Part shown: in pieces, positions 1 to 64,000 of the stretch
How positions within the stretch are numbered: the stretch's first letter is position 1
How the letters are laid out: each line of letters opens with the position of its first letter
Assembly (NCBI GenBank): GCA_937943575.1
Contig: CALEAV010000008.1
Span: 76,062-140,061, forward strand
From: an uncultured bacterium
GTDB taxonomy: Bacteria; Desulfobacterota; Desulfobaccia; Desulfobaccales; 0-14-0-80-60-11
Length of the DNA stretch: 64,000 nucleotides
Reading direction: 5' to 3'
Made by a program: the position numbers and the translations under genes
The notes under the pieces: model-generated
What the model was told of the DNA's origin: nothing
What the model saw: only the letters and a program-made list of their open reading frames with translations
The model's database searches: none

Positions 1-1447
1 GGAGAGCAATGGGGCCCTGATGGCGCACCGCGGTGTAGAGCATGTGCCGCAGCTCATCTTCGTCCTTGGGGGCCATGAGCACTAAATTGGGGATGTGCCT
101 CAGATATGAAAGGTCAAAGAGGCCCTGATGGGTCTCGCCGTCCTCCCCCACGATGCCGCCCCGGTCCAGGGCGAAGACCACCGGCAGGTTCTGGAGGCAG
201 ACATCGTGCAGCACCTGATCGTAGGCCCGCTGCAGGAAGGTGGAGTAGATGGCCACCACCGGCCGCAGGCCCTCCACCGCCAGGCCGGCGGCGAAGGTGA
301 CGGCGTGCTGTTCACAGATGCCCACATCGAAGAAGCGCTCCGGGAACTTGGCCCGGAAGTCCACCAGGCCGGTGCCGTCGGGCATGGCCGCGGTGATGGC
401 CACCAGCCGGGGGTCGGCCTCCGCCAGGCGGACCAGGGTGTCGCCGAAGATCTCGGTGTAGGAGGGGATCTCCCCCAGGCTCTTTTTGGCCACCCCGGTG
501 TCGGGGTCGAATTTCCCCAGGCCGTGGAAGCCGGTGGGGTCGTTCTCCGCCGGCGGATAGCCCTTGCCCTTCTTGGTGAGGACATGCACCAGGACCGGGC
601 CGTCCAGGTTCTTGACGTTGTTGAGGGTCTCGATGAGGTGGTCCAGGCGGTGGCCGTTCACCGGCCCCAGATAGGTGAACTTCAGGGCCTCAAAGAGCAT
701 GCCCGGGGTGAAGAAGGCCTTCATGGCGTCCTCGCTCTTCTTGGCCAGGGCGCGGAGGTCGTCGCCGATGCCGGGCAGCGCCCCCAGGAGCTGCTCCACC
801 CGTTTTTTCAGGAACACCATGGTGCGGCCGGTGAGCTTGCGGCTGAAGAAGGAGGACATGGCCCCCACGTTGGGGGCAATGGACATGCCGTTGTCATTCA
901 GGATGACGATGAGGTCCTTGTGCAGGTCGCCGGCGTTGTTGAGGCCCTCCAGGGCCAGGCCGGCGGTGAGCGCCCCGTCGCCGATGACCGCGATGACCCG
1001 GCCCCGCTCCTTTTTCAGGCAGCGGGCCGAGGCCATGCCCAGGGCGGCGGAGATGGAGGTGGAGCTGTGCCCGGTGTCGAAGGCGTCGTAAATGCTTTCC
1101 GCCCGCTTGGGGAAGCCGCTGATGCCCCCGTACTGGCGCAAAGTGTGAAACTGCTCCTGGCGGCCGGTGAGCAGTTTGTGGGCATAGGCCTGGTGGCCCA
1201 CATCCCAGACGATCTTGTCCCGGGGGGCGTCAAAGACGTAGTGCAACGCCAGGGTGAGCTCCACCACCCCCAGGCTGGGGGCCAGGTGGCCGCCGGTTTT
1301 GGAGACGGTGCTGATGATGGTCTCCCGGATCTCCTGGGCCACCTGGGGCAGCTGCTCAAAGGACAGCTTCTTCAGGTCGGCGGGGCTGGAGATGGTGCTG
1401 AGCAGACGCCGTCTCTTCTCTCCCGGGGACTTCAGGTGCTCTTCCAA
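1..1447 (-). CDS. dxs: 1-deoxy-D-xylulose-5-phosphate synthase (N-terminal ~480 codons; gene runs off the left edge)
   Basis: Hand translation of the minus strand from TTG at 1447 (GGAGG 8 nt upstream): (M)[88 protein letters not shown]. This is a typical DXS N-terminus with the TPP-binding GDG..N motif. It is absent from the ORF track because there is no stop inside the window. Confidence 0.9.
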
Positions 1448-1460
1448 GGCTCATACCTCC

Positions 1461-2351
1461 TTAGCTGCGGCGCACCAGGAGATAGCGGCCGATGGCCCGC
1501 AGGGGCTCGGCTCGTTCGCCCAGGTCCGCCAGGCCTGCAATGGCCTGCTCCATGAGGGTGTGCGCCCACTGGCGGGCGGTTTCCCGCCCCAGCAGGGCCG
1601 GGTAGGTGGCTTTACGGCGCTTCTCGTCCTGGCCGGGGGTCTTGCCCATCTCCGCCGCCTCCCCCTCCACGTCCAATAAATCATCGGTAATCTGGAAGAC
1701 CAAGCCGAATTTTTCCCCGAAGTCGGTGAGACAGGTGAGCTGCTGGCGGCTGGCGCCCCCCACCAGGGCCCCGGCCCTGAGGGCGGCGGTGAGGAGGGCC
1801 CCGGTCTTCAGCCGGTGGATAGTCTCCAGCTCCTTGAGGGTAACCGGGCGGCCCTCGGCCATCAGGTCCAGCATCTGGCCGCCCACCATGCCCTGATAAC
1901 CCGCGGCCCGGCCGAGGAGCTCGATGATCTCCAGGAGCACCGCCTCCCGGCCTTCAAAGCGGGGGGCGGCCTCGGCCAGGAGGCGGAAGGCCTCGGTGAG
2001 GAGGCCGTCCCCGGCCAGAATGGCGGTGGCCTCGTCGAACTGCCGGTGGCAGGTGGGCCGCCCCCGGCGCAGGTCGTCGTCATCCATGGCCGGCAGATCG
2101 TCATGGATGAGGGAGTAGGTGTGGATCATCTCCAGGGCGCAGGCCACCGGCAGGGCCTCGGTGGGATCGGCCCCCACCGCCTCGCAGGCGGCGAGGCACA
2201 GGATGGGCCGCAGGCGCTTGCCGCCGGCCATGAGGCTGTAGTGCATGGCCTCCACCACCCGGAAGGCCGGCCCCCGCACCCGGGGGAGATGGGCCTCCAG
2301 GGCCCGGTTTACCAGTTGGCGCCGCTCTTCCAGATAAGCTTTGAGGTCCAC
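1461..2351 (-). CDS. ispA: Farnesyl/geranyl diphosphate synthase (polyprenyl synthetase)
   Basis: 296 aa ORF. Both Asp-rich motifs are present (LIHDDLPAMDDDDLRRG and FQITDDLLD). It sits in the conserved xseB-ispA-dxs order. Confidence 0.9.
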   Translation of the reverse strand: MDLKAYLEERRQLVNRALEAHLPRVRGPAFRVVEAMHYSLMAGGKRLRPILCLAACEAVGADPTEALPVACALEMIHTYSLIHDDLPAMDDDDLRRGRPTCHRQFDEATAILAGDGLLTEAFRLLAEAAPRFEGREAVLLEIIELLGRAAGYQGMVGGQMLDLMAEGRPVTLKELETIHRLKTGALLTAALRAGALVGGASRQQLTCLTDFGEKFGLVFQITDDLLDVEGEAAEMGKTPGQDEKRRKATYPALLGRETARQWAHTLMEQAIAGLADLGERAEPLRAIGRYLLVRRS

Positions 2352-2376
2352 AGGCGTTCCCAGGCGGTGATGTGGC

Positions 2377-2419
2377 GGGAGAGGGGGCTTGGGAACCGGG
2401 AGACCCTGCCCCCTCTCCC
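2377..2419. repeat. Perfect 12-bp-stem inverted repeat GGGAGAGGGGGC-N19-GCCCCCTCTCCC in the xseB-ispA spacer
   Basis: Read directly: left arm 2377-2388, right arm 2408-2419. Related arms recur at 21304-21340 and 56654-56696. Confidence 0.7.
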
Positions 2420-2566
2420 ATCCCCTCCCCCCAGCCCTTTATCTTACCAGGAAATCGAGGGCAGTCGGAACAATCCCGGCTCAAAAAGCGACGGCAGAGC
2501 CCCCAGGCCGGTCATTCCACCCGCCCCCGGAAGATTTTCCCCCAGGCGTGTCATCGGGCCTGCGCT

Positions 2567-2827
2567 TCAGCTCCCGCCCTCCCCCTCCTCTTCGGGGAAG
2601 GGTTTGGTGAAGAAATTGCCGCCGGCGTCCTTGAGGAGGAGCTCCACCCGGCGCTCCACTTCGTCCAGCCGGGCGTGGCAGAAGCGCACGAGCTGCACCC
2701 CCTCCTCGAAGGCCTGCAGCGAATCCTCCAGATTGAGGTTGCCGTGCTCCAGGGCCTCCAGCACCTCCTCCAGGCGCTGGAGGGCCTCTTCGAAGGTCAT
2801 TTTTGGCTCTGCTGGGATAGTCATCAT
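2567..2827 (-). CDS. xseB: Exodeoxyribonuclease VII small subunit
   Basis: ..MTFEEALQRLEEVLEALEHGNLNLEDSLQAFEEGVQLVRFCHARLDEVERRVELLL matches the XseB helical hairpin. I chose the start ATG at 2827 because it overlaps the upstream stop (ATGA). The longest ORF starts at 2845. Confidence 0.85.
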   Translation of the reverse strand: MMTIPAEPKMTFEEALQRLEEVLEALEHGNLNLEDSLQAFEEGVQLVRFCHARLDEVERRVELLLKDAGGNFFTKPFPEEEGEGGS

Positions 2828-3666
2828 GCCGGCAATTGCGGCCACAGCAGGGCCGCAGAGAGGAGAATCAGCAAGATCCGCGCCTGGTGGGTTTTGACAT
2901 CCACTCTTTCGTGGGCCAGGATGTTGCGCTGTCTGCGGATCAGATGGGCCAGATGCACCGCCTCTTCCGGGAGAATCTCCGCATCCCGGGCCATGCTGAT
3001 CAAATCATAGAGGCCAACGGTTCTGTCAGAGATCGAAAGAGACTGTCGGAGGCGGTTTTCCAGAAATTTGGCAATTTCAATGGGAGCATTGTTATCTATT
3101 TTTAATTGCTCCATGAATTTGGCAAATTTTGCATTCCCTGAGGAAGTTATAATTATTCCTTTTAAATCATTTAATAAATCTCCATCAGTCTGTTTCTGCA
3201 TCCTTAATTTATCTAAAACCTGTTCATATTTATTCTGGTATTCCGCCAACTGTTCCTCTGTTCTCCGAAGAGCAATTTTTAAACTTTCATTCTCAGAAAT
3301 TATGGCTTCATTGCTCTGTTGTCTTGTTTCAGAGATCATGTTCAGCAGGTTTTTCTTCTCCTCCAGCTCCTTTTCCAGATTCTGGATTTTTTCCTTCAGA
3401 ACCTGGTTTTCCTCCCGCAGGGCCGCCACAGGATCCCCTGCAGCGGGCAGAGATGGCCGGGTGATCTCCACGGAGACCAGTTCATCTCCGAATTCCGCCG
3501 TGATGGAATCGTAATGTTTGGCCGTCCGGGGGTAAACCCAGCATTTCTCTTCCGTATTCCACCGGTAATTGGGAATGGCCTTGGCCCGTTCCTTCTGGTC
3601 AAAAGGAATTTTCAGGTAGTATTCCGTTTCTGACTCCCAGGCGGCGAATCGCGGCCGTCCCGTCAT
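2824..3666 (-). CDS. Hypothetical protein: DUF5710-like N-terminus, central coiled coil, DUF4145/HEPN-like C-terminus with Rx4H motif
   Basis: 280 aa ORF. N-terminus EYYLKIPFDQKERAKAIPNYRWNTEEKCWVYP fits the YL.vPF.eK..AK..ga.W....K.W.vP pattern. The middle ~80 residues are E/K/Q/L-rich heptad-like. C-terminus LYDLISMARDAEILPEEAVHLAHLIRRQRNILAHE carries RNILAH at nt 2911-2928. The gene is AT-rich: 16/60 G+C in 3121-3180 versus 48/60 in 3721-3780 (hand counts). Confidence 0.6.
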   Translation of the reverse strand: MTGRPRFAAWESETEYYLKIPFDQKERAKAIPNYRWNTEEKCWVYPRTAKHYDSITAEFGDELVSVEITRPSLPAAGDPVAALREENQVLKEKIQNLEKELEEKKNLLNMISETRQQSNEAIISENESLKIALRRTEEQLAEYQNKYEQVLDKLRMQKQTDGDLLNDLKGIIITSSGNAKFAKFMEQLKIDNNAPIEIAKFLENRLRQSLSISDRTVGLYDLISMARDAEILPEEAVHLAHLIRRQRNILAHERVDVKTHQARILLILLSAALLWPQLPA

Positions 3667-3670
3667 CTTC

Positions 3671-5056
3671 TCACCCTCCGTCTCTCTCTCCCGGCCCGCC
3701 CCTCCCTGCCTCCACCCGGCAGTCCATCCGGCCCCTGGCCACCCGCACCCGGATGGCGCTCCCGGGAGGGGCCTGGGCCGGGTCCCGGATGATCACCCCC
3801 TCCGGCAGGGTGGTGGCCACTGCATAGCCCCGGTTCAGGATGGCCAGGGGGTCCAGCTTCTGCAGATGCTCCCGGGCCACCAGGAGGTGCCGCCGGCGCT
3901 CGCTCAGGGCCCGCTGCCAGGCCCGGAAAAGCTCCTGGCCGGCGGACCTGAGACGCTGGCGCTCGGCCGTCAGCCTCTTCCCGGGGCTCAGGAGCACCAG
4001 CCGGGAGCATCCCAGCCGGAGCTCCTGGCGCCGAGCCTCGAGAAGGCGCCCCAGGCGCCGGGTCAGGGCCTCCCCCCGCTCATCCACCCTCAGGCGCAGC
4101 TCGGTGAGCCGCCGCCTGAGGTCTGGCAGCCGCCGGGTCATCTGGGCCAGATGCCGGCGTTCGGCGCTGAGGTGCCGGCGCCAGGCCCGGAGGAGGGACC
4201 CCGCCAGCCGGGCGATCCTCCCCTGCAGCTCCGCCTTGTCCGGCAGCACCACCGCCACCGCGTGGCTGGGGGTGGCGGCCCTGACATCGGCCACAAAATC
4301 GCTGATGGTGAAATCCACCTCATGACCCACCGCCGAGACCACCGGGATGGGGCAGCGGGCGATGGCCCGGGCCACGATCTCCTCGTTGAAGGGCCACAGG
4401 TCCTCCAGGGAGCCGCCCCCCCGGGCCAGGATGATGACCTCCACCCCCGGCACGGCCGGCAGCTCCTCTACGGCCCGGGCGATCTCCCCCGCCGCCTCGG
4501 CCCCCTGCACCTTCACCGGGCAGATGAGCACCTCCACATTGGGGAAGCGTTGGCGCTGAAGCCGGAGGAAATCCCTCACCACCGCGCCGGTGGGGGAGGT
4601 GACCAGGGCCAGGCGCCGGGGCAAAAAGGGCAGAGGTTTTTTACGGGCGGGGTCGAAGAGGCCCTCCGCCGCCAGCCGCTGTTTCAGGGCCTCAAAGGCC
4701 TGGGCCAGGGCCCCCAGCCCCAGGGGCTCCAGGTAATCCAGAACCAGCTGATACTCCCCCCGCTGCTCGTAGACCGTGAGCCTCCCCCGGCAGAGCACCT
4801 GCATGCCTTCCTCAGGCTTGTAGCGCAGGTGCTGATGGCTGCCCTTGAAGAACACCGCCCGGATCTGGGCGCCCTCGTCCTTCAGGGTGAAGTAATAATG
4901 ACCCGAGGGCGGCTGTCTCAGGTTGGAGACCTCACCGCTCACCCACACCAAGGGAAAGCGGGGCTCCAGGGCCTCCCGGATGGCCCGGGTCAGGGCGCTC
5001 ACCGTGTAGACAGGGGGGTAGTCCTCGGGCATCTCGTCGTTGTGAATATATACCAT
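3671..5056 (-). CDS. xseA: Exodeoxyribonuclease VII large subunit
   Basis: 461 aa. N-terminal OB-fold region YTVSALTRAIREALEPRFPLVWVSGEVSNLRQPPSGHYYFTLKDEGAQIRAVFF is typical of XseA, and a long C-terminal helical region follows. Confidence 0.9.
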   Translation of the reverse strand: MVYIHNDEMPEDYPPVYTVSALTRAIREALEPRFPLVWVSGEVSNLRQPPSGHYYFTLKDEGAQIRAVFFKGSHQHLRYKPEEGMQVLCRGRLTVYEQRGEYQLVLDYLEPLGLGALAQAFEALKQRLAAEGLFDPARKKPLPFLPRRLALVTSPTGAVVRDFLRLQRQRFPNVEVLICPVKVQGAEAAGEIARAVEELPAVPGVEVIILARGGGSLEDLWPFNEEIVARAIARCPIPVVSAVGHEVDFTISDFVADVRAATPSHAVAVVLPDKAELQGRIARLAGSLLRAWRRHLSAERRHLAQMTRRLPDLRRRLTELRLRVDERGEALTRRLGRLLEARRQELRLGCSRLVLLSPGKRLTAERQRLRSAGQELFRAWQRALSERRRHLLVAREHLQKLDPLAILNRGYAVATTLPEGVIIRDPAQAPPGSAIRVRVARGRMDCRVEAGRGGPGERDGG

Positions 5057-5305
5057 ATTCCCCTTGCAGCCTCACTTTTTTCTCCGGCAGGGGCCGGCGC
5101 CGGTGGGAATTGATATTTTCGTTCTTATCTTTGTCTAAAGAGGTAAAGGCTCGCAGGTGCCACCGGGGCATGGTGGGGCCACAAACCGGGGGAGTGCCCC
5201 CCTCCCTGCGGATCCGGAGCCACGGTGGCAACGGGCGTGAGGCGGGCGTCCTTTCCGGGGACCGGCTGCCACGTCCCCGGCTATTCTGTGCAGGGGGTGC
5301 AGGCG

Positions 5306-6778
5306 ATGACCTCCCGACGCAAATGGTTCAGGTGGCTGGCCCTCCTCATGGTCGTGGGGCTGTGGCTGGGCGGCGCCGGCGCCGCCCAAGCCGGCCATGA
5401 GGACGCGGCGCTCTTCTATGAAGAGCTGGCCCGATACGGCAACTGGGTGGAGTACGGCACCTACGGCCCCGTCTGGTACCCCACCCGGGTGACGGAGAAC
5501 TGGCGTCCGTATCTGGACGGCCGCTGGGTGCCCACCCAAGGGGGCTGGGTCTTTGAGACCAGCGAACCCTGGGGCTGGGCGGTGTACCATTACGGCAACT
5601 GGATGCCCACGGAGGAATACGGCTGGGTCTGGGTGCCGGGGCGCACCTGGTATCCCAGCACCGTGGCTTGGCGCAGCAGTGACGAATACATCGGTTGGGC
5701 CCCCATCCCGCCTCCGGGGTATGTGCCGCCCCCGCCGTACTATCCCCCCGGCGGCTACTACCCGGGGATCCCGGTCCTGGACCTGATCACCGCACCGTTT
5801 TGGATCTTCGCCCAGGCGGTGAATTTTCTCCTGGGCTTCGGGCTGCCCTATGGGCCCACCTACTCGTATTACAACTGCGGCTGCTTGGTGCCCTTTACCC
5901 TGTATCCCACCATTTACCCCCGGACCTTCTGGATCACGGAGTATTACTATCCGGCCTATGCGCCCGGGGCCTACTTTTTCTTTGGGCCGTCTTTCCCCTA
6001 TGTCTCCCGGGTCTGCCGGGTGCCCTTGGTGCGCATTACCAACTACGTGCGGGAAGTGAATATCATCACCTACCGCAACGTGCTGCCGCCGCAACAGGTA
6101 TGGGAACGGCGCCCGTATATCCGGGAGGTGCTGCCGGCTGCCGTCCGGGAGGGGCGCCTAGAGGTGCGCCGGCGGGCGGAGCTCAGGCCGCCGGAGCGGC
6201 TGGCCCGCCCGGATGTCATCCCCCGGCCCCGGGAGCTGCCGGTACTGCCGAAAATCGAGCGGGTGATGCCCCCGGCCCGGGTGGCGCCGGAAGTGACCCG
6301 GCCCGAACCCCCCACCCGCCTCCGCCCCCGGGAGGGCCCGCCCCCGGAGGTGACCCGGCCGCCCGTGGAGCGAGGGCCGGTGGTGCCGGAGCGCCTGCGG
6401 CCCCGGGAGGGGCGGCCCCCGGAGGTGAGCCCGCCCGCCGCGCCGCCGCAGCGCCTGCGTCCGGAGGTGCCGGAGCGCCGGGGTCTGCGCCTGCCGCCCC
6501 AGGCAGTCCCGGAAGAGCGGCAAATCCGCCAGCAGCGGGAGCGGGACCGGCGCCTGGAGCGCAGCTTCCCGCCGGAGCAGCAGCGCCAGTTCCGGCAACA
6601 GGAGCGTGAGCTGAGGCGCCAGGAGATCTTCCGGCCCAGCCGGCCGGCCGCGCCGCCGCCCCGGCTGGAGCAGCCCCGGACCCCGCCCCGGCAGCCTCCG
6701 CCTCCAGCCCCGGAGCGCCGGGCCCCCCGGGGGGATGGCCGCCCTGAGGGCTTTCCCGGCCGGCCCGTCGGCCGCTAA
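5306..6778 (+). CDS. Secreted YXWGXW-repeat (DUF6600-like) protein with Pro/Arg/Glu-rich tail
   Basis: Start moved to the ATG at 5306, ahead of a signal-like MTSRRKWFRWLALLMVVGLWLGGAGAAQA. Trp-rich repeats: YGNWVEYGTYGPVWYP, GRWVPTQGGWVFE, PWGWAVYHYGNWMPTEEYGWVWVPG. The C-terminal half is low complexity. Confidence 0.65.
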   Translation: MTSRRKWFRWLALLMVVGLWLGGAGAAQAGHEDAALFYEELARYGNWVEYGTYGPVWYPTRVTENWRPYLDGRWVPTQGGWVFETSEPWGWAVYHYGNWMPTEEYGWVWVPGRTWYPSTVAWRSSDEYIGWAPIPPPGYVPPPPYYPPGGYYPGIPVLDLITAPFWIFAQAVNFLLGFGLPYGPTYSYYNCGCLVPFTLYPTIYPRTFWITEYYYPAYAPGAYFFFGPSFPYVSRVCRVPLVRITNYVREVNIITYRNVLPPQQVWERRPYIREVLPAAVREGRLEVRRRAELRPPERLARPDVIPRPRELPVLPKIERVMPPARVAPEVTRPEPPTRLRPREGPPPEVTRPPVERGPVVPERLRPREGRPPEVSPPAAPPQRLRPEVPERRGLRLPPQAVPEERQIRQQRERDRRLERSFPPEQQRQFRQQERELRRQEIFRPSRPAAPPPRLEQPRTPPRQPPPPAPERRAPRGDGRPEGFPGRPVGR

Positions 6779-7016
6779 GGGGATAAGGTGAGGGGCCGGG
6801 GCCCGCGGCCTCTGGCCGGTCCCCTGCGCCCCTCCCCATCTTCTGAGAAGGAGGGGCAGGGAGGGGCCGGAAAGGCATCCCCGGCCCTCCCTCCGCGTGT
6901 GGGCCGATGACTTGAGGCGGCGCTCAAGGCGGCGATTTCACTTCTCCCGCCCGGATGCCGACAAGTTGTCAAGGGGGGGGTGCCCCCCCGCTTCCAGCGC
7001 CCTCAGGGAGACAATC

Positions 7017-7184
7017 ATGAAGAAGGTGCGTGAATTTTTGCAGAAACTCGGCATCCTGCGGGTGGGGGGCCGGGCGGCGGTTTACACCGACGCCCGGGAG
7101 CGGCCCCTGGAGTTTTCCCGGGACGAGATGGACCCCACCCCGCCGCCGTCCCCTCCCTCCCCGGATCGCCAACCGGGCAGCTGA
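7017..7184 (+). CDS. Small hypothetical protein (55 aa)
   Basis: ATG at 7017 preceded by GGGAGA. MKKVREFLQKLGILRVGGRAAVYTDARERPLEFSRDEMDP.. No recognisable family. It could be spurious. Confidence 0.25.
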   Translation: MKKVREFLQKLGILRVGGRAAVYTDARERPLEFSRDEMDPTPPPSPPSPDRQPGS

Positions 7185-7579
7185 GCCGCCCCCGGCCCCG
7201 GCGGCCTCACACCCTCCCGGCGTCGGCGCCCCCAGAGAGGGGAAATTCCCGGCACCCTGGCTCCTGAAAGAGCTCCCTCAGACGGACCTGAGGGCCGGCA
7301 GCCGGGAGATATCCGGCCCTTGGGGAACAGGGTCCCGACCCGGAAAGCCACCCGGTGGCCGAGGGGATCACCCCCTGCATGGCGGCCGGCCAACGCCGGC
7401 TTCTCACCTTCCTGGCGTGAAAAGGCGACGGCTCCACCGCCTGGGGCTGCCGGCTCCCCCCCGGCCTTGATCTTGTCCCGGACAAAAAGACCACAAGGCG
7501 GCAGCTCGGGAAGAAAGCAACCGCCAGCTGGGTCTGTTCCCGGGGAGGTCCCTGCCTGGCCGGCCCGCACCAGCCTGGC

Positions 7580-7788
7580 GTTGTCCCCACGCACGTGGGG
7601 GTGAACCGGTGGCCGGTCTTGGTCGGGTGCGCTACATCGGGTTGTCCCCACGCACCTGGGGGTGAACCGTAGTAGCGCAGGTTCTCGATCACCGGCTCGT
7701 CGTTGTCCCCACGCACCTGGGGGTGAACCGTGAGGCCGCTTCCCGGGCCCGTGATGCGCCAGTTTTTCCCCACGCCCGGGGGGAACCG
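7580..7788 (+). CRISPR. Orphan type I-E-like CRISPR mini-array: 3 full repeats, 1 degenerate terminal repeat, 3 spacers
   Basis: 29-nt repeats GTTGTCCCCACGCAC(G/C)TGGGGGTGAACCG at 7580-7608, 7641-7669 and 7702-7730. Degenerate repeat GTTTTTCCCCACGCCCGGGGGGAACCG at about 7762-7788. Unique 32-nt spacers at 7609-7640, 7670-7701 and 7731-7761/2. The 61-nt period and the ..AACCG 3' end are as in I-E repeats. Confidence 0.85.
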
Positions 7789-8082
7789 CCAGGGTGATAT
7801 CCCCGGGCCTGCTCTGGCCCAAGAACCCCTTCCCGGCGGTCCTCCCGGGGCTTCGCACCGTCTGCCCCGGCCCTGCCGACCCCCTGGGCTTCTGGTCATC
7901 AAAGAACCCATGGCGTGGCGTGAGTCTCCCCCAAAGGAGGCGAGAGGGCAGGGCGGGGGAAGGCGGCTCTTTTGGCTTCCTCACCCCCAGCGTCCCTTCC
8001 CGGGAGAAGACTCCCATGGCGTTTGTCTTCCGCCCGGCAGCGATGCTCTCCCCCTTTGGCGGATTTTTAACTTATTTTTTTC

Positions 8083-8110
8083 TTGAAAAAGTTTTGTAGA
8101 TAAGTAAATT
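8083..8110 (+). promoter_or_regulatory. Putative sigma-70 promoter (TTGAAA-16-TAAATT) in an AT-rich stretch upstream of the cytochrome gene
   Basis: TTGAAA at 8083-8088 and TAAATT at 8105-8110. The surrounding 8060-8150 is conspicuously AT-rich in a GC-rich genome. Confidence 0.4.
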
Positions 8111-8159
8111 AGAGAAAAATTCTTTATAAAGAATAAATCCGTAGAAGGGGGGTCAAAGG

Positions 8160-10382
8160 ATGAGGCGATGCGTCAGCCTGTTACTGGTCATCCTTGCCGC
8201 CGGGGTGCTCAGCGCGGCGGTCACGGTGCCCCCGGAGATTCAGCAGCCGGGCACCCAGCCCAACGAGGTGAAGAACCTGGAATCCCCAAACCGCTGTGAC
8301 AACTGTCACGGCGGCTACAACCGGGCGGTGGAGCCCGCCTTCAACTGGCGGGGCAGCATGATGGCCAACGCCGGCCGGGACCCCCTCTTCTGGGCTACCC
8401 TGGCCATCGCCGAACAGGACTTTGACGGCGCCGGCGACCTCTGCATCCGCTGCCACAGCCCCGGGGGCTGGTACGGGGGCCGCTCCACCCCCACCGACGG
8501 CTCTGCCCTGATGGCCGGCGATGCCGACGGGGTGGACTGCGACACCTGCCACAAGATGACCAACCCCAACAACCGGGAGCACCGGGGGGTGATGAATCCC
8601 CCCTTCCTTGCCAACGATCAGCAGACCCCCGCCACCGGCTACTACGGCAGCGGCATGCTGTCCCTGTATGGCGGCAGCGCCAAGCTGGGGCCCTACTCTG
8701 ATGCCAGCGCCAAACATCAGTCCCTGGGCTCCCGCTTCCATCGGGAGGTGGATTTCTGCGGCTCCTGCCACGACGTCTCCAACCCGGCGGTGGGTGACCT
8801 GGCTCCCAACCACGGCGCCCAGGCCACCGCGGACCAGGTGGCCGCCAGCGGCATTCTGGGGGGGCCGCTCACCGACAAGGCCGCCTTCAGAAACTTCCCC
8901 TATCAGTACGGGATTGTGGAGCGCACTTACAGCGAGTTCATGGCCGGGGCCCTGTCCAAGACCCGCGTGTCAGAGTACAGCAGTTTGCCCGCCGATCTGC
9001 AGGCCGGGGCCATCCAGGCCGCCTATGAGGCCGCCAAGGGCGACTATGCCGACGGCACCCCCCGGTATTTCAGCTGTCAGACCTGCCATGTGCGGCCGGT
9101 CACCGGCCCGGGGTGCAACAAGGCCGGGGCCCCCGTCCGCACCGATCTCCCCCTGCATGACATGACCGGCGGCAACTACTGGACGCCGGAGGCCATCAAA
9201 TACCAGAACGTCCAAGGAACCCTGAGGCTGGGGGGCGGGCTCACCACCGTGCAGCTGGAGGCCCTGGACGCCGGGAAGCTCCGGGCCCGGCAGCAGCTCA
9301 ATTGGGCCGCCTCCCTCCTGGTGAGCGGAAACTCCGTCAGGATCACCAACCTCACCGGCCACAAGCTCATCTCCGGCTACCCCGAGGGCCGGCGCATGTG
9401 GCTGAACATCAGATGGTATGACGGTAACGGCACTCTTCTCCGGGAGGACGGGGAATACGGGGAGCTGGAGGTGTCTCTCCCGGGCTATCCCCCTCTCAGG
9501 GTAAAAACCATTCTGGACCCGGAGAACCCCAATACCAGAATCTATGAAGCCCACTACGCCATGACCAGGGAGTGGGCCCAAAATCTCCTCAACCTGGGAT
9601 ATTCACCCACTCTGCCCCTGAGCTTTGACCGGGAGACGGGCCAGGTGACCAAAACCCTGGGCGAACTGGCCACCGGCAGCGAGGATTACCACGAGACCTT
9701 CCACTTCGTGCTCAACAATTACGTGGCCAAGGACAACCGCATCCCACCTTACGGCTTCACCTATGAGGAGGCCCGTAAGCGCAACGCCCTGCCGGTGCCG
9801 CCGGACCGGTATCGGAATGCCGACGGCAGCTACCGGTATTGGGACGAGGTCAGCCTTAATCCCCCGGACGGGGCCGCCTCCGCCGAGATCCGGCTCCTCT
9901 ATCAGCCCACCAGCTGGGAGTATGTGCAGTTCCTCTACCTGGCCAACAGCGGCACCAACCCCTTCCTGGCCAATGAGGGGAGGAATCTTCTGGAGGCCTG
10001 GCTGAACACGGGGATGGCCGAGCCCTATGTCATGGCCAGCGCCACCTGGGGGACGCCGCCTTCACCCGGATGCACCGCTCCCGGTGCGCCCCAGAACCTG
10101 ACAGCCAGGGCCGGCAAGAAGAGCATCACCCTGAGCTGGCAGGCCGGCAGTCCCGCCCCCACCGGCGGCTACCGCATTTACTACACCCAGGCCGGCAAAC
10201 TGCAGTTTCGGGCCGGGGTGGGCCCTGGCACCCTCACCTACAAGGACAGCGGCCTCACCAGCCGGATGACCTACACCTATGTGGTCACCGCCTGGAATGA
10301 TTGCAACGGCAACGGCGTCTTTGATGCCGGGGTGGATCAGGAAAGCCAGGCCAGCAACCAGGCCTCCGCCACCGCCCAGTAG
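8160..10382 (+). CDS. Secreted pentaheme c-type cytochrome with C-terminal fibronectin type III-like domain
   Basis: Signal peptide MRRCVSLLLVILAAGVLSAA. Five CXXCH motifs (CDNCH, CIRCH, CDTCH, CGSCH, CQTCH). C-terminus APQNLTARAGKKSITLSWQAGSPAPTGGYRIYYT..YTYVVTAWN is FN3-like. Confidence 0.85.
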   Translation: MRRCVSLLLVILAAGVLSAAVTVPPEIQQPGTQPNEVKNLESPNRCDNCHGGYNRAVEPAFNWRGSMMANAGRDPLFWATLAIAEQDFDGAGDLCIRCHSPGGWYGGRSTPTDGSALMAGDADGVDCDTCHKMTNPNNREHRGVMNPPFLANDQQTPATGYYGSGMLSLYGGSAKLGPYSDASAKHQSLGSRFHREVDFCGSCHDVSNPAVGDLAPNHGAQATADQVAASGILGGPLTDKAAFRNFPYQYGIVERTYSEFMAGALSKTRVSEYSSLPADLQAGAIQAAYEAAKGDYADGTPRYFSCQTCHVRPVTGPGCNKAGAPVRTDLPLHDMTGGNYWTPEAIKYQNVQGTLRLGGGLTTVQLEALDAGKLRARQQLNWAASLLVSGNSVRITNLTGHKLISGYPEGRRMWLNIRWYDGNGTLLREDGEYGELEVSLPGYPPLRVKTILDPENPNTRIYEAHYAMTREWAQNLLNLGYSPTLPLSFDRETGQVTKTLGELATGSEDYHETFHFVLNNYVAKDNRIPPYGFTYEEARKRNALPVPPDRYRNADGSYRYWDEVSLNPPDGAASAEIRLLYQPTSWEYVQFLYLANSGTNPFLANEGRNLLEAWLNTGMAEPYVMASATWGTPPSPGCTAPGAPQNLTARAGKKSITLSWQAGSPAPTGGYRIYYTQAGKLQFRAGVGPGTLTYKDSGLTSRMTYTYVVTAWNDCNGNGVFDAGVDQESQASNQASATAQ

Positions 10383-10407
10383 CCCTGCGGATGGTGGGCC
10401 ATGTGCA

Positions 10408-10443
10408 GGGGTGGCCCCGATGCCGGGCCGCCCCTTTTTGTTT
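10408..10443 (+). terminator. Rho-independent terminator after the cytochrome gene
   Basis: GGGGTGGCCC (10408-10417) pairs with GGGCCGCCCC (10425-10434), with one G-U pair. It is followed by TTTTTGTTT. Confidence 0.7.
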
Positions 10444-10665
10444 CCGGCCTCACGGTCTCTCCCGCCAATTTTTCCCTTGTTCTGCGAGCTGGAAGAAATT
10501 ATAGTAAAAAGCTATGAAAACTAGATAATTTCCTCAATTCTGAAGGAGAGGGTGGGGGAAGGGAGGGGCCTCGACGCCCTGGCCCGCTCACTGCGCGAGC
10601 CGCTTTTCCCCGGCCTCCCAGGGCGAGGGGCGCAACCCTGATAGCTGCCGGAAAAGGACAAAGAC

Positions 10666-11973
10666 ATGAGACGATCTCCCTGGCTTGGCCTCAGCCTCTT
10701 GCTGACCCTGACGGTTCTGGTGGCGGCGTCCCTCGCCGGGCCGGGCAGCCTCCCGCCTGATCTGGAGGCCCTCATCGCCGAGGCCCAGGCCGCCAACCCG
10801 GAGATCCGGGAGCGGTCGGCCTTGGCGAAGGCGGCCCGGGAGCGCATCCGCCCTGCCGGCGCCCTGGACGACCCGGAGTTCGCCTTTGTCCTCAAGGATC
10901 TTCCCACCGACACGTGGGCCTTCAACCGGGACCCCATGACCCAGAAGATGGTGGAACTGAGCCAGAAGTTCCCTTTCCCGGGCAAGCGCCGCCTGCGCGC
11001 CGAGGTGGCGGCGGCGGAGGCGAAGGCCGAGGAGTGGGTTAAGCGGGACAAAGTCAACGAAATCCGCACCCGGGTGATCGCCGCCTACTGGAACCTGGCC
11101 TGGGCCCAGGCCTCCTATGACCTCACCGCCAAAAGCAAAGGCCTCTGGGAGCAGGTGGTGCGGGTGGCGGAGACCCGCTACGGGGTGGGGCAGGGCACCC
11201 AGACCGAGGTGCTGCAGGCCCAGGTGGAGCTGGGGAGCTACCTGGACAAGCTCCTCACCTGGCAGCAGCGGCAGGAATCCTGGCGGGCGGTGCTCAACTC
11301 CCTGCGGAACCGGCCGCCGGAGGAGCCCCTTCCCCGGCCCCGGGCGCCCTCCCCCCGCCCCTTCACCCTGACAGCCCCCCGGATCCTGGAAGCCGCCCTG
11401 GAGCGGCCGCAGCTGCAGGCCCTGAAGGCCCAGATCCTGAAGCAGGAAAAGGCCCGGGAGCTGGCCCGCAAGGACTATTACCCGGATGTCACCCTGGGGG
11501 TGGCCTACGGCTTCAAGGAGCGCCTCCGGGGGCCTTTGGCGGAGATGAACAACCCCGACATGTTTTCGGCCAAGATCATGGTGAACCTGCCCATCTGGGT
11601 GGGGGACAAGATCAAACCCCGCCTCAGGGAGGAGGAGGCCCGCCAAAGCGCCGCCCAAGAGGCGCATCAGGCCGCCTGGACCACCCTGCAGGCCGCAGTC
11701 CAGGACCGGGTGGCCAGGCTGGAGCGCCTCTCCCGCCAGATCCGGCTCTATGACCAGGGGCTCCTCCCCCAGGCCCGGCAGGCGGCGGACGGGGCCCTGG
11801 CGGCCTACCAGACCGGGATGGTGAGCTTTCAGCAGTTGCACCAGAGCCAGATTGCCGCCTACAGTGCCGAGCTGACGCTTGTGGAGTATCTCAGGGACTT
11901 TGAGGAGACCTGGGCGGAGCTGGAGTTCCTGGCGGGCCGGGAGCTCCCCCGCCAGGGCGGGGGGCGGCCATGA
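10666..11973 (+). CDS. cusC: TolC-family outer membrane efflux protein (CusC-like)
   Basis: 435 aa with a signal peptide and the two-repeat TolC pattern (LIAEAQAANPEIRE.. / ..LEAALERPQLQALKAQI). It is the first gene of a C-B-A operon, and its stop overlaps the next start (ATGA). Confidence 0.8.
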   Translation: MRRSPWLGLSLLLTLTVLVAASLAGPGSLPPDLEALIAEAQAANPEIRERSALAKAARERIRPAGALDDPEFAFVLKDLPTDTWAFNRDPMTQKMVELSQKFPFPGKRRLRAEVAAAEAKAEEWVKRDKVNEIRTRVIAAYWNLAWAQASYDLTAKSKGLWEQVVRVAETRYGVGQGTQTEVLQAQVELGSYLDKLLTWQQRQESWRAVLNSLRNRPPEEPLPRPRAPSPRPFTLTAPRILEAALERPQLQALKAQILKQEKARELARKDYYPDVTLGVAYGFKERLRGPLAEMNNPDMFSAKIMVNLPIWVGDKIKPRLREEEARQSAAQEAHQAAWTTLQAAVQDRVARLERLSRQIRLYDQGLLPQARQAADGALAAYQTGMVSFQQLHQSQIAAYSAELTLVEYLRDFEETWAELEFLAGRELPRQGGGRP

Positions 11974-13562
11974 GAGGGGCCCGGGCCCTTGTCCTCGGCC
12001 TCCTTAGCGGCGTCGGCCTCAGCCTGGCGGCCCTCGGGGTGCTTTATCTGAAGGGGTATCACTTCATGGCCCCCCATGCCCCTGGCCCCACCCAGCCTGC
12101 GGCGGCCAGGCCCCTGTGCTATGTCTCCCCCGCGGATCCGGGCTACATCCGCTTTGCGCCGGGGAAGGACGACCAAGGCCGGGAGCTGGTGCCGGTATTT
12201 CCGGTGGCGCCCGGGGCCGCCCCCTCCCCCCGGGCGGTGCGCTACTGGGTGAGCCCCATGGACCCCCGCTACATCTCCGACAAGCCCGGCAAGGATCCCA
12301 TGGGGCATGAGCTGGTGCCGGTGTACGGGGAGCCGGCCACGCCCCCTGCCCCGACCCCAGCCAAGGAGCGCAAGGTCAAGTACTGGGTCTCCCCCATGGA
12401 CCCGGGGTATGTCAGCGACCGGCCCGGCAAGGCCCCCTGCGGCATGGATTTGGTGCCGGTCTACGAGGACGAGGCCGGCACCGCCGGGGAAGGGGTCATC
12501 GTGGTGGACCCCGGCATGCTCCAGTCCATGGGGGTGCGGACCGCCACGGTAGAGGAGAGGCCCCTGCACCGCCGCATCCGGGCGGTGGGCCGGGTCACGG
12601 TGGATGAGGGGCGCCTCTTCCAGGTGACCACCAAGGTCGGCGGCTGGGTGGAGCGGCTCCATGTCCGGGCCGAGGGCGACCCGGTGCGGAAGGGCCAGCC
12701 CCTTCTGAGCCTGTACAGCCCCGAGCTGGTGAGCGCCCAGCGGGAGCTGGTGTTAGCCAGGGACAACTTACGGGCCCTGGAGAAAAGCGATTTTCCGGAG
12801 CTTATGGAGAGCGGCCGGCGCCTGTTCGAGGCGGCCCGGGCCCGGCTGGCCAACTGGGACATCCCGGCCGGCCAGATCGAGGAGCTGCTCCGCACCGGCA
12901 GCGTCAAGCGGGAGCTCACCCTCAAGGCCCCGGTGAGCGGCGTGGTGCTCCGGCGCCTGGTGACCCGGGGGCAGATGGTGCAGCCCGGCATGCCGCTTCT
13001 GGAGGTGGCCGATCTCGGCACGGTCTGGGTGGAAGGGGAGATTTATGAATACGAGCTCCCCTGGGTGCAGGTGGGCCAGCATGCCCATATCACCCTGAGC
13101 TCTCTGCCGGGCGAGACCTATCACGGCCAGGTGGACTACCTCTATCCCGTCCTCAAAAGCGACACCCGCACCGCCCGGGTGCGGCTGGTGGTGCCCAACC
13201 CGGGGCTGAAACTCAAGCCGGAGATGTTCGCCCAGGTGGAGGTGGTGGCGCCGGCCAGGCCCCGGGCGGTGGTGGTGCCCCGGGAGGCGGTGCTGGACAC
13301 CGGCGAGCGCCAGCATGTCTTTGTGGCCCTGGGCCAGGGGCGGTTTGCGCCCCGGGCGGTGAAGCTGGGCCTGGAGGGCCAGGAGGGCCTGGTGGAGATC
13401 ACCGGGGGCCTGGCCCCCGGCGAGCAGGTGGTCACTTCGGCCCAGTTCCTCCTGGACTCGGAGTCCCGCTTCCGGGAGGCCATCGCCGGCATGCTCAAGG
13501 CCGGGGAGAGACGGGAAGGGGAGGCCCCGGCCCCCATGCCTCCGGGTCATCACCACCATTGA
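11970..13562 (+). CDS. cusB: RND efflux periplasmic adaptor (CusB-like) with three tandem N-terminal HMBD-like repeats and a His tail
   Basis: Membrane-fusion core (..VDPGMLQSMGVRTATVEERPL..GGWVERLHV..GQPLLSLYSPELVSAQ..). N-terminal repeats YWVSPMDP.Y.SD.PGK.P.G..LVPVY occur 3 times. The C-terminus is PPGHHHH. Confidence 0.85.
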   Translation: MRGARALVLGLLSGVGLSLAALGVLYLKGYHFMAPHAPGPTQPAAARPLCYVSPADPGYIRFAPGKDDQGRELVPVFPVAPGAAPSPRAVRYWVSPMDPRYISDKPGKDPMGHELVPVYGEPATPPAPTPAKERKVKYWVSPMDPGYVSDRPGKAPCGMDLVPVYEDEAGTAGEGVIVVDPGMLQSMGVRTATVEERPLHRRIRAVGRVTVDEGRLFQVTTKVGGWVERLHVRAEGDPVRKGQPLLSLYSPELVSAQRELVLARDNLRALEKSDFPELMESGRRLFEAARARLANWDIPAGQIEELLRTGSVKRELTLKAPVSGVVLRRLVTRGQMVQPGMPLLEVADLGTVWVEGEIYEYELPWVQVGQHAHITLSSLPGETYHGQVDYLYPVLKSDTRTARVRLVVPNPGLKLKPEMFAQVEVVAPARPRAVVVPREAVLDTGERQHVFVALGQGRFAPRAVKLGLEGQEGLVEITGGLAPGEQVVTSAQFLLDSESRFREAIAGMLKAGERREGEAPAPMPPGHHHH

Positions 13563-13624
13563 CGGCACCCGGAATCAGTCCCTTTCTCCGACGCCAAAGC
13601 GTCATATGAGGACAGATTGCGCTC

Positions 13625-16600
13625 ATGATCGCCCGCGTCATTGAGCTCTGCGTTCGCCACCGGGGTCTGGTGCTCCTGGTCTGGCTGGCCGTCACCGCCT
13701 GGGGCGTGTATTGCATGTCCCGCCTGCCGGTGGACGCCATCCCGGACCTCTCCGATGTGCAGGTGATCATCCGCACCGAGTGGCCGGAGCAGGCCCCCCA
13801 GGTGGTGGAGGACCAGGTCACCTATCCCCTGAGCACCGCCATGCTGGCCGTGCCCCGGGCCCAGGCGGTGAGGGGTTACTCCTCCTTCGGCTACTCCCTG
13901 GTCTACATCATCTTTGAGGACGGCACGGACATCTACTGGGCCCGCTCCCGGGTGCTGGAGTATCTCAATGTGGTGCGGGGCAGGCTGCCTGCGGGGGTCT
14001 CCCCCCAGCTGGGCCCCGACGCCACCGGGGTGGGGTGGGTCTACCAGTACGTCCTGGAGGATCGCAGCGGCCGCCACGATCTGGCGCAGCTGCGGAGCCT
14101 CCAGGACTGGTATCTGCGCTACCAGCTGCAGGCCGTGCCCGGGGTGGCCGAGGTGGCCTCGGTGGGGGGCTTTGTCAGGCAGTATCAGGTGGTGGTGGAC
14201 CCCAACCGGCTGGCCGCCTACAATATCCCCCTGGCCCGCCTCCGGGAGGCCATCCAGCGGGCCAACCAGGACACCGGCGGCCGGGTGGTGGAGATGGCCG
14301 AAACCGAGTACATGGTGCGGGCCCGGGGCTATCTTCGCACGCTGCAGGACGTGGAAAACATCGTGGTGGCCGCCGACCCCCGAGGGACGCCCCTCAGGGT
14401 GAAGGACCTGGGCCTGGTGCGCCCGGGGCCGGAGCTGCGGCGGGGCATCGCTGAGGCCAACGGCCAGGGCGAGGTGGTGGGGGGTATTGTGGTCATGCGC
14501 CACGGGGAGAACGCCCGGGCCGTCATCCAGGCGGTCAAGGCCCGGCTGGCGGAGCTCAAGGCCGGCCTGCCCCCGGGAGTGGAGCTGGTCACCGCCTACG
14601 ACCGCTCCGGGCTCATTGAGCGGGCCATCGACACCCTCCGACGGGCCATCCTGGAGGAGATCATCATCGTGGCCCTCATCACCGTGGTCTTCCTCCTGCA
14701 CCTGCGCAGCGCCTTCGTGGCCGTCATCGCCCTCCCCCTGGGGGTGCTCATCTCCTTTATCCTGCAATACCACTTCCACATCACCGCCAACATCCTCTCC
14801 CTGGCCGGCATCGCCATCGCCATCGGCGACATGGTGGACGCCTCCATGGTGATGGTGGAAAACGCCCACAAAAAGCTGGAGGCCCTGCCGCCGGGGGGCG
14901 ACCGCACCCCCATCCTCCTGGAGGCGGCCAAGGAGGTGGGGCCGTCCCTGTTTTTCTCCCTGCTGGTGCTCACCGTTTCCTTCATCCCCATCTTCGCCCT
15001 GCAGGGCGAAAGCGGCCGTCTGTTCCGGCCCCTGGCCTTCACCAAGACCTTCGCCATGGCCGGGGCCTCGGTTTTGGCCATCACCCTCATCCCCATCCTG
15101 ATGGTGTATTTCATCCGGGGGCGCATTCCCCGGGAGGAGAGCAACCCCTTCTCCCGGGCGGCCCAGTTCCTCTACCGGCCGGTGCTCCATCTCACCCTGC
15201 GCTTCCCCAAGACCGCCATCCTTCTGGCCCTGGTGGTGCTGGCCCTGAGCCTCTACCCCCTCACCCGCCTGGGGAGCGAGTTCATGCCGCCCCTGGATGA
15301 GGGCGATCTCCTCTACATGCCCACCACCATGCCGGGGATCTCGGTGACCAAGGCCCGGGAGCTGTTGCAGCAGACGGACCGCATCATCAAGACCTTCCCG
15401 GAAGTGGAGTATGTCTTCGGCAAGGTGGGCCGGGCGGACACCGCCACCGATCCGGCCCCCTTGAGCATGATCGAGACCACCATCAGGCTGAAGCCCCGGG
15501 CGGAGTGGCGGCCGGGTTATGACACTGAGCGCCTCATCCGGGAGCTGGACCGGGCGGTGCGCTTCCCCGGCTTGGCCAATTCCTGGGGCTATCCCATCAA
15601 AATCCGCCTGGACATGCTCTCCACCGGCATGAAGACTCCGGTGGGCCTGAAGCTCATGGGCGCCGATCTGGCCGTCCTCAGCCGCCTGGCTGCTGAGGCC
15701 GAGGCGGTCTTCCGGTCGCTCCCCGGCACCGCCAGCGTCTTTGCGGAGCGGCCCCTGGGCGGCTACTACCTGGAGGTGGACATCAACCGTCCGGAGGCGG
15801 CCCGCTACGGCCTCAACGTGGGGGACATCCAGGACGTCATCGCCACCGGGCTGGGGGGCATGGCCATCACCCAGACGGTGGAGGGCCTGGAACGCTATCC
15901 CGTCAACCTGCGCTACTTCCAGGACTACCGGGACAATCTCCCGGCCCTGCGGCGCCTGCTCCTCCCCACGCCCACCGGCGCCCAGATCCCCCTGGGGCAG
16001 GTGGCGGAGCTCACCATCCGCCAGGGGCCCGACATGATCAAGAGCGAAGGCGGCCGCCCCTCGGTCTGGGTCTACGTGGACCTCCGGGACATTGACCTGG
16101 GCACCTATGTCTCCCGGGCCAAGGAGGCCATCCGGGAGAAGCTCGCGCTCCCCCCGGGCTACAGCCTGGCCTGGAGCGGCCAATACGAGTATCTGGAGCG
16201 GGCCCGGGAGAGGTTGTATGTCCTTGTCCCCATCACCCTGGCCCTGATTGTCGTCCTCATGTACCTGGCCACCTTCTCCCTCACCAAGGTGGTGATCATC
16301 ATCCTCTCCCTGCCCTTCTCCGTGGTGGGGGCCATCTGGCTCCTGTATCTCCTGGATTACAACCTCAGTCTGGGGGTGGTGGTGGGGATCATCGCCCTCC
16401 TGGGACTGGACGCCGAAACCGGGGTGGTGATGCTCCTCTACCAGGACCTGGTCTATGAGGAGCGCCGCCGCCAGGGGCGCCTGAACTCCTGGGAGGACCT
16501 CACCGAGGCAGTCAGGGAGGGCGCGCTGATGCGCCTCCGGCCCAAGCTCATGACGGTGCTGGCCAACCTGGTGGGCCTCATGCCCCTTATGTGGGCCACC

Positions 16601-16768
16601 GGCACCGGCGCCGAGGTGGCCAAGCGCATCGCCGCACCCATGGTGGGCGGGGTCACCACCTCCTTTCTCCTGGAGCTCCTCATCTACCCGGCGGTGTATC
16701 TCCTGTGGAAATGGCAGGCGGAGGTGAAGCATCTGGCAGGGGCCGGCCCGGGGCAGGGAGCCGGTTGA
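13625..16768 (+). CDS. cusA: CusA/CzcA-family heavy-metal efflux RND permease
   Basis: 1047 aa. N-terminus MIARVIELCVRHRGLVLLVWLAVTAWGVYCMSRLPVDAIPDLSDVQVII is typical of HME-RND pumps. 12-TM architecture. Confidence 0.9.
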   Translation: MIARVIELCVRHRGLVLLVWLAVTAWGVYCMSRLPVDAIPDLSDVQVIIRTEWPEQAPQVVEDQVTYPLSTAMLAVPRAQAVRGYSSFGYSLVYIIFEDGTDIYWARSRVLEYLNVVRGRLPAGVSPQLGPDATGVGWVYQYVLEDRSGRHDLAQLRSLQDWYLRYQLQAVPGVAEVASVGGFVRQYQVVVDPNRLAAYNIPLARLREAIQRANQDTGGRVVEMAETEYMVRARGYLRTLQDVENIVVAADPRGTPLRVKDLGLVRPGPELRRGIAEANGQGEVVGGIVVMRHGENARAVIQAVKARLAELKAGLPPGVELVTAYDRSGLIERAIDTLRRAILEEIIIVALITVVFLLHLRSAFVAVIALPLGVLISFILQYHFHITANILSLAGIAIAIGDMVDASMVMVENAHKKLEALPPGGDRTPILLEAAKEVGPSLFFSLLVLTVSFIPIFALQGESGRLFRPLAFTKTFAMAGASVLAITLIPILMVYFIRGRIPREESNPFSRAAQFLYRPVLHLTLRFPKTAILLALVVLALSLYPLTRLGSEFMPPLDEGDLLYMPTTMPGISVTKARELLQQTDRIIKTFPEVEYVFGKVGRADTATDPAPLSMIETTIRLKPRAEWRPGYDTERLIRELDRAVRFPGLANSWGYPIKIRLDMLSTGMKTPVGLKLMGADLAVLSRLAAEAEAVFRSLPGTASVFAERPLGGYYLEVDINRPEAARYGLNVGDIQDVIATGLGGMAITQTVEGLERYPVNLRYFQDYRDNLPALRRLLLPTPTGAQIPLGQVAELTIRQGPDMIKSEGGRPSVWVYVDLRDIDLGTYVSRAKEAIREKLALPPGYSLAWSGQYEYLERARERLYVLVPITLALIVVLMYLATFSLTKVVIIILSLPFSVVGAIWLLYLLDYNLSLGVVVGIIALLGLDAETGVVMLLYQDLVYEERRRQGRLNSWEDLTEAVREGALMRLRPKLMTVLANLVGLMPLMWATGTGAEVAKRIAAPMVGGVTTSFLLELLIYPAVYLLWKWQAEVKHLAGAGPGQGAG

Positions 16769-16896
16769 GATCGGCGCTTATGGGGCAGGATGAGGTGGGA
16801 GGTTGCGGTTCCTGGTGGGGTGGAGCTGGGGAGGGCCGGCCCCGGAAAATCCGCCTTGTCCGAAGCCTCCGGGGACCGTCCCTTACGTGATGGCTC

Positions 16897-17619
16897 TCAC
16901 CTGCTTTCCAGGGCGCGCCGAATCTCCTCCACCACCCGGGCGGCGGCTTCCCGGGGGTTCGCCGCCAGGCGGATGGGCCGGCCCACCACGATATAGTCCG
17001 CCCCGGCCTGGATGGCTTCGGTGGGGGTGGTGATCCGCCGCTGGTCATCCCCCGGCACCGTGGCCCAGGCTGGCCGGATGGCAGGACAGACCACCAGGAA
17101 ATCCGGGCCGAAGTGTTCTTTGACCGCTCTGGCTTCGCTGCCGGCGCACACCACCCCGTCGCACCCGGCCTCCTTGGCCAGTTTGGCCCGCAACAGCACC
17201 AGGCGGGAGGGGTCCCGGGCATATTCCGGGGCAAAGCCCATGGCTTCCAGATCCTCCGGGCCCAGGTGGGTGAGCACGGTGATCCCCAGAATCTTGACCC
17301 CATTTTTCAATCCCTCGATATTGGCCTTCAGGTGCCGCAGACCCTGGTCCACATGCACGGTGGCCAGCCGGGCGCCTTTCATAATTTTGGCGTAGGCCCC
17401 CAGGACTGTGGCCGGAATGTCATGGAATTTCAGGTCCAGAAAATACTCCACTCCCGCCTCATCGGCCATGAACTGCAGAAATTGGGGGCCTTCGGCCATG
17501 AAGAGCTCCAGCCCCACTTTGAAAAGGCCAACCGTGTCCTTCAGGAGCTCAATGAACCGTTTGGCCTCGTCTTTGTTGGGCACATCCAGGGGAAAAATCA
17601 GGCGGTCTCTGGGGTCCAT
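16897..17619 (-). CDS. pyrF: Orotidine 5'-phosphate decarboxylase
   Basis: 240 aa. Motifs LIFPLDV, FKVGLELF, FLDLKFHDIPATV and a ..VVGRPI.. C-terminal motif. Confidence 0.9.
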   Translation of the reverse strand: MDPRDRLIFPLDVPNKDEAKRFIELLKDTVGLFKVGLELFMAEGPQFLQFMADEAGVEYFLDLKFHDIPATVLGAYAKIMKGARLATVHVDQGLRHLKANIEGLKNGVKILGITVLTHLGPEDLEAMGFAPEYARDPSRLVLLRAKLAKEAGCDGVVCAGSEARAVKEHFGPDFLVVCPAIRPAWATVPGDDQRRITTPTEAIQAGADYIVVGRPIRLAANPREAAARVVEEIRRALESR

Positions 17620-17650
17620 GAGATATCGTCACATCCGGAGATTTCAGGGG

Positions 17651-17680
17651 ATTATATCATCTTTGTGCCAGAGTTCTCAA
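17651..17680 (-). promoter_or_regulatory. Putative sigma-70 promoter for pyrF (TTGAGA-18-TATAAT on the minus strand)
   Basis: On the plus strand, ATTATA at 17651-17656 and TCTCAA at 17675-17680. About 30 nt upstream of the pyrF ATG (17619). Confidence 0.45.
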
Positions 17681-18503
17681 AAGGTTTCCCTCAAGGATGA
17701 GGTAGATACGGAGAGTTGCCCCGGGAAAACCTGAGCCAGTTTCCTGCGCGGAGACAGGCAGAAACTATTAACGGAAAGGAGATTCGCTCCCCCGGTCCCT
17801 TTCCGACTCACCCCGTCCCCCCTGCCAGTCCGAGAACCAGCGGAGGACGCTCTTCACCTCGAAGGGGCGCAGGTCCGGAAAGGCCCCCACCAGGAGGGCG
17901 CAGAGGCCAAAGACCCACCCCCTCATGGTGGCAGGGCCCCCCTGGCGGCGTCGGCCACCGCCTCCTCCCCGTGGGCGATGACCTCGATGGCGTGGTCCGG
18001 GCGAAACCGGAGGTGGGGACACGGTGTGGGTCCCCATCCGCCCCGGTGCCGGAAGAGAACTCCCCCGGGAAGCCGCCCTCAATCACCGGCATGTGGCGGC
18101 GGGGCGATGGCCGGAGTCCTTTTCCGGTTGCGGATGGAGCTTCCATCCACCTCGGCAGGCCTTCCCGGTCTTTCCCAGCCCGGGGTGGGGCGCGCCCCAG
18201 GTTCAGGGCCGGGCACCCGCGCTCGGCCGCTTTGGGGCATCAAAGGGATCTGGGCCTGCATCCAGGGGCTGGGGATTTGACAAGGCGCGGTGGCTGCTTA
18301 TTTTGAAAACCATAGGCGTGAAAGGCGAGTTTTCCTGAATTGAGGACGGCGGGGGATCTCCCCCCAGACTCTCCTCCACCCCCGATCGGCTGGCAGGGAT
18401 GAGGGCGTGGGGACAAGAGCCGGGGGCCCCTGGCCGCCGGCCCCGGCAAGCCAAGATCAATAAGTCGGGCTTAAATATCTGATGGCCGGGCTGAGAGGGC
18501 AGA

Positions 18504-18695
18504 ATGATGAAGGTGGCTGCAATTGTCATGCTGGCGGCCCTGGTCCTGGGGCTTGGGGGCTGTGCCACGCCGGCCCCTTCCCCCTACCGGGAGGTGCCGG
18601 AGTTCCCCAAGTGGGAGGACCCCTGGGGGTTCAGCCGGGACCCGGCCCTGAGGGATTGGGGCACCATGCCGTATTACAACCCCTATCTGCAATGA
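18504..18695 (+). CDS. Small lipoprotein (63 aa)
   Basis: MMKVAAIVMLAALVLGLGGCATP gives a signal peptide plus an LGGC lipobox. No family recognised. Confidence 0.5.
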   Translation: MMKVAAIVMLAALVLGLGGCATPAPSPYREVPEFPKWEDPWGFSRDPALRDWGTMPYYNPYLQ

Positions 18696-18745
18696 CCTCA
18701 CATCCTGCCTGCCCGTCAGGGGGAAGGCCGTCCGGACCCTGAGAA

Positions 18746-19792
18746 TTGCGAGCGCCCATGACCGAGCCCATGATACCCGGGGGCCTGCGCACCACCGCCA
18801 TGGGGATCCTGCCCCATGAGGAGGTGGAACCGGCCCTGGAGCTGGCCCTGTCCCTGGACATCCCTTTCTGGCCCCAGCTGCCCCACTACAGCTACTATGA
18901 GGACATGTATGTCCAGGCGGCGGAGCATTTTCCCGGCATCATCCTGCTGCCGGAGCAGAACACCCTGCGCTTTGACACCGCCAGATTCTACGCCGAGCTG
19001 GATGCCTTGTGGGAGCATTGGGACGACCTCAGTTACTTCGACGTCACCGGGGAGTATTCCGTCGTCTACGAGCGCTTCCTCGCCCTGGACTTGAGCGGCT
19101 ATGTGGCCATCCGGGGGCAGATGGAGGGCCCCGTCAGCTTCGGGCTCAAGGTGCTGGACGAGGGGGACCGGCCCATCATCTTCAACGACGAGGTGCGGGC
19201 CATCATGATGGACTTCATGGCCCGGCGGGTGCAGGCGCAGCTGGTGCGCCTCAAGGCCAAGCACCCCCGGGCCTTCATGTACGTGGACGAACCGGGGCTG
19301 CAGTTCATCTTCAGCTCCATCTCCGGCTATACCGACATCCAGGCCAGGGAGGATCTGGACCGCTTCTTCGCCCAGATCGACCGCCCCCGGGGGATTCACC
19401 TGTGCGGCAACCCGGAGTGGGAGTTCCTCCTCAACCGGGACCTGGACATCCTGTCCATGGACGCCTTCACCAACGGGGAGATCCTCAAGGCCTACGCCCG
19501 CTCCCTGAAAAAGTTCCTGGACCGGGGCGGGGTGCTGGTGTGGGGCATCGTCCCCACCTGGGTGGATGCCTTTGCGGAGACCACCCTGGAGGAGCTCATT
19601 GCCTATCTGGAGGGTCTGTGGCAGGTCCTGCTGGCGGCCGGGGTGGGAAAAGAGCAGCTCCTGGCCCAGAGCCTGCTCTCCCCGGCCCGCTGCTGCCTGG
19701 TCAACCCGGACCGCACCCGCACGGTCACCGCGGCCTTCGGCTGGCTTAAGGAGATGTCCCGGCGCCTCAGGGAGAAATACCGGCTGACCTGA
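18746..19792 (+). CDS. MetE C-terminal-like (cobalamin-independent methyltransferase / URO-D superfamily) protein
   Basis: 348 aa. The pattern GILPHEE.., MYVDEPGLQFIF, IHLCGN (H-x-C) and a late Cys pair ARCCLV resembles the Zn-site layout of MetE-like enzymes. The assignment is by motif pattern only. Confidence 0.45.
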   Translation: MRAPMTEPMIPGGLRTTAMGILPHEEVEPALELALSLDIPFWPQLPHYSYYEDMYVQAAEHFPGIILLPEQNTLRFDTARFYAELDALWEHWDDLSYFDVTGEYSVVYERFLALDLSGYVAIRGQMEGPVSFGLKVLDEGDRPIIFNDEVRAIMMDFMARRVQAQLVRLKAKHPRAFMYVDEPGLQFIFSSISGYTDIQAREDLDRFFAQIDRPRGIHLCGNPEWEFLLNRDLDILSMDAFTNGEILKAYARSLKKFLDRGGVLVWGIVPTWVDAFAETTLEELIAYLEGLWQVLLAAGVGKEQLLAQSLLSPARCCLVNPDRTRTVTAAFGWLKEMSRRLREKYRLT

Positions 19793-19954
19793 GGGACAGG
19801 CCCGAGCCGGGGGGTGGTCCCCCCCAGCCAGGACCGCGGCGGCAGGGTCTTCCTGCAGGGGAGCGGTTGGAGGAAGAGCAGCTCCCACGGCGGAGCGGGC
19901 TTGAGAGGGTGCAGGGGGCCGCTGCCGCCCGGGCCCCTCTCCGGAGTCCACACC

Positions 19955-20773
19955 ATGTCTGCCGTCCAGACGCCGGCCATCATCCTCAAAGTCCAGACCC
20001 TGGGGGAGGCGGACTGTCTGGTGACTTTTGTGACGCCGGCCCGGGGGCGGCTTCAGGGGGTGGCCCGACACGCCCGCAAGAGCCGCCGGCGCTTTCCCAA
20101 TGTCCTGGAGCCCCTGAACCGGGTGGAGCTCTGGCTCTCCGGCCGGCCGCGCCGGGAGATGGAGTTTCTGGAAAAGGGCGAGCTGGTGCGGGCCTTCCCG
20201 GGCCTGAGGCGGGATCTCCCCCGGCTGGCCGCCGCCGCAGTGGTGGCGGAGCTCACCGGCGAGCTGGCCGCCCCGGAGGGCGCGGCGGCGCTCTTCGCCG
20301 CCCTGGAGCAGGCCCTGGCCCGGCTGGAGGAGGGCGCCGCCCCGGAGTCGCTCCTCCTCTCCTTCGCCGCCCATCTCCTGAAGCTGGGGGGCTATGGCTG
20401 GCAGCTGAAGCGGTGTCTGGCCTGCGGCCGGGAGCCCACGGGACCCGCCCATTTCAGCATCCCCCAGGGCGGGGTCTCCTGCCAGGAGTGCCGGGGCAAG
20501 GCGGCCAGCCCCGGGGTGGCCCTCAACCCCGGGACCCGCAAGCTCCTTGTGGCCTCCCAGACCCTGCCCGCCGAACGCCTCAGCCGGCTCATCTTTCCCC
20601 CCCGGCAGGCGGCGCAGGGCCTGGAGCTCCTGCGGGCCTTCCTGGCCTACCACCTGCCCCGGCCGCTGAAGGCCTGGGAGTTTTTCGACCAGGTGCGGGC
20701 CCGGACCGGGGCCTCCGGCGCCGCTCTCCCCCGACAGGAGAACAAGACCGCCACGTCTCAGGAGGAACAGTGA
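19955..20773 (+). CDS. recO: DNA repair protein RecO
   Basis: Start moved to the ATG at 19955. MSAVQTPAIILKVQTLGEADCLVTFVTPARGRLQGVARHARKSRRRF (OB fold) plus the zinc motif CLACG..CQEC. Confidence 0.85.
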   Translation: MSAVQTPAIILKVQTLGEADCLVTFVTPARGRLQGVARHARKSRRRFPNVLEPLNRVELWLSGRPRREMEFLEKGELVRAFPGLRRDLPRLAAAAVVAELTGELAAPEGAAALFAALEQALARLEEGAAPESLLLSFAAHLLKLGGYGWQLKRCLACGREPTGPAHFSIPQGGVSCQECRGKAASPGVALNPGTRKLLVASQTLPAERLSRLIFPPRQAAQGLELLRAFLAYHLPRPLKAWEFFDQVRARTGASGAALPRQENKTATSQEEQ

Positions 20774-21294
20774 TGAAACTCAAGGGCAAACGCATCGCCA
20801 TCCTGGCCGAGAACCTGTATCAGGAGCTGGAAGTCTGGTACCCCCTGCTGCGTTTCCGGGAGGAGGGGGCCGAGGTGGTGGTGGTGGGCTCCGGCAGCGC
20901 CCCCACCCACACCAGCAAGCTGGGCTACCCGGTGGAGGTGGACCGCACCGCTGAGGAGGTGACGGCGGCCCAGTTCGACGCGGTCATCATCCCCGGGGGC
21001 TACGCTCCGGATATCATGCGGCGCTACCCCGCCATGGTGCGGCTGGTGCGGGAGGCGGCCCTGGCGGGCAAGGTGGTGGCCGCCATCTGCCACGGCGGCT
21101 GGATGCTGGCCTCCGCCGAGATCCTCCAGGGCCGGAAGGTCACGGCCTTTTTCGCCATCAGGGACGACCTGGTGCATGCCGGGGCCACCTTCGTGGACGC
21201 AGAGGTGGTGGTGGACGGCAACCTCATCACCTCCCGCAAGCCTGAGGACCTCCCCGCCTTCTGCCGGGCCATCATCGCCGCTCTGACGGCCTAG
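20773..21294 (+). CDS. DJ-1/PfpI family protein (protease I-like)
   Basis: MKLKGKRIAILAENLYQELEVWYP..IIPGGYAPD..AAICHGGWMLASA (nucleophile-elbow Cys-His)..NLITSRKPEDLPAF. The ATG overlaps the recO stop by 1 nt. Confidence 0.85.
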   Translation: MKLKGKRIAILAENLYQELEVWYPLLRFREEGAEVVVVGSGSAPTHTSKLGYPVEVDRTAEEVTAAQFDAVIIPGGYAPDIMRRYPAMVRLVREAALAGKVVAAICHGGWMLASAEILQGRKVTAFFAIRDDLVHAGATFVDAEVVVDGNLITSRKPEDLPAFCRAIIAALTA

Positions 21295-21461
21295 GACTTT
21301 CGTGGGAGAGGGGGGTCCAGGGCTCTTCCCCCTCTTCCCCTTCCCCCCGCGTGACATCTCCTTTGCCCCCTGTCCGGGACAGGTCCCGGGACACCCCGGG
21401 GAAGTCATTGGTGGCTGTCTTATATATTAAATAAAACCAACAAGTTATTTTAATCCGGCTT

Positions 21462-21477
21462 TGGCACTGGCCTTGCA
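21462..21477 (+). promoter_or_regulatory. Consensus sigma-54 promoter TGGCAC-N5-TTGCA
   Basis: TGGCACTGGCCTTGCA read directly (GG at 21463-64, GC at 21475-76). It is preceded by an AT-rich tract containing an IHF-like AACCAACAAGTTA (21436-21448). Confidence 0.5.
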
Positions 21478-21745
21478 CCCCCAGGAGGCAGGCACCCGGC
21501 ACCGGGGGGAGTGAGGGCGGCGCAATTGCACCCGCCCACCGGAAGCGTGTCAGCCGTGCCGGGGGTGCTGGCAATCCGGGCCTCTTATCAGGTATTTCCT
21601 GATTTACTTCTCAGGAGATACCTGAGGCGCTTTGGCAGAAAGGAGGAGCCTCGTGGCCAGCGTCGGGGTCGCCTGGGAGAGGGCGGGAGCGGCCGCAGGG
21701 AACGCCGGGGGAGCCCCGGTGTGGCAGCCGGGGCCGGAGACGGGG

Positions 21746-22312
21746 ATGGAGCGGCAGGACAGAGACGAACTGGTGCAGCGCACCCTGGTGGCCGGCCTCA
21801 TCCTGGAGGTCATCCTGGAGGCGGCGCCCTTGCCCCGGGATCCGGACCGGAGACGGCAGCTGCTGAAAAGCGGCTTGCGCCGGGCCCTGGTCAACCGCCT
21901 GGCTGGGCAGATGCCCCTGCATGCCTTTCAGTTTCTGGCCCGGCGGCTGGATGACTGGTTTGAGCTCTACTACCACCGCCTGCCCTGGGAGTGGGCGGCT
22001 TATCCGGGCGGTGAGGCTCCTGGGGGCCCGCCCCTCCGGGAGGAGCTCCTGGCAGACGCCCTCAGGGACCTGGAGCCCCTCCTGCCCAAGCGGCGCCACC
22101 GCAAGCTGGACCGGGACCGCCTGGAGGCCTTCCTCCGGCGCACCGCCGGCCGGTGGTTCCGCCTGCGGGACTTTGAGGAATTCTTCGGCATCGACCGCAA
22201 GACCGCCTGGGAGTATGTCACCCGGCTGATCCAGGCGGGGCTCCTCAGCCACAACCAGGGCCGGGCCGCTGCGGCCCGCTATCGCCTGTCGCCCCGGTTT
22301 GTGGAGGAATAA
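21746..22312 (+). CDS. Hypothetical protein with C-terminal winged-helix-like DNA-binding region
   Basis: ATG at 21746 with GGAGA upstream. The C-terminus FRLRDFEEFFGIDRKTAWEYVTRLIQAGLLSHNQGRAAAARYRL looks like a wHTH. No family recognised. Confidence 0.4.
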   Translation: MERQDRDELVQRTLVAGLILEVILEAAPLPRDPDRRRQLLKSGLRRALVNRLAGQMPLHAFQFLARRLDDWFELYYHRLPWEWAAYPGGEAPGGPPLREELLADALRDLEPLLPKRRHRKLDRDRLEAFLRRTAGRWFRLRDFEEFFGIDRKTAWEYVTRLIQAGLLSHNQGRAAAARYRLSPRFVEE

Positions 22313-22494
22313 TCCCCCGGCCGGCCTTGCCCCTCCCGCCCGAAAAAGGCGGTCCGGGATTTCCCTCTATCAGGCTGACATCCTTAAGAAAACCAGGCAG
22401 CCGCCCTGCGTTTCCCCCTTCCTTTTCCTTCCTACCCCCCCGGTGGCTATGGTATCATCAGGCCACCCGGAACCCACCCTCGGGAGGATGCCCC

Positions 22495-24525
22495 ATGGAA
22501 ACCCTGGAGAGTCTCACCCCCATCTTCCGCCCCCGGGCCGTGGCGGTCATCGGCGCCTCCACCGTGCCCGGCAAACTGGGCTATGACATTCTGGCCAACC
22601 TGAAAAACGGCGGTTTCCCCGGTCCCCTCTACCCCATCAACCCCAAGGCCGAGGAGATTTTGGGGCTTAAGGCCTACAAGGCCATCACCGACACGCCTGA
22701 GGCCCCGGACCTGGCGGTGGTGGTCATCCCCGCCCGGCTGGTGAGTGCCACCCTGGAGCAGTGCGCCGCCCGGGGGGTCAAGGCGGCAGTGGTCATCACC
22801 GGGGGCTTTGCCGAGGCCGGGCCCGAAGGCGAGCGGCTGCAGGACGAGATGGCCGCGGTCATCCGCCGCACCGGGCTGCGGGTCATCGGGCCCAACTGCC
22901 AGGGGATCAACCTGCCGCACCAGAGCCTGTGCGCCTCCTGGCCGCTCATCACCACCCGGGGGCGCATCGCCTTCGCCTCACAGTCCGGCACCGTGGGGGC
23001 CGCCTTCCTGGACCTGGCCGCCGCTGAAGGCCTGGGGGTGAGCGCCTTCGTCAGCCTGGGCAACCGGGTGGATGTGGATGAAGCCGAGATCATCGCCTAC
23101 TTTACCCAGGATCCGGACACCCGGGTCATCGCCCTCTACCTGGAGGGGGTCAAACGCCCCACCTATTTCCTGGACGCCCTGCGGGAGTGCACTAAGCCCC
23201 TGGTCATCCTCAAGGCGGGGCGGACCCTTAGGGGCGGCGAGGCCGCCAGCTCCCATACCAAGTCCCTGGCCGGGGTGGACGCGGTCTATGACGCCCTGTT
23301 TGAGAAATACCGCATCTATCGGGCCGACACCCTGGAGGACCTCTTTGATTACGCCAAGGCCCTGGCCTACCTGCCCAAGCCCCGGGGCCGCAGCCTGATG
23401 ATCACCACCAGCTCCGGGGGGGCGGCCATTCTGGCCATTGACGAGGCCGAGCGCCACGGCCTGGAGACCCCGGAGCCCAGTCCGGCCCTCAGGGCGCGCC
23501 TTCGGGAAATGCTGCCGGCGCACTGCGCCGCCGGCAATCCCGTGGACCTCACCGGGGACGTCATCGGGGACCCGTCGCTCTACAGGAAGGTGATGGAGGC
23601 CACCCGCCAGGAATATGACTACCAGGTGGTGATCTTCGGGGACCCCATCCCCGGGGCCAGCGAAATCGTGACCCCCGGTGCGGCGGAGCTGGTCATTTTC
23701 CTGGGGGGCGCCGAAGTGGAGCGGGAGGAGCGGCAGAAGCTGTATGCCAAGGGCATTCCCGTCTTTCCCACTCCGGAGCGGGGCATCAAGGCCCTGGCCC
23801 AGTTCTTCCGGCATGTGCCGGCCCCGGTGTCCCCGGCCGCCGTGACCCTCCCCCGGCCGGCTCCCGGACTGCGCCTGCTCCCGGCCCAGGAAGCCGCGGA
23901 GATGCTGGGCAAGGCGGGCATTCCGGTGGCCGCCGCGCCCCTGGCCGCCGACGCCGAGGCGGCGGTGCGCCTGGCGGAGCAGTTCGGCTACCCCGTGGCC
24001 CTGAAGGTGGCCTCCCCCGACCTCCCCCACAAGACCGACGTGGGCGGGGTCAAGCTTTACCTCACCTCCCCCGAGGAGGTGAAGGACGCCTTCCAGGAGA
24101 TCATGGCCGCGGTGCGCCTGAAGGAGCGGCAGGCCCGGGTGGAGGGGGTGACCGTCTCCCGCATGGCCCCCCCCGGCGGCCTGGAGGTCATCATCGGCAC
24201 GGTCACCGACCCCCAGTTCGGGCCGGTATTGATGTTCGGCCTGGGAGGGATCTACACCGAGATCTACGGGGATGTGGCCTTCTGCCTCCTGCCCGCCGAG
24301 GATGAGGATCTGGACCGCCTCATCCGGGGCATCAGGGGCTACCCCCTCCTTGCCGGCTATCGGGGCCAGCCCCGCCGGGATGTGGCGGCCCTGAAGCAGG
24401 CCCTCAGGGCCCTGGCCAATTTCGCCCAGCGGCACCCGGAGCTGGACCAGGTGGAGATCAACCCCCTTCTGGTCTACGACAAGGGGGTCTTCGGGGTGGA
24501 TGCCCGGATCCTCTCCCGAATCTGA
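22495..24525 (+). CDS. Acetate--CoA ligase (ADP-forming) family protein (CoA-binding + ATP-grasp fusion)
   Basis: Start moved to the ATG at 22495 (GGGAGGA upstream). IFRPRAVAVIGASTVPGKLGYDILANL..LYPINPK..VVITGGFAE..IGPNCQG, then an ATP-grasp half GYPVALKVASPDLPHKTDVGGVKL. Confidence 0.85.
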   Translation: METLESLTPIFRPRAVAVIGASTVPGKLGYDILANLKNGGFPGPLYPINPKAEEILGLKAYKAITDTPEAPDLAVVVIPARLVSATLEQCAARGVKAAVVITGGFAEAGPEGERLQDEMAAVIRRTGLRVIGPNCQGINLPHQSLCASWPLITTRGRIAFASQSGTVGAAFLDLAAAEGLGVSAFVSLGNRVDVDEAEIIAYFTQDPDTRVIALYLEGVKRPTYFLDALRECTKPLVILKAGRTLRGGEAASSHTKSLAGVDAVYDALFEKYRIYRADTLEDLFDYAKALAYLPKPRGRSLMITTSSGGAAILAIDEAERHGLETPEPSPALRARLREMLPAHCAAGNPVDLTGDVIGDPSLYRKVMEATRQEYDYQVVIFGDPIPGASEIVTPGAAELVIFLGGAEVEREERQKLYAKGIPVFPTPERGIKALAQFFRHVPAPVSPAAVTLPRPAPGLRLLPAQEAAEMLGKAGIPVAAAPLAADAEAAVRLAEQFGYPVALKVASPDLPHKTDVGGVKLYLTSPEEVKDAFQEIMAAVRLKERQARVEGVTVSRMAPPGGLEVIIGTVTDPQFGPVLMFGLGGIYTEIYGDVAFCLLPAEDEDLDRLIRGIRGYPLLAGYRGQPRRDVAALKQALRALANFAQRHPELDQVEINPLLVYDKGVFGVDARILSRI

Positions 24526-24699
24526 GTGGCCGGGTGCAAGGGGAGGGGGGACCGGGGAGGGTGCTTTCTGCCCCCCCCTCACCGCCGGGAGGGGGAGCCC
24601 AAAGCGGGGGCCGGAAGAGATATGGGCCCGCCGGCCCTGTCCTTCCCGACATCCCGGCGATGATCTCCCAAAACAGGGAAGGGGGTGCACGTCAACCGC

Positions 24700-25941
24700 A
24701 TGGCCCTGGAATTCTTCCGCCTGAAGACCCGGGAGGAGGTTCTGGCCCTCTACTCCCGCTTTGCCCCGGTGGAAGCGGAAACGGTGCCGCTGGCCGAGGC
24801 CCGGGGGCGGGTGTTGGCCCGGGATCTGGCGGCGCCGGAGACTCTCCCCGCCTTTCCCCGGGCGGCCATGGACGGCTATGCGGTGCGGGCGGCCGACACC
24901 TTCGGGGCCACCCCCGGCCTCCCCCAATATCTGGAGCTGGCGGGGGAGGTGGCCATGGGGGAGGCCCCCGGCCTGACGCTGGCCCCGGGGCAGGCGGCCC
25001 GGCTGCCCACCGGCGGCATGCTACCCGGCGGGGCTGACGCCGTGGTCATGGTGGAGTATGCCGCCGAGCTCCCCGACGGCACCGTGGAGGTGAGGCGACC
25101 GGTGGCCCCCGGGGAGAATGTGGTCCGGCCCGGGGAGGATGTGCGGGCCGGGGAAGTGCTCCTTATGGCCGGGCGGCGGCTGAAGCCTCAGGACCTGGGG
25201 CTCCTGGCGGCCCTGGGGGTGGGGGAGGTGACGGTGTATCGCCGCCCCCGGGTGGCGGTGCTCTCCAGCGGCAATGAGATTGTGCCCCTGTCTGCCTCTC
25301 CGGGGCCGGGCCAGGTGCGGGACGCCAATGCCTACCTCACCCTGGCGCAGGTGGAGGAGGCGGGGGGCCTGCCCGCATATGTGGGCATCGTACCCGATGA
25401 CGCCGAAGCCCTGAGCGCCGCCCTGGCCGCGGCCCTCCCCCGGGCCGATCTCCTGCTCATCTCCGGAGGCTCCTCCGTGGGCGCCCGGGACCTGACCCTT
25501 GCGGCCCTCCAGTCCCTGCCGGAGGCCGAGGTGCTGGTGCACGGCGTGGCCATCCGGCCGGGCAAGCCCACCATCCTGGCGGCGGCCGCCGGCATCCCGG
25601 TCCTGGGCCTGCCGGGCCACCCGGCCTCCGCCGCCATCGTCATGCAGGTGCTGGGGCGGCCGCTGGTGGCCCGCTTGGGCGGGGCGCAGGAAGCCTCCCC
25701 TGCATGGGGGGGCCGGGTCCTGGCCCGCCTGTCCCGCAATCTGGCCGGGGCCACCGGGCGGGAGGACTTCGTGCGGGTGCGCCTGCGTCCGGAGGGGGAG
25801 ACCCTGTGGGCCGACCCCCTCCTCGGGCCCTCGGCCCTGCTCTCGCCTCTGGTGAAGAGCGACGGCCTGGTCACCATTCCCCTGGGTCAGGAAGGCATCT
25901 TCCAGGGGGAGCTCGTCGAGGTGGAGCTCTTCCCCGGTTGA
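24700..25941 (+). CDS. moeA: Molybdopterin molybdotransferase
   Basis: ..PAFPRAAMDGYAVRAADT..LPTGGMLPGGADAVVMVE..VAVLSSGNEIV..GQVRDANAY..LLISGGSSVGARD..VAIRPGKP. Confidence 0.85.
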   Translation: MALEFFRLKTREEVLALYSRFAPVEAETVPLAEARGRVLARDLAAPETLPAFPRAAMDGYAVRAADTFGATPGLPQYLELAGEVAMGEAPGLTLAPGQAARLPTGGMLPGGADAVVMVEYAAELPDGTVEVRRPVAPGENVVRPGEDVRAGEVLLMAGRRLKPQDLGLLAALGVGEVTVYRRPRVAVLSSGNEIVPLSASPGPGQVRDANAYLTLAQVEEAGGLPAYVGIVPDDAEALSAALAAALPRADLLLISGGSSVGARDLTLAALQSLPEAEVLVHGVAIRPGKPTILAAAAGIPVLGLPGHPASAAIVMQVLGRPLVARLGGAQEASPAWGGRVLARLSRNLAGATGREDFVRVRLRPEGETLWADPLLGPSALLSPLVKSDGLVTIPLGQEGIFQGELVEVELFPG

Positions 25942-25989
25942 GGCGTTGGACCTTTTCCTCCCGGAGGCCTTCTGCGACCATGAAGCAGA

Positions 25990-27231
25990 ATGCCGCCGCA
26001 GCGCCTGCCTGACCGTCGGGGAGGCCACGTGCCCAGAGTCCTTCGCTTCCGCTCGCTGTCTGCCTGCCTGTTCCTGCTCCTCTTTCTGTCAGGGCCCGGG
26101 AGCGCCAAGGCTACCCTCCCTTCGGCCCAAGTCAGGCTGTATTTCTTCTGGGCCCACGGCTGTCCGCATTGCCTGGAGGAGAAGCGGTTTCTCAGCCGCC
26201 TGGGCCGGGAGATCCCCGGGCTGGAGGTGGTGGAGCTGGAGCTGACCGCCTCGGCGGAGAACCGGGAGCTCCTGCGTCGGGTGGCCCAGGCTTTGGGAGC
26301 GGAACTGCCGGCCGTGCCCTTCACTGTGGTGGGGGACCGGTATTTTGTGGGCTGGCAGGGCGAGGCCGCCACCGGCGCCCTGCTGCGGCAGGCGGTCCTG
26401 GCGGCCGCCCGGGAGGGCTGGCCGGATGTGGTGGCCTCCCTGAGACAGGCAACCGCCCCCCTTTTGCCCCGGGAGGGGGGAGGCCACCGGCTGGTGGTCC
26501 CGGGGCTGGGGGAGATCGACCTGGGGAAGCTCCCCCTCATCACCCTTACCCTGCTTCTGGGCGCCCTGGACGGCTTCAACCCCTGCGCCATGTGGGCCCT
26601 GGTCTTCCTCATCGGCCTGCTTGTGGGGATGGAGAACCGCCTCCGCCGCTGGCTGCTGGGGGGAGTGTTTATCCTGGGCTCGGGGCTGGTCTATTTCCTC
26701 TTCATGGCGGCCTGGCTCAACGTCTTCCTGTTTTTGGGGCTGATTGTCTGGATCCGCCTGGGCATCGGCTTGGTGGCGCTGGCGGCCGGGGCGGTCAACC
26801 TCCGGGCCTGGTGGCGGGACCGTCAGGGCACCTGCCCCTACCTGGGAAGCGGGAGGCGGCGCACTTTTTTGGAGAAGATTCGCCAGGCGGTGGACCGCCG
26901 AAGCCTCTGGCTGGCGGCGGGGGGCGTCTTTCTCCTGGGGGTGGCGGTGAACCTGGTGGAGCTCTTCTGCTCCCTGGGCCTGCCCATGGTCTATACCCAG
27001 ATCCTGGCCCTCAGCCCCCTGCCGGGGTGGGCCTACGACGGCCTTTTGACCTTATACATCCTGGTCTTCATGCTGGATGATCTGGTGGTGTTTGTGGTGT
27101 CCATGCTCACCCTGGAGTATCTGGGGCTGACGCACCGCTACCAGCGCCTCTCCCATCTTTTGGGCGGGGTGGTGCTCACCGCCCTCGGCTGGATGCTGCT
27201 TTTGAAGCCGGAGTGGCTCAGGTTTGCCTGA
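25990..27231 (+). CDS. Thioredoxin-fold (CPHC) domain fused to a polytopic membrane domain
   Basis: N-terminal signal, then LYFFWAHGCPHCLEEKRFL..PFTVVGDRYFVG (a Trx/Grx-like fold), then at least 6 predicted TM helices with GALDGFNPCAMWALVFL. The exact start is uncertain. Confidence 0.6.
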   Translation: MPPQRLPDRRGGHVPRVLRFRSLSACLFLLLFLSGPGSAKATLPSAQVRLYFFWAHGCPHCLEEKRFLSRLGREIPGLEVVELELTASAENRELLRRVAQALGAELPAVPFTVVGDRYFVGWQGEAATGALLRQAVLAAAREGWPDVVASLRQATAPLLPREGGGHRLVVPGLGEIDLGKLPLITLTLLLGALDGFNPCAMWALVFLIGLLVGMENRLRRWLLGGVFILGSGLVYFLFMAAWLNVFLFLGLIVWIRLGIGLVALAAGAVNLRAWWRDRQGTCPYLGSGRRRTFLEKIRQAVDRRSLWLAAGGVFLLGVAVNLVELFCSLGLPMVYTQILALSPLPGWAYDGLLTLYILVFMLDDLVVFVVSMLTLEYLGLTHRYQRLSHLLGGVVLTALGWMLLLKPEWLRFA

Positions 27232-27297
27232 GGGTCCCGGTTCATCTTCCATTCGGCCCCGGCATTCGGTCGGGCCTTGCGGGAAAGGAGACAAAAA

Positions 27298-27930
27298 ATG
27301 GCGCAGATCCTCTATCTCAAGGCCTCACCCCGGGGGGAACGGTCCCACTCCCTGGCCGTGGCCGATACCTTTCTGGCGGCCTACCAGGAGGTGCACCCGC
27401 ACGACACCCTCCAGGCTCTGGACCTTTTTCAGGCCGACCTGCCGGCCTTTGACGGGCTGTTGGTGAACGCCAAGTACAACATCCTCCACGGCCGGCCGCA
27501 CCCCCCGGAGGAGGCCGCCGCCTGGCGGCGGGTGGAGGAGCTCATCGCCCGGTTCATGGCGGCGGACAAGTATGTGCTGGCCACCCCCATGTGGAACTTC
27601 AGCATCCCCTACCGCCTGAAGCAGTACCTGGATATCATCGTGCAGCCCACCTACACCTTCACCTACTCCCCGGAGACCGGCTACCAGGGGCTGGTCACCG
27701 GGAGGCCCATGATGATCATCTGCGCCCGGGGCGGGGCCTATCCCGAGGGCACGCCGGCGGCCGCCTATGACTTGCAAACCCCCTACCTCAAGCTTATTTT
27801 GCAGTTCATCGGGTTCACCGACCTGCGCTGGCTTATCATTGAGCCCACCCTGGAGCAGGGCCCGGAGGCGGCCCAGGAGAAGCGGCGCCAGGCCATGGCC
27901 CGGGCCCGGGAGCTGGCCCGGGAGTTTTGA
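27298..27930 (+). CDS. azoR: FMN-dependent NADH-azoreductase / flavodoxin-like quinone reductase
   Basis: ATG at 27298 (AAAGGAG upstream). MAQILYLKASPRGERSHS..KYVLATPMWNFSIPYRLKQYLDIIVQP.. Confidence 0.8.
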   Translation: MAQILYLKASPRGERSHSLAVADTFLAAYQEVHPHDTLQALDLFQADLPAFDGLLVNAKYNILHGRPHPPEEAAAWRRVEELIARFMAADKYVLATPMWNFSIPYRLKQYLDIIVQPTYTFTYSPETGYQGLVTGRPMMIICARGGAYPEGTPAAAYDLQTPYLKLILQFIGFTDLRWLIIEPTLEQGPEAAQEKRRQAMARARELAREF

Positions 27931-28135
27931 CCGCTGCCGGGGGGGAGGGGCGCCTTTTAAGGCCGGAGTCTCACCGGTGCGAGGAAACCAGGGGCCCCCG
28001 GGAGCGGGCCTCTGGCCCGCAGGCTCTATCAGAGGCCGGAATGAGGAGGGCGCCAAGGGTGCCGGCGGCTGCCTCCCGCGTCCGCCCCGGACTCCGGAAG
28101 GTCAATCCTTGAGACGATAAAGGGAAGGATGGAAG

Positions 28136-28717
28136 ATGAATCTGAAAGGGACACAGACCGAAAAGAACCTGCTCACCGCCTTTGCCGGGGAATCCCAGGC
28201 GCGCAACCGCTACACCTATTATGCCAGCGTCGCCCGCCAGGCCGGGCTGCACTTCATCGCCGCCATCTTCGAGGAGACCGCGGACAACGAAAAGGAGCAT
28301 GCCAAGGTCTTCTTCCAGCACCTCACCCAAGGGGGCGCCGGCCAGGCGGAGATTGCGGCGGGTTATCCCTTCCATCTGGGGGACACCTTAAGCAATCTGG
28401 AGGCGGCGGCGGCGGGAGAGAACTACGAGTGGACCACCATGTACCAGGATTTCGCCCGGGTGGCGGAGGAGGAGGGCTTCCGGGAGGTGGCCATCTCCTT
28501 CCGGGAAATCGCCAAGGTGGAGAAGTTTCATGAAGCCCGCTACCGGGCCCTCATCGACCACCTGAAGAACAACACGCTTTTCAAGCGGCAAGACCCCATC
28601 CGCTGGCACTGCCGCAACTGCGGGTATGTGGTCTGGGGGCACCATCCCCCGGACCTGTGCCCCTCCTGCCGCCACCCCAAGGGGTATTACGAGCCCCTGG
28701 CGGAAAACTACCTCTGA
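28136..28717 (+). CDS. rbr: Rubrerythrin
   Basis: [32 protein letters not shown].. (di-iron four-helix bundle) plus a C-terminal rubredoxin-like CRNCG..CPSC. Confidence 0.9.
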
Positions 28718-28879
28718 GGCCCGACCAGGACCAAAGGGGTGGGGGACTTTTGCGGGGGCGGCCCGTTGCTCTGGGCCGGAGGGGGAGCCGCCAAGGGCCA
28801 GGCACGAGGGAGGGCACGGGGGCGCAGGACTCATCCCGCCATCTTTTTTCCTGTTCCGTATCGCTGGGGGGCGGCCGGT

Positions 28880-29164
28880 TTACACCAGCCGCACCAGGTA
28901 AGGGGCCTGGAGCCGGTGGGTCTCGGACAGGGCCTCCGGCTCCCGGGCCTTCAGGGCAGTGACCAGGTGCCTCAGCAGGCGCTGGGCCTCCTCCAGATTG
29001 CGGGGCATGAGTTCCTGGGCCCGTTGGTTCTCCTGGGACACCAGGACCAGCATGTCCCGGAAGGTGGGGCCAGCCCCCCGGGAAGGATGGGAGGGGGAGG
29101 AGGTCTGGCACCGGGTGTCGGTGGGTTCTCCTCGCACCAGAGTCAGATGTGGATCGATCTTCAT
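28880..29164 (-). CDS. Hypothetical small protein (94 aa)
   Basis: MKIDPHLTLVRGEPTD..RNLEEAQRLLRHLVTALKAREPEAL. G/C-ending codon usage resembles neighbouring genes. No family recognised. Confidence 0.3.
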   Translation of the reverse strand: MKIDPHLTLVRGEPTDTRCQTSSPSHPSRGAGPTFRDMLVLVSQENQRAQELMPRNLEEAQRLLRHLVTALKAREPEALSETHRLQAPYLVRLV

Positions 29165-29342
29165 AAGGAGCCTGCCCTGTCCCGGTGAAGGTTGCAGACG
29201 GCCGTCCCAGGTGGGGAAGGCCCCCCTGAGTGCACCCGGCCGCAACTTTTTTATCGGCTTTCAGGCGAATTTTCTTTAAAATCCGTGCCAGAAACCGAGG
29301 GCAGGCGGCGGCCGGTGGCCGGCGCACCTCAAGGTTCATGAC

Positions 29343-29939
29343 ATGGCGGCATTTTTCCTCTTCCTGGCCGGAGGTTATCTCGTCGGCGCGGTTCCCACCG
29401 GGTTGGTGGTGGCCCGCCTCCTGGGGGGGCCGGACCCCCGTCAGGCGGGCAGCGGCAATGTGGGGGCGGCCAATCTCTACCGTCTGCTGGGCCCGAAAGC
29501 CGGTGGCCTGACCTTGGCCGGCGACGCCCTCAAGGGCGCCCTGCCGGTGCTTTTGGCCCGCTTGTACCTGACGCCTCTGGGCCCCTGGCAGGAGAGCGCC
29601 GTGGCCGCGGTGGGCCTGGCTGCGCTCGTGGGGCACCTCTGCTCCCTGTTTCTGGGCTTCCGGGGAGGCAAGGGCGTGGCCACCGCCTTCGGGGTGCTGG
29701 CGGTGCTCACCCCCTGGGCCGCGGTCAATCTGCTGGCGGTCTACCTCCTGGCGGTGCACCGCAGCCGGGTCTTCTCCGTGGGGTCGCTGATGGCGGCCTG
29801 GCTGATGCCCCTGGCGGTGGGCCTGTTTTACGACTCCAAGGCTTACCTGCTTATGGCCGGGATTTTCTCCGGCCTCATCCTGGTGCGCCACCGGGACAAT
29901 CTGGAGCGCCTGTTCCGGGGGGAGGAGCCGCAAATTTAG
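29343..29939 (+). CDS. plsY: Glycerol-3-phosphate acyltransferase PlsY
   Basis: YLVGAVPTGLVVARL..GSGNVGAANLYRLLG..DALKG..FLGFRGGKGVATAFG. Confidence 0.9.
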   Translation: MAAFFLFLAGGYLVGAVPTGLVVARLLGGPDPRQAGSGNVGAANLYRLLGPKAGGLTLAGDALKGALPVLLARLYLTPLGPWQESAVAAVGLAALVGHLCSLFLGFRGGKGVATAFGVLAVLTPWAAVNLLAVYLLAVHRSRVFSVGSLMAAWLMPLAVGLFYDSKAYLLMAGIFSGLILVRHRDNLERLFRGEEPQI

Positions 29940-29980
29940 GGGCTGTCGCCTCCCCGGGAGCCTTCGCTGCGGAGACTGCG

Positions 29981-30643
29981 ATGCTGGTCAAGGACTGGAT
30001 GACCAAAAACCCGGTGACCATCACCGATGACACCTCCATGATGAAGGCCATCCACCTCATGAAGCAGCACCGCTTCCGGCGGCTGCCGGTGATGCACGGG
30101 GGCGAGCTGGTGGGGGTGGTGACGGACCGGGACCTGAAGGAGGCCTCCCCTTCCAAGGCCACCACCCTGGATGTGCATGAGCTCTACTACCTTTTGGCGG
30201 AGCTGCAGGTCAAGGAGATCATGAGCCGCAACCCCATCACCGTGCGGGAGGACGACACGGTGGAGCATGCCGCCCAGCTCATGCTGGAGCACACCATCTC
30301 CGGGCTGCCGGTGGTGAATGCCGAGGGGCGGCTCACGGGCATCATCACCCAGTCGGATGTCTTTCGGGCCTTCATGCACATCACCGGCATCCAGCAGGGC
30401 GGGGTACAGTTCGCCCTGCGGCTGGAGGACCAGCCGGGGCTCATCAAGGAGGTGGTGGACCTGCTCCGCGGCCGGGGCGCCCGCTTCATCAGCCTCCTCA
30501 CCTCCACCGTCGCCTCGGAGGAGGGCTACCGGGAGGTGTATATCCGGGTGAAGAACCTGCCGCCCCAGGAGGTGGCCGCCGCCCGGGAGGAGCTGGCCCG
30601 GCGCTTCACCGTGCTCCACGTCATCGACGACACCGCCCGCTGA
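29981..30643 (+). CDS. CBS-pair plus ACT domain protein (AcuB-like)
   Basis: Two CBS motifs (MTKNPVTITDDTSM..LPVMHGGELVGVVTDRDL and MSRNPITVREDDTV..LPVVNAEGRLTGIITQSDV), then an ACT-like tail. Confidence 0.8.
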   Translation: MLVKDWMTKNPVTITDDTSMMKAIHLMKQHRFRRLPVMHGGELVGVVTDRDLKEASPSKATTLDVHELYYLLAELQVKEIMSRNPITVREDDTVEHAAQLMLEHTISGLPVVNAEGRLTGIITQSDVFRAFMHITGIQQGGVQFALRLEDQPGLIKEVVDLLRGRGARFISLLTSTVASEEGYREVYIRVKNLPPQEVAAAREELARRFTVLHVIDDTAR

Positions 30644-30822
30644 GGGAGCCCCATTCCCCTCTGACCCCCCCGCCCTTGAGGCCCTTTGCCGAGGGCTTCC
30701 GGGAAAGGGGCCCAAGAGCCCCCGGCCCCTTTGTCCCCTTCCCTCTCCGGCCCACCATGGAGGCAGCGGCAGGGGAGGCGGTGAGGCCCCCGGCCGCGGG
30801 GCCCCTTCGCAGAAGAGGCCCG

Positions 30823-31608
30823 TCAGGCGGGGGCGCCGGCCGGGTCGCCGGTTTTCCGGAAGACCACCCAGAGGTTGGGGGAAAAACGCGGGGTGTCAAT
30901 GTCCAGGCGGTCCACCGCCAGGGCCGCCAGGTTGTTCAGGGCGCACCACACAAGGAGCAGGGGCAGCAGCAGGCCCGCCAGGACCGCAGCCAGGGCGCTG
31001 CGGCGGCTGAGGCGGGCCAGTCCCGAGAAGGCCCAGTTGTGGATGAGCTGCACCACCGCGGTGCCCACCCCGCCCTGATAGCGCAGGGTCTCCACCTGCA
31101 ATCCCGCCCGCCCCAGCAACTCCTGCAGGCCGAAGGGGGAGTAGCGGAAAAAGTCATACGGCCCCACATGCACATTGTAGATGAAGGGCACCGACAGGAT
31201 GCCGGTACCGCCGGGCTTGAGCACCCGGGAGATCTCTTGGAGGACGGTCTCCGGCTGATTGACATGCTCCAGGACCTGGGAGCACAGGACCGCATCGAAG
31301 CTCCCGTCGGCAAAGGGCAGGCGCCGGGCGTCGCCGTAGACCTCGGGGCGGGCCTGGAAATCCTGCAGGGCCTGGGTCACCGGGTAATCCAGCCCCACAT
31401 AGCGGGTGACCTGGGGGAGATGCGGCCGGTAGGGCTGGTTGCCGCAGCCCACGTCCAGCAGGCGGCCCTGCAGCCGGGGGGCGTCGGCCTTGAGGTGCCG
31501 CCGGAAGTAGTGGGAGGGCAGGAACTGGAAGTGCAGCAGATTGGCGCTGAGCTCCTGCCCGCAGATCCAGCCATAAAGACGCGGCATCAGGCTGGCAAGT
31601 TTCCGCAT
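30823..31608 (-). CDS. Class I SAM-dependent methyltransferase with C-terminal membrane segment
   Basis: LLDVGCGNQPY (motif I), ..DAVLCSQVLEHV.., LKPGGTGILSVP. A hydrophobic C-terminal stretch follows. This is the last gene of the polysaccharide operon. Confidence 0.75.
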   Translation of the reverse strand: MRKLASLMPRLYGWICGQELSANLLHFQFLPSHYFRRHLKADAPRLQGRLLDVGCGNQPYRPHLPQVTRYVGLDYPVTQALQDFQARPEVYGDARRLPFADGSFDAVLCSQVLEHVNQPETVLQEISRVLKPGGTGILSVPFIYNVHVGPYDFFRYSPFGLQELLGRAGLQVETLRYQGGVGTAVVQLIHNWAFSGLARLSRRSALAAVLAGLLLPLLLVWCALNNLAALAVDRLDIDTPRFSPNLWVVFRKTGDPAGAPA

Positions 31609-31611
31609 GCC

Positions 31612-33546
31612 TCACCCTCCTAAGGCCTGCCGGCACCATTCGTCCAGCACCAGCAGGCGCCAGAGGTCTTCGCTGAGATCCTGCTGGCCCCCCAAAAATC
31701 GTCCGAGCAACGCCGCCACCGCCTCCCGCTGACAGAGGTGATATAAGGGGGCGGCGGCCGTAAGCAGGCGCTCTTTCAAGATGGCGGCCACATCCCCCTT
31801 GAGCCAGCGGCGCAGGGGCATCTGGAAGCCGTTTTTGGGCCGCTCCACAAACTCCGGCCCCAGGTCCGCCGTCAGGAGGCGCCGGATGAGGACTTTCTGC
31901 CGCCGGCCGTCGTATTTCAGGCTCGGAGGCAGCCTCAGGGCCAGCTCCACCAGCCGGTGGTCCAACAGCGGGCAGCGCAGCTCCAGGGAGGCAGCCATGG
32001 AGGCCCGGTCGGCCTTGACCAGGATATCCTCCGGCAGATAGGTGAGGAGGTCCACATACTGGAGGCGGGTGAGGAAATCCCGGGGGCCGGCCTCCCAGGC
32101 GGCGGTGAAATGATGATGGACGGCCGGCAGCTCTTCCGGGGAAGGCCGCACCTCCGGGCGCAGCAGGCCGAGGCCGGGGTCCCGGGAGACGATGGCCCGG
32201 TAGAGGTTATCGCTGCCGGCGGCCCGCTGCCAGAAGCTCTTCCCCCGGAGCCGGGCGGGCCAGGCCAGGGCCAGCAGGCCCAGGAGAGGCCGCCGGAGCC
32301 ATGGCGGCAGCGGCCCCCACAGGCTTTCCAGGCGGGAGGCGTGGTGGTAGCGGCGGTAGCCCGCCAGGATCTCATCCCCGCCGTCCCCGGACAGGGCCAC
32401 GGTCACCCGGCGCCGGGCCAGACGGGAGACGATCCAGGTGGGGAGGGCCGAGGAGTCGGCAAAGGGCTCGTCGAACTGGCGCACCACCTCGGGCAGGAGA
32501 GCCAGGGCGTCGGGGCTCACCACCTCCTCGGTATGATCCGTATGATAACGGGCCGTGACCCGCCGGGCCCAGGGGAGCTCGTTGGCCTCGGCTTCCGGAA
32601 AGCCGATGGCGAAGGTGCGGAGCGGGCCGGCCCCCAGACGGTGCATCTCCCGCACCACCACCGTGGAATCCAGCCCTCCCGAGGAGAAGGCGCCCAGGGG
32701 CACGTCGCTCACCAGGCGCAGGCGCACCGCCTCGCTGAGCTCCGCTTCGAACTCCTCCTGCCAAGCCCCCGGAGACTCTGCGGGTTCCGCCGCGGGCGGC
32801 TGCCAGTAGCGCCGGAGCTGCACCTCCCCCGGTCGGTTGAGATCCACCCAGGCCAGGTGGCCCGGGGGCAGTTTGGCCAGGCCCCGGTAGATGGTGTGCG
32901 GGGAGGGGATGTAGCCATAGAGCAGATATTGCCCCAGGGCCACCCGGTCCAGCTCCCGGGGCACCGCCGGGTCTGCCAGGATCGCCTTGAGCTCCGAGGC
33001 AAATTGCAGGCCCCGGGAAGTAGCATAGTAATAGAGGGGCTTTTTCCCCAGCCGGTCCCGGGCCAGAAACAGGCGCCGCTCGTGGAGATCCAGGATGGCG
33101 AAGGCGAACATCCCTCGGAAGAGCTGCAGGCAGTCCTCCCCCCAGTGGGCGAAGGCATGGAGCAGCACCTCGGTGTCGGAGTTGGCGGTGCGGAAGGTGA
33201 CGCCCGCCGCGGCCAGTTGCCGTCTCAGGTCACGATAGTTGTAGATTTCGCCGTTAAAGGTGATCCAGAAGCGACCCTGTGCCGCCGCCATGGGTTGGGA
33301 GGCGGCCGCGGACAGGTCCAGCACGGAAAGGCGCCGGTGCCCCAGAAACAGGTCCCAGGGGTGGGGAGGGGGCGCCAGGCCGTCCCCTTCCCGGCACAGG
33401 TGTGCCGCCCCGGTCCGGGAACAGGCCCACAGATACCCCCCTGCGTCCGGCCCCCGGTGCCTGAGGGTATCGGTCTGGCGCCGGCAGAGCTCCGGGGGCA
33501 CCGGCCCGGTCCCGGGGGAGTTTATGCGGCCGAATATACCGCACAT
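31612..33546 (-). CDS. asnB: Asparagine synthase (glutamine-hydrolysing) family amidotransferase
   Basis: MCGIFG (Cys2 nucleophile), ..FNGEIYNY.., and the PP-loop FSSGGLDST. Confidence 0.9.
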   Translation of the reverse strand: MCGIFGRINSPGTGPVPPELCRRQTDTLRHRGPDAGGYLWACSRTGAAHLCREGDGLAPPPHPWDLFLGHRRLSVLDLSAAASQPMAAAQGRFWITFNGEIYNYRDLRRQLAAAGVTFRTANSDTEVLLHAFAHWGEDCLQLFRGMFAFAILDLHERRLFLARDRLGKKPLYYYATSRGLQFASELKAILADPAVPRELDRVALGQYLLYGYIPSPHTIYRGLAKLPPGHLAWVDLNRPGEVQLRRYWQPPAAEPAESPGAWQEEFEAELSEAVRLRLVSDVPLGAFSSGGLDSTVVVREMHRLGAGPLRTFAIGFPEAEANELPWARRVTARYHTDHTEEVVSPDALALLPEVVRQFDEPFADSSALPTWIVSRLARRRVTVALSGDGGDEILAGYRRYHHASRLESLWGPLPPWLRRPLLGLLALAWPARLRGKSFWQRAAGSDNLYRAIVSRDPGLGLLRPEVRPSPEELPAVHHHFTAAWEAGPRDFLTRLQYVDLLTYLPEDILVKADRASMAASLELRCPLLDHRLVELALRLPPSLKYDGRRQKVLIRRLLTADLGPEFVERPKNGFQMPLRRWLKGDVAAILKERLLTAAAPLYHLCQREAVAALLGRFLGGQQDLSEDLWRLLVLDEWCRQALGG

Positions 33547-35078
33547 GGCTGGGCCTCCAGAATCGCCTCCGGCGCCGCCAGTCCCCGATGCTGAAGTATC
33601 TCCCGGCGCCGGGTCCAGAACCCGGTCTCCTCCTGGTGCAAAGCCACCAGGGCCCCAAACTCCGCCAAGACCTCCGGGGCCAGCCCGGGACGCAGGTCGG
33701 TCTGTTCCTCCGGATCTTTCTTCAGGTCATAGATTTCCAGTGCCCCATCCCAGCGTTCCAGGATTTTGAGGCCGTTATCCAAAAAGAGGGCGAAGCGGGA
33801 AGGGGAGAAGGTCTCCCGGGCCAGGGAAGCCTGCCGGGCCCGGTGCTGCCACCGGCTGAGCCACATCTCCGGGTAGAGGAGCTGGGCCACAGCGGCAGTC
33901 CGGGAGGGCGGCTCCAGGAGGGACGATGAGGTGGCCGGGCGGGGCAGGGGGCTGTCCACCAGGTCCAGCACCGTGGCGTAGAGGTCAGTGAGCGACACCA
34001 GGCGGTTATCCGTGCCCGGCGCCGCCCAGCCCCGGGGGTAGCGGATGAGGAGGGGCACCCAGAGCAGTTCGTTGTAAAGCGAGAGGATATGGGTGTAATG
34101 CCCCTTTTCGCCCAGGTGCTCGCCGTGGTCGGAGGTGATGATGACCGCGGTGTTCTCAAAAGCGGGGGACTGCCGCAGGGTGCGCCACAGACGGCCCAGC
34201 AGGTCATCCTGATACAGGACTTCGTCGTCATAAAGGTTGCGGTAGGTCGTCACCAGCTGCGCCGTTTCCGGATCCGGCGGCCGGCGATAGAAGCGCTGGG
34301 GGTCCACCCAGGCCCGGTCCCGCCAGCGGGAGAAGCGTCGCCAGCGCAGGGGTGGCCGGTAGGTCTGGTGCGCCTCCATGAGATTGATGAACAGAAAGAA
34401 GGGCTGCTCCGGCTCCCGGGCGAGGCGGGGCAGGGTGCGGCGGACCCACGCCAGGGTCTTTTCGGTGTAACCGGCGGATTTGGCCACCGGGCTGGGGTGC
34501 CAGAAGTCTTGGAGCAGCCGCCGGGCCAGGTGCCGGGCGGTGCGGCTGAGCTGCCCCACCCCGCCGGTCTCCTTCAGGTAGGTGAGGGTGAGGGCCACGG
34601 CCTCCCGCAGGGTCAACGCCTGTTTCAGCCGGCGGCCCAGCTCGCCGGTGTCTTTCTGGGCCTCCCCGGTAAAATTATGGAAAAACCGGTGCAGGTCGTG
34701 GCGGCCGAAATCGACGAACTCATCAAAGGCACCGCACAGGCCGGTGGCGGGGCTCACCAGGCCGTTGGAGGAGATGCCCAGGGTGCGGTAGCCGGCCATC
34801 TTGAGCACCGCAGTGAGGTGCTGCAGGTTGTCCCCGATAAGGAAACTGCCCTCGCAGGCGCCATGCTGGCTGGGGTAGAGGCCGGTGAACAGGGAGCCAT
34901 GGGAGGGCACGGTCCAGCAGCCCGGGGCATAGCAGCGGCTGTAAACCCGGCAGTCATCGGCCAGGCGCTCCATCTGGGGGCTGGTGGGCCGGGGATAGCC
35001 ATACAGCGACAGATGCCGGGCCCCGGTGGTGTCCAGCACAATCAGGATGATGTGGGGCGGACGGGCGGAACGGGTCAT
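33522..35078 (-). CDS. Sulfatase-like hydrolase/transferase (alkaline phosphatase superfamily)
   Basis: Start moved to the ATG at 35078 (ATGA overlap with the upstream stop). PHIILIVLDTTGARHLSLYGYPRPTSPQMERLA..CWTVPSHGSLFTGLYPSQHG..IITSDHGEHLGE. The canonical sulfatase C-x-P-x-R motif is not present. Confidence 0.75.
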   Translation of the reverse strand: MTRSARPPHIILIVLDTTGARHLSLYGYPRPTSPQMERLADDCRVYSRCYAPGCWTVPSHGSLFTGLYPSQHGACEGSFLIGDNLQHLTAVLKMAGYRTLGISSNGLVSPATGLCGAFDEFVDFGRHDLHRFFHNFTGEAQKDTGELGRRLKQALTLREAVALTLTYLKETGGVGQLSRTARHLARRLLQDFWHPSPVAKSAGYTEKTLAWVRRTLPRLAREPEQPFFLFINLMEAHQTYRPPLRWRRFSRWRDRAWVDPQRFYRRPPDPETAQLVTTYRNLYDDEVLYQDDLLGRLWRTLRQSPAFENTAVIITSDHGEHLGEKGHYTHILSLYNELLWVPLLIRYPRGWAAPGTDNRLVSLTDLYATVLDLVDSPLPRPATSSSLLEPPSRTAAVAQLLYPEMWLSRWQHRARQASLARETFSPSRFALFLDNGLKILERWDGALEIYDLKKDPEEQTDLRPGLAPEVLAEFGALVALHQEETGFWTRRREILQHRGLAAPEAILEAQPCAVYSAA

Positions 35079-36550
35079 GCGCTTCCCTCCTCCATCGGTC
35101 TCTCCAGGAGCAGCATCATTTCCTGCAGGACCGGTCTGACGGTGAGGCACAGGTAGGTGAAGCCAAAAAGGAGGCTGGCGGCCACCGGTCCCAGAGGATT
35201 CAGGGCCAGGGTGAAGATGCCGGCGGCCGCCGCGCCCCCCAGATGAGCCGGGACGAGGTCCCGGGCAAAGATGATCAGCCCCAGGCGGCGATAGACCGCC
35301 CAACTCATCGCCAGATTGACTCCCGCCAGCCAGACGGCCTTGGCGGCGGCCAGACCGGTGAGCCCCCCCAGAGCGGCTCCCAGGGCCAAAAGGGGCAGGC
35401 CCCCTGCGGCCGCCAGGGCCAGGAGGCGGGTCAGCACCCCTTGGTGGCCGGTCATGGCCAGCAGAAACCCCACCGATCCGCAGGCCACGTTCACCAGCTG
35501 GGCCAGGGCCAGGAGCCGGAGCGCCAGGGCTGCGGCCTCAAAACCTGCTCCGAACCAGCCCAGCAGCCGGGGGGCGAGGAGGAGGCAGCCCAGGGTCAAA
35601 GGCAGGGCCAGGTAGTAGGTCCAGCGGGAGGCGGCCCGGCCGAGATCCTCCAGCTGGCGGCGATCCCCCAGCTGATGGAGGCGGCTGAAGAGGGGGGGCA
35701 GCACCGCATTGATGGCGATGAGGGGCAGGCTCACCAACAGGGCAGTCTTGTTGGCGGCCTCAAAGTAGGCCACCTGGGCCGGGGGCTGAAACCACCCCAG
35801 GAGCAGGCTGTCCAGGGAACCGAAGGCCAGCCACACCAGGGCGCTCAGGTACAAGGGGGCGCTGTAGCGCAGCAGGGCCCCGAAGTGGCGGCCCTGCCCC
35901 TGCCCTCCGGGACGCTGCCGCAGGCCTTTCAGAAGCCGGGCGGCGATCAGGGAGCCTGCGGCCAGGTGGCTGAGGCAGAGCGCCAGCCCCAGGACGGCCA
36001 CGGCTGTGGCCCCCGCCCCCCCCGCCAAGGCCCAGATCAGAATCAGAAAGAGGAAGGGGAAGAGTCCGTCCTGACTGAGGACCACCCAGCGCGGCCCCAC
36101 CAGGGCCCGCAGGGCTTCGGCGCAGATCCCCATCCCGGTGGTGAAGGGCAGGAGGAGCGCCACCCAGGGGAGCAGGGTCAGAAGCAGGGGGGCCTGGAAG
36201 CGCCCGGCCAGCCAGTCCCCGGCCAGCCAGAGCCCGCCCCCGGCCGCGATCCCCATGCCGCATCCGATCCCCAGTGCCGGGGCCAACAGGGCCAGGAGAC
36301 GGCCCCGGGCGGCCTCCGGACCCCCGGCGGCAAAGAACCGCAGGATGCCGGTATCCAGGCCCAGGCGGCAGACAACCGCCAGTGTGGAAAGGAGGTAAAG
36401 CCCCAGGGTGTAGGTGCCCAGGACCTCGGCCCCATACAGCCGGGCCAGGAGAATCAGGGCATAATACCCCAGCGGCAGACTGAGGACCTTGACCGTGAAC
36501 GCCAGCAGGGAGTCCGCCGCCAGGGTGCGCAACAGGGGAGAAGGCGCCAT
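35075..36550 (-). CDS. Polysaccharide/oligosaccharide flippase (Wzx-like, MOP superfamily)
   Basis: 491 aa, polytopic, with about 12-14 hydrophobic segments. N-terminus ..LAFTVKVLSLPLGYYALILLARLYGAEVLG is typical of polysaccharide biosynthesis (Wzx) proteins. Confidence 0.7.
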   Translation of the reverse strand: MAPSPLLRTLAADSLLAFTVKVLSLPLGYYALILLARLYGAEVLGTYTLGLYLLSTLAVVCRLGLDTGILRFFAAGGPEAARGRLLALLAPALGIGCGMGIAAGGGLWLAGDWLAGRFQAPLLLTLLPWVALLLPFTTGMGICAEALRALVGPRWVVLSQDGLFPFLFLILIWALAGGAGATAVAVLGLALCLSHLAAGSLIAARLLKGLRQRPGGQGQGRHFGALLRYSAPLYLSALVWLAFGSLDSLLLGWFQPPAQVAYFEAANKTALLVSLPLIAINAVLPPLFSRLHQLGDRRQLEDLGRAASRWTYYLALPLTLGCLLLAPRLLGWFGAGFEAAALALRLLALAQLVNVACGSVGFLLAMTGHQGVLTRLLALAAAGGLPLLALGAALGGLTGLAAAKAVWLAGVNLAMSWAVYRRLGLIIFARDLVPAHLGGAAAAGIFTLALNPLGPVAASLLFGFTYLCLTVRPVLQEMMLLLERPMEEGSA

Positions 36551-37243
36551 CTAAAAATATCCCATGGCCCGCAGGCGCTTCATGATCTCTTCTTTTTTGG
36601 GATTCCGGCCCGCCCGTTCGGCCCCGCCCACGATGCCCCGCTGGGTGCAGGGGGCACAGCCCAGACTCCGGTATCCTTGGCGATAGAGCGGGCAGAAAGG
36701 CAGGTCAAAAGTCTTCTGGTAGGCCCAGATGTCCAGCTCGGTGAAATGCAAAATGGGGTGGACCCGCACATGCTGGGGCTCGAGGCGGGGGGCAAAATAG
36801 TCTTCCTGCCGCCGGTCGGGCTGCTCGTCCCAGCGCATCCCGGTGATGAGGGCCTGCCAGCCGTGGTCCTCGATGGCCCGGGCAATCACCCGGGTCTTCA
36901 GCAGGGTGCAGCACTCCTCCTGGTCGGCCGCGATGCGGATAGTGCGGATGGCCTCCTCATTGCGGGCGATGATGAGGTTCAGCCCCCACTCCTGGGCCAG
37001 CCGGTCCCGGAAGGCATAGATCTCCGGGAACTTGACGCTGGTGTCGATGTTCAGCACCGGGATGGGCACCCGGCCGCCGCCGAGGTCCCTCAACAGGTGC
37101 AGGATGGTGGTGGAGTCCTTGCCCCCGGTCCAGGCCAGGGCGATGGCGCCTTCGAAACGGGTGAGGGCCTCTTCCAGGATTTCCCGGCTCAGCCGGACCT
37201 TTTCTTCCAAACCGTTGGAGTTCATGGGTGCTCCTTTGCTCAC
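36551..37243 (-). CDS. PAPS/APS reductase family protein (PP-loop)
   Basis: ..AIALAWTGGKDSTTILHLL (PP-loop SGGKDS-like), ..ITGMRWDEQPDR.., ..YRSLGCAPCT. The CysH ECGLH tail is absent. Confidence 0.7.
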   Translation of the reverse strand: MSKGAPMNSNGLEEKVRLSREILEEALTRFEGAIALAWTGGKDSTTILHLLRDLGGGRVPIPVLNIDTSVKFPEIYAFRDRLAQEWGLNLIIARNEEAIRTIRIAADQEECCTLLKTRVIARAIEDHGWQALITGMRWDEQPDRRQEDYFAPRLEPQHVRVHPILHFTELDIWAYQKTFDLPFCPLYRQGYRSLGCAPCTQRGIVGGAERAGRNPKKEEIMKRLRAMGYF

Positions 37244-38445
37244 AGATTGGTGACCAGCCTGAGGGGCTGGGGCTTGGCGGCTGCCGGCCGGCTTGCCGGC
37301 TGCCAGGTGATGCGGGGCAGGATGTACTCCGGCCGGATCCTCTCCTGGTGGCGCAGGACCACCTGCAGCATCTCCACCAGCACCTCCCGGGTCAGGTAAT
37401 GGGGCTGGAGGCCCAAGGCGAGGAGGCCGGTGTGGGCCGGATTGTAGTAATGCTCCTCGGCCTCCTGGCGGGGGTTGGGCAGCCGGCGGATGGCCACCTC
37501 CAGGCCCAGCTCCCGGGCCGCCTCCTGCACCCGGCGGGCCAGCTCCAGCACGGTGAAGGTCTCCACAAACTGGTTGAAGACCCGGTACTGCCCCGGAGCG
37601 GCGGGGTGCTCCAGGGCCAGGGTGACGCAGGCCAGGGTGTCCCGGAGGTGGAGATAGCCCCGGGTTTGGCCGCCCCGCCCGTAGACGGTCAGGGGAAAGC
37701 CCGCCACCGCCTGCACCAGGAAGCGGTTCAGCACCGTGCCGAAGATGTCATCGTAGTTGAAGATGGTGGCCAGGCGCTCATCATCCCCCTCGCATCCGGC
37801 GCTCAGCCCATAGACCGGACCCTGGTTGAGGTCCGTGACCCTCAGGTTCCAGATGCGGGCGTAAAAATACAGCATGTCCCCGTCCTGGGACTTGGTGAGG
37901 TGGTAGAGGGACCCCGGCGTCTTGGGATAGAGGAAGGTGTGCCGGCGGCCCTTGTATTCCACCTCCAGATAGCCCTCTTCGATGTCGATGTTGGGGGTGC
38001 CGTACACGCCCATGGTCCCCAGCTTGACGAGGTGACAGTCCGGCTGAAATTCCGCCACCGCATGGATGAGGTTCAGGGTGGACACCAGGTTGTTGGTCAG
38101 GGTGAAGAGGGCGCTCTCCCGGTCCCGCATGGAGTAGGGGGCCGAGGGCTGCTCGGCGTAGTGCACCACCCCCTCGGGGGAGAAGTCCTGAAAGACCCGG
38201 GAGAGGAAGGGATAATCGCAGACATCCCCCACCGCCACCCGGATGGTCAGGCCGGAGTGCGCCCGCCAGAGCTCGGCCCGCTGATGCAGATTGGGCACCG
38301 GGACCAGGGGCTCGCAGTTGAGGGCGGTGCAGATGCGCCGCCTAAAGTAGTTGTCCACCACCATGACCTCGTGGCCGTGGGCGGAAAGATGCATGGCCGT
38401 GGGCCACCCCAGATAGCCGTCGCCTCCCAGAATCAAAATCCGCAT
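37240..38445 (-). CDS. sqdB: UDP-sulfoquinovose synthase (SQD1/SqdB family SDR)
   Basis: Long blocks are shared with SQD1 as I recall it: ILGGDGYLGWPTAMHLS, HYAEQPSAPYSM, CHLVKLGTMGVYGTPNIDIEEGY, LTVYGRGGQTRGYL, NPRQEAEEHYYN. Confidence 0.85.
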   Translation of the reverse strand: MRILILGGDGYLGWPTAMHLSAHGHEVMVVDNYFRRRICTALNCEPLVPVPNLHQRAELWRAHSGLTIRVAVGDVCDYPFLSRVFQDFSPEGVVHYAEQPSAPYSMRDRESALFTLTNNLVSTLNLIHAVAEFQPDCHLVKLGTMGVYGTPNIDIEEGYLEVEYKGRRHTFLYPKTPGSLYHLTKSQDGDMLYFYARIWNLRVTDLNQGPVYGLSAGCEGDDERLATIFNYDDIFGTVLNRFLVQAVAGFPLTVYGRGGQTRGYLHLRDTLACVTLALEHPAAPGQYRVFNQFVETFTVLELARRVQEAARELGLEVAIRRLPNPRQEAEEHYYNPAHTGLLALGLQPHYLTREVLVEMLQVVLRHQERIRPEYILPRITWQPASRPAAAKPQPLRLVTNL

Positions 38446-38448
38446 GCC

Positions 38449-39573
38449 TCACCCCCACATCCCGACCTGCCTGACCGGCAGCAGATGAATCGACTTCGGC
38501 CATCTCGGAACCTGCTGCAGGGAGGGATCGCCAGTCACCTCCCCGAGGACCCCGTTTTCCTGGAGAAACCTCTTGATCTGCTCCACCGTCAGGGGTTTTT
38601 CCCGGGAGGAGACATAAGCCCGGGGCACCGCTCGGGGGAAGATCTCCCCCGGATAGGAGTAGTCGATCTTCTGGTAGAAGCTGCGCATGGCCGGCAGGAT
38701 GACAAACATCCTGTCCAGCTCCACCGCCCGGCCGGTCTCCTCCTGGCTCATGAGCTCCTCGTAAAGCTTTTCCCCGGAGCGGGCGCCGATGAAGCGGATC
38801 TCCACCTCATCGGGGTTATAGCCATAGACCGGGGCGAGAAGCTCGATCATGGCCTGGGCCAGGTCCAGGATGCGCATCACCGGCATCTTGGTGACCAGGA
38901 CCTCACCCCCGCAGGCCAGCACTGCCGCCTCCAGGATCAGGCGGGCCGCCTCCGACAGGGTCATGAAGAAGCGGGTCATGTGGATATCGGTCACCGTCAC
39001 CGGCCGACCCCGGCGGATCTGCTCCGCAAAGATGGGCACCACCGACCCCCGGGAGCCGATGACATTGCCGAAGCGGACGCTGGAGAAGACCTGGCGGCCG
39101 TTGGGGTTAACGATGTTGGCGGCGGTCATCAGGCGCTCCCCCATGAGCTTGGAGGTGCCCATGACGTTGGTGGGGTTCACCGCCTTGTCGGAACTGGTGA
39201 AGATCACCCGGGGCACTTTGTGGGCCAATGCCGCCTGGATGACGTTTTTCACCCCCAGGATGTTGGTCTGCACCACATCGAAGGGGTTGTATTCCGACAG
39301 GGTGACATGCTTGTAGGCCGCCACATGGAAGATGAGGTCCACGCCCTGGCAGAGATTCTCCAGTTTGCCGGCGTCCCGCACATCCCCCAGGTAGGCGGTG
39401 AGGCGGCCGCTGGAGGCATGGGTCTCCCGCAGATGGAAGAGCTCTGTCTCGTTGTTGTCCACCGCCCGGATCTCCGCCGGCTCCAGGGCCAAAAGCTGCC
39501 GCACCAGCTCCTGCCCCACCGAGCCGGCCGCCCCGGTAATGAGGATGGTCTTGTGGGCAAAATGCTCTTTCAT
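38449..39573 (-). CDS. Polysaccharide biosynthesis nucleotide-sugar 4,6-dehydratase/epimerase (CapD/PseB-like)
   Basis: Start moved to the ATG at 39573. KTILITGAAGSVGQELVRQLL..FHVAAYKHV..NILGVKNV..FTSSDKAVNPTNVMGTSK. Confidence 0.8.
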   Translation of the reverse strand: MKEHFAHKTILITGAAGSVGQELVRQLLALEPAEIRAVDNNETELFHLRETHASSGRLTAYLGDVRDAGKLENLCQGVDLIFHVAAYKHVTLSEYNPFDVVQTNILGVKNVIQAALAHKVPRVIFTSSDKAVNPTNVMGTSKLMGERLMTAANIVNPNGRQVFSSVRFGNVIGSRGSVVPIFAEQIRRGRPVTVTDIHMTRFFMTLSEAARLILEAAVLACGGEVLVTKMPVMRILDLAQAMIELLAPVYGYNPDEVEIRFIGARSGEKLYEELMSQEETGRAVELDRMFVILPAMRSFYQKIDYSYPGEIFPRAVPRAYVSSREKPLTVEQIKRFLQENGVLGEVTGDPSLQQVPRWPKSIHLLPVRQVGMWG

Positions 39574-39640
39574 GATTTCACCTGATAAATGGTGGAATTG
39601 CCTCTCAAGGCCCGTTACCCGCCACCCTGGAGACTTTGGT

Positions 39641-41956
39641 TCATTGGCCGGCCGAAGCCCGGGTCTCGGCCGGGGGCTCATCGTAATACTGGTCGTAATA
39701 GCCGTGGCCGTAGTGGCCGTTGCGGCCGATGCCGTTGTAGTGCACCTGGTTAAGCACCAGGCCCAGGAGAGGGGCCCGCGCCTGGGCGAAGAGCTGCCGG
39801 GCCAGGCGCCCGGAATCCCGGGTGGTGCCCTGGTGTTTGATCACCAACAGGACCCCGTCCGCCAGCGCGGCGAGGATCCGGGCGTCACTGAACCCCAAAA
39901 CCGGCGGGGTGTCCAGGAGGAGGTGGTGGTAGCCCTCCTGCAACTGGGCCAGGAGATGGCGGAAGCGCGGGGAATGCAGCAGTTCCGCCGGATTGGGAGG
40001 CACCGGGCCCGCCGGCACGAACCAGAGGTTTTCCACCGGGGTGGGAAGGATGATCTCCTCCGGGGCGGCGCTGCCGGTGAGGTAATCGGTGAGGCCCGGC
40101 CGGGAGGGCAGCTTGAGGGCCAGGTGCAGCCGGGGCCTCCTCAGGTCGCAGTCCAGGAGGATGGTGCGCCGCTGCCCCTGGGCCAGGGAAGCCGCCAGAT
40201 TCAGGGAGATGGTGGACTTGCCCTCCCTGGGGTTGGGACTGGTGACGACCAGGGTGCGAGGGGGCTGCCCGGAGGCCGACAGCATCAGGGAGGTGCGCAG
40301 ATGCCGAATCGCCTCGCTGATGGGAGAGCGGGGCTGCTGCACCACGATGAGGTCGGCCCGGCCCTCCGGCTCCGGCGCCACGCCCCGGAAAGGGTTCCGC
40401 CAGACGGGAATATGGGCCAGGAGGCGGTCCTTGAGGTCCGGACCCGGCAGGGCTTTCTCCGGGGCGGCTTTAGGAACCACCCCCAGGGTGGGCGTCTGGC
40501 AGATGCGCTCGGCTTCCTCTGAGGTCTTGAGGGTGTCGTCCAGATACTCCGCCAGGAAGGCGGCGCCGATGCCGCCCCCCAGGCCGATGACCCCGGCCAG
40601 GGCCAGGAAGAGGAGGGTCTTGGGGAAATACGGCTCCGCCGGCAGGTCCGCCGGATCAATGACCGCCACGTTGCTGGCCACCATGGTGCTGGCCACGGTG
40701 GTCTCCCCCATGCGGGCCAGGAGGGCCTGGTAGAGTTTCTCGGTGGTCTGGGTGTCCCGCTTCAGCATCTGGAAGTCAACCAGGCTGTCCTGCAGGTGGG
40801 CCAGCTGCTGCTTGTGGGTCTCGAAGGCCTCGCTGAGGAGCTTTTCCGCCCGGCTGGCGGCTTCGTAATCGGCCCGGGCGCTCTCCTGCAGGCGTTTCAC
40901 CTCCGCCGCCAGGCGGCTGCTCAGTTCATTGAGCTTGGCGGTCTCGGCCTGCATCTCCGGGTGGCCGGGGAGATAGATGCGGGCCAGGCTGGCCACCTTG
41001 GCGTTCTGGGCCACATACTCCTGCCGCAGGGTGGCGATGAGGGGGTGGTTGGTGATGGGGGAGGCGTCGGGGCCCTTCTCCTTGAGCTGGCGGTAGACGG
41101 CCTCCTTGGCCAGGCGCTCGGACTGGGCCTTGGTGAGCAGGCCCCCCAGCTCCACGTATTTCTGGAACAGGACCGTGTCCTTGCCCCCCAGATCCTCCAT
41201 GACGAAGATGTCCGCCTTGCGGCTGTAGTCGAAGAGCTTGCGGGTGGAGGCCTGCAGGCGCTGGCCCATCTGCTCCAGCTGCTTCTCCAGCCACTCCCGG
41301 ACCATCACAAAGGACTGGCTGCGGGTGTCGATGGCCAGCTGCATGTATTCCCTGGGGATGGTGTTGGCCACCTTCTGGGCCAGGGACTGGTCGCTGGACA
41401 GAAAGGAGACCTCCACCAGGAAGGAGTCCTTCACCGGCCTGACCTCCAGCTTCTTCAGAAACAGGTCGATGAGGTCGTTTTTGCGCTTTTCCGGAGAGAG
41501 CCCCTCCTGCCTGCTCACCCCGTGGAAGTCCGGGTGGTCGGCCAGATTCAGGGACTCGATGAGGCGCCAGGCCAGGGCCCGGCTGGCCAGGATCTTGTTT
41601 TGGGTCTCCTGGAACCTGCTCAGCTCCGAGCCGCTCTGGAGGCTGGTCAGGGGATCGGTGTCTCCCAACCGGGCCCCGGGATTGTCCTGGGTGATCTGGA
41701 TGACGGTGCTGGCCCGGTAGACCGGGGTGACCACCAGGCAGAAGAGCCCGGTGAGGAGAAGCACCCCGGCCAGGGTGCCCAGAAGCCACCGTCTCCGGGA
41801 CCACAGGATGCCCAGATAGTCCCGGAAGGTGAGGGATTCTCCGGGAAGGAAGTCGGCATAGTATTCCGCCTCCCGGGCCGGCGGGGTGCCGGGGCCTGGG
41901 ATCACCATGGGGGAGCGGTTATCCTGTAACATCTCTCTTTCCTCTGTAAGCCGCAT
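39641..41956 (-). CDS. wzc: Polysaccharide co-polymerase / tyrosine autokinase (Wzc/GumC-like)
   Basis: 771 aa. N-terminal Wzz-type chain-length domain with long coiled coils. C-terminal P-loop VVTSPNPREGKSTISLNLA. Tyr-rich tail GHYGHGYYDQYYDE. Confidence 0.85.
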   Translation of the reverse strand: MRLTEEREMLQDNRSPMVIPGPGTPPAREAEYYADFLPGESLTFRDYLGILWSRRRWLLGTLAGVLLLTGLFCLVVTPVYRASTVIQITQDNPGARLGDTDPLTSLQSGSELSRFQETQNKILASRALAWRLIESLNLADHPDFHGVSRQEGLSPEKRKNDLIDLFLKKLEVRPVKDSFLVEVSFLSSDQSLAQKVANTIPREYMQLAIDTRSQSFVMVREWLEKQLEQMGQRLQASTRKLFDYSRKADIFVMEDLGGKDTVLFQKYVELGGLLTKAQSERLAKEAVYRQLKEKGPDASPITNHPLIATLRQEYVAQNAKVASLARIYLPGHPEMQAETAKLNELSSRLAAEVKRLQESARADYEAASRAEKLLSEAFETHKQQLAHLQDSLVDFQMLKRDTQTTEKLYQALLARMGETTVASTMVASNVAVIDPADLPAEPYFPKTLLFLALAGVIGLGGGIGAAFLAEYLDDTLKTSEEAERICQTPTLGVVPKAAPEKALPGPDLKDRLLAHIPVWRNPFRGVAPEPEGRADLIVVQQPRSPISEAIRHLRTSLMLSASGQPPRTLVVTSPNPREGKSTISLNLAASLAQGQRRTILLDCDLRRPRLHLALKLPSRPGLTDYLTGSAAPEEIILPTPVENLWFVPAGPVPPNPAELLHSPRFRHLLAQLQEGYHHLLLDTPPVLGFSDARILAALADGVLLVIKHQGTTRDSGRLARQLFAQARAPLLGLVLNQVHYNGIGRNGHYGHGYYDQYYDEPPAETRASAGQ

Positions 41957-41976
41957 GGGGTGCGGAAACGGGGGAC

Positions 41977-43029
41977 TCAGTTGGCGAACCGGTAGGCGCC
42001 GCTGTAGGTCCCGGGCAATAGCTCCTTGAAGATGAACAGACCCTTGCGCAGGGCGCTCTCCCCCACCACCACCACGTCATTGTCCTTGAGGGGGATGTCC
42101 TCCTCCTGGCGGTTGAGAATGCGCTTCAGGTCCGCAGCCAGCTGAATGGCGTTTCCCTTATCGTCCCGGCGGGTGACACTCACCTTGGAGGTGGCCAGAA
42201 GCGGATCCGGGCCGCCGGCCAGGGCCACCGCCTGGCTGACGGTGAGGTTGTCCTTCACCGTGACGCTGCCGGGGCGGCGGACGCCGCCCAGCACATAGGC
42301 GTTGCCGGCGAAGGGCACGTGGATGACGTCGCCGTGGCGGATGGGCACATTGAGGGCGGCCTCACCGGCCAGCAGGCGCTTCAGGTCCACCACGATGGTC
42401 TCGGCCCGGGGGGAGAAAGGCTGGGGTGTGCCCTCCCGGGGGTCATGGCGCCGGATGATGTGCACCACATCCCCGGCCTTGGCGGCCCCGGGCTTGTCCT
42501 GCAGCCCCCCGGCCAGGGCCAGCATCTCCAGCAGGGTGCGGGGCCCGATCATCTCATAGGAGCCGGGTTTGTCCACCGCGCCGGTGATGGCCACCCGCTG
42601 GTGACGGAACTCCTTGACGCTGACGGTGATCTGGGGGTGCCGCAGGTATTGGGAGCCGTAGGCCGCCGCCAGCCGCTTCTCGATGGCCTGGGGGGTGTGA
42701 CCGGCCACCTGCACGTCGCCCACCAGGGGCAGGCTGATCTTCCCGTCGCCGTTCACCCGGACGGTGCGGTTCAGGTTGTCCTGGCCGAAGACCACCACTT
42801 CCAGGAGGTCTTCGGGGCCCACCTCATAATCCCGGCGGCTCTGGAGGGAAGATGCCCCGGCCTGGGCCAGAAGCTGCTGCTGCAGCTGCTGCCGGGAGCG
42901 GCTGTCGCTTTCCACCTGGGCCACCAGGGCCTGGGGCGGCACCCCGGTGGCCGCCGTCCCGCAGCCCCAGACAACCCCGGCACCCAGGGCGGCGAGGAGG
43001 ACGCTCCGGAGATAAAATATGTTAACCAT
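41977..43029 (-). CDS. wza: Polysaccharide export outer-membrane lipoprotein (Wza-like)
   Basis: Lipobox ..GAGVVWGC. YEVGPEDLLEVVVFGQDNLNRTVRVNGDGKISLPLVGDVQVAG (Poly_export motif) plus SLBB-like repeats. Confidence 0.8.
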   Translation of the reverse strand: MVNIFYLRSVLLAALGAGVVWGCGTAATGVPPQALVAQVESDSRSRQQLQQQLLAQAGASSLQSRRDYEVGPEDLLEVVVFGQDNLNRTVRVNGDGKISLPLVGDVQVAGHTPQAIEKRLAAAYGSQYLRHPQITVSVKEFRHQRVAITGAVDKPGSYEMIGPRTLLEMLALAGGLQDKPGAAKAGDVVHIIRRHDPREGTPQPFSPRAETIVVDLKRLLAGEAALNVPIRHGDVIHVPFAGNAYVLGGVRRPGSVTVKDNLTVSQAVALAGGPDPLLATSKVSVTRRDDKGNAIQLAADLKRILNRQEEDIPLKDNDVVVVGESALRKGLFIFKELLPGTYSGAYRFAN

Positions 43030-43329
43030 GGCCGACAGTTACCCCCTGAGGGTGGAATGCGGGGAGGTGGTTCCCTGCCGGTGGCCACCCGGCCGGCCTC
43101 CCCTTTTGTCCCCCACATCGGAGGGGGGTGGCAGAAACTTTAAGAAAATTTAAAAAAAGCTAAAGGGAATTGGTAATTTCTTAACATTTAGGGCAGTTAG
43201 GCTATCTTAAGAAGGAAATCGCCAGCCGGCCTTCCCCAGGGGAAGGGAAAGGCTTGGATGCGGAAACCTCTTTTTTTCCCGGAGCGCCTGTGGTAAAGAG
43301 ACAGAGGAGTCAACCGGTTAGGGGAAGGA

Positions 43330-44064
43330 ATGAACTACTGCAGCCAATGTGAGCTGGTGCACGGCGAGGAACATCGGTTCTGTCAGCGCTGCGGTCAGCT
43401 TCTGCGCCGTCTCCCGCCCGGCCAGCTCCGGGACTGCCCCCGCTGCGGCGCCCCCACGGTGCCGGGGCAGAAATTCTGTCTGGAATGCGGCCTGCCCCTC
43501 AGACTGATGGCGGCGGGCCGGGAGGAGGCCGGTACGTCCCCGCCCCTGTATTATTCCCGTCCGGACAGCCGCTCCCGGGCCCGGCGCCGCGGTGCCGGGT
43601 TGTGGTGGGGGGTGGCGGTGGTGGTCCTTGTCCTGGTGGCGTATGGCGGCTATCGCCTCGTGAGCCGTATCCCCGCCGCGCCCCGTCCGCCGGTGGCCAC
43701 CGCCCCGCAGGAGGATCTCCGCCGGGAAGTGGAGCGGGTGGCGGAGCGCATCCGGGCCGCCCACCTGGCCAAGGACATCAACAAGTGGCTCACCTGTTAT
43801 GCGCCCACCTATCCGGATCTGGGCCGGCTGGAAAGCCAGATCCTGGAGCTGTGGCGGAACTACGACATCAAGGATGTCTCCTACCGCATCTCCGATCTGG
43901 AGCGCCAGGGCGAGCGGCAGGCCACCGGGGTCATCGTCTGGAACATCCAGCTCTATGATCAAAAGACCCACGACTACTCGTTGTTGAGGCCGGCCTATCG
44001 CATCACCCTGGAGCGCTACCCCGACGGCTGGAAGATCCTGGACAGCCGGGAGGAGGGGTCCTGA
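43330..44064 (+). CDS. Double zinc-ribbon membrane-anchored protein with NTF2-like C-terminal domain
   Basis: MNYCSQCELVHGEEHRFCQRCG..CPRCGAPTVPGQKFCLECG, then one TM helix (WWGVAVVVLVLVAYGGY), then a globular C-terminus. Confidence 0.55.
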   Translation: MNYCSQCELVHGEEHRFCQRCGQLLRRLPPGQLRDCPRCGAPTVPGQKFCLECGLPLRLMAAGREEAGTSPPLYYSRPDSRSRARRRGAGLWWGVAVVVLVLVAYGGYRLVSRIPAAPRPPVATAPQEDLRREVERVAERIRAAHLAKDINKWLTCYAPTYPDLGRLESQILELWRNYDIKDVSYRISDLERQGERQATGVIVWNIQLYDQKTHDYSLLRPAYRITLERYPDGWKILDSREEGS

Positions 44065-44065
44065 G

Positions 44066-44710
44066 ATGGGCCGGTCCGCCCTTGTGGTCGTCGTGCTGCT
44101 TCTGGGGATGCTGTGGGGCTGCCAGCCCTTCATCCGGGAACCGGTGCCCCCCCCGGCGCCTCCGACGGTGGCCCCCCCGCCCCCGCCGCCGGCCAGGCCG
44201 ACCCTGTATGTCAACGCCTCCCGCCTCAATCTCAGGGCCTGTGCCGGGATGGACTGTCCCAAGATCGGTGCCCTGGAACGCAACGACGAGGTGGAGCCCT
44301 TAAGCGAGGCCGAGGACTGGACCCAGGTGCGGGTGAAGCGGGACGGCAGCATCGGCTGGGTGGCCAGCCGCTACCTCTCCCCCTCGCCGGTGGGCCCCGA
44401 GGCGGCCCCGGCCCCGCTGCCGCCGCCCCCCAGGGTGGAGGGCTTCCAGCCGGCGACCCCGCCGGTGCCCGCCCCGCCGCCGCCGGTGCCCGAACGGCCG
44501 CCATTGCCGGAGAGGCCCAAGCCGGTGCGGCCGGCGGAGCCCCCGGCGGTGAAACCGGAGCCCAGGCCGGCGGAGGCGGCGGAGCCCGCCCGGCCCAAGC
44601 CCCCGGCGGAGGAGGGCCCGGCCCCGGTCCGCAAGCCGCCGCCCGAGGAACGGCCGGCCCCCCCGCCGGAGCCCCCGGCGGAGCAGCCCAAAAAGATCCG
44701 CATCATGTGA
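44066..44710 (+). CDS. SH3 (bacterial SH3_3) domain lipoprotein with Pro-rich tail
   Basis: Signal and lipobox LLLGMLWGC. LYVNASRLNLRACAGMDCPKIGALERNDEVEPLSEAEDWTQVRVKRDGSIGWVASRYL. The C-terminus is a P/A/E-rich repeat region. Confidence 0.6.
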   Translation: MGRSALVVVVLLLGMLWGCQPFIREPVPPPAPPTVAPPPPPPARPTLYVNASRLNLRACAGMDCPKIGALERNDEVEPLSEAEDWTQVRVKRDGSIGWVASRYLSPSPVGPEAAPAPLPPPPRVEGFQPATPPVPAPPPPVPERPPLPERPKPVRPAEPPAVKPEPRPAEAAEPARPKPPAEEGPAPVRKPPPEERPAPPPEPPAEQPKKIRIM

Positions 44711-44797
44711 CGCCGGTGCCGGCAGGGAAGGGCGGAGCAGGACTCCGGGAGGACCGGGGGGCGGCCCCCCGGGGGAGGTGCGGGCCTGGAGCCAGCC

Positions 44798-46120
44798 ATG
44801 CCTGAGACCCCTGCGCTCTTTGCACCGGAAGCCCCCCTGGCGGCCCGCCTGCGCCCCCGCACCCTGGCGTAGTTCGTCGGCCAGGAGCACCTGGTGGGGG
44901 AGGGCAGGATCCTGTGGCGGGTGATGCGGGCCCGCCGCCTCTTTTCCTCCATGATCTTCTGGGGCCCCCCGGGCTCGGGGAAGACCACCCTGGCCCGCCT
45001 GATCGCCCAGGAGCTGGACTGCGAGTTTGTCAGTCTCAGCGCCGTCATGAGCGGGGTGGCGGACTTAAGGCGCCTGGTGGAGCAGGCCAGGCGCCTGCGG
45101 AATCAGGGCCGCCGGGTGGTGGTGCTCATCGACGAGATCCACCGCTTCAACAAGGCCCAGCAGGATGCCCTCCTCCCCCATGTGGAGGATGGCCTCCTCA
45201 CCCTCATGGGGGCCACCACCGAAAATCCCTTCTTTGAGGTCATCGGGCCGCTGCTCAGCCGTTCCCGGGTCTTTGTCCTGGAGCCCCTGAGCCCGGAGCA
45301 CCTCCTGGTGATCCTGCGCCGGGCCCTCACCGACCGGGAACGGGGGCTGGGAGGTCTGCCGGTGGAGGTCACCGAGGAGGCCCTGCGCCTGGTGGCGGCG
45401 CGCTCCGGCGGCGATGCCCGGCGGGCCCTCAACACCCTGGAGCTGGCGGTCCTGAGCACGCCGCCGGACCCCGACGGCCGGGTGCGGGTGGGGCCGGAGG
45501 TCATCCGGGAGTGCCTGCCCCGCCGGGAGCTGGTCTATGACAAGGAAGGGGACGCCCACTACGACACGGTGAGCGCCTTCATCAAGAGCGTGAGGGGGTC
45601 GGATGTGGACGCCGCCCTCTATTGGCTGGCCCGGATGCTGAAAGGCGGGGAGGACCCCCGCTTCATCCTCCGGCGCCTCTTCATCCTGGCCTCCGAGGAC
45701 ATCGGCCTGGCGGACCCCCAGGCCCTGGTGCAGGTGGCCGCGGCCTCCCGGGCCCTGGAGTGGGTGGGCCTGCCGGAGGCGGAGTATCACCTGGCCCAGG
45801 CCACCATGTATCTGGCCCTGGCCCCCAAGAGCAACTCCACCCGGGCGTATTTCCAGGCCCAGGCCGCCCTGGAGGAGACCGGGGCCGTTCAGGTCCCCCT
45901 GCACCTCATGGACGCCTCCCGGGACGGCCGGGCCCTGGGCCATGGCCGGGACTACCTCTATCCCCACGACTTCCCGGGCCACTGGGTGGAGCAGGATTAT
46001 CTGCCCGAGGCCCTGAAGGGCCGGCGCTTCTATGAGCCGGGGGAGGAGGGGGCGGAACCCGGGCTGGCGGCCCGCTGGCGGGCCCGGCGGGGGGAGACGG
46101 AACCGGGGACGGAGAACTGA
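44798..46120 (+). CDS. rarA: Replication-associated recombination protein A (RarA/MgsA), interrupted by an in-frame TAG at 44870-44872
   Basis: [68 protein letters not shown].. The residues upstream of the stop align with the conserved RarA N-terminus. The longest uninterrupted ORF starts at GTG 44894. Confidence 0.85.
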
Positions 46121-46316
46121 ACGCACTCTTTTCCCCCAATAGGGGGGCCCCCGGCCCCGGTGCCGCTTTGAGGATGACGGCGCCGGCAGCGGGATGGCGG
46201 GCCGAATTTCGCCGGGGGGGTCCCTGGACAGCGGGGCCGCAAAGGGTTATATTATTAACGCGTCGCGGCCGAACATTCGGCCAGGGGGAGCGCCGCTTCG
46301 GAAGGGGGTGTTCCGA

Positions 46317-46664
46317 ATGGCGCGCATCCTGCTGCTGGACGGGGAGCCCAACATCCGCCGGCTCTGTCGGGAGGAGCTGCTGGAGGAGGGCTATGAGGTG
46401 GTGACGGCCGCCACCGGCTCGGAGGGGGTCAGTCTGGTGGAGGCCCTTCACCCGGACGTGGTCATTCTGGAGGCTCGGCTGCCGGACACCTCGGGTCTGG
46501 AAGTGAGCCGCATGGTCAAGGGGACCGACCGCCGCATCCGCCTGGTGTTCTTCACCCATTGCCTGCCGCCCCGGGATCTCCAGGCCGTGGGGGCGGATGC
46601 CTATGTCCACAAATCCTGGGATCTGGAACCCCTGAAAGAGACGGTGCGGCAGCTTTTGTCCTGA
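46317..46664 (+). CDS. Stand-alone response-regulator receiver domain (atypical: Glu at the phospho-acceptor position)
   Basis: MARILLLDGEPNIRR..PDVVILEARLPDTSGLEV..LVFFTH..AYVHKS. GAG (E52) at 46470-46472 sits where CheY has D57. Confidence 0.8.
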   Translation: MARILLLDGEPNIRRLCREELLEEGYEVVTAATGSEGVSLVEALHPDVVILEARLPDTSGLEVSRMVKGTDRRIRLVFFTHCLPPRDLQAVGADAYVHKSWDLEPLKETVRQLLS

Positions 46665-46684
46665 GGCGGCGGAAGGAGAGACCC

Positions 46685-46984
46685 ATGGCCCTGATGGAGA
46701 TCAGCATTGTGCCCGTGGGACTGGGCACCACCAGCATGGGGGAGTATCTGGCGGAGATTGAGGCCCACCTGCGCCGTCGCCAGGTGGTGCACCAGCTCAC
46801 CGACATGGGCACCGTGGTTTACGGCCCCGTTGAGGAACTCCTGGCGGTGGCCCGGGAACTGCATGAACTGCCCTTTGCCCGGGGGGTGCGCCGGGTGCTC
46901 ACCCACATCGCCATTGACGACCGCCGGGACAAGGAGGTCAGGCTGGGGGACAAGACGAGAAGCGTGGAAGCCCGGCTCACCTGA
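46685..46984 (+). CDS. MTH1187/YkoF-family (DUF77) thiamine-binding-like protein
   Basis: [55 protein letters not shown]. Closely follows the family pattern. Confidence 0.8.
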
Positions 46985-46986
46985 TC

Positions 46987-48165
46987 ATGCCCGCCACTCA
47001 AAAGGATTACTACCGCATCCTGGGGGTATCCCGCGACGCCACCCCGGAGGAGATCAAGAAAGCCTACCGCAAGCTGGCCCTGAAGTACCACCCGGACCGC
47101 AATCCGGGCGACAAGCAGGCGGAGGAGAGATTCAAGGAGGCCGCCGAGGCCTATGAGGTGCTCCGGGATCCGGAGAAGCGCCGCCTCTATGACCTCTACG
47201 GCCATGAAGGGGTGTCCTCCACCGGCTTCACCGGCTTCAGCGACTTCTCCGACATCTTCCGGTCCTTCAGCGACATCTTCGAGGACCTCTTCGGCTTCGG
47301 CGGCTTCGGGGCCGGGCGGGAGCCCCGGCCGCAGCAGGGCGCCGACCTGCGCTACGACCTCACCCTGGACTTTCTGGACGCCACCTTGGGGACCGAGGTC
47401 ACCATCGAGGTGCCCCGGCTGGTGAACTGCCGCACCTGCGGCGGCTCCGGCGCCAAGCCCGGCACCCGCAAGGTCCCCTGCCCCCAGTGCGGCGGCCGGG
47501 GGGTGGTCTCCCGCAGCCACGGCATCTTCCAGATCACCACCACCTGCCCCCGTTGCGGGGGGTTGCGGGAGTTCATCGCCGAGCCCTGCCCCCAGTGCCA
47601 CGGCGAGGGCATGGCCCAGGAAAAGAAGAAGCTTCGGGTCAAGATCCCCCCCGGCATGGACAGCGGCACCCACCTCATCATGGCCGGGGAAGGCAACGAA
47701 GGCCGCTTCGGGGGGCCCCCCGGCGACCTCTATATCATCCTCCAGGTGCGCCCCCATGAGCTCTTCCGCCGGGAGGGCTACGACCTGAAGCTGGAGGTGC
47801 CCATCAGCTTCGTCCAGGCGGCCCTGGGCACCCGCCTCACCATCCCCACCTTGACCGGCACCCAGGAGCTCACCATTCCCCCCGGCACCCAGCCCGGGGA
47901 GGTCATCCGCCTGAAGAACGAGGGCGTGCCGTATCCCAAGGGGCAGCGCCGGGGCGATCTCCTGGTCACGGTGCGGGTCACCATCCCCACCAGCCTTACC
48001 CCCCGCCAGGAGGAGCTGCTCCGGGAGCTGGCCAAGGAGGAGGGGATCGCCCAGGAGGTCCGGGGCCGGAAAAGGGCCGCCGGGGTCAGGAACAACCCCG
48101 CCCCCCCTGATGAAGGCCTTCTGAAGAAGCTCTGGCACTCCGTCAAGGAATGGGCCAATTTCTGA
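46987..48165 (+). CDS. dnaJ: Molecular chaperone DnaJ
   Basis: J domain [33 protein letters not shown], a G/F region, and a four-CxxCxGxG zinc-finger region. Confidence 0.92.
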
Positions 48166-48308
48166 CCGTGGCGCAAAGAGAGGCGGGAGGGAAGGAGCGG
48201 GGAACCCGATCGGGGTCCACGACCCGTGGCCTTCTTAAGCCAACCCCACCCGTCTCACTTTCTGACCAGCAAACGGAGGGGGTCCCGGTCCTGAGGCCCT
48301 GATTTTGA

Positions 48309-48335
48309 TTGACATTTATTGCCGTTAATTATAAT
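48309..48335 (+). promoter_or_regulatory. Putative sigma-70 promoter TTGACA-15-TATAAT upstream of korA
   Basis: Both hexamers are consensus (48309-48314 and 48330-48335). The spacer is short at 15 nt. About 35 nt upstream of the korA ATG. Confidence 0.4.
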
Positions 48336-48369
48336 TTTCACAAGGGCCGATGCCCGCTCCGGAGGCCCC

Positions 48370-50076
48370 ATGCCCATTGACCTCACTATCCTCATCGGCG
48401 GCGCCGCCGGTCAGGGGGTGCATTCCATCACCACGCCTTTGGCCAAAAGCCTGGTCCGGGCCGGCGCCTGGGTCACGGTGGTCCAGGACTACCAGTCCCG
48501 CATCCGGGGCGGCCACATCTTCAATGTGCTGAGGGTCTCCGATGCGCCTTTGGCCGGCCCCCGGGAGGGGGTGGATATCCTGGTGGCCCTCAACCAGGAG
48601 ACCGTCGCCCTGCACCTGCCGGAGCTCTCACCCACGGGCCTTCTCATTTACGACGCCGACCAGGTGAAGGAGGTGCCCGCCGGGGTCAGCGCCCTGGGCC
48701 TCTCCCTGGAGGAGCTTCTCCCTGGCACGGCGGCCGGGGAGATCGCCGTCAATGCCGGGGCCTCCGGGGCCGTCCTGGGGCTGCTGGAGGTGCCGGTGAG
48801 CGGGCTGGCCCAGATGCTGGCGGAGAGCTTCGCCGCCAAGGGCGAGGAGGTGGCCGGCTGGAACCGCCAGGCCGCCACCCGGGGCTGGGAGCTGGCCCAG
48901 ACCTTCCCCCACTCCGTCTCCCTGGCCGGGGTGACCCCCCCGACCCGGCCCCGCCTGCTCATGAGCGGCCACGAAGCGCTGGCGGTGGGGGCGCTCATGG
49001 CCGGCCTCACCTTCATCAGCGGCTACCCCATGACCCCCTGGACCAGCCTGTTCAACGCCGTGGCCCAGCGGTCCCTGGCCCACGGGGTGGTCCTGGAGCA
49101 GGCCGAGGACGAGATCGCCGCCATCAACATGGCCATCGGCGCCAGCTATGCCGGGGCCCGGGCCATGACCGGCACCTCCGGGGGCGGCTTCTGCCTCATG
49201 ACCGAGGCGGTGGGCCTGGCGACCATGACCGAGACCCCCCTGGTGGTGGTGGTGGCCCAACGGCCCGGCCCCTCCACCGGCCTCCCCACCCGCACCTCCC
49301 AGGGGGATCTGCAGTTCGTGCTCTGGGCCGGCCAGGACGACGGCCCCCGGGCGGTCCTGGCCCCGGGCTCCCCGGCCCAGGGCTATACGGTGGCCCTGAA
49401 GGCCTTTGACCTGGCGGAGCGCTATCAGATCCCGGTCTTCATCCTCACGGACCAGTATTTCGCCGACAGCCAGCACACCTGCCGGGTGGAGGACTTCCCG
49501 GAGCGCCGGGTGCCCTTTGCCCTGGACCTGGAGCCGGCTCAGGGCGTCTATGAGCGCTACGCCGTCACCGAAAGCGGCATCTCGCCCCGGCGGCTGCCGG
49601 GCTTCGGGCCGGAGCTGGTGGTGGCCGACTCCGACGAGCACACCCCCGACGGCCACCTCACCGAGGATCTGCAGGTGCGGGTCGCGATGCATGACAAGCG
49701 CCTGCGCAAGCTCACCGCCCTGGCCCGGGAGATGCGGGGCCTCACCACCGCCGGGGATCCGGCGGCGCCGGTGGTGCTCCTCTGCTGGGGCTCCAGCCTG
49801 GGACCGGTGAGCGAGGCCGTCAGCCGCCTCCAGGCCGGCAAGGTGACGGTGCGGATGGTGCACTTGAGCGAGCTGTGGCCCTTCCCCCGGGAGGCGGTGA
49901 TGAAGGCTGTGGACGGCTTCAAGAAGCTGGTGGTGGTGGAGCAGAATGCCTCGGGGCAGCTCCAGCGCCTGCTCAGGCAGGAGACGGGCCTCACGGCCAC
50001 TAAGGCGGTGCGCCGCTACGACGGCCGGCCCTTCACCCCGGAGTACATCCTCCGGGGCCTGGCGGGGGTAGTGTGA
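48370..50076 (+). CDS. korA: 2-oxoacid:ferredoxin oxidoreductase, fused gamma-alpha subunit
   Basis: ATG at 48370 (GGAGG upstream). N-terminal gamma-like ILIGGAAGQGVHS.. followed by the alpha core GYPMTPWTS..GTSGGGFCLMTEA. Confidence 0.85.
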   Translation: MPIDLTILIGGAAGQGVHSITTPLAKSLVRAGAWVTVVQDYQSRIRGGHIFNVLRVSDAPLAGPREGVDILVALNQETVALHLPELSPTGLLIYDADQVKEVPAGVSALGLSLEELLPGTAAGEIAVNAGASGAVLGLLEVPVSGLAQMLAESFAAKGEEVAGWNRQAATRGWELAQTFPHSVSLAGVTPPTRPRLLMSGHEALAVGALMAGLTFISGYPMTPWTSLFNAVAQRSLAHGVVLEQAEDEIAAINMAIGASYAGARAMTGTSGGGFCLMTEAVGLATMTETPLVVVVAQRPGPSTGLPTRTSQGDLQFVLWAGQDDGPRAVLAPGSPAQGYTVALKAFDLAERYQIPVFILTDQYFADSQHTCRVEDFPERRVPFALDLEPAQGVYERYAVTESGISPRRLPGFGPELVVADSDEHTPDGHLTEDLQVRVAMHDKRLRKLTALAREMRGLTTAGDPAAPVVLLCWGSSLGPVSEAVSRLQAGKVTVRMVHLSELWPFPREAVMKAVDGFKKLVVVEQNASGQLQRLLRQETGLTATKAVRRYDGRPFTPEYILRGLAGVV

Positions 50077-50930
50077 TGCTGCCACTGGAGCTCTACGCCG
50101 GCATTGAATCCGCCTGGTGCCCGGGCTGCGGCAATTTCCCCATGCTCAAGGCCTTCAAGCAGGCCCTGGCGGAGCTGGAGATCCGGCCCCAGGACCTGGT
50201 GGTGGTCTCGGCCATCGGGCAGTCCAGCAAGTTCCCCCACTACCTTAAATGCAACACCTTCAATGGCATCCACGGCCGGGCCCTGCCGGTGGCCACCGGC
50301 ATCCGGCTGGCCAACCCCCACCTCAAGGTGGTGGTGACCGTGGGGGACGGCGACCAGTACGGCGAAGGGGGAAACCACCTGTTGGCGGCCTTCCGGCGCA
50401 ACCCCGACCTCACCCTGGTGGTGCACAACAACCAGATCTACGCCCTCACCAAGGGCCAGGCCTCGCCCACCAGCGACCAGGGCACGAAAGACCTCCTGCA
50501 CCCCCAGGGGGTGCCCTATCCACCCCTCCACCCCCTGGCCCTGGCGGTGGCCCAGGACTGCTCCTGGGTGGGGCGGTCCTTTGCCGGCATGCCCCAGCAT
50601 CTCACCGAGATGTACAAAAAGGCCCTCACCCACAAGGGTCTGGCCTTTCTGGAGGTGCTGCAGCCCTGCGTCAGCTTCAACAAGGTCAACACCTATGAGT
50701 GGTATCGCCAGCGGGTCTATGAGGTGGAGACCCGGCCGGATTATGCTCCCCAGGATGAGCTGTGGGCCTACCGGGTGGCCAAGGAGTGGGGGGAGCGCAT
50801 CCCCATCGGGGTGATCTATCTCAACCCCCGGCCCACCCTGGAGGAGAGCTTCCCGCAGCTGGAAGAGGGGCCGCTGGCGGGGCGGCTGCCGGAGCGGCCG
50901 CTTCCGGAGCTGTTGGCGGAGTTCAGCTGA
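50073..50930 (+). CDS. korB: 2-oxoacid:ferredoxin oxidoreductase beta subunit (TPP-binding)
   Basis: ..WCPGCGNF..VVTVGDGDQYGEGGNH..VVHNNQIYALTKGQ. The start overlaps the korA stop. Confidence 0.85.
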   Translation: MMLPLELYAGIESAWCPGCGNFPMLKAFKQALAELEIRPQDLVVVSAIGQSSKFPHYLKCNTFNGIHGRALPVATGIRLANPHLKVVVTVGDGDQYGEGGNHLLAAFRRNPDLTLVVHNNQIYALTKGQASPTSDQGTKDLLHPQGVPYPPLHPLALAVAQDCSWVGRSFAGMPQHLTEMYKKALTHKGLAFLEVLQPCVSFNKVNTYEWYRQRVYEVETRPDYAPQDELWAYRVAKEWGERIPIGVIYLNPRPTLEESFPQLEEGPLAGRLPERPLPELLAEFS

Positions 50931-51063
50931 GCGCCCCCGCGGTCGATAACGTTGGGGGGGGCCAAGGCAAACGGGGCATATTCTCAGGGTAAGGATTTCA
51001 CCGGGGAGGGCGGTTCACGACTTCTCCCTCGCCCGGATGCGGCAAGAAAGCGAGAGGGAACCG

Positions 51064-51237
51064 ATGACTGAAGCCAAGTCTCTCCTGGAAATGCGTTCCT
51101 GGGACATCCTGAAGGAGCCCAACCGGATCCTCCTGGAGGAGGACTACAGCCGCATGGAGCTCCTCATCTATTTCCTCACCTGGGCGGTGGAGATCGGCCT
51201 GGCGTTGGTGGTGGCCGTCACCTACCTCCGGGGCTAA
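51064..51237 (+). CDS. Small hypothetical membrane protein (57 aa)
   Basis: MTEAKSLLEMRSWDILKEPNRILLEEDYSRMELLIYFLTWAVEIGLALVVAVTYLRG. One C-terminal TM helix. Weak evidence. Confidence 0.3.
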   Translation: MTEAKSLLEMRSWDILKEPNRILLEEDYSRMELLIYFLTWAVEIGLALVVAVTYLRG

Positions 51238-51255
51238 AGAACCGGGCCCAACGGA

Positions 51256-51284
51256 TTGACCCGAGCGCGGCGTGGATTTACAAT
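51256..51284 (+). promoter_or_regulatory. Putative sigma-70 promoter TTGACC-17-TACAAT
   Basis: Hexamers at 51256-51261 and 51279-51284 with a 17-nt spacer. About 170 nt upstream of the U32 peptidase start. Confidence 0.45.
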
Positions 51285-51458
51285 ACCTTAACAAGGATGC
51301 GCTGCAGGCGGCCGGCGGCATCGCAAACGGGGCAGGGGTCGGGCCCCGGAATTTATGCAGCCTGTGACAGGAGCCCACCAAACCAGGGGGTTACCTGAGA
51401 TCCTGGCATCTAAGGAAACAGAGGCCGCAACTGCCAGGCTCAGGGAGGTGTGGGAGAC

Positions 51459-52487
51459 ATGGTGAACGAACTGTTGGCCCCCGGCGGCAGCCTGGAGATG
51501 GTGGCCGCCGTCCTGGAGAGCGGCGCCGACGCGGTGTATGTGGGCGCCAAGGGGTTCAGCCGGCGCAAGTGCGCCTGGGAACTGGAAGACAGCCAGATTC
51601 AGGAGGCGGTGCGCCTGGCCCGGGAAAAAAACGGCCGGATCCGGGTGGCGCTCAATGCCGAAATCCCCGAGGACAAGATACCGGTCCTCCTCAAAAAGGT
51701 GGAAAAATACGCCCACTTCGGCATCGAAGGGGTGATCGTCAAGACGCCGGCCGTCATGCAGGAGATCCACCGGCTCTTTCCGGAGTTGATCATCCACGCC
51801 AGCGTGGGGTGCAACATCATCACCCGGGAGGACATGGCCCGCTATCAGGCCTGCGGCGCCTCCCAGATTGTGGCCTCCACCGAAATCAACACCGTGGAGA
51901 AGCTGGCCCGCTTCAAGGCTGAGGCCGATTCCCTGGGGCTGAAGACCGAGGTCCTCATCCACGGCAACCGCTGCATCGGCGGGGTGGGCAACTGCCTCTT
52001 CCACGAGCTGGTGGCCGACAGCTACGTGCGCAAGGTCTACTACGACGAGGACGGCAACGAGATCGTGGAGTATGAGGGCTGGCCGGACCGCAGCGGCAGC
52101 TGCTTCCGCATCTGCCTCCTCACCGACGAGCAGCGCCACAGGATCCTGAGGCAGCGGGGCCACAGCCCGGAGTTCATCGAGGCCTTAAACGAGCGCATCC
52201 GCCGCAGCCCCAACGTGGCCTTCGCCATTTTGGGGGATGAGCTCAAGGCCTACCTCAACCTGGGGCTGGCCACCCTCAAGGTCCAGGGCCGGGAATATGC
52301 CGTGAGCATGATCTCCCGGATGATCTGCTGCTACCGCCAGCTCATCGACGCCCACCAGCGGGGGGAGGACATCAACAGCCCCATCCTGCAGCGCATCCAG
52401 GACCGCCTCCGGGAGATCGTGGCGGAGCGGGACCGGGCCCGCATGGAGAAGACCAAAGAGCTGCACCGACAGATCGTCGGGCTGTAA
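51459..52487 (+). CDS. Peptidase U32 family protein
   Basis: [61 protein letters not shown] preferred the ATG at 51459 (AGGGAGG 10 nt upstream) over the GTG at 51450. Confidence 0.8.
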
Positions 52488-52690
52488 GCCACGGCAAGCG
52501 AGGGCAGGGCGGGGGCAGGGGCTCCCGCCCTGTTCTTGTACCGACCTGACGGAGCAGGGGCGGGACCTCCCGGTCCCCGCCCGCCCACCTCCATATAAGG
52601 GGAGATCCCGGAGAGGGGCGGAGAGCCACCACTTTCTCCGACCTTCCCTCAAAAATTAGGGGGGTGATGCCTCTCTGTGTAAATTTTTCC

Positions 52691-52719
52691 TTCCAGGAGG
52701 GGGGTGCCAGCCCTATAAT
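52691..52719 (+). promoter_or_regulatory. Possible promoter with perfect -10 TATAAT (weak -35 TTCCAG, 17-nt spacer)
   Basis: TATAAT at 52714-52719. About 160 nt upstream of the GT39-like gene. Confidence 0.3.
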
Positions 52720-52881
52720 GGGAGCGGTGCAATCTTTTTTGAAGAAGCGTGCCAGAGAGCAGGAGACCTCCGCCCCTCTCTGATCCCCATGCGGGAGGGG
52801 CGGGCAGGGGCTTACCATGCTGCCGCCCATTCAAGGAACTTTGCGCCCGGGCCGATGGGTGGTCAGGGTGACGCAGCGTCC

Positions 52882-54492
52882 ATGAAGACCTTCACCAAGC
52901 CGGCATGGTGGCCGGAATTGCTCCTGGCGGCGGTCCTGGCCGCCGCAGCGCTCTATAATCTCAGCAATTATCCCGCCATCTGGTGGGATGAGGCCATCTT
53001 TTCCGAGACCGCGGCCAACCTGGCGGAGCGCGGCCGCTATGCCTTCACGGTCCAGAGCCCGGACCAGCTCTCCGATCTGGATTATCGCATCAGCGTCGGC
53101 CCCACGGTGATCCTGCCGGTGGCCCTGGCCTACCGGCTGGGCGGGGTCAGCCTGGAGACCGGGCGGCTGGTGGCCGCCTTTTACCTCCTCCTGGCGTTTG
53201 CCGCCTTGTATCTGGCAGTGCGCCGGCTGTGGGGCCGGCCCGCCGCCCTCACCGCCGTGGTCCTGGCGTTTGTGGCCACCGACGTCCTCTACTGGGGGCG
53301 CTCGGTTCTGGGGGACATCCCGGCCCTGGGCCTCTTCCTTCTGGGCTTGTGGTTTCTCTTCAGGGCCCTGGAGGCTTCTGCCCTCGGGCCTCTCTTCGTC
53401 GGCGGTCTGCTCCTGGGGCTGGCCGTCAACGCCAAGGAATTCTATGGCCTGGCGGTGCTGCCGCCTCTGGTCCTGTGGGTGGGGGGACATCGCCGGCAGC
53501 CCCGCCGGCTGCTGGCGGGGGTCCTGGCACTGGGGGCCGGGGTGGGTCTTCCCCTCCTGGGCTATCTGGTGCTCAAGGCGGCCATTTTGGGCAGCCTCTC
53601 CGCGGGGCTGTGGCATTTCTGGGAGCAGAAGGCCCTGCTGCGCCACGAGTTCTTCACCCCCCTCACCATCGGCCGGCTCTATCCGGAGAGCCTGGCCTAT
53701 TTTGTGGGGCACCCCCTCGTCTGGCTGGGGGGGGCGGGGGGTCTCGTCCTCCGGCGCCGTCAGGGGTTCACCCGGGGCCAATGCCTGTGGTTTATCCAGG
53801 CGGGCCTCTGGAGCCTCATGTATCTCACCGCGGTGTATTGGCAGCGCTTTGCCCTGCCGGCCCTGTTTCTGGCCGCCGGCCCGGGGGCCTGGCTGCTGGT
53901 GCGTCTGGGCAGGGCGCTGCTATTCCCCCTGGGCCACAGGGCCCGCGTCCCGGCCGCCGCCTGCCTGGCCGGGTTTGCCCTGTTCACCCTGCCCCTCTCC
54001 GGGGTGGATATCCTCACGGCCGTCATCCGCACCCACAGCAGCCCGCCCCTGAAGCTGCTGGAATTTCTGCAGAGCCGCATCTCCTGCGACTGTCTCATCG
54101 AAACCCCGGAGTATGAGCTGGTCTTTCTCTGCGATGAGCATCGCTTCCACCTGATGCCGGCCTTCTTTTTCGTGGAGTCCACCCCGGAGGGGGTGGTCCT
54201 CCTCAATCCCCGGGGGGAGGAATACGACTTCAACCGCACCGGGGCCGATGTCCTCATCCTGGGGAGCTTCGGCAAGAGCGTCTTCCGCCAGGTGTATTCC
54301 CCGTCCCGGATTGCGGGCCTGTGGCGCAAGGTGGCCCAGGTGGACTTCTACGACATCTATGTGCGCCGGGGCCGGGAGGAGGCGGTCATCAAGCAGGGAA
54401 ATCAGCTGCTGGTCAAACAGCGGCTCTCCGATCCGTCCCCCTCCTGCAGCGAAGCCCATGCCTCCGCCTCGGATCATCCGTTCCCTCACTGA
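52882..54492 (+). CDS. ArnT/PMT-like glycosyltransferase (GT39/GT83-type, polytopic membrane protein)
   Basis: Start moved to the ATG at 52882. ..YPAIWWDEAIFSETAANLAERGRYAF.. (Asp-Glu in the first loop) followed by more than 10 TM helices. Confidence 0.7.
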   Translation: MKTFTKPAWWPELLLAAVLAAAALYNLSNYPAIWWDEAIFSETAANLAERGRYAFTVQSPDQLSDLDYRISVGPTVILPVALAYRLGGVSLETGRLVAAFYLLLAFAALYLAVRRLWGRPAALTAVVLAFVATDVLYWGRSVLGDIPALGLFLLGLWFLFRALEASALGPLFVGGLLLGLAVNAKEFYGLAVLPPLVLWVGGHRRQPRRLLAGVLALGAGVGLPLLGYLVLKAAILGSLSAGLWHFWEQKALLRHEFFTPLTIGRLYPESLAYFVGHPLVWLGGAGGLVLRRRQGFTRGQCLWFIQAGLWSLMYLTAVYWQRFALPALFLAAGPGAWLLVRLGRALLFPLGHRARVPAAACLAGFALFTLPLSGVDILTAVIRTHSSPPLKLLEFLQSRISCDCLIETPEYELVFLCDEHRFHLMPAFFFVESTPEGVVLLNPRGEEYDFNRTGADVLILGSFGKSVFRQVYSPSRIAGLWRKVAQVDFYDIYVRRGREEAVIKQGNQLLVKQRLSDPSPSCSEAHASASDHPFPH

Positions 54493-55234
54493 GTTCCGGC
54501 AGCTCTATTCCCACCTCGCCGCCGGGGACCTGGTGCTGGGCTGTCTACCCCTCCGACCCGGTGAGGAGATCAAGGTCATTGACCTCCTGGCCCGGGGGGT
54601 GAGGTTCTTCCCGCCCTATCTGGCCCAGGCCTTAAGCCGCTCCAAGGCGGCCCAGGCCGAGGTGCTCCGGGAGTTCATGGTGCCGGGCACCCAGGTGGTC
54701 TACAGCGCCGCCGAGCTTTCGGGCTTAGGCGCCCGCCTTCCTCCGGAGACGCCCCTGGTCCTGAAACGGGCCCGGGGCCACCTGGGCCTGGGGGTGTCCC
54801 GCTGGCCCTCTCTGGAGAGCCTGCTTTCCGTGGCGGGAGCGTGCGATCTGGAGTATCCGGTGGTTATTCAGCCCTTTGTGGCCGGAGCCCGGGATTTCCG
54901 GGCGGTGCTGGTGGGGGACTGTGCCGAGCTCTATGAGCGGGTCAACCCCCATGATTTCCGCCGGAATCTCTACCAGGGGGGTGAGGCCCGGGCGGTGGAC
55001 TTTCCGGCGGCCTGGCAGGAGTTCTGCCGCCGGGTGATGGAGCGGGGCGCCTTTCCCTATGCCATCCTGGACCTGCTCCTGGCCCCGGAGGGCGACCTGT
55101 ATCTCTCCGAAATCAACCTCACCGCCGGACTCCGGGCCTCCCGTCTGGGGCAGACGGAATTTCGCCGCCGGGTGGCAGCGCTGGCGGAGGAGGAGGCCAG
55201 ACGATGGGCCGACTCATTGAGGACCCCCGCTTAA
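54458..55234 (+). CDS. ATP-grasp family protein (RimK-like)
   Basis: Start moved to the ATG at 54458. ..LVLKRARGHLGLGVSRW..YPVVIQPFVAGARDFRAVLVG..NLYQGGEA..YLSEINLTAG. Confidence 0.6.
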   Translation: MPPPRIIRSLTEFRQLYSHLAAGDLVLGCLPLRPGEEIKVIDLLARGVRFFPPYLAQALSRSKAAQAEVLREFMVPGTQVVYSAAELSGLGARLPPETPLVLKRARGHLGLGVSRWPSLESLLSVAGACDLEYPVVIQPFVAGARDFRAVLVGDCAELYERVNPHDFRRNLYQGGEARAVDFPAAWQEFCRRVMERGAFPYAILDLLLAPEGDLYLSEINLTAGLRASRLGQTEFRRRVAALAEEEARRWADSLRTPA

Positions 55235-55908
55235 CAGACCGGGAGCGGGTGTTTCGGGACCGCCGGGACGCCGGCCGCCGGCTGGCCGCGGCCCTGGCGG
55301 AGTATCAGGGGCGGGGCCTGCGCCTCTTTGCCATCCCTGCAGGGGGTGTGCCGGTGGCAGCGGAGATCGCCCTGGCCTTCCGGGTGCCCCTGGACCTGAT
55401 CATCGTCCGCAAGATCCAGCTCCCCTGGACCACCGAGGCGGGCTTCGGCGCCCTGGACCCGGAGGGCCGGGCCCTGATGAATGAGGATCTGGTGGCCCGC
55501 TTCGGCCTCTCCCCGGAGGAGATCGAGCGCCAGGTGCACAAGACCATGACGTCGCTGCGGGAGAGGGAGGCGCGTCTGCGGGGAGGCAGGCCGTATCCGG
55601 AGCTTCAGGGGGCCCCGGTGATGGTGGTGGATGACGGCCTGGCCTCGGGCTATACCATGCGGGTGGCGCTGCGCTTTCTGAAGGAAAAGGGCGCCGGCGA
55701 GGTCGTCTGCGCGGTGCCCACCGGCAGCCGCCGCACGGTGCAGGAGCTGCTCCCCCGGGTGGACGTGTTGGCCTGCCTCAACGTCCGGGGCGGCTGGGCC
55801 TTCGCAGTGGCCGACGCCTATGAGCTCTGGTATGATCTCACGGAAGGGGAGGTGCAGGAGATCATGGCCGAAGTGAGCCGGGCCTTGGCCGCAGGGGAGG
55901 GCGGGTGA
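55204..55908 (+). CDS. Phosphoribosyltransferase family protein
   Basis: ..FRDRRDAGRRLA..LFAIPAGGVPVAAEIA..VMVVDDGLASGYTMRVA (PRPP-binding loop). Confidence 0.75.
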   Translation: MGRLIEDPRLTDRERVFRDRRDAGRRLAAALAEYQGRGLRLFAIPAGGVPVAAEIALAFRVPLDLIIVRKIQLPWTTEAGFGALDPEGRALMNEDLVARFGLSPEEIERQVHKTMTSLREREARLRGGRPYPELQGAPVMVVDDGLASGYTMRVALRFLKEKGAGEVVCAVPTGSRRTVQELLPRVDVLACLNVRGGWAFAVADAYELWYDLTEGEVQEIMAEVSRALAAGEGG

Positions 55909-56504
55909 AGAGGACTCTGCCGGTCAACGGCGGCCTCCCCCCGGAGCGCTTGGGGTTCGACATCGACGGGGTGGTGGCGGACATCATGACCACCTTCCTG
56001 GACCTGGCCCGGGAGCAGTATGGCCCCCACCCCTTCACCCTGGCGGACATCACCACCTTTCACCTGGAGGACTGCCTCGACCTGCCGTCGCCCCTCATCC
56101 GCCGCCTCATCCGGGAGCTCATCGACCGGCCCCACGAACTCCCCATCCGGCCTCTGCCGGCGGCGGTGGAGGTCCTCACCCGCCTGGCCCGGGAGGCGCC
56201 CCTGGTCTTTGTCACCGCCCGGGACCGGGCCGAGCCCATCCAGCTCTGGCTCAACCGCGTCCTTGCCGGGGTGCCGCCCCGGGACATCTGGGTCATGGCC
56301 ACCGGCGTCCCGGAGGCCAAGGTGCGCTACCTCCACGCCCACGCCATCGAGTATTTCGTGGAGGACCGCCTGGAGACCTGCTTTGAGCTGGCCCGGGCGG
56401 GCATCACCCCCATCGTCTTTGCCCAGCCCTGGAACCGCCGGCCCCATCCCTTTCCGGAGGTGCACAGCTGGCCGGAGCTGGCCGCCCTGCTGTTCGGGGA
56501 GTGA
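55905..56504 (+). CDS. HAD-superfamily hydrolase, 5'(3')-deoxyribonucleotidase-like
   Basis: GTG start overlapping the upstream stop (GTGA). LGFDIDGVVADI (DxDxV motif I), ..FVTAR.., ..YFVEDR. Confidence 0.6.
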   Translation: MKRTLPVNGGLPPERLGFDIDGVVADIMTTFLDLAREQYGPHPFTLADITTFHLEDCLDLPSPLIRRLIRELIDRPHELPIRPLPAAVEVLTRLAREAPLVFVTARDRAEPIQLWLNRVLAGVPPRDIWVMATGVPEAKVRYLHAHAIEYFVEDRLETCFELARAGITPIVFAQPWNRRPHPFPEVHSWPELAALLFGE

Positions 56505-56653
56505 GCCCGGCAAGGGGAGGGGCGGGCTGCCGGAGGGGCCCCCAAAAAGGCCGCACCGGCCATGGGCGTGGCACCCCGCCGGCTGCCTATGGCGGGGTGG
56601 GAGGCGGAGAAGGGAAAGCCACTCCGGCGTCAGCGAAGGGATAAAAAAGAGAA

Positions 56654-56696
56654 GTGAGGGGAGGGCCAAGGCCGGGGCTCTTCACCCTCCCCTCAC
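56654..56696. terminator. 12-bp perfect hairpin GTGAGGGGAGGG-N19-CCCTCCCCTCAC between convergent genes (possible bidirectional terminator, no U-tract)
   Basis: Arms at 56654-56665 and 56685-56696, read directly. It lies between the HAD gene (+, ends 56504) and the nifU-like gene (-, ends 56770). Confidence 0.5.
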
Positions 56697-56769
56697 ACTC
56701 ACTCCCCCCTTGGGGGTGGGGGGACAGGGGGAAAGGGCAGGGAACCCGTGCCCCCTCCCCGCCAAACCG

Positions 56770-57003
56770 TCACATCACCGCCTGGACTTCCGTCACCCCC
56801 GGCACTTCCTGCATAATGGCCCGCTCCACGCCCTGCTTCAGGGTCATCTGGCTCATGGGGCAGCCTTTGCAAGCGCCGGTAAGGCGAACCTTGACGACGC
56901 CGTCGGTCACGTCCACCAGTTCGATATCGCCGCCGTCCCGCTGCAGGAAGGGCCGGATTCTGGCGATGGCCATTTCAACACCGCGTTTGATCACATCCTC
57001 CAC
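56770..57003 (-). CDS. NifU C-terminal-domain (Nfu-type) Fe-S cluster scaffold protein
   Basis: ..IRPFLQRDGGDIELVDVTDGVVKVRLTGACKGCPMSQMTLKQGVE.. with the CxxC motif. Confidence 0.85.
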   Translation of the reverse strand: MEDVIKRGVEMAIARIRPFLQRDGGDIELVDVTDGVVKVRLTGACKGCPMSQMTLKQGVERAIMQEVPGVTEVQAVM

Positions 57004-57228
57004 ACAATGCCTCCCGAGAGTGATTATCTACATCGTAACCATCTCCCCGAGGTTTGTAAAGGGAGACGGGGGCGAAAATGGGCGTCAGGGGGCCGGGAGG
57101 CGGGATTTTCCCCCGTGCCCGGAAGGCCCATAAATCGGAGGGGGAAGGCGGCAGGGAGGGGAAGGGGGCCCCCTCCCTGTCCCCCGGCCCTGCGCCGTAT
57201 GCCTCGGCCCCTCCCGGGGCGATAGGGG

Positions 57229-57966
57229 TCACGGGGCGAGCTCAAAGAGGGCCCGCACCCGGGCCTGGATGCTCTCTTCGCCCACCTCCACCGGGGTCTC
57301 GGGGGCCGGAGCGGCCAGCATCCGCATCTCCGCCGCCGCAGGCCTGGGGGGGCGGTGCAGGGCCAGGGTGGACACCTGCTTCAGGCGCCGGACCTTGAGG
57401 CCCTCGGCCTGGGCCAGACCCTCCGCCAGCTGCCGGGCCCGGGCCAGGGCCTTGGCGGCGGCCTGCTGCTGCAGCTCGGCCATCCGGGAGTGCTCATAAT
57501 AAGGGCCCCGCACCCGGGCGGCCCCCTGCTCCACCCCGGCATCCAGGATCTTGCCCAGCCGTCCCAGGTCTTTCAGTTTCACCTCAAAGGCATGGCGCAC
57601 CCGGTAGCCCTGCACTTCCTGGGACTGCACCTTCCTGGGCCCCTGGCCTCTCTCCACCTGCTGGTAGACCGGAAAGACCTGGTAGCTGACGCTCCTCAGG
57701 CTCTCCTCCGGCCCCAGCAGGGCCTTGAGGGCCTTGAGGAAGCCGTCCGAGAGCCGGGCATTGGCCCCGGCCGCCTCCTGGGCGGTGGGGGCTTCGGTTT
57801 CCAGGTGAAAGACGATTACGGCCTGGTCCGGCTTGGCCAGGACCTCGCCTTCCGCCTCCACCTCGGCGGTGGCGGAATCCACAGCGGCCTTGTCCGCCCA
57901 GGCGCCGCCGGGCAGGCAGATGAGGAGCCAGATGGCCGTGACCACGGAAAAATGAGGGGATTTCAC
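57229..57966 (-). CDS. SIMPL (DUF541) domain periplasmic protein
   Basis: GTG start at 57966 (AAGGAGG upstream) gives the signal peptide (M)KSPHFSVVTAIWLLICLPGGAWA. ..GYRVRHAFEVKLKDLGRLGKILDAGVEQGA.. The longer ORF to 58173 has an implausible N-terminal extension. Confidence 0.7.
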   Translation of the reverse strand: MKSPHFSVVTAIWLLICLPGGAWADKAAVDSATAEVEAEGEVLAKPDQAVIVFHLETEAPTAQEAAGANARLSDGFLKALKALLGPEESLRSVSYQVFPVYQQVERGQGPRKVQSQEVQGYRVRHAFEVKLKDLGRLGKILDAGVEQGAARVRGPYYEHSRMAELQQQAAAKALARARQLAEGLAQAEGLKVRRLKQVSTLALHRPPRPAAAEMRMLAAPAPETPVEVGEESIQARVRALFELAP

Positions 57967-58242
57967 CGGGTGACCTCCTTGCCGGGGGCTTGACCCACCT
58001 GGTCTGCCATCCGTCAGGCGAGGACCGGGGGATCGGCGGTCCCTCTGCCTCGCCTCACACCCCTTCCCCGCCCCCTGGGGGGAAAGGGGTGGGGAGCGGG
58101 GGCAGGGGCCAAGCTCCCTGACCCTCTCTTTCCCAATCCCCTGCATCATACCACGGGGGCGGGCCGGGTTCACTTGCGAAGTGGGGGCGCCTTTCTTATA
58201 CTGAGAGGGAACTTTCGCTTATTCTCCGGAAACGAGGCCTCC

Positions 58243-60129
58243 ATGCAGCCCATCGCCCTTCGCTGGATCCTGTGGTATTTTCTGGCGTTCCTCCTTTTGG
58301 TCTTCGTGCTGCAGAATTATTTTCCCGGCCGCCGGGCGGTGCCCGTCAATTACAGCGAATTCCGCCGGCTGGTGGAGATCAAGGGCGTGGACGACCTGGA
58401 CATCAGCGCCGAGCTCATCTCCGGCCGCCTGCTGGAGCCGGGGCTGGAGTTTCTCGCCCGGGAGCGCCAGGATCCGGAGCTGGCCACCCGCCTGAAGGAG
58501 TCTTTGGGCCCGGAGCTGCGCTTCTCCACCGTCAAGCTGGAGGACAAGGACCTGGTGGACCGCCTGGACAAACAGGGCATCAAGTACCGGGCCCTGCCGG
58601 AGCGCACCTGGGTGACCCAGCTCCTCTCCTGGCTTTTGCCCATGCTGATTTTGGTGGCCATCTGGATCTACTTCTTCCAGCGCCTCGGCGCCGGCGCCGG
58701 GGGCCTCATGAGCGTGGGGAAAAGCCGGGCCAGGGTCTATATGGAAGACGAGGTCAAGGTGACCTTCAACGACGTGGCCGGGGTGGAGGAGGCGGAAGAG
58801 GAGCTCAAGGAGATCATCGAGTTCCTGAAAAATCCGGGGAAATTCCAGACTCTGGGGGGCAAGATCCCCAAGGGGGTGCTGTTGGTGGGGCCGCCGGGCA
58901 CCGGCAAGACCCTGCTGGCCCGGGCCGTGGCCGGCGAGGCCGGGGTGCCCTTCATGAGCCTCACCGGCTCGGACTTTGTGGAGATGTTCGTGGGCGTGGG
59001 CGCCGCCCGGGTGCGGGACCTCTTCCAGCAGGCCCAGGAGAAGGCGCCCTGCATCATCTTCATCGATGAGCTGGACGCCATCGGCAAGGCGAGAGGCATC
59101 AGCCCCCTGGCGGGCCATGAGGAGCGGGAAAACACCCTGAACCAGCTCCTCTCGGAGATGGACGGCTTCGACACCCGAAAAGGCGTCATCATCATGGCGG
59201 CCACCAACCGGCCGGAAATTCTGGACCCGGCCCTCATCCGCCCGGGGCGCTTCGACCGCCACATCCTGGTGGACCGGCCCAGCCTCAAGGGCCGGGAGGA
59301 CATCCTGCGCATCCACACCCGTAACGTCAAGCTGGCCCCGGATGTGGACCTGGCCAAGCTGGCGGCCCGCACCCCGGGCATGGTGGGCTCGGACCTGGCC
59401 AACATCGTCAACGAGGCGGCTTTGCTCGCGGCCCGGAAAAACAAGGCCGCGGTGGAGATGAGCGACTTTGAGGAGGCCATCGACCGGGTGGTGGCGGGCC
59501 TGGAGAAAAGGAACCGCATGATGAACCCCCGGGAGAAGGAGATCGTGGCCTACCACGAGTCGGGGCACGCCCTGGTGGCCGAGGCCCTGCAGCCCCTGGT
59601 GGACCCGGTGCACCGGGTCTCCATCATCCCCCGGGGCATCGGCGCTTTGGGCTACACCATGCAGCTCCCCACCGAGGACCGCTATCTGATGACCAAGTCC
59701 GAGCTGGAGGCCCGCATGGCGGTGATGCTGGGGGGCCGGGTGGCCGAGGAGCTGAAGTTCGAGGAGATCTCCACCGGGGCCCACAACGACCTCTACCGGG
59801 CCACGGACATCGCCCGCTCCATGGTGCGGGAGTACGGCATGAGCGAGAAGCTGGGGCCCCTGACCTTCGAGCGGGAGCGGCGACCCCTGTTTCTGGAGGG
59901 CATCATGCCCACCGCGCCCCGGGACTACAGCGAGGCCACGGCCCAGGAGATCGACGCCGAGGTGCGGGCTTTGGTGGACCGGGCCTACCAGCGGGCCAGG
60001 GAGATCCTCACGGAAAAAAGGGAGGTCCTGGAGCGGGTGGCCCAACACCTCCTGGAGAAGGAGGTTCTGGAGGGGGAGGAGCTGCGCCGCCTGCTGAATG
60101 AGGACCTAAAGACGGCGGCGACCCCCTGA
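58243..60129 (+). CDS. ftsH: ATP-dependent zinc metalloprotease FtsH
   Basis: Two N-terminal TM helices, Walker A GPPGTGKT, the SRH region, and the zinc site HESGHA. Confidence 0.93.
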
Positions 60130-60265
60130 AAAGGCCTTCCCTCCCCCCAAGCCGAGGCGTTCAGGGGGGCTTGACCGGCAAGGTCCCCAACGGGTGGGCG
60201 GTCAAGCCCACCGCGGCCGCCTGTTGCGACGCCGGGCAGGCGTCATTTCTCCCAGGAGCAGCAAG

Positions 60266-61172
60266 ATGCCATTCCCTTCATTTCAGGATTATTTCCTTCC
60301 ATTCCTGGAAATGCTGAACGATTCAAAGGAACATCCTATTAATGAGCTCGTCGATAAATGGGCAGATTATTTTAATTTATCTCCGGAGGACCGAAACGAA
60401 TTGGTGCCAAGCGGCTGGAAAAATAAAGACATATTCTTAGAGTTCACTGGACAAGGACTTATTTGAAAAAAGCCTCATTGATTTTGACACCAGGAAAGGG
60501 CAAAGTAAAAATCACCCCAAGAGGCCTGGAAGCCCTTGCCCAAAACCAGGAGAAGATCAGTATCAATTATTTGATGCAATTCGAGGAATTCAGGGAATTC
60601 AGACAGGCCAAAAAATCGCCACCGGGAGATGTCGGCAAAGAATCCCCAGAGATCGATAAGACGCCGGAGGAGATTCTGGCAGAGAATTATTTGCTCATGA
60701 GGGGGACTTGGCGAAGGAGATCCTGGCGAAGGTAAGATCATGCCCGCCGAAATTCTTTGAAAAACTGGCGCTGGATTGCTGCTGGCCAGGGGCTATGGCG
60801 GCTCGCGGAAGGACGCCGGGCAGGCAGGGGGGCAGAGCGGTGACGGCGGCATCGACGGGATGATCAAGGAAGATAAACCGTGATGTCGTGTATATCCAGG
60901 CCAAAAGATGGGATACTCCCGTGGGCAGACCCACCGTCCAGGCCTTTGCCGGAAGTCTGATGGGCAAAAAAGCCAATAAGGGCGTGATGATCACCCCTTC
61001 CCAATTTTCCCAGGATGCCCGGGACTAGGCAAAAAATATTGAAAAGAAAATGGTTCTGATTGACGGGGAAGAACTGGCCCAATTGATGATAGATTATAAC
61101 TTAAAGGTTTATGAGGCAACAAAGTACACAATAAAGAAGATGAATACAGATTATTTTGAAGATATTTCATGA
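60266..61172 (+). pseudogene. mrr: Decayed Mrr-family restriction endonuclease gene (several frameshifts, an internal deletion and an in-frame TAG)
   Basis: Pieces lie in three frames. Mrr_N: MPFPSFQDYFLPFLEMLNDSKEHPINELVDKWADYFNLSPEDRNELVPSG, then ..HWTRTYLKKASLILTPGKGKVKITPRGLEAL. Catalytic part: ..LLLARGYGGSRKDAGQAGGQSGDGGIDGMIKEDK / DVVYIQAKRWDTPVGRPTVQAFAGSLMGKKANKGVMITPSQFSQDARD*AKNIEKKMVLIDGEELAQLMIDY. Low GC: 23/60 in 60301-60360 (hand count). Confidence 0.8.
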
Positions 61173-61256
61173 AATTGTAAATTATCATTGCAATATGCCA
61201 CTTGTCGGCTTCCGAATATTAATTTGCCCTACTCAGATTCAAACCACCTTGCCTCC

Positions 61257-63935
61257 ATGAGCCCTTTAAGGACCTTCCCCTCTTCTTCTGAATTTCAGGA
61301 AGCCCTCCTTCAGGAAGCCCGGCACCACAGCCTGATCATTGTGCCGCACCAGCGGCTGGCCCGGCAGCTGTGGCACAGGCAGCGGCTTCAGGCCCTGGCG
61401 GCCGGGGAGCGGGCCTGGGAGCCGGTGAACTGCCGCACCCTGGGGGCCTGGTGGCAGGAGCTCTTAGAGCGTCTGTGGCTGCCGCAGCCGGCGCCCCCAC
61501 CCCTGGTGCGCCTGCGGCTCTGGCAGAAGGCCGTGGCGGCGGTGCCGCCCCTGGAGGGCACCGCGGCCGACCTCGCCTGGGCGGCGGCCCTGGATGAGGC
61601 CCACCTGCTTCTCATCCGGCATCGACTGGCGGCCCTTCCCGCCCAGGAGCCGGAGTTGCCGCTGGTGACCTGGCGCCGGCAGGTCACGACCCGGTATGAA
61701 GGGCTGCTGCGGGACCTGGGCTGGCTGTCGCCGGCCCGCCTGCCCGCCCTCCTGCTGGACGCCCTGGAGGCCGGGCGGGTCCCCCTGCCGGACCGGGTGG
61801 TGGTGGCGGGTCTGGCGGCCCCGGCGCCGGTGGAGGAGGAGTTCCTCACCCGGCTGGCCCGCCACACCCGGGTGGACCACCTCCAGGTGCAGGGGGACCC
61901 CGAAGCGGTGCGGGAAGCCTGGGTCTTCAAGGACATGGCGGAGGAGATGGCCTGGGTGGCGGCCCGGCTGGTGGAGGCCGCAGTGGAGGAGGGCCTCGCC
62001 CCCCACCGGGTGGCCGTCACCTCCCCGGCCATGGACAGCTATCTCCCTGCTTTCCGGCGGGTGCTCCAGGAGGTGCTGGGGCCGGCGGGCGGCCCGGAGG
62101 GCTGGCGCTACAATATCTCCCTGGGGCCCCGCCTGGCGGACACTTCCCTCTTTGCCGCCGCAGTTTTGCCCCTGGCCTTCTTTGCCCGGGGGGAGCGGCG
62201 GGAGGACCTGGCGGCCCTGTTTCTTTCGCCCTTTTACGGCCGCCTGTGGGAGGCCCGGGATGCTCTGGCTCTCCTGGACCGCCGTCTTCGGGACGAGGGC
62301 CCCCACCGGGGGTGGGAGGCTTTCTGTCAGGCCTGGCAGCGGCGGCGGGACGGGCTCCCTGCCCTGGCGCGCCTGGAAGAGGCCCTTTCAGCCCTTTGCG
62401 GCTGGAGGGGGGCGGCCGGGGAGGGGTGCCGCCGGCTGCGGCAGGCCTGGGAGCTTCTGGGCTTCCCGGGAAGATTGGACCAAGGGGGGGCCGACGCCTG
62501 GCGCCACCTGCAAGGGGTCCTGCAGGAGCTGTCCCGGGCTTTGGCAGAGGAGACCTTAAGCCTGCCGGACTTTCTTGCCTGGCTCACCCACGCCGCCAAG
62601 GGGGTGGAGCTGGCGGGCGAGGGCCGGGAGGAGGCGGGTTTCCAGGTGCTGGGCCTGCTGGAGACCCGGGGGCTGGAATTTGACCGGGTCTTCTGCCTGG
62701 GAATGACCTCGGGCAACCTTCCCGGGCCGCCCCGGCCGCTGCCCCTGCTTTCTCCTTGGGAGAAGCGCCAGGTGCTGGGCGGCACCGCCGCCTCGCAGTT
62801 CCGGTATGCCGCCAGCCTCTATGCCGGCCTGCAGGGCGCGGCGCCGCACCTCGTCCTTACCCGCCCGGCGGTGGTGGAGGAGGAGGAACAGGTGGGGACC
62901 TATTTCTACGGGGGCGACTGGCGTGAGGGGGGCCTCAACCCCCTGAGCACCCCGCACCCGGCGTGGCTGGCGGTGCCGGCGGTGAGGGCGGCCCTGACGC
63001 CGCCGCCCCCGGCCGCCGAGGCGCCCCCGGTGGCGGTCCACCTGCCCCGGCCCGCCGAGATCCGCCTCACCCATGCCCAGATCGGGTTCTCCTGTCCCTG
63101 CCGGTTCCTTTTGGAGGTGCTGCTGGGGGTGGAACCCCTCCCCGAAGAGGAGGAGGGGCTTTCCGCCCTGGACCGCGGCCGGCTGCTCCATGAGGTGGTG
63201 GCCCGGTTTGTGCGCTCTTTCGGGCCGGTGCTCGAGGCCGGGGGGACCTGGGACGACGCCCTGGCCCGGCAGCACCTGGAGGAGGCGGTGGCGGCCACCC
63301 TGGAGCCCTTGGCCGCCGACCCGCATCTGGAGGCGGAGCGGCTCCGCTGGCTGGGGGATGAGACCATCCCCGGGCTGCTCCCGGCCTGGCTGGCCCTGGA
63401 AAAGGAGCGCTTCCAGGAGGGCTGGCGCTGGGTGGCGGTGGAGCAGGAGTTCACCGGTCTGGCGCCGGCGGACTGCTCCCTGAGCCTCCGGGGGCGCCTC
63501 GACCGCCTGGATCACCATCCAAAGCGGGGGGAGGTCGTCGTGTGGGATTACAAAAGCGGCGCCATTCCCAATCGCCTTGCGGTGTTCGAGCGCCAGGAGG
63601 AGCACCAGCTCCCCGGGTATCTCCTGGCGGTGCGCCAGGGTGCGGTGGCCGCGCCGGAGCCCGCCGCCCTCCTGAAGGCCGGGTTCATCAGCCTCAAGTC
63701 TCCCCGGCAGGGGCATCTGAAGCATGAGGATTATGGAAGCTCCCCCGAGGCGTGGGAGGAGGTCATGGCCGCCTGGGAGGACCGCCTGCGGGAGCTGGCC
63801 CGGCGCCTGGAGGCGGGGGAATTCCCGCCGCAGCCCACGCCGCCCCCCCGAGGGAGCAATGCGGGAGCCTGCGCCTATTGCCCCTATCCCCTGCTTTGCG
63901 GCTACCGCGGCGCTGAAGAGGAGGCGGAAGGATGA
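61257..63935 (+). CDS. addB: AddB-type PD-(D/E)XK nuclease subunit of a helicase-nuclease complex (iron-staple Cys cluster)
   Basis: About 890 aa. The C-terminal nuclease domain has FSCPCRF.. and ..GACAYCPYPLLCG (the C..CxxCx5C arrangement of the AddB Fe-S staple) plus ..GRLDRLD..VVVWDYKSG. No Walker A motif. Its stop overlaps the next ATG. The start is uncertain (ATG 61257 versus TTG 61188). Confidence 0.7.
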   Translation: MSPLRTFPSSSEFQEALLQEARHHSLIIVPHQRLARQLWHRQRLQALAAGERAWEPVNCRTLGAWWQELLERLWLPQPAPPPLVRLRLWQKAVAAVPPLEGTAADLAWAAALDEAHLLLIRHRLAALPAQEPELPLVTWRRQVTTRYEGLLRDLGWLSPARLPALLLDALEAGRVPLPDRVVVAGLAAPAPVEEEFLTRLARHTRVDHLQVQGDPEAVREAWVFKDMAEEMAWVAARLVEAAVEEGLAPHRVAVTSPAMDSYLPAFRRVLQEVLGPAGGPEGWRYNISLGPRLADTSLFAAAVLPLAFFARGERREDLAALFLSPFYGRLWEARDALALLDRRLRDEGPHRGWEAFCQAWQRRRDGLPALARLEEALSALCGWRGAAGEGCRRLRQAWELLGFPGRLDQGGADAWRHLQGVLQELSRALAEETLSLPDFLAWLTHAAKGVELAGEGREEAGFQVLGLLETRGLEFDRVFCLGMTSGNLPGPPRPLPLLSPWEKRQVLGGTAASQFRYAASLYAGLQGAAPHLVLTRPAVVEEEEQVGTYFYGGDWREGGLNPLSTPHPAWLAVPAVRAALTPPPPAAEAPPVAVHLPRPAEIRLTHAQIGFSCPCRFLLEVLLGVEPLPEEEEGLSALDRGRLLHEVVARFVRSFGPVLEAGGTWDDALARQHLEEAVAATLEPLAADPHLEAERLRWLGDETIPGLLPAWLALEKERFQEGWRWVAVEQEFTGLAPADCSLSLRGRLDRLDHHPKRGEVVVWDYKSGAIPNRLAVFERQEEHQLPGYLLAVRQGAVAAPEPAALLKAGFISLKSPRQGHLKHEDYGSSPEAWEEVMAAWEDRLRELARRLEAGEFPPQPTPPPRGSNAGACAYCPYPLLCGYRGAEEEAEG

Positions 63936-64000
63936 CGACTCCCCCGGTGGATCAGGCGGCCCGGGAGCAGGCCCTCCATCCCGGCGGCAGTTTCCACATC
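63932..64000 (+). CDS. addA: Probable AddA/UvrD-family helicase-nuclease, first 23 codons only
   Basis: ATGA overlap with addB. MTTPPVDQAAREQALHPGGSFHI resembles the region just before the UvrD-type Walker A. The gene is truncated by the window edge. Confidence 0.5.
   Translation, partial: MTTPPVDQAAREQALHPGGSFHI

Follow-up and report, generated by a model that had tools for sequence, protein, structure and literature searches.

A DUF5710/coiled-coil protein with a predicted HEPN RNase domain encoded within an exonuclease VII operon

Single-chain RNases that combine a sensor with a HEPN domain, such as RAZR, Ishtar and RloC, increasingly stand out as a major class of effectors in bacterial immunity and stress. 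HEPN RNases are metal-independent and need two HEPN domains to build a composite active site. RAZR (PD-T7-4), the ring-activated zinc-finger RNase, consists of a zinc ribbon and a DUF4145 HEPN domain; its Arg and His are essential, and it stays silent until a trigger assembles it (PMC13017515). RloC is a HEPN anticodon nuclease activated by DNA breaks, coupling DNA damage to the cleavage of RNA (PMC3874168, PMC3458546). Ishtar is a monogenic DUF4145/DUF3644 HEPN protein of patchy distribution and anti-plasmid activity, whose target element replicates by way of ssDNA or RNA primers (bioRxiv 10.64898/2026.07.06.735840). The DUF4145 family itself has been placed in the HEPN class (PMC3710099).

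Here we describe a 280-aa ORF located between the genes for the two subunits of exonuclease VII (ExoVII), whose product recalls these systems in part. Like RAZR, it is encoded by a single gene and places a small putative sensor at its N-terminus and a predicted DUF4145-type HEPN domain, with the Arg and His, at its C-terminus. RAZR senses through a Cys4 zinc ribbon and lacks a long coiled coil, whereas the ORF product has a DUF5710 head without a Cys4 motif and a helix of ~97 residues before the HEPN domain; scanning the whole protein and its end domains with PADLOC gave no match to the PD-T7-4 model. RloC and PrrC resemble it in joining a HEPN-class RNase to a long coiled-coil DNA-sensing module (PMC2610378, PMC3458546, PMC3874168), but they have an N-terminal ABC/Rad50-like ATPase, to which RloC adds a zinc hook, whereas the ORF product is about one third of their size and has a HARP-like putative sensor. 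Ishtar is set apart by its description, with an N-terminal HEPN domain, a C-terminal beta-rich domain and neither a coiled coil nor DUF5710.

The toxins of HEPN-MNT type II/VII toxin-antitoxin modules (7ae8, 7ae2) share the Rx4-6H motif with the ORF product, have the HEPN bundle predicted for it and are among its Foldseek matches. These toxins, however, are small, consist of one domain and are neutralised by an MNT nucleotidyltransferase encoded next to them, and no MNT gene adjoins the ORF in any locus examined. Finally, the head shares a ~65-residue beta-beta-alpha-beta-beta-alpha fold with the HARP domain of SMARCAL1 and the DRD of archaeal XPB (4o66, 2fwr, 2fz4), at 8-18% identity and with PDB E-values that are not significant. 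HARP and DRD ride on SF2 helicase motors, whereas the head is joined through a coiled coil to a predicted RNase. To our knowledge DUF5710 (PF18974) has no known function, and no description of a DUF5710 and HEPN combination was found in the literature searched.

The xseA-ORF-xseB locus and its base composition

The features of the locus are collected in Table 1; the window is the whole 64,000-nt stretch of DNA that we analysed. Besides its nuclease domain, XseA also matched the tRNA_anti_2 OB fold of Pfam. On a contig identical to the window (L001), a DXP_synthase gene begins 13 nt past ispA. The gene array xseA-xseB-ispA-dxs is conserved, its order being common to L001 and to two related loci, L004 and L005.

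Table 1. Genes of the xse operon and domains of the ORF product, in window coordinates
Feature	Position	Strand	Basis
280-aa ORF (P0001), DUF5710 / coiled-coil / HEPN protein	2824..3666	minus	ORF list and homologues
N-terminal domain, aa 1-72, DUF5710	3451..3666	minus	Pfam, AF2 and Foldseek
Coiled-coil helix, aa 79-175, ~97 residues	3142..3432	minus	AF2 single helix
C-terminal five-helix predicted HEPN domain, DUF4145 type, aa 176-280	2827..3141	minus	Pfam, Foldseek
R247-N-I-L-A-H252, Rx4H signature of HEPN RNases	2911..2928	minus	translation
xseA, exonuclease VII large subunit, 461 aa	3671..5056	minus	Pfam Exonuc_VII_L 1.7e-100
xseB, exonuclease VII small subunit	2567..2827	minus	Pfam Exonuc_VII_S 3.3e-20
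ispA, polyprenyl synthetase	1461..2351	minus	Pfam polyprenyl_synt 2.8e-59
dxs, partial, running off the window start	1..1447	minus	inferred from identical contig L001

Both junctions of the ORF are tight. Between the TGA stop codon of xseA (3671-3673) and the ATG of the ORF (3664-3666) lie 4 nt, GAAG. A Shine-Dalgarno-like GGAGGG (3674-3679) lies inside the last xseA codons, 7 nt 5' of this ATG. At the other end, the TGA of the ORF (2824-2826) overlaps an in-frame ATG of xseB (2825-2827) in the sequence ATGA. The position of the ORF, the gap, the overlap and the RNILAH motif had all been part of the original prediction, and each coordinate was confirmed to the base. xseB has two candidate starts, the overlapping ATG (86 aa) and an ATG at 2800-2802 (77 aa), and gene callers were split between them on identical contigs. 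Homologous loci favour the longer XseB N-terminus, and L004 has a 1-nt TAATG overlap. Translational coupling of the ORF and xseB is thus plausible at most, since the xseB start is ambiguous. We found no convincing terminator between the genes, and the one sigma-70-like site in the ORF, at 3125-3098 on the minus strand, is no more than chance would produce; an internal promoter for xseB was considered and dropped. The window contains no Rfam family or tRNA as a possible mark of an integration site.

The base composition of the ORF departs from that of its surroundings. Our counts reproduced exactly the 16/60 G+C previously reported for positions 3121-3180, against 48/60 for 3721-3780. Among 638 segments of 200 nt covering the window (mean GC 0.675, sd 0.063), the lowest value, 0.315, is at 3101, and a single patch below 0.40 exists elsewhere in the window; the dip is not due to chance. 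Third codon positions revealed the same departure, with a GC3 of 0.555 for the ORF compared with 0.887 for xseA and 0.886 for ispA. Values fall to 0.2-0.3 in the middle of the ORF and range from 0.2 to 0.47 over the coiled-coil segment. Since GC3 is far under that of the neighbouring genes, the dip reflects codon usage, beyond amino-acid content. The same was seen in other hosts, where GC3 of the ORF and of its neighbours was 0.43 vs 0.88 (L004), 0.24 vs 0.82 (L005), 0.29 vs 0.87 (L014) and 0.27 vs 0.77 (L016). In all members examined GC3 is under that of the neighbouring genes, and in high-GC hosts it is far under. The foreign composition claimed earlier therefore held, and the codon usage of the ORF is foreign in all hosts examined.

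Domain architecture of the ORF product

We used a set of 66 diverse representatives of the family as the sample for motif, Pfam and segment-length figures. DUF5710 and DUF4145 are the only specific Pfam matches across these 66 members, the rest being coiled-coil noise. As had been anticipated for the N-terminus, the window protein matched DUF5710 (E 5.4e-6), its score of 26.5 bits being equal to the gathering cut-off (26.5); 32/66 family members matched it (best 5.2e-9). The Pfam annotation precomputed for the protein database likewise gives DUF5710. In the AF2 model (pLDDT 84.5) the head adopts the beta-beta-alpha-beta-beta-alpha topology.

Foldseek comparison of the head with the PDB gave as best matches the XPB N-domain and SMARCAL1 HARP (TMq 0.5-0.55, E 0.1-0.4). 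The XPB N-domain match had a TMq of 0.49-0.55, an rmsd of ~3 A and a probability of 0.9-0.95, with PDB E-values that are not significant. In BFVD, the head matched DUF5710 proteins as well as phage proteins of the HepA-related, SSL2 and SMARCAL1-like kinds, with E down to 7.7e-4 and TMq up to 0.75. By both the AF2 model and the structure matches, the head has a HARP / XPB-DRD-like topology, a likeness that was not part of the original prediction. W36, W43 and F59 of the head are invariant. C42, the only widely conserved Cys, is not invariant across the 66 representatives. On the strength of the modelled fold, the DUF5710 head is presumed to be a sensor of DNA structure or ssDNA.

The middle of the protein was modelled by AF2 as a single helix (residues 79-175), ~14 nm long, in agreement with the coiled coil proposed from the sequence; its heptad a/d hydrophobic score was reached by only 9 of 500 shuffles. 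It is the AT-richest and least conserved part, with 48% amino-acid identity to the L004 protein vs 87-94% for the end domains. Its length varies in the family, the stretch between the end domains (the part matching query residues 72-176 in the alignment) spanning 87-170 residues in the 66 representatives.

Matches to LmuB, JetC and Csm3 in PADLOC and to MukB and SMC in NCBIfam all fell in the coiled coil and were rejected as homology. No ATPase or P-loop family matched the ORF product. PDB sequence searches, run with the full-length protein, with a profile of the family and with profiles of either end domain, returned coiled-coil noise or nothing significant, and calmodulin-like PDB matches (E 0.04-0.3) were rejected as compositional.

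The C-terminal domain scored 17.2 bits against DUF4145 (PF13643; E 0.005), under the gathering cut-off of 23.1, but 32/66 family members matched this model at E<=0.01 (best 1.9e-6). The best Foldseek matches of the domain are HEPN proteins: 1wwp (probability 0.99), 2hsb, 1o3u, 7ae8 and MtlR, all with PDB E-values >0.001. In PADLOC it weakly matched the Csx1/Csm6 HEPN (E 0.013). The R247-N248-I-L-A-H252 motif has the spacing of HEPN RNases (Rx4-6H) and a polar residue after the Arg. R247, N248 and H252 do not vary among 20 homologues; in the 66 representatives these three residues, together with H241, R244 and R263, are >=90% conserved. The DUF4145/HEPN character first attributed to the C-terminus is supported by the family, the motif and the fold matches. 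Elsewhere, a related HEPN domain is fused to DUF6884 or HNH_repeat, indicating that it is modular; the DUF6884 fusion scored 21.4 bits against DUF4145.

Family, selection and genomic contexts

The ORF has 20 close homologues. Clustered at 50% identity, the family comprises 552 clusters at E<=1e-3, 356 at E<=1e-10 and 158 at E<=1e-30; we take its size as at least 356 clusters (E<=1e-10), nearly all with the same architecture. Its members are spread over several phyla, full-length ones occurring in Deltaproteobacteria/Desulfobaccales, Caldilineaceae, Chloroflexota and one beta-proteobacterium. A Chamaesiphon and an Anaerolineae MAG encode the related HEPN domain only, with a different N-terminus. 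In a word-indexed protein database, profile A2 retrieved 15 proteins and the HEPN-only profile none. The family is unannotated and missed by current defence-finder models; in PADLOC, neither the full-length protein nor either end domain alone matched a defence model beyond coiled-coil noise.

No family member was found by tblastn of plasmid and phage collections or by an IMG/VR scan, so that the family is not obviously carried by known mobile elements. Weak tblastn matches were obtained to plasmid genes annotated as DUF5710 or zincin-like metallopeptidase domain-containing.

Purifying selection on the end domains is strong: omega was 0.12 for the whole ORF and 0.02-0.07 for the end domains (N-domain, 0.015-0.07; HEPN core, 0.025-0.05), with synonymous sites near saturation in these estimates. 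dS shows a 3-4-fold excess, for which allele replacement may be the cause. That the ORF is a decaying or neutral hitch-hiker from a past insertion, devoid of function, is barely credible, despite its foreign composition and a related copy elsewhere degraded by transposase insertion, given that it is intact in three xse-linked lineages and its catalytic residues are invariant; the pseudogene or relic reading is effectively refuted by an omega of 0.02-0.07 in the end domains despite near-saturated synonymous sites.

The ORF was found between xseA and xseB in one small Desulfobaccales-like clade only (the window, L004 and L005; 54-100% identity). It is intact in all three lineages, which differ by up to 28% in XseA. 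In L004 and L005, where the insert was present at low GC3 as well, identity of the ORF is 73% and 55%, lower than that of xseA (90% and 72%) and of ispA (94% and 77%). The ORF has apparently been inherited together with the operon, as judged from these identities; such scaling with the backbone fits a domesticated housekeeping accessory too.

Members at 30-43% identity sit elsewhere, away from xse genes, in at least nine other contexts. Most contigs being short, the sample amounts to ~10 independent neighbourhoods. In one clade the ORF overlaps nth, confirmed as HhH-GPD + EndIII_4Fe-2S. In another clade it adjoins a gene with a faint Smr match, and elsewhere it is followed by a Metallophos gene and one for a 1170-aa protein, an SbcCD-like pair by weak assignment. 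With the xse operon, this makes four phylogenetically separate clades in which the ORF adjoins DNA nuclease genes; in two of the four, stop and start codons overlap. The nth, Smr-like and SbcCD-like neighbours had not figured in the original prediction.

Further members lie upstream of panC, beside BrnT/BrnA, by an OMPdecase/RraA gene, near PemK, and in an HsdM-HsdS-x-ORF-AAA-...-BrnT island with an S8 protease. A remnant copy between murG and murC, in the dcw cluster, is broken by an IS200-like transposase. Over the ~10 neighbourhoods, a minority of contexts resemble defence islands and most are housekeeping. The earlier idea of a protein hard-wired to ExoVII thus stands for the small xse-linked clade and fails for the family. 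The earlier suggestion of a defence gene stays tentative: PADLOC gave no match beyond coiled-coil noise, the searches above found no phage or plasmid copies, and only some members adjoin toxin-antitoxin or restriction genes.

Candidate functions of the ORF product

We give about an even chance to the explanation that the ORF encodes a single-chain, dimeric, DNA-sensing predicted HEPN RNase of the conflict or stress class that the ExoVII operon has captured and that is not itself an ExoVII subunit. The coiled coil would hold two chains together as a parallel homodimer, and dimerization would join the two HEPN domains into a composite active site. The paired DUF5710 heads may bind unusual DNA, such as ssDNA, forks or gaps, or a protein bound there. 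Binding would then lead to cleavage of RNA (tRNA, rRNA or mRNA), by which growth would be slowed or stopped. By analogy, this would follow the same logic as RloC and single-gene HEPN immunity proteins such as RAZR.

As to its origin, the ORF may be a horizontally moving cassette that inserted between xseA and xseB in an ancestor of the Desulfobaccales-like lineage. It would have been retained since, expressed with the operon via the Shine-Dalgarno sequence in the 3' end of xseA, with its stop codon over a candidate xseB start, and its product would not be a stoichiometric subunit of ExoVII. The varied contexts of the family argue against a dedicated third ExoVII subunit, and the nth, Smr-like and SbcCD-like neighbours suggest a signal tied to DNA damage or foreign-DNA processing.

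Several observations run against this explanation. An active RNase co-expressed with the operon without an antitoxin needs tight auto-inhibition, which is assumed here. All Foldseek PDB E-values are >0.001, and the DUF4145 match of the window protein is under the cut-off. Moreover, no defence model matched, no phage, plasmid or viral copy was found in the collections searched, and only a minority of the contexts resemble defence islands.

It is unlikely, in our estimate, that the protein is instead a housekeeping accessory, an RNase coupled to DNA repair. Its head would be directed to the lesions, gaps or stalled forks handled by a co-expressed nuclease (ExoVII, endonuclease III, SbcCD-like or Smr), and its HEPN domain would remove RNA, either nascent transcripts or R-loops. 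The four separate clades in which the ORF sits beside nuclease genes (xseA/xseB, nth, the faint Smr, and Metallophos with the 1170-aa protein) argue for such a role, as do the fold of the head, found in SMARCAL1, XPB and phage SF2 repair helicases, and long vertical retention under strong purifying selection within the xse operon. However, the Smr and SbcCD assignments are weak, and other members lie by panC, the dcw cluster, OMPdecase/RraA, BrnTA or the HsdMS/AAA/protease island. A GC3 far under that of the host and a sporadic phyletic spread are also atypical of core repair factors, and we know of no repair pathway that uses a HEPN RNase.

A broader form of this idea, which we regard as unlikely, is that the whole family represents an unrecognised class of RNases activated by DNA lesions or ssDNA intermediates and wired to repair nucleases (ExoVII, endonuclease III, SbcCD-like, Smr). 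In such a class, the HARP-like head would read a DNA intermediate made, or left uncleared, by the partner nuclease. The HEPN tail would then cut RNA, so that transcripts or R-loops would be cleared, or translation halted when repair is overwhelmed.

The protein could also guard a DNA-processing machine, which would be a special case of the explanation we prefer, with a protein as trigger; we hold this to be quite unlikely. The head would monitor a host protein attacked by phages or plasmids (ssDNA nucleases, SSB) or a DNA intermediate, and the RNase would fire when the target is inhibited or overloaded, resulting in abortive infection. Other proteins annotated with DUF5710 handle DNA in plasmids and phages, in keeping with the weak plasmid tblastn and phage BFVD matches. 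Single-gene DUF4145 HEPN proteins are known to counter phages (RAZR) and the plasmid RP4 (Ishtar), and a number of family members have restriction-modification or toxin-antitoxin genes nearby. On the other hand, abortive-infection genes do not usually sit within a housekeeping operon.

A lineage-specific third partner or regulator of ExoVII, as the original prediction had offered, is very unlikely. Such a protein would bind XseA and/or XseB and modulate assembly, localisation or substrate choice. In three lineages with XseA up to 28% divergent, the ORF does lie exactly between the two xse genes, with the Shine-Dalgarno sequence in the 3' end of xseA, its stop over the candidate xseB start in the window and L004, and strong purifying selection. 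Yet co-occurrence with xse genes does not extend across the family, most members being found away from them, including ones of the same architecture at 37-43% identity, and in L005 a 190-nt spacer separates xseA from the ORF. The invariant HEPN catalytic residues would be unexpected in a purely structural adaptor, and in well-studied bacteria ExoVII consists of XseA and XseB alone.

If the preferred explanation of a DNA-sensing predicted RNase is right, the family adds a new sensor, the HARP / XPB-DRD-like DUF5710 head, to the single-chain sensor-HEPN RNases, and provides a first functional hypothesis for DUF5710. Its siting in nuclease operons with foreign codon usage is unusual. Should the linkage be functional, RNA cleavage would be an output of DNA-damage or foreign-DNA sensing. 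Should it reflect a landing-site preference only, conflict-type genes would be stably domesticated within essential operons (xseA-xseB-ispA-dxs), which bears on operon annotation and on the discovery of defence genes. If the family does form a class of RNases wired to repair nucleases, it would represent a direct and widespread link between bacterial DNA repair and RNA cleavage, residing in housekeeping operons and not in defence islands.

Position, composition and divergence of the ORF

Inspection of the window confirmed the junctions that the original prediction had read from the sequence. The xseA stop codon (TGA, 3671-3673) is followed by a 4-nt GAAG and the ORF ATG (3664-3666), and the ORF TGA (2824-2826) overlaps an in-frame xseB ATG (2825-2827). 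A GGAGGG hexamer lies within the end of xseA, 7 nt upstream of the ORF ATG. A second ATG (2800-2802) provides an alternative xseB start, and gene callers differ between identical contigs. The overlapping start is plausible in the window, since homologous loci keep an xseB N-terminal extension of 8-10 residues and L004, a locus carrying an ORF relative, has a 1-nt overlap (TAATG). In L005, a locus of the 54%-identity lineage, a 190-nt spacer (5810-6000) parts the ORF from xseA, compared with 4 nt in the window; it contains a G-run and short motifs in tandem (GGTTTCAG and GGGATTAG, two copies each), and could hold a promoter or an insertion scar. The divergent neighbour of xseA, a DUF6600 protein, is conserved at window 5225-6778 (+) and L004 2833-4290; its C-terminal half is extremely Pro/Arg/Glu-rich and very GC-rich (GC up to 0.86).

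Coordinates and annotation of the ORF, its neighbours and related loci
Feature	Source	Position	Basis or remark
ORF, 280 codons	window	2824-3666 (minus)	ORF call
xseA, upstream of ORF	window	3671-5056	Exonuc_VII_L 1.7e-100 (Pfam)
xseB, downstream of ORF	window		Exonuc_VII_S 3.3e-20 (Pfam)
ispA, downstream of ORF	window		polyprenyl_synt 2.8e-59 (Pfam)
dxs, downstream of ORF	window		identical public contig
Head, beta-beta-alpha-beta-beta-alpha	ORF protein	aa 8-67	AlphaFold2 model
Single unbroken helix	ORF protein	aa 79-175	AlphaFold2 model
Five-helix bundle	ORF protein	aa 179-277	AlphaFold2 model
xseA-ORF-xseB-ispA-dxs	window/L001-3, L004, L005		100%, 71% and 54% identity, respectively
ORF overlapping endonuclease III start (HhH-GPD + EndIII_4Fe-2S)	L008-L010, L025, L026		clade at ~38% identity
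ORF, then gene with faint Smr match	P0010		
ORF, then Metallophos protein and 1170-aa protein	L034		SbcCD-like
Member reduced to a C-terminal HEPN remnant, between murG and murC	L020	5454-6189	disrupted by IS200-like Y1 transposase gene on top
ORF between OMPdecase/RraA fusion and BrnT/BrnA	L014		
ORF upstream of panC	L016		
HsdM-HsdS-unknown-ORF-AAA-Y4kK-S8 protease-BrnT/CopG	L032/L033		Caldilineaceae genome
ORF near PDDEXK/REase-ARP and SNase genes	L011		

The predicted G+C contrast was also recovered (16/60 in 3121-3180, 48/60 in 3721-3780), and the GC minimum over 638 overlapping 200-nt windows was the ORF trough (0.315; mean 0.675, sd 0.063). The trough is a codon-usage effect, since third-codon-position G+C (GC3) of the ORF (0.555; middle 0.2-0.3) is far below that of xseA (0.887) and ispA (0.886). 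GC3 is mosaic along the ORF: the head (the N-terminal DUF5710 domain) has 0.65, the coiled coil 0.2-0.47 and the HEPN core 0.74. At every locus examined the family member had a lower GC3 than the genes beside it, the gap being wide where the host is GC-rich (0.24 versus 0.82 in L005, 0.29 versus 0.87 in L014, 0.27 versus 0.77 in L016 and 0.43 versus 0.88 in L004).

Divergence of the ORF tracks that of the operon, yet is quicker: identity to L004 was 73% for the ORF, 90% for XseA and 94% for IspA, and identity to L005 was 55%, 72% and 77%, respectively. This pattern is consistent with descent from a shared ancestral copy. Between the window ORF (2824-3666) and L004 6001-6858, dS was 1.0-1.4, or 3-4 times that of the adjacent xseA (0.32). 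Possible sources of the dS excess and the GC3 mosaic are replacement of alleles at one fixed position, amelioration that is partial or still ongoing, and selection favouring AT-rich codons. Values of dN/dS were 0.015-0.07 in the head and 0.025-0.05 in the HEPN core; the coiled coil, with 48% identity, was much less constrained. Such strong purifying selection on both end domains indicates that the gene is functional.

Domain architecture and the fold of the head

All three parts proposed for the protein, a DUF5710 N-terminus, a central coiled coil and a HEPN/DUF4145 C-terminus, were supported. In the window protein, DUF5710 matched aa 17-43 at 26.5 bits, exactly the gathering cut-off, and DUF4145 matched aa 219-265 at 17.2 bits, under the cut-off of 23.1. 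The remaining Pfam, PADLOC and NCBIfam matches all map to the central helix and were rejected as coiled-coil noise. Among 66 diverse relatives, DUF5710 (best 5e-9) and DUF4145 (best 2e-6) were each found in 32, and no further specific family recurred; assignment is firmer for the family than from the matches of a single protein. Across 20 close homologues, C42, W43, P46, E58 and F59 are invariant in the head and H241, R244, R247, N248, H252 and R263 in the tail; the same six tail residues, and R27, A28, W36, W43, E58 and F59 in the head, are at least 90% conserved in the 66-sequence set. RNILAH is indeed the translation of nt 2911-2928, and by sequence R247-N-x3-H252 conforms to the canonical HEPN signature Rx4-6H, Arg being followed by the usual polar residue. 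DUF4145 was placed among HEPN families by Anantharaman et al. (PMC3710099).

The AlphaFold2 model of the protein (pLDDT 84.7) has three parts. The heptad periodicity score of the long helix was reached by only 9/500 shuffles; the interdomain segment around it (aligned to query residues 72-176) spans 87-170 residues in the 66 relatives and is poorly conserved. Foldseek searches of the PDB matched the C-terminal part to the HEPN proteins 1wwp (prob 0.99), 2hsb, 1o3u, the HEPN toxin 7ae8 and MtlR, all with weak E-values (E >=0.1), and the isolated C-domain gave a faint Csx1/Csm6 HEPN match (PADLOC).

The head modelled alone (pLDDT 84.5, pTM 0.68) gave the same top PDB matches as within the full model. 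These were the N-terminal damage-recognition domain of archaeal XPB (2fz4, 2fwr, 6p66, 5tnu; TMq 0.49-0.55, rmsd ~3 Å, prob up to 0.95) and the SMARCAL1 HARP domain (4o66), with MutS domain I lower in the list; their E-values of 0.1-0.4 are not significant alone. Matches in a viral structure library agreed and were stronger (best E 7.7e-4, TMq 0.75, prob 1.00), and included phage proteins annotated 'HepA-related protein', 'SSL2 DNA or RNA helicase', SMARCAL1-like, 'Helicase/UvrB N-terminal' and, several times, 'DUF5710 domain-containing'. Searches of plasmids with the head (tblastn) gave weak matches in genes whose products are annotated with a DUF5710 or a zincin-like metallopeptidase domain. 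The models suggest that the DUF5710 head has a HARP/XPB-DRD-like fold, the PDB matches being sub-significant, and we infer that DUF5710 is a small module recognizing DNA structure (fork, gap or ssDNA). The head profile also weakly matched residues 97-139 of 11fs_A (Cas10IVc, type IV-C Cas10-like; E 0.013, 18 bits), with the shared pattern RW(D/N)xxxxxW...Y..L..EF; the resemblance may be fortuitous or point to a related small domain.

Genomic settings and spread of the family

The proposed hard-wiring to the ExoVII operon held in part. The insert is kept in the window/L001-3, L004 and L005, whereas family members elsewhere are not xse-linked; from the ~10 independent neighbourhoods recovered, xse linkage is clade-specific. 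Adjacency to DNA-nuclease genes recurs in separate clades, as do toxin-antitoxin and restriction-modification neighbours. BrnT-family toxin-antitoxin pairs (with BrnA or CopG; L014 7002-7554 and L032/L033 9603-10163) lie 0.2-4 kb from two unrelated members, from a Deltaproteobacteria MAG and from Caldilineaceae respectively, a sample too small to tell coincidence from linkage. The L020 remnant, in Deltaproteobacteria MAG VGSJ01000089.1, occupies the dcw (cell-division) cluster; the xse operon is therefore not the only core operon to have received the family, and copies can decay after insertion.

Besides the ORF trough, the window has a single low-GC patch (60194-61250, +; GC 0.34-0.5). Its two 90-aa ORFs jointly make up one Mrr N-terminal domain broken by a frameshift (PF14338, 7e-11 and 4e-3), and the patch is therefore a decayed restriction-enzyme remnant. 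It sits between ftsH and an AddB-like PD-(D/E)XK nuclease gene (PDDEXK_1, 5e-36; neighbours at 58174-60129 and 61188-63935), and is a second foreign insert in the window adjoining a DNA-repair nuclease gene.

Exhaustive HMM search yielded 552, 356 and 158 clusters at 50% identity (E<=1e-3, E<=1e-10 and E<=1e-30, respectively). Nearly all are 260-350 aa long and align end to end; the tripartite architecture is therefore fixed. Full-length members occur in MAGs labelled Deltaproteobacteria/Desulfobaccales, Caldilineaceae, Chloroflexota and one beta-proteobacterium; searches of the phage, plasmid and IMG/VR collections found none. In a Chamaesiphon and in an Anaerolineae MAG there is only a related HEPN domain, with a different N-terminus. 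The HEPN module is fused to DUF6884 in L019 (1984-3057) and, next to a PemK/MazF toxin gene, to a homing-endonuclease-associated HNH_repeat in L018 (5416-7539); in L024 (1011-2578) a DUF6884+TPR gene overlaps the beginning of a complete DUF5710-HEPN member. These sequences suggest that the HEPN subtype is a modular sensor-swap family, with DUF6884 as a possible partner.

A putative sensor-HEPN RNase

HEPN RNases are established as dimers with a composite active site (summarised in PMC13017515). In a dimer joined by a parallel coiled coil of ~14 nm, the HEPN pair would lie at one end and the pair of DNA-recognition heads at the opposite end. The protein would stay inactive until its heads engaged aberrantly structured DNA, or a protein on such DNA, and engagement would lead to RNA cleavage. 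A 'guard' with a protein trigger would be a sub-case of this sensor-HEPN RNase, the best explanation.

By analogy, we propose that the protein works like three known systems. DNA breaks activate RloC, a HEPN-class anticodon nuclease under the control of a coiled-coil DNA sensor resembling Rad50 (PMC3458546, PMC3874168). RAZR joins a zinc ribbon to a DUF4145 HEPN and becomes active once assembled on rings of phage protein (PMC13017515), and Ishtar comprises DUF4145/DUF3644 HEPN proteins clearing plasmid RP4 (bioRxiv 10.64898/2026.07.06.735840). The protein is itself a member of none, because it has neither the ATPase of RloC nor the Cys4 ribbon of RAZR, and Ishtar has the opposite domain order. 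Unlike HEPN-MNT pairs, the ORF has no adjacent MNT gene. Coiled-coil noise aside, PADLOC gave no defence match for the protein.

An RNase with a housekeeping role coupled to repair is a serious alternative, supported by four nuclease neighbourhoods, two of them with overlapping stop/start codons, and by the modelled HARP-type head; the lasting foreign codon usage, sporadic distribution, and toxin-antitoxin and restriction-modification contexts argue against it. A dedicated third subunit of ExoVII is unlikely, as most of the family is located elsewhere and the HEPN catalytic residues are invariant. That the ORF is a relic is refuted by dN/dS.

Our literature search found no mention of DUF5710 together with HEPN, or of a HEPN gene inside an ExoVII operon. 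Single-chain sensor-HEPN effectors are already known as a kind, RAZR, RloC and Ishtar being the nearest. What is new here is the sensor and scaffold of such a protein, whose effector role we infer, together with its unusual genomic habit.

Follow-up and report, generated by a model that had tools for sequence, protein, structure and literature searches.

A capsule-type export operon carrying an SQD1-type UDP-sulfoquinovose synthase and a CysD-like/sulfatase-like gene pair in an uncultured Desulfobacterota bacterium

Gene content and conservation of the operon

Nine genes are packed on the minus strand of the analysed window, a 64-kb stretch of DNA from an uncultured bacterium of the Desulfobacterota, and Pfam and NCBIfam profile searches place them in the families that the original prediction had named: a Wza-like and a Wzc-like protein, a CapD-like dehydratase, SqdB, a PP-loop protein, a Wzx-like flippase, a sulfatase-like protein, an AsnB-like amidotransferase and a methyltransferase. 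We chose gene starts that agree with the lengths of homologues and with the genes as called on the identical ENA contig, and the observations given below are those of gene content, family membership, motifs, synteny and gene fusions. The junctions are tight, as had been claimed: wza and wzc are 20 or 44 nt apart, depending on the wzc start taken, wzc and capD 67 nt, capD and sqdB 3 nt; the PP-loop gene and wzx abut with 0 nt between them, wzx and the sulfatase-like gene overlap by 4 nt, the latter and asnB by 25 nt, and 3 nt separate asnB from the methyltransferase gene. Between the PP-loop gene and sqdB the claimed overlap of 4 nt did not stand, as it needs a GTG start at 37243; since most of the 120 homologues listed are 224 aa long, we take the start to be the ATG at 37225, which leaves a gap of 14 nt.

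The export proteins share many features with those of Wzx/Wzy-type loci for group 1/4 capsules and EPS. The Wza-like outer-membrane polysaccharide export (OPX) lipoprotein (41977..43029, 350 aa) has the Poly_export, SLBB_2 and SLBB domains and a lipobox (VWGC), as in such loci, matches the EpsE, pepcterm_export and EpsY NCBIfam models below their cutoffs, and is syntenic in five related loci (L010, L012, L041, L042, L054). The Wzc-like PCP-2a co-polymerase and BY tyrosine autokinase (39641..41956; 771 aa as an ORF, 763 aa as called from 41932) combines Wzz, GNVR and P-loop domains, passes the TIGR01007 cutoff (152 > 108), and possesses two TM-like segments, Walker A (GKST), A' (DCDLRRP) and B (LLLDTPP) motifs and a C-terminal tyrosine cluster, YGHGYYDQYYD. 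The flippase (35075..36550, 491 aa; Polysacc_synt and Polysacc_synt_3) belongs to the MOP family and has 12 TM-like segments. Unlike group 1/4 loci, the operon encodes neither Wzy nor a Wzb phosphatase, and both a priming transferase and glycosyltransferases are missing from it; it carries sqdB, which our literature searches did not find within any described EPS/CPS locus.

Absence of a glycosyltransferase and of Wzy from the operon had been noted, and the ORF scan bears it out: the ORFs scanned across the window yielded neither Wzy nor sqdX/sqdD, nor any glycosyltransferase of the GT-A or GT-B type, and their sole glycosyltransferase-type match, a PMT_2 (GT-C) protein, lies about 10 kb off, at 52789-54492. 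As the operon lacks glycosyltransferases, a priming transferase and Wzy, any link to a polymer rests on its neighbouring genes and on related loci. A Syntrophobacterales MAG (L010) keeps the nine-gene order, with protein identities of 82-93%, and the same chromosomal site holds the whole operon in two further assemblies (L039/L045 and L040), so that the arrangement is not a product of chance. At the same site of a Desulfobacca-labelled contig (L041) wza-wzc-capD-sqdB stand alone, which defines them as a four-gene core, and contigs labelled Syntrophobacterales, Desulfobacca and Desulfobacterales share their order, at identities of 45-93%. In other lineages this core heads complete loci (L042/L047, L054 and L058) and is followed by Wzx, Wzy, GT2/GT4 glycosyltransferases and the priming transferase (Bac_transf); L042, L054 and L058 carry contiguously the capsule/EPS genes that the operon itself lacks.

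The capD-sqdB pair and the destination of its sugar

SqdB (37240..38445, 401 aa) matches the solved structure of SQD1, 1qrr, at E = 2.5e-134 and is 51% identical to Arabidopsis SQD1 over 381 residues without a gap; the long identical blocks that had been noticed between the two proteins are therefore real. As with SQD1, SqdB and Agl3, it shows the extended SDR fold with GxxGxxG and [ST]MG...Yx3K motifs, here in the form of GGDGYLG, T-M-G and Y-H-L-T-K, the TMG...YxxxK signature. A phylogenetic check had been proposed, and our neighbour-joining tree puts the protein nearer to plant SQD1 than the S. meliloti SqdB is. It scores 442 bits on the NCBIfam model of UDP-sulfoquinovose synthase (NF041015), under the cutoff of 575. 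The sequence evidence supports a genuine SQD1-type enzyme.

To our knowledge, membrane lipid SQDG is the sole established bacterial fate of UDP-sulfoquinovose, and it could be suggested that SqdB serves this lipid only, as in cyanobacteria and rhizobia, its place behind wza-wzc-capD being a historical accident. The operon holds no glycosyltransferase that would place the sugar into a polymer, and in three loci (L043, L061, L074) sqdB has no export genes and only another epimerase beside it, which would agree with such a view. We consider it not very probable, because no sqdX/sqdD-type gene was found among the ORFs scanned in the window, the order of the core is kept across three contig labels over the range of identities given above, and in several lineages the core runs straight into the genes of polymer assembly. 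The validated lipid arrangement also looks different: in S. meliloti, our control, a glycosyltransferase gene follows and overlaps sqdB, and there is no capD. Instead of the lipid partners sqdX/sqdD or the archaeal N-glycosylation partners, the enzyme described here is accompanied by a CapD-like dehydratase and Wza/Wzc. Agl3 of Sulfolobus feeds an N-glycan, and the context here likewise suggests that the sugar goes to a glycan and not to a lipid. Gene context in the window, together with the related loci, supports linking sqdB not to SQDG but to a polysaccharide flipped by Wzx and exported by Wza/Wzc.

The CapD-like protein (38449..39573, 374 aa) is a short SDR of the UDP-GlcNAc dehydratase type (CapD/Polysacc_synt_2, PF02719 at 333 bits), which falls below the cutoffs of the PseB and FnlA models and possesses the motif SDK...M-G-T-S-K. 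Its best solved relative is Pen (6bwc, 273 bits), a UDP-GlcNAc 5,6-dehydratase (PMC8987622), followed by an FnlA-type enzyme, FlaA1, CapE and PglF. In 46 of 56 loci, corresponding to 41 of the 49 informative non-redundant metagenome groups, its gene is the one directly upstream of sqdB, a frequency valid for this clade only, since the loci were retrieved by similarity to the SqdB of the window. By analogy with Pen/Pal, the pair might form a two-enzyme UDP-GlcNAc pathway in which the CapD/Pen-like enzyme would give a 5,6-ene (or 4-keto-5,6-ene) HexNAc and sulfite would then be added to it by the SqdB homologue, yielding a 6-sulfo-6-deoxy-HexNAc and not sulfoquinovose. Besides the frequent adjacency and the relation to Pen, this scheme is favoured by a core without any reductase or aminotransferase to complete a 6-deoxy-HexNAc and by the 5,6-ene intermediate through which both Agl3 and SQD1 proceed (PMC4388408). 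It nevertheless appears quite improbable: the SqdB shares half of its residues with the UDP-glucose-specific SQD1, to which it is nearer than the rhizobial enzyme is, and the CapD-like protein has the Mx3K of PglF and CapE, not the Yx3K of Pen. Two substitutions in SqdB considered as signs of a lost dehydratase activity are uninformative and were dropped; E148V is carried by the S. meliloti SqdB as well, and R101P does not track capD adjacency in the sampled relatives.

The PP-loop protein and its sulfatase-like partner

The PP-loop gene (36551..37225, 224 aa; Pfam PAPS_reduct at 140 bits) had been suggested to encode a reductase-family protein that could supply SqdB with sulfite. It shares with iron-sulfur CysH proteins, the APS reductases, the Pfam domain and a Cys-Cys...CxxC motif (CC...GCAPCT), its gene follows sqdB immediately here and in L012/L042, and on a plasmid of Pelagovum pacificum a true cysH adjoins an sqdB homologue. 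The further evidence makes a dedicated PAPS/APS reductase highly improbable. Unlike CysH, the protein has no ECG(L/I)H motif and no cysteine at all beyond CxxC, the same being true for 118 of the 120 homologues listed; its P-loop (TGGKDS) is intact, while that of the Pelagovum CysH, where ECGIH is present, is degenerate (SFGTEAA); and it scores below cutoff on every reductase model of NCBIfam. In addition, the core of L041 has sqdB without the PP-loop gene, and the family adjoins or fuses with sulfatase-like proteins in loci that have no sqdB.

What the protein does resemble is CysD, the sulfate adenylyltransferase subunit, in its PP-loop GKDS, N-terminal similarity (about 30% to E. coli CysD) and C-terminus (ERAGR...MGYF); CysD is its best solved relative (1zun). 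CysD-like proteins that each precede a CysN-like GTPase share 46-50% identity with it; L031, the only one of them scored, passes the NCBIfam CysD cutoff (PRK05253), and the protein from the window stays below it (139 < 195). Relatives of it form pairs or fusions with CysN-like GTPases, with NPP-type proteins on their flanks. By its sequence the protein is thus a shortened CysD relative, not a PAPS/APS reductase, and we call it mini-CysD. It differs from CysD in its length of just 224 aa, two missing insertions, no CysN partner, the CC...CxxC motif of APS reductases and a partner, sometimes fused, from the alkaline phosphatase (AP) superfamily; with CysN and both insertions missing, its ability to make APS is uncertain.

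That partner is the cytoplasmic sulfatase-like protein (33522..35078, 518 aa; PF00884 at 149 bits). It has the sulfatase fold and an SGSH_C-like C-terminal subdomain, as S1 sulfatases and other AP-superfamily enzymes (NPP, phosphoethanolamine transferases) do, and keeps the metal ligands D and DH of the superfamily. Unlike formylglycine sulfatases, which have Cys/Ser at the nucleophile site, it has W-T-V-P-S-H in place of the C/SxPxR motif, whose loss had been predicted correctly; in alignment to the GlcNAc-6-sulfatase 5g2v a Thr stands for the formylglycine Ser and a His for the Arg. Conserved family-wide are D, W-T-x-P-S-H, (D/E)xH and SDHGE, and motif comparison finds no KxH pair in the family. 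The protein is not a sulfatase, which makes the suggested transferase role plausible. Known transferases from this superfamily (EptA, LtaS, OpgB) sit anchored in the membrane and act outside the cytoplasm, whereas this protein appears soluble, no signal peptide or TM segment being found in it.

Mini-CysD genes adjoin sulfatase-like or NPP genes in L004-L009, L011/L038, L012/L042 and L014, loci without sqdB among them, and fusions of the two proteins occur in L015 and among the top 120 protein clusters, 34 of which show them, one coming from the cultured Desulfovirgula thermocuniculi. The glycan loci in which the fused genes lie also encode ABC-2 transporters, methyltransferases and GT4s. The conserved partner of mini-CysD is the sulfatase-like protein, not SqdB.

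A Thr nucleophile in this superfamily normally points to phosphoryl, not sulfuryl, transfer, and the pair may have no relation to sulfur, activating and transferring instead a phosphoryl-type group, such as a phosphate or phosphodiester substituent, with subsequent methylation, much as in the methyl-phosphate caps that some O-antigens bear. Such chemistry would fit the resemblance of the Thr, (D/E)xH and SDHGE to NPP and phosphotransferase members, the missing KxH pair that binds sulfate in S1 sulfatases, the Pfam Phosphodiest protein that partners mini-CysD in L012/L042, the methyltransferases that go along with the pair, and the PAPS_reduct fold of eukaryotic FMN adenylyltransferases. We think it unlikely, given that the nearest characterised relatives are CysD subunits of sulfate adenylyltransferase, that mini-CysD relatives go with CysN-like GTPases and that the APS-reductase-type cysteines are retained.

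Two further genes complete the operon. The AsnB-type glutamine-dependent amidotransferase (31612..33546, 644 aa; GATase_7 and Asn_synthase) begins with MCGIF and passes the TIGR01536 cutoff (449 > 267), its 568 bits on the XrtA/PEP-CTERM amidotransferase model TIGR03108 lying under the cutoff. The class I SAM-dependent methyltransferase (30823..31608, 261 aa; Methyltransf_11, _23, _25) has a 57% identical homologue after the sulfatase-like gene in L054. As a lead only, the set recalls the acm cluster for the 5'-O-sulfamate of ascamycin and dealanylascamycin, where CysD/CysN-type sulfate activation occurs beside a protein of the sulfatase family whose role is unexplained, an enzyme that donates nitrogen and a methyltransferase (PMC4257720); acm genes make a nucleoside antibiotic and include an APS kinase as well as a classical sulfotransferase, neither of which the operon has.

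A possible sulfur-rich polysaccharide

From the sequence evidence we are inclined, with somewhat better than even confidence, to suggest as the likely product of the operon an extracellular or capsular polysaccharide that is anionic and contains sulfoquinovose, with a mini-CysD/sulfatase-like module for its decoration. The original reading as a sulfonated polysaccharide would persist in this form, carried by the SQD1-type SqdB and by the related loci that run into Wzx, Wzy and glycosyltransferases, and without the sulfite supply by the PP-loop protein.

We propose that the operon is vertically inherited in a Syntrophobacterales-related bacterium, and that the Wza channel, the Wzc co-polymerase and tyrosine kinase and the Wzx flippase would be the envelope machinery by which a polysaccharide of the Wzx/Wzy type is secreted, its repeat unit being built by glycosyltransferases, a priming transferase and Wzy whose genes lie at other sites of the genome. 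The deeply conserved nucleotide-sugar pair would consist of a CapD/Pen-like UDP-GlcNAc dehydratase and the SQD1-type synthase; we infer that the latter turns UDP-glucose, together with sulfite, into UDP-sulfoquinovose and that this sugar enters the polymer, the sulfite probably coming from the general sulfur metabolism of the cell. The CysD-like ATP-dependent enzyme, the Thr-nucleophile protein, the amidotransferase and the methyltransferase may comprise a cytoplasmic decoration module, in which the most plausible role of mini-CysD is to adenylate sulfate or some similar oxyanion; the activated group would then pass to its sulfatase-like partner, by which a further substituent would be added. 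The operon joins capsule-type export, a sulfoquinovose synthase and a second, sulfate-activation-like module, and, if our reading is true, it would make a sulfur-rich secreted polysaccharide of a kind undescribed in bacteria.

Gene content and conservation of the operon

Nine open reading frames on the minus strand (30823-43029) encode, in order, a Wza-like OPX protein, a Wzc-like co-polymerase/tyrosine kinase, a short CapD/Polysacc_synt_2 dehydratase, an SQD1-type SDR (SqdB), a PAPS_reduct-domain protein of the PP-loop type, a Wzx-type flippase, a Sulfatase-domain protein, an AsnB-type amidotransferase and a class I methyltransferase. Pfam and NCBIfam assignments agree with the nine families of the original prediction, and third-position G+C is high in all nine frames, in a window of about 68% G+C. 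An identical copy of the region, with independent gene calls, is held by an ENA metagenome contig whose gene starts were adopted here; with these starts the packing is as tight as had been described, the tightest junction overlapping by 25 nt and the widest leaving 67 nt between genes. The predicted 4-nt overlap of the PP-loop gene with sqdB, which implied a GTG start, did not survive: the majority of the 120 listed homologues have 224 aa, which puts the start at the ATG at 37225, 14 nt past sqdB. Divergently oriented housekeeping genes flank the operon on both sides, namely those for a CBS protein, PlsY, rubrerythrin and MoeA on one, and for a zinc-ribbon protein, an SH3 protein, MgsA, DnaJ and pyruvate:ferredoxin oxidoreductase on the other. 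A promoter and terminator scan of 30400-43500 gave counts not above those of shuffled sequence and was uninformative on the operon boundaries.

The Wza-like protein (41977-43029, minus) has a Poly_export (PES) domain, SLBB domains and a lipoprotein signal. At 350 aa it is short; of the models that it hits below threshold, EpsE, pepcterm_export and EpsY rank first. The Wzc-like protein has the build of a PCP-2a BY-kinase, with two transmembrane segments around a periplasmic Wzz/GNVR region, Walker A, A' and B motifs and a C-terminal tyrosine cluster, and scores 152 bits against TIGR01007 (cutoff 108). As had been noticed, no glycosyltransferase or Wzy was detected in the operon by Pfam/NCBIfam and an ORF scan, and the scanned ORFs of the whole 64-kb window contain no GT-A/GT-B glycosyltransferase, Wzy or priming transferase. 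The full set of a Wzx/Wzy locus, that is, a priming phosphoglycosyltransferase, glycosyltransferases and Wzy beside Wzx, is absent from the operon and from the scanned ORFs of the window, whereas related loci (L042, L054, L058) do contain these genes.

A single gene of glycosyltransferase type was found in the window; it encodes a PMT_2/ArnT-like GT-C protein (52789-54492, plus; 567 aa, about six TM-like segments) and lies about 10 kb from the operon. A 413-aa membrane protein (25990-27231, plus) was considered as a hidden Wzy and rejected, since a thioredoxin-like CPHC domain precedes its membrane segments; it has no Pfam match and, with about six TM-like segments after CPHC, resembles a DsbD/CcdA-type thiol-disulfide transporter. 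Elsewhere in the window (8160-16768, plus) a likely metal efflux system is encoded: first comes a protein of 740 aa that weakly matches cytochrome c7, and after it an outer-membrane factor, an adaptor of the CusB/HlyD type that bears a heavy-metal-binding domain, and a pump of the AcrB family.

The MAG Syntrophobacterales bacterium HOT.CON.10, the closest genome record, has all nine genes with their order unchanged, the proteins being 82-93% identical, and two more NCBI assemblies carry the same nine genes with the same genes on either flank. A contig whose proteins are labelled Desulfobacca acetoxidans in UniRef has only wza-wzc-capD-sqdB at the same chromosomal site, from which we read the operon as a core of four genes to which an accessory block of five is joined. 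On contigs with Desulfobacca protein labels in UniRef (L041, L043, L004-L006) three unlinked pieces are seen: the four-gene core, a second sqdB paralogue adjoining another epimerase, and a triad of Methyltransf_24, sulfatase-like and PP-loop genes beside RNase Y and YmdB. It appears that the lineage of the window merged the four-gene core with a decoration block of its own.

SqdB and the destination of its product

Sequence matches to solved structures are unambiguous at the fold level. SqdB aligns with Arabidopsis SQD1 (PDB 1qrr) over its full length and with no gaps, 193 of 381 residues being identical (51%; BLASTP, E = 2.5e-134), so that the likeness to SQD1 pointed out from the sequence is borne out, with the signature kept. 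According to a review (Table 1, PMC8987622), an extended SDR with GxxGxxG and [ST]MG...Yx3K carries the signature of SQD1 and Agl3; SqdB has both the NAD site, as GGDGYLG, and the second motif, as T-M-G at SQD1 positions 145-147 and Y-H-L-T-K at 182-186. In a neighbour-joining tree, the placement that the original prediction had called for, the SqdB clade adjoins plant SQD1 and is closer to it than is SqdB of S. meliloti, which stands further out together with the Pelagovum homologue, at about 42% identity. Having characterised synthases on both sides of it in the tree, SqdB most likely catalyses the standard UDP-sulfoquinovose synthase reaction, as judged from its sequence. Its score over the whole NF041015 model (positions 1-384) is 442 bits, below the NCBIfam equivalog cutoff of 575, which we take as a caution and not as an exclusion.

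Glu147 of Agl3, equivalent to Glu148 of SQD1, was reported as important (PMC4388408). SqdB carries Val at this position, and Pro at that of Arg101. A loss of the dehydration step was considered and rejected: Val148 is also found in SqdB of S. meliloti and Pelagovum, and neither substitution tracks with capD adjacency among the sampled relatives, so that both are uninformative as signs of altered catalysis. Contig L071 holds two SqdB paralogues about 3 kb apart (5608-6765 and 10001-11143), one 71% identical to SqdB of the window and with capD upstream, the other 51% identical and with a divergent active-site loop, GTMGEHGRL. A haloarchaeal homologue of 36% identity, on a Natrinema versiforme plasmid (L127:5001-9934), is followed by two more epimerase/dehydratase genes, DUF2304, a methyltransferase and a GT4, in what looks like a glycan locus.

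Whether sulfoquinovose made by such an enzyme goes to a lipid or to a polysaccharide may be judged from the company that sqdB keeps. Three contigs labelled Desulfobacterales (L012, L042, L047) open with the same wza-wzc-capD-sqdB head, go on with PP-loop, NPP-type (Pfam Phosphodiest), Wzx and Wzy_C genes, and then have another NPP-type gene, a GT2 and a priming enzyme of the Bac_transf family. After the same head L054 has a sulfatase-like gene, two methyltransferases, GT4s and Bac_transf, and L058 has WbqC, UDP-GlcNAc 2-epimerase, Wzx, GT4 and Wzy. We further retrieved 80 metagenome loci (L044-L123) by similarity to SqdB of the window, at 59-83% identity. Enough sequence ahead of sqdB is available in 56 of them, and in 46 of these (41 of 49 groups after near-duplicates were collapsed) the gene immediately upstream is CapD-like. 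On the downstream side Bac_transf, GT2, GT4 or Wzx genes are typical. S. meliloti served as a control: there a glycosyltransferase gene, of the lipid pathway, overlaps sqdB, and no CapD-like gene is present. Three lines of gene context thus support a polysaccharide rather than a lipid as the probable destination of the SqdB product, and the sulfoquinovose-containing exported polysaccharide proposed originally gains support from comparative genomics. In the open-access literature we found no sqdB in any described bacterial EPS, capsule/CPS or O-antigen locus, which is weak evidence, and the capD-sqdB gene pair (37240-39573 in the window) seems previously undescribed.

The best solved relative of the CapD-like protein is Pen, a UDP-GlcNAc 5,6-dehydratase, followed by an FnlA-type enzyme, FlaA1/PseB, CapE and PglF, and it shares the motif SDK...Mx3K with the last two. 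Such close pairing with sqdB could mean that two separate unusual sugars enter one repeat unit; a two-enzyme route to a sulfo-HexNAc is in our opinion less likely.

A CysD-like protein and its sulfatase-like partner

The PP-loop protein (36551-37225, minus, 224 aa) had been proposed as a reductase that supplies SqdB with sulfite, and this part of the prediction is not supported. Its TGGKDS, Cys-Cys (EECC), GCAPCT and C-terminal ERAGR...MGYF motifs are conserved across 120 listed homologues, and the catalytic C-terminal Cys of the CysH motif ECG(L/I)H is missing: no Cys follows GCAPCT in the protein of the window or in 118 of the 120. All reductase models score below cutoff (PRK02090, 119 against 154 bits; TIGR02055, 85 against 235; TIGR00434, 87 against 165). 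A Cys-Cys...CxxC motif like that of the iron-sulfur site in the APS-reductase subclass is present and conserved family-wide. TGGKDS and ERAGR...MGYF align with CysD-like proteins and with E. coli CysD, and CysD is the best solved relative; the protein scores likewise below the CysD cutoffs (PRK05253, 139 against 195 bits; TIGR02039, 100 against 397). Proteins of 253-267 aa from Acidobacteriota, Planctomycetota, Desulfobacteraceae and Bathyarchaeota MAGs are 46-50% identical to it and precede, or are fused to, CysN-like EF-Tu-type GTPases, flanked by NPP-type proteins; the only one of them that was scored, from L031, reaches 331 bits, above the PRK05253 cutoff of 195. No CysN GTPase partner was found in the window or in the related loci L010-L015. 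The motifs, the best solved relative and the CysN-linked relatives together make the protein a shortened CysD relative that lacks CysN, and we refer to it as mini-CysD.

A dedicated sulfite supply beside sqdB does exist: on the 41-kb plasmid p_SM1903_1 of Pelagovum pacificum (L124:8001-9907) an sqdB homologue is followed, 20 nt on, by an annotated phosphoadenylyl-sulfate reductase which, used as a control, has TECGIH and a degenerate P-loop. The reductase idea is therefore realised in nature but not in the operon of the window. A GT2 and a DUF4422 protein are also encoded nearby in the Pelagovum locus.

By sequence and gene context, the PP-loop and sulfatase-like genes are partners in a widespread module of their own. 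Mini-CysD is found on contigs with no sqdB nearby, where its neighbours are a sulfatase-like protein and a methyltransferase in housekeeping surroundings, beside two sulfatase-like genes and Wzx in a Desulfobacteraceae EPS locus, and adjoining NPP-type genes in L012 and L042. In a Bacillota MAG (L015:8408-10666) one 752-aa ORF joins a Thr-type sulfatase-like domain, a DUF4214 linker and mini-CysD. A search with it showed that at least 34 protein clusters, out of the best 120 and representing several phyla, are built in the same three-domain way; the fusion proteins have 730-823 aa (P0245-P0285, P0353), and one cluster comes from the cultured Desulfovirgula thermocuniculi. The two fusion genes examined (L128:10001-12322 and L129:10001-12244) belong to glycan loci, where ABC-2 transporters, methyltransferases and a number of glycosyltransferases are also encoded. 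Such pairings, fusions and loci suggest that mini-CysD and the sulfatase-like protein form a cytoplasmic glycan-modification unit. The ABC-2 transporter pair is near the fusion gene in both loci and directly upstream of it in L129, a layout that recalls, by analogy, the terminal-capping enzymes of ABC-dependent O-antigen pathways.

The sulfatase-like domain has other partners as well, being fused to GT4 (about 1010 aa; P0317, P0319, P0322, P0328, P0329, P0336), to radical-SAM (about 970-1007 aa; P0333, P0345, P0350, P0360) and to a methyltransferase domain (861 aa; P0364). In L013:3038-9482 mini-CysD has no AP-superfamily (alkaline-phosphatase superfamily) neighbour within the contig and stands beside a MetW-like methyltransferase, radical-SAM/SPASM, GT4 and GT9 heptosyltransferase-like genes. 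CysN-linked CysD-like genes with CC...CxxC occur in L018, L019, L021, L022, L027, L030, L031, L033, L036 and L037, from Acidobacteriota, Planctomycetota, Brocadiia and Bathyarchaeota MAGs; apparent CysD-like/CysN-like fusions are ORFs of 606-695 aa, and one or two NPP-type Phosphodiest genes flank these loci, from which we infer that the link between sulfate activation and the AP superfamily is much older than the operon of the window.

The sulfatase-like protein has no signal peptide and no membrane segment. It aligns with S1 sulfatases and keeps their metal ligands; the KxH pair is absent, with S-N-G where 5g2v has K-W-H, and the C/S-x-P-x-R motif reads T-V-P-S-H, Thr standing at the formylglycine residue and His in place of Arg, so that the lack of CxPxR noticed earlier is real. 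L-D-T, W-T-x-P-S-H, E-A-H and S-D-H-G-E, found in 12 aligned homologues including the fusion, point to a Thr-nucleophile AP-superfamily enzyme of the NPP/phosphotransferase-like kind. Neither the NPP-type partners nor the triad's Methyltransf_24 protein is covered by an NCBIfam model, and we found no account of a CysD/AP-superfamily pairing in the open-access literature, which is weak evidence.

We favour the reading that the CysD-like half activates sulfate and the AP-superfamily half transfers it. A serious alternative is that the pair handles a phosphoryl-type group instead. If sulfate is the substrate, the CysD-like half would make adenylyl sulfate, the AP-superfamily half would use it on the spot to pass a sulfuryl group to a lipid-linked or nucleotide sugar, and this coupling would replace the CysN GTPase and classical sulfotransferases. 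That mini-CysD and the cytoplasmic Thr-nucleophile protein constitute an unrecognised, PAPS-independent glycan sulfation system is on our own estimate an unlikely proposal. The ascamycin cluster (PMC4257720), where sulfate-activation genes lie alongside an unexplained sulfatase-family protein, is a loose precedent for the pairing in the operon.

Biological significance

Should PAPS-free sulfation be true, the operon, together with SqdB, would yield a polysaccharide both C-sulfonated and O-sulfated, and sulfamate or methylated sulfate might even be part of the product, given the AsnB-type amidotransferase and the methyltransferase. The CysD-like/sulfatase-like pair is in any case widespread, both as neighbouring genes and as a fusion, and lacks an assigned function; the presence of the fusion in cultured Desulfovirgula thermocuniculi makes it open to testing now.

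Few organosulfur compounds are as abundant as sulfoquinovose. Most accounts ascribe its production to the thylakoid lipid SQDG of phototrophs, the one known exception being an archaeal N-glycan. If the link of an SQD1-type synthase to capsule or EPS is true, anaerobic Desulfobacterota and many other uncultured bacteria would be a source of sulfoquinovose that is bound in polymers and independent of photosynthesis, located in anoxic sediments and digesters. A sulfonated sugar would then join the known chemistry of bacterial surface polysaccharides, and the finding would bear on who feeds the sulfoglycolytic and sulfite-respiring microbes of these environments.
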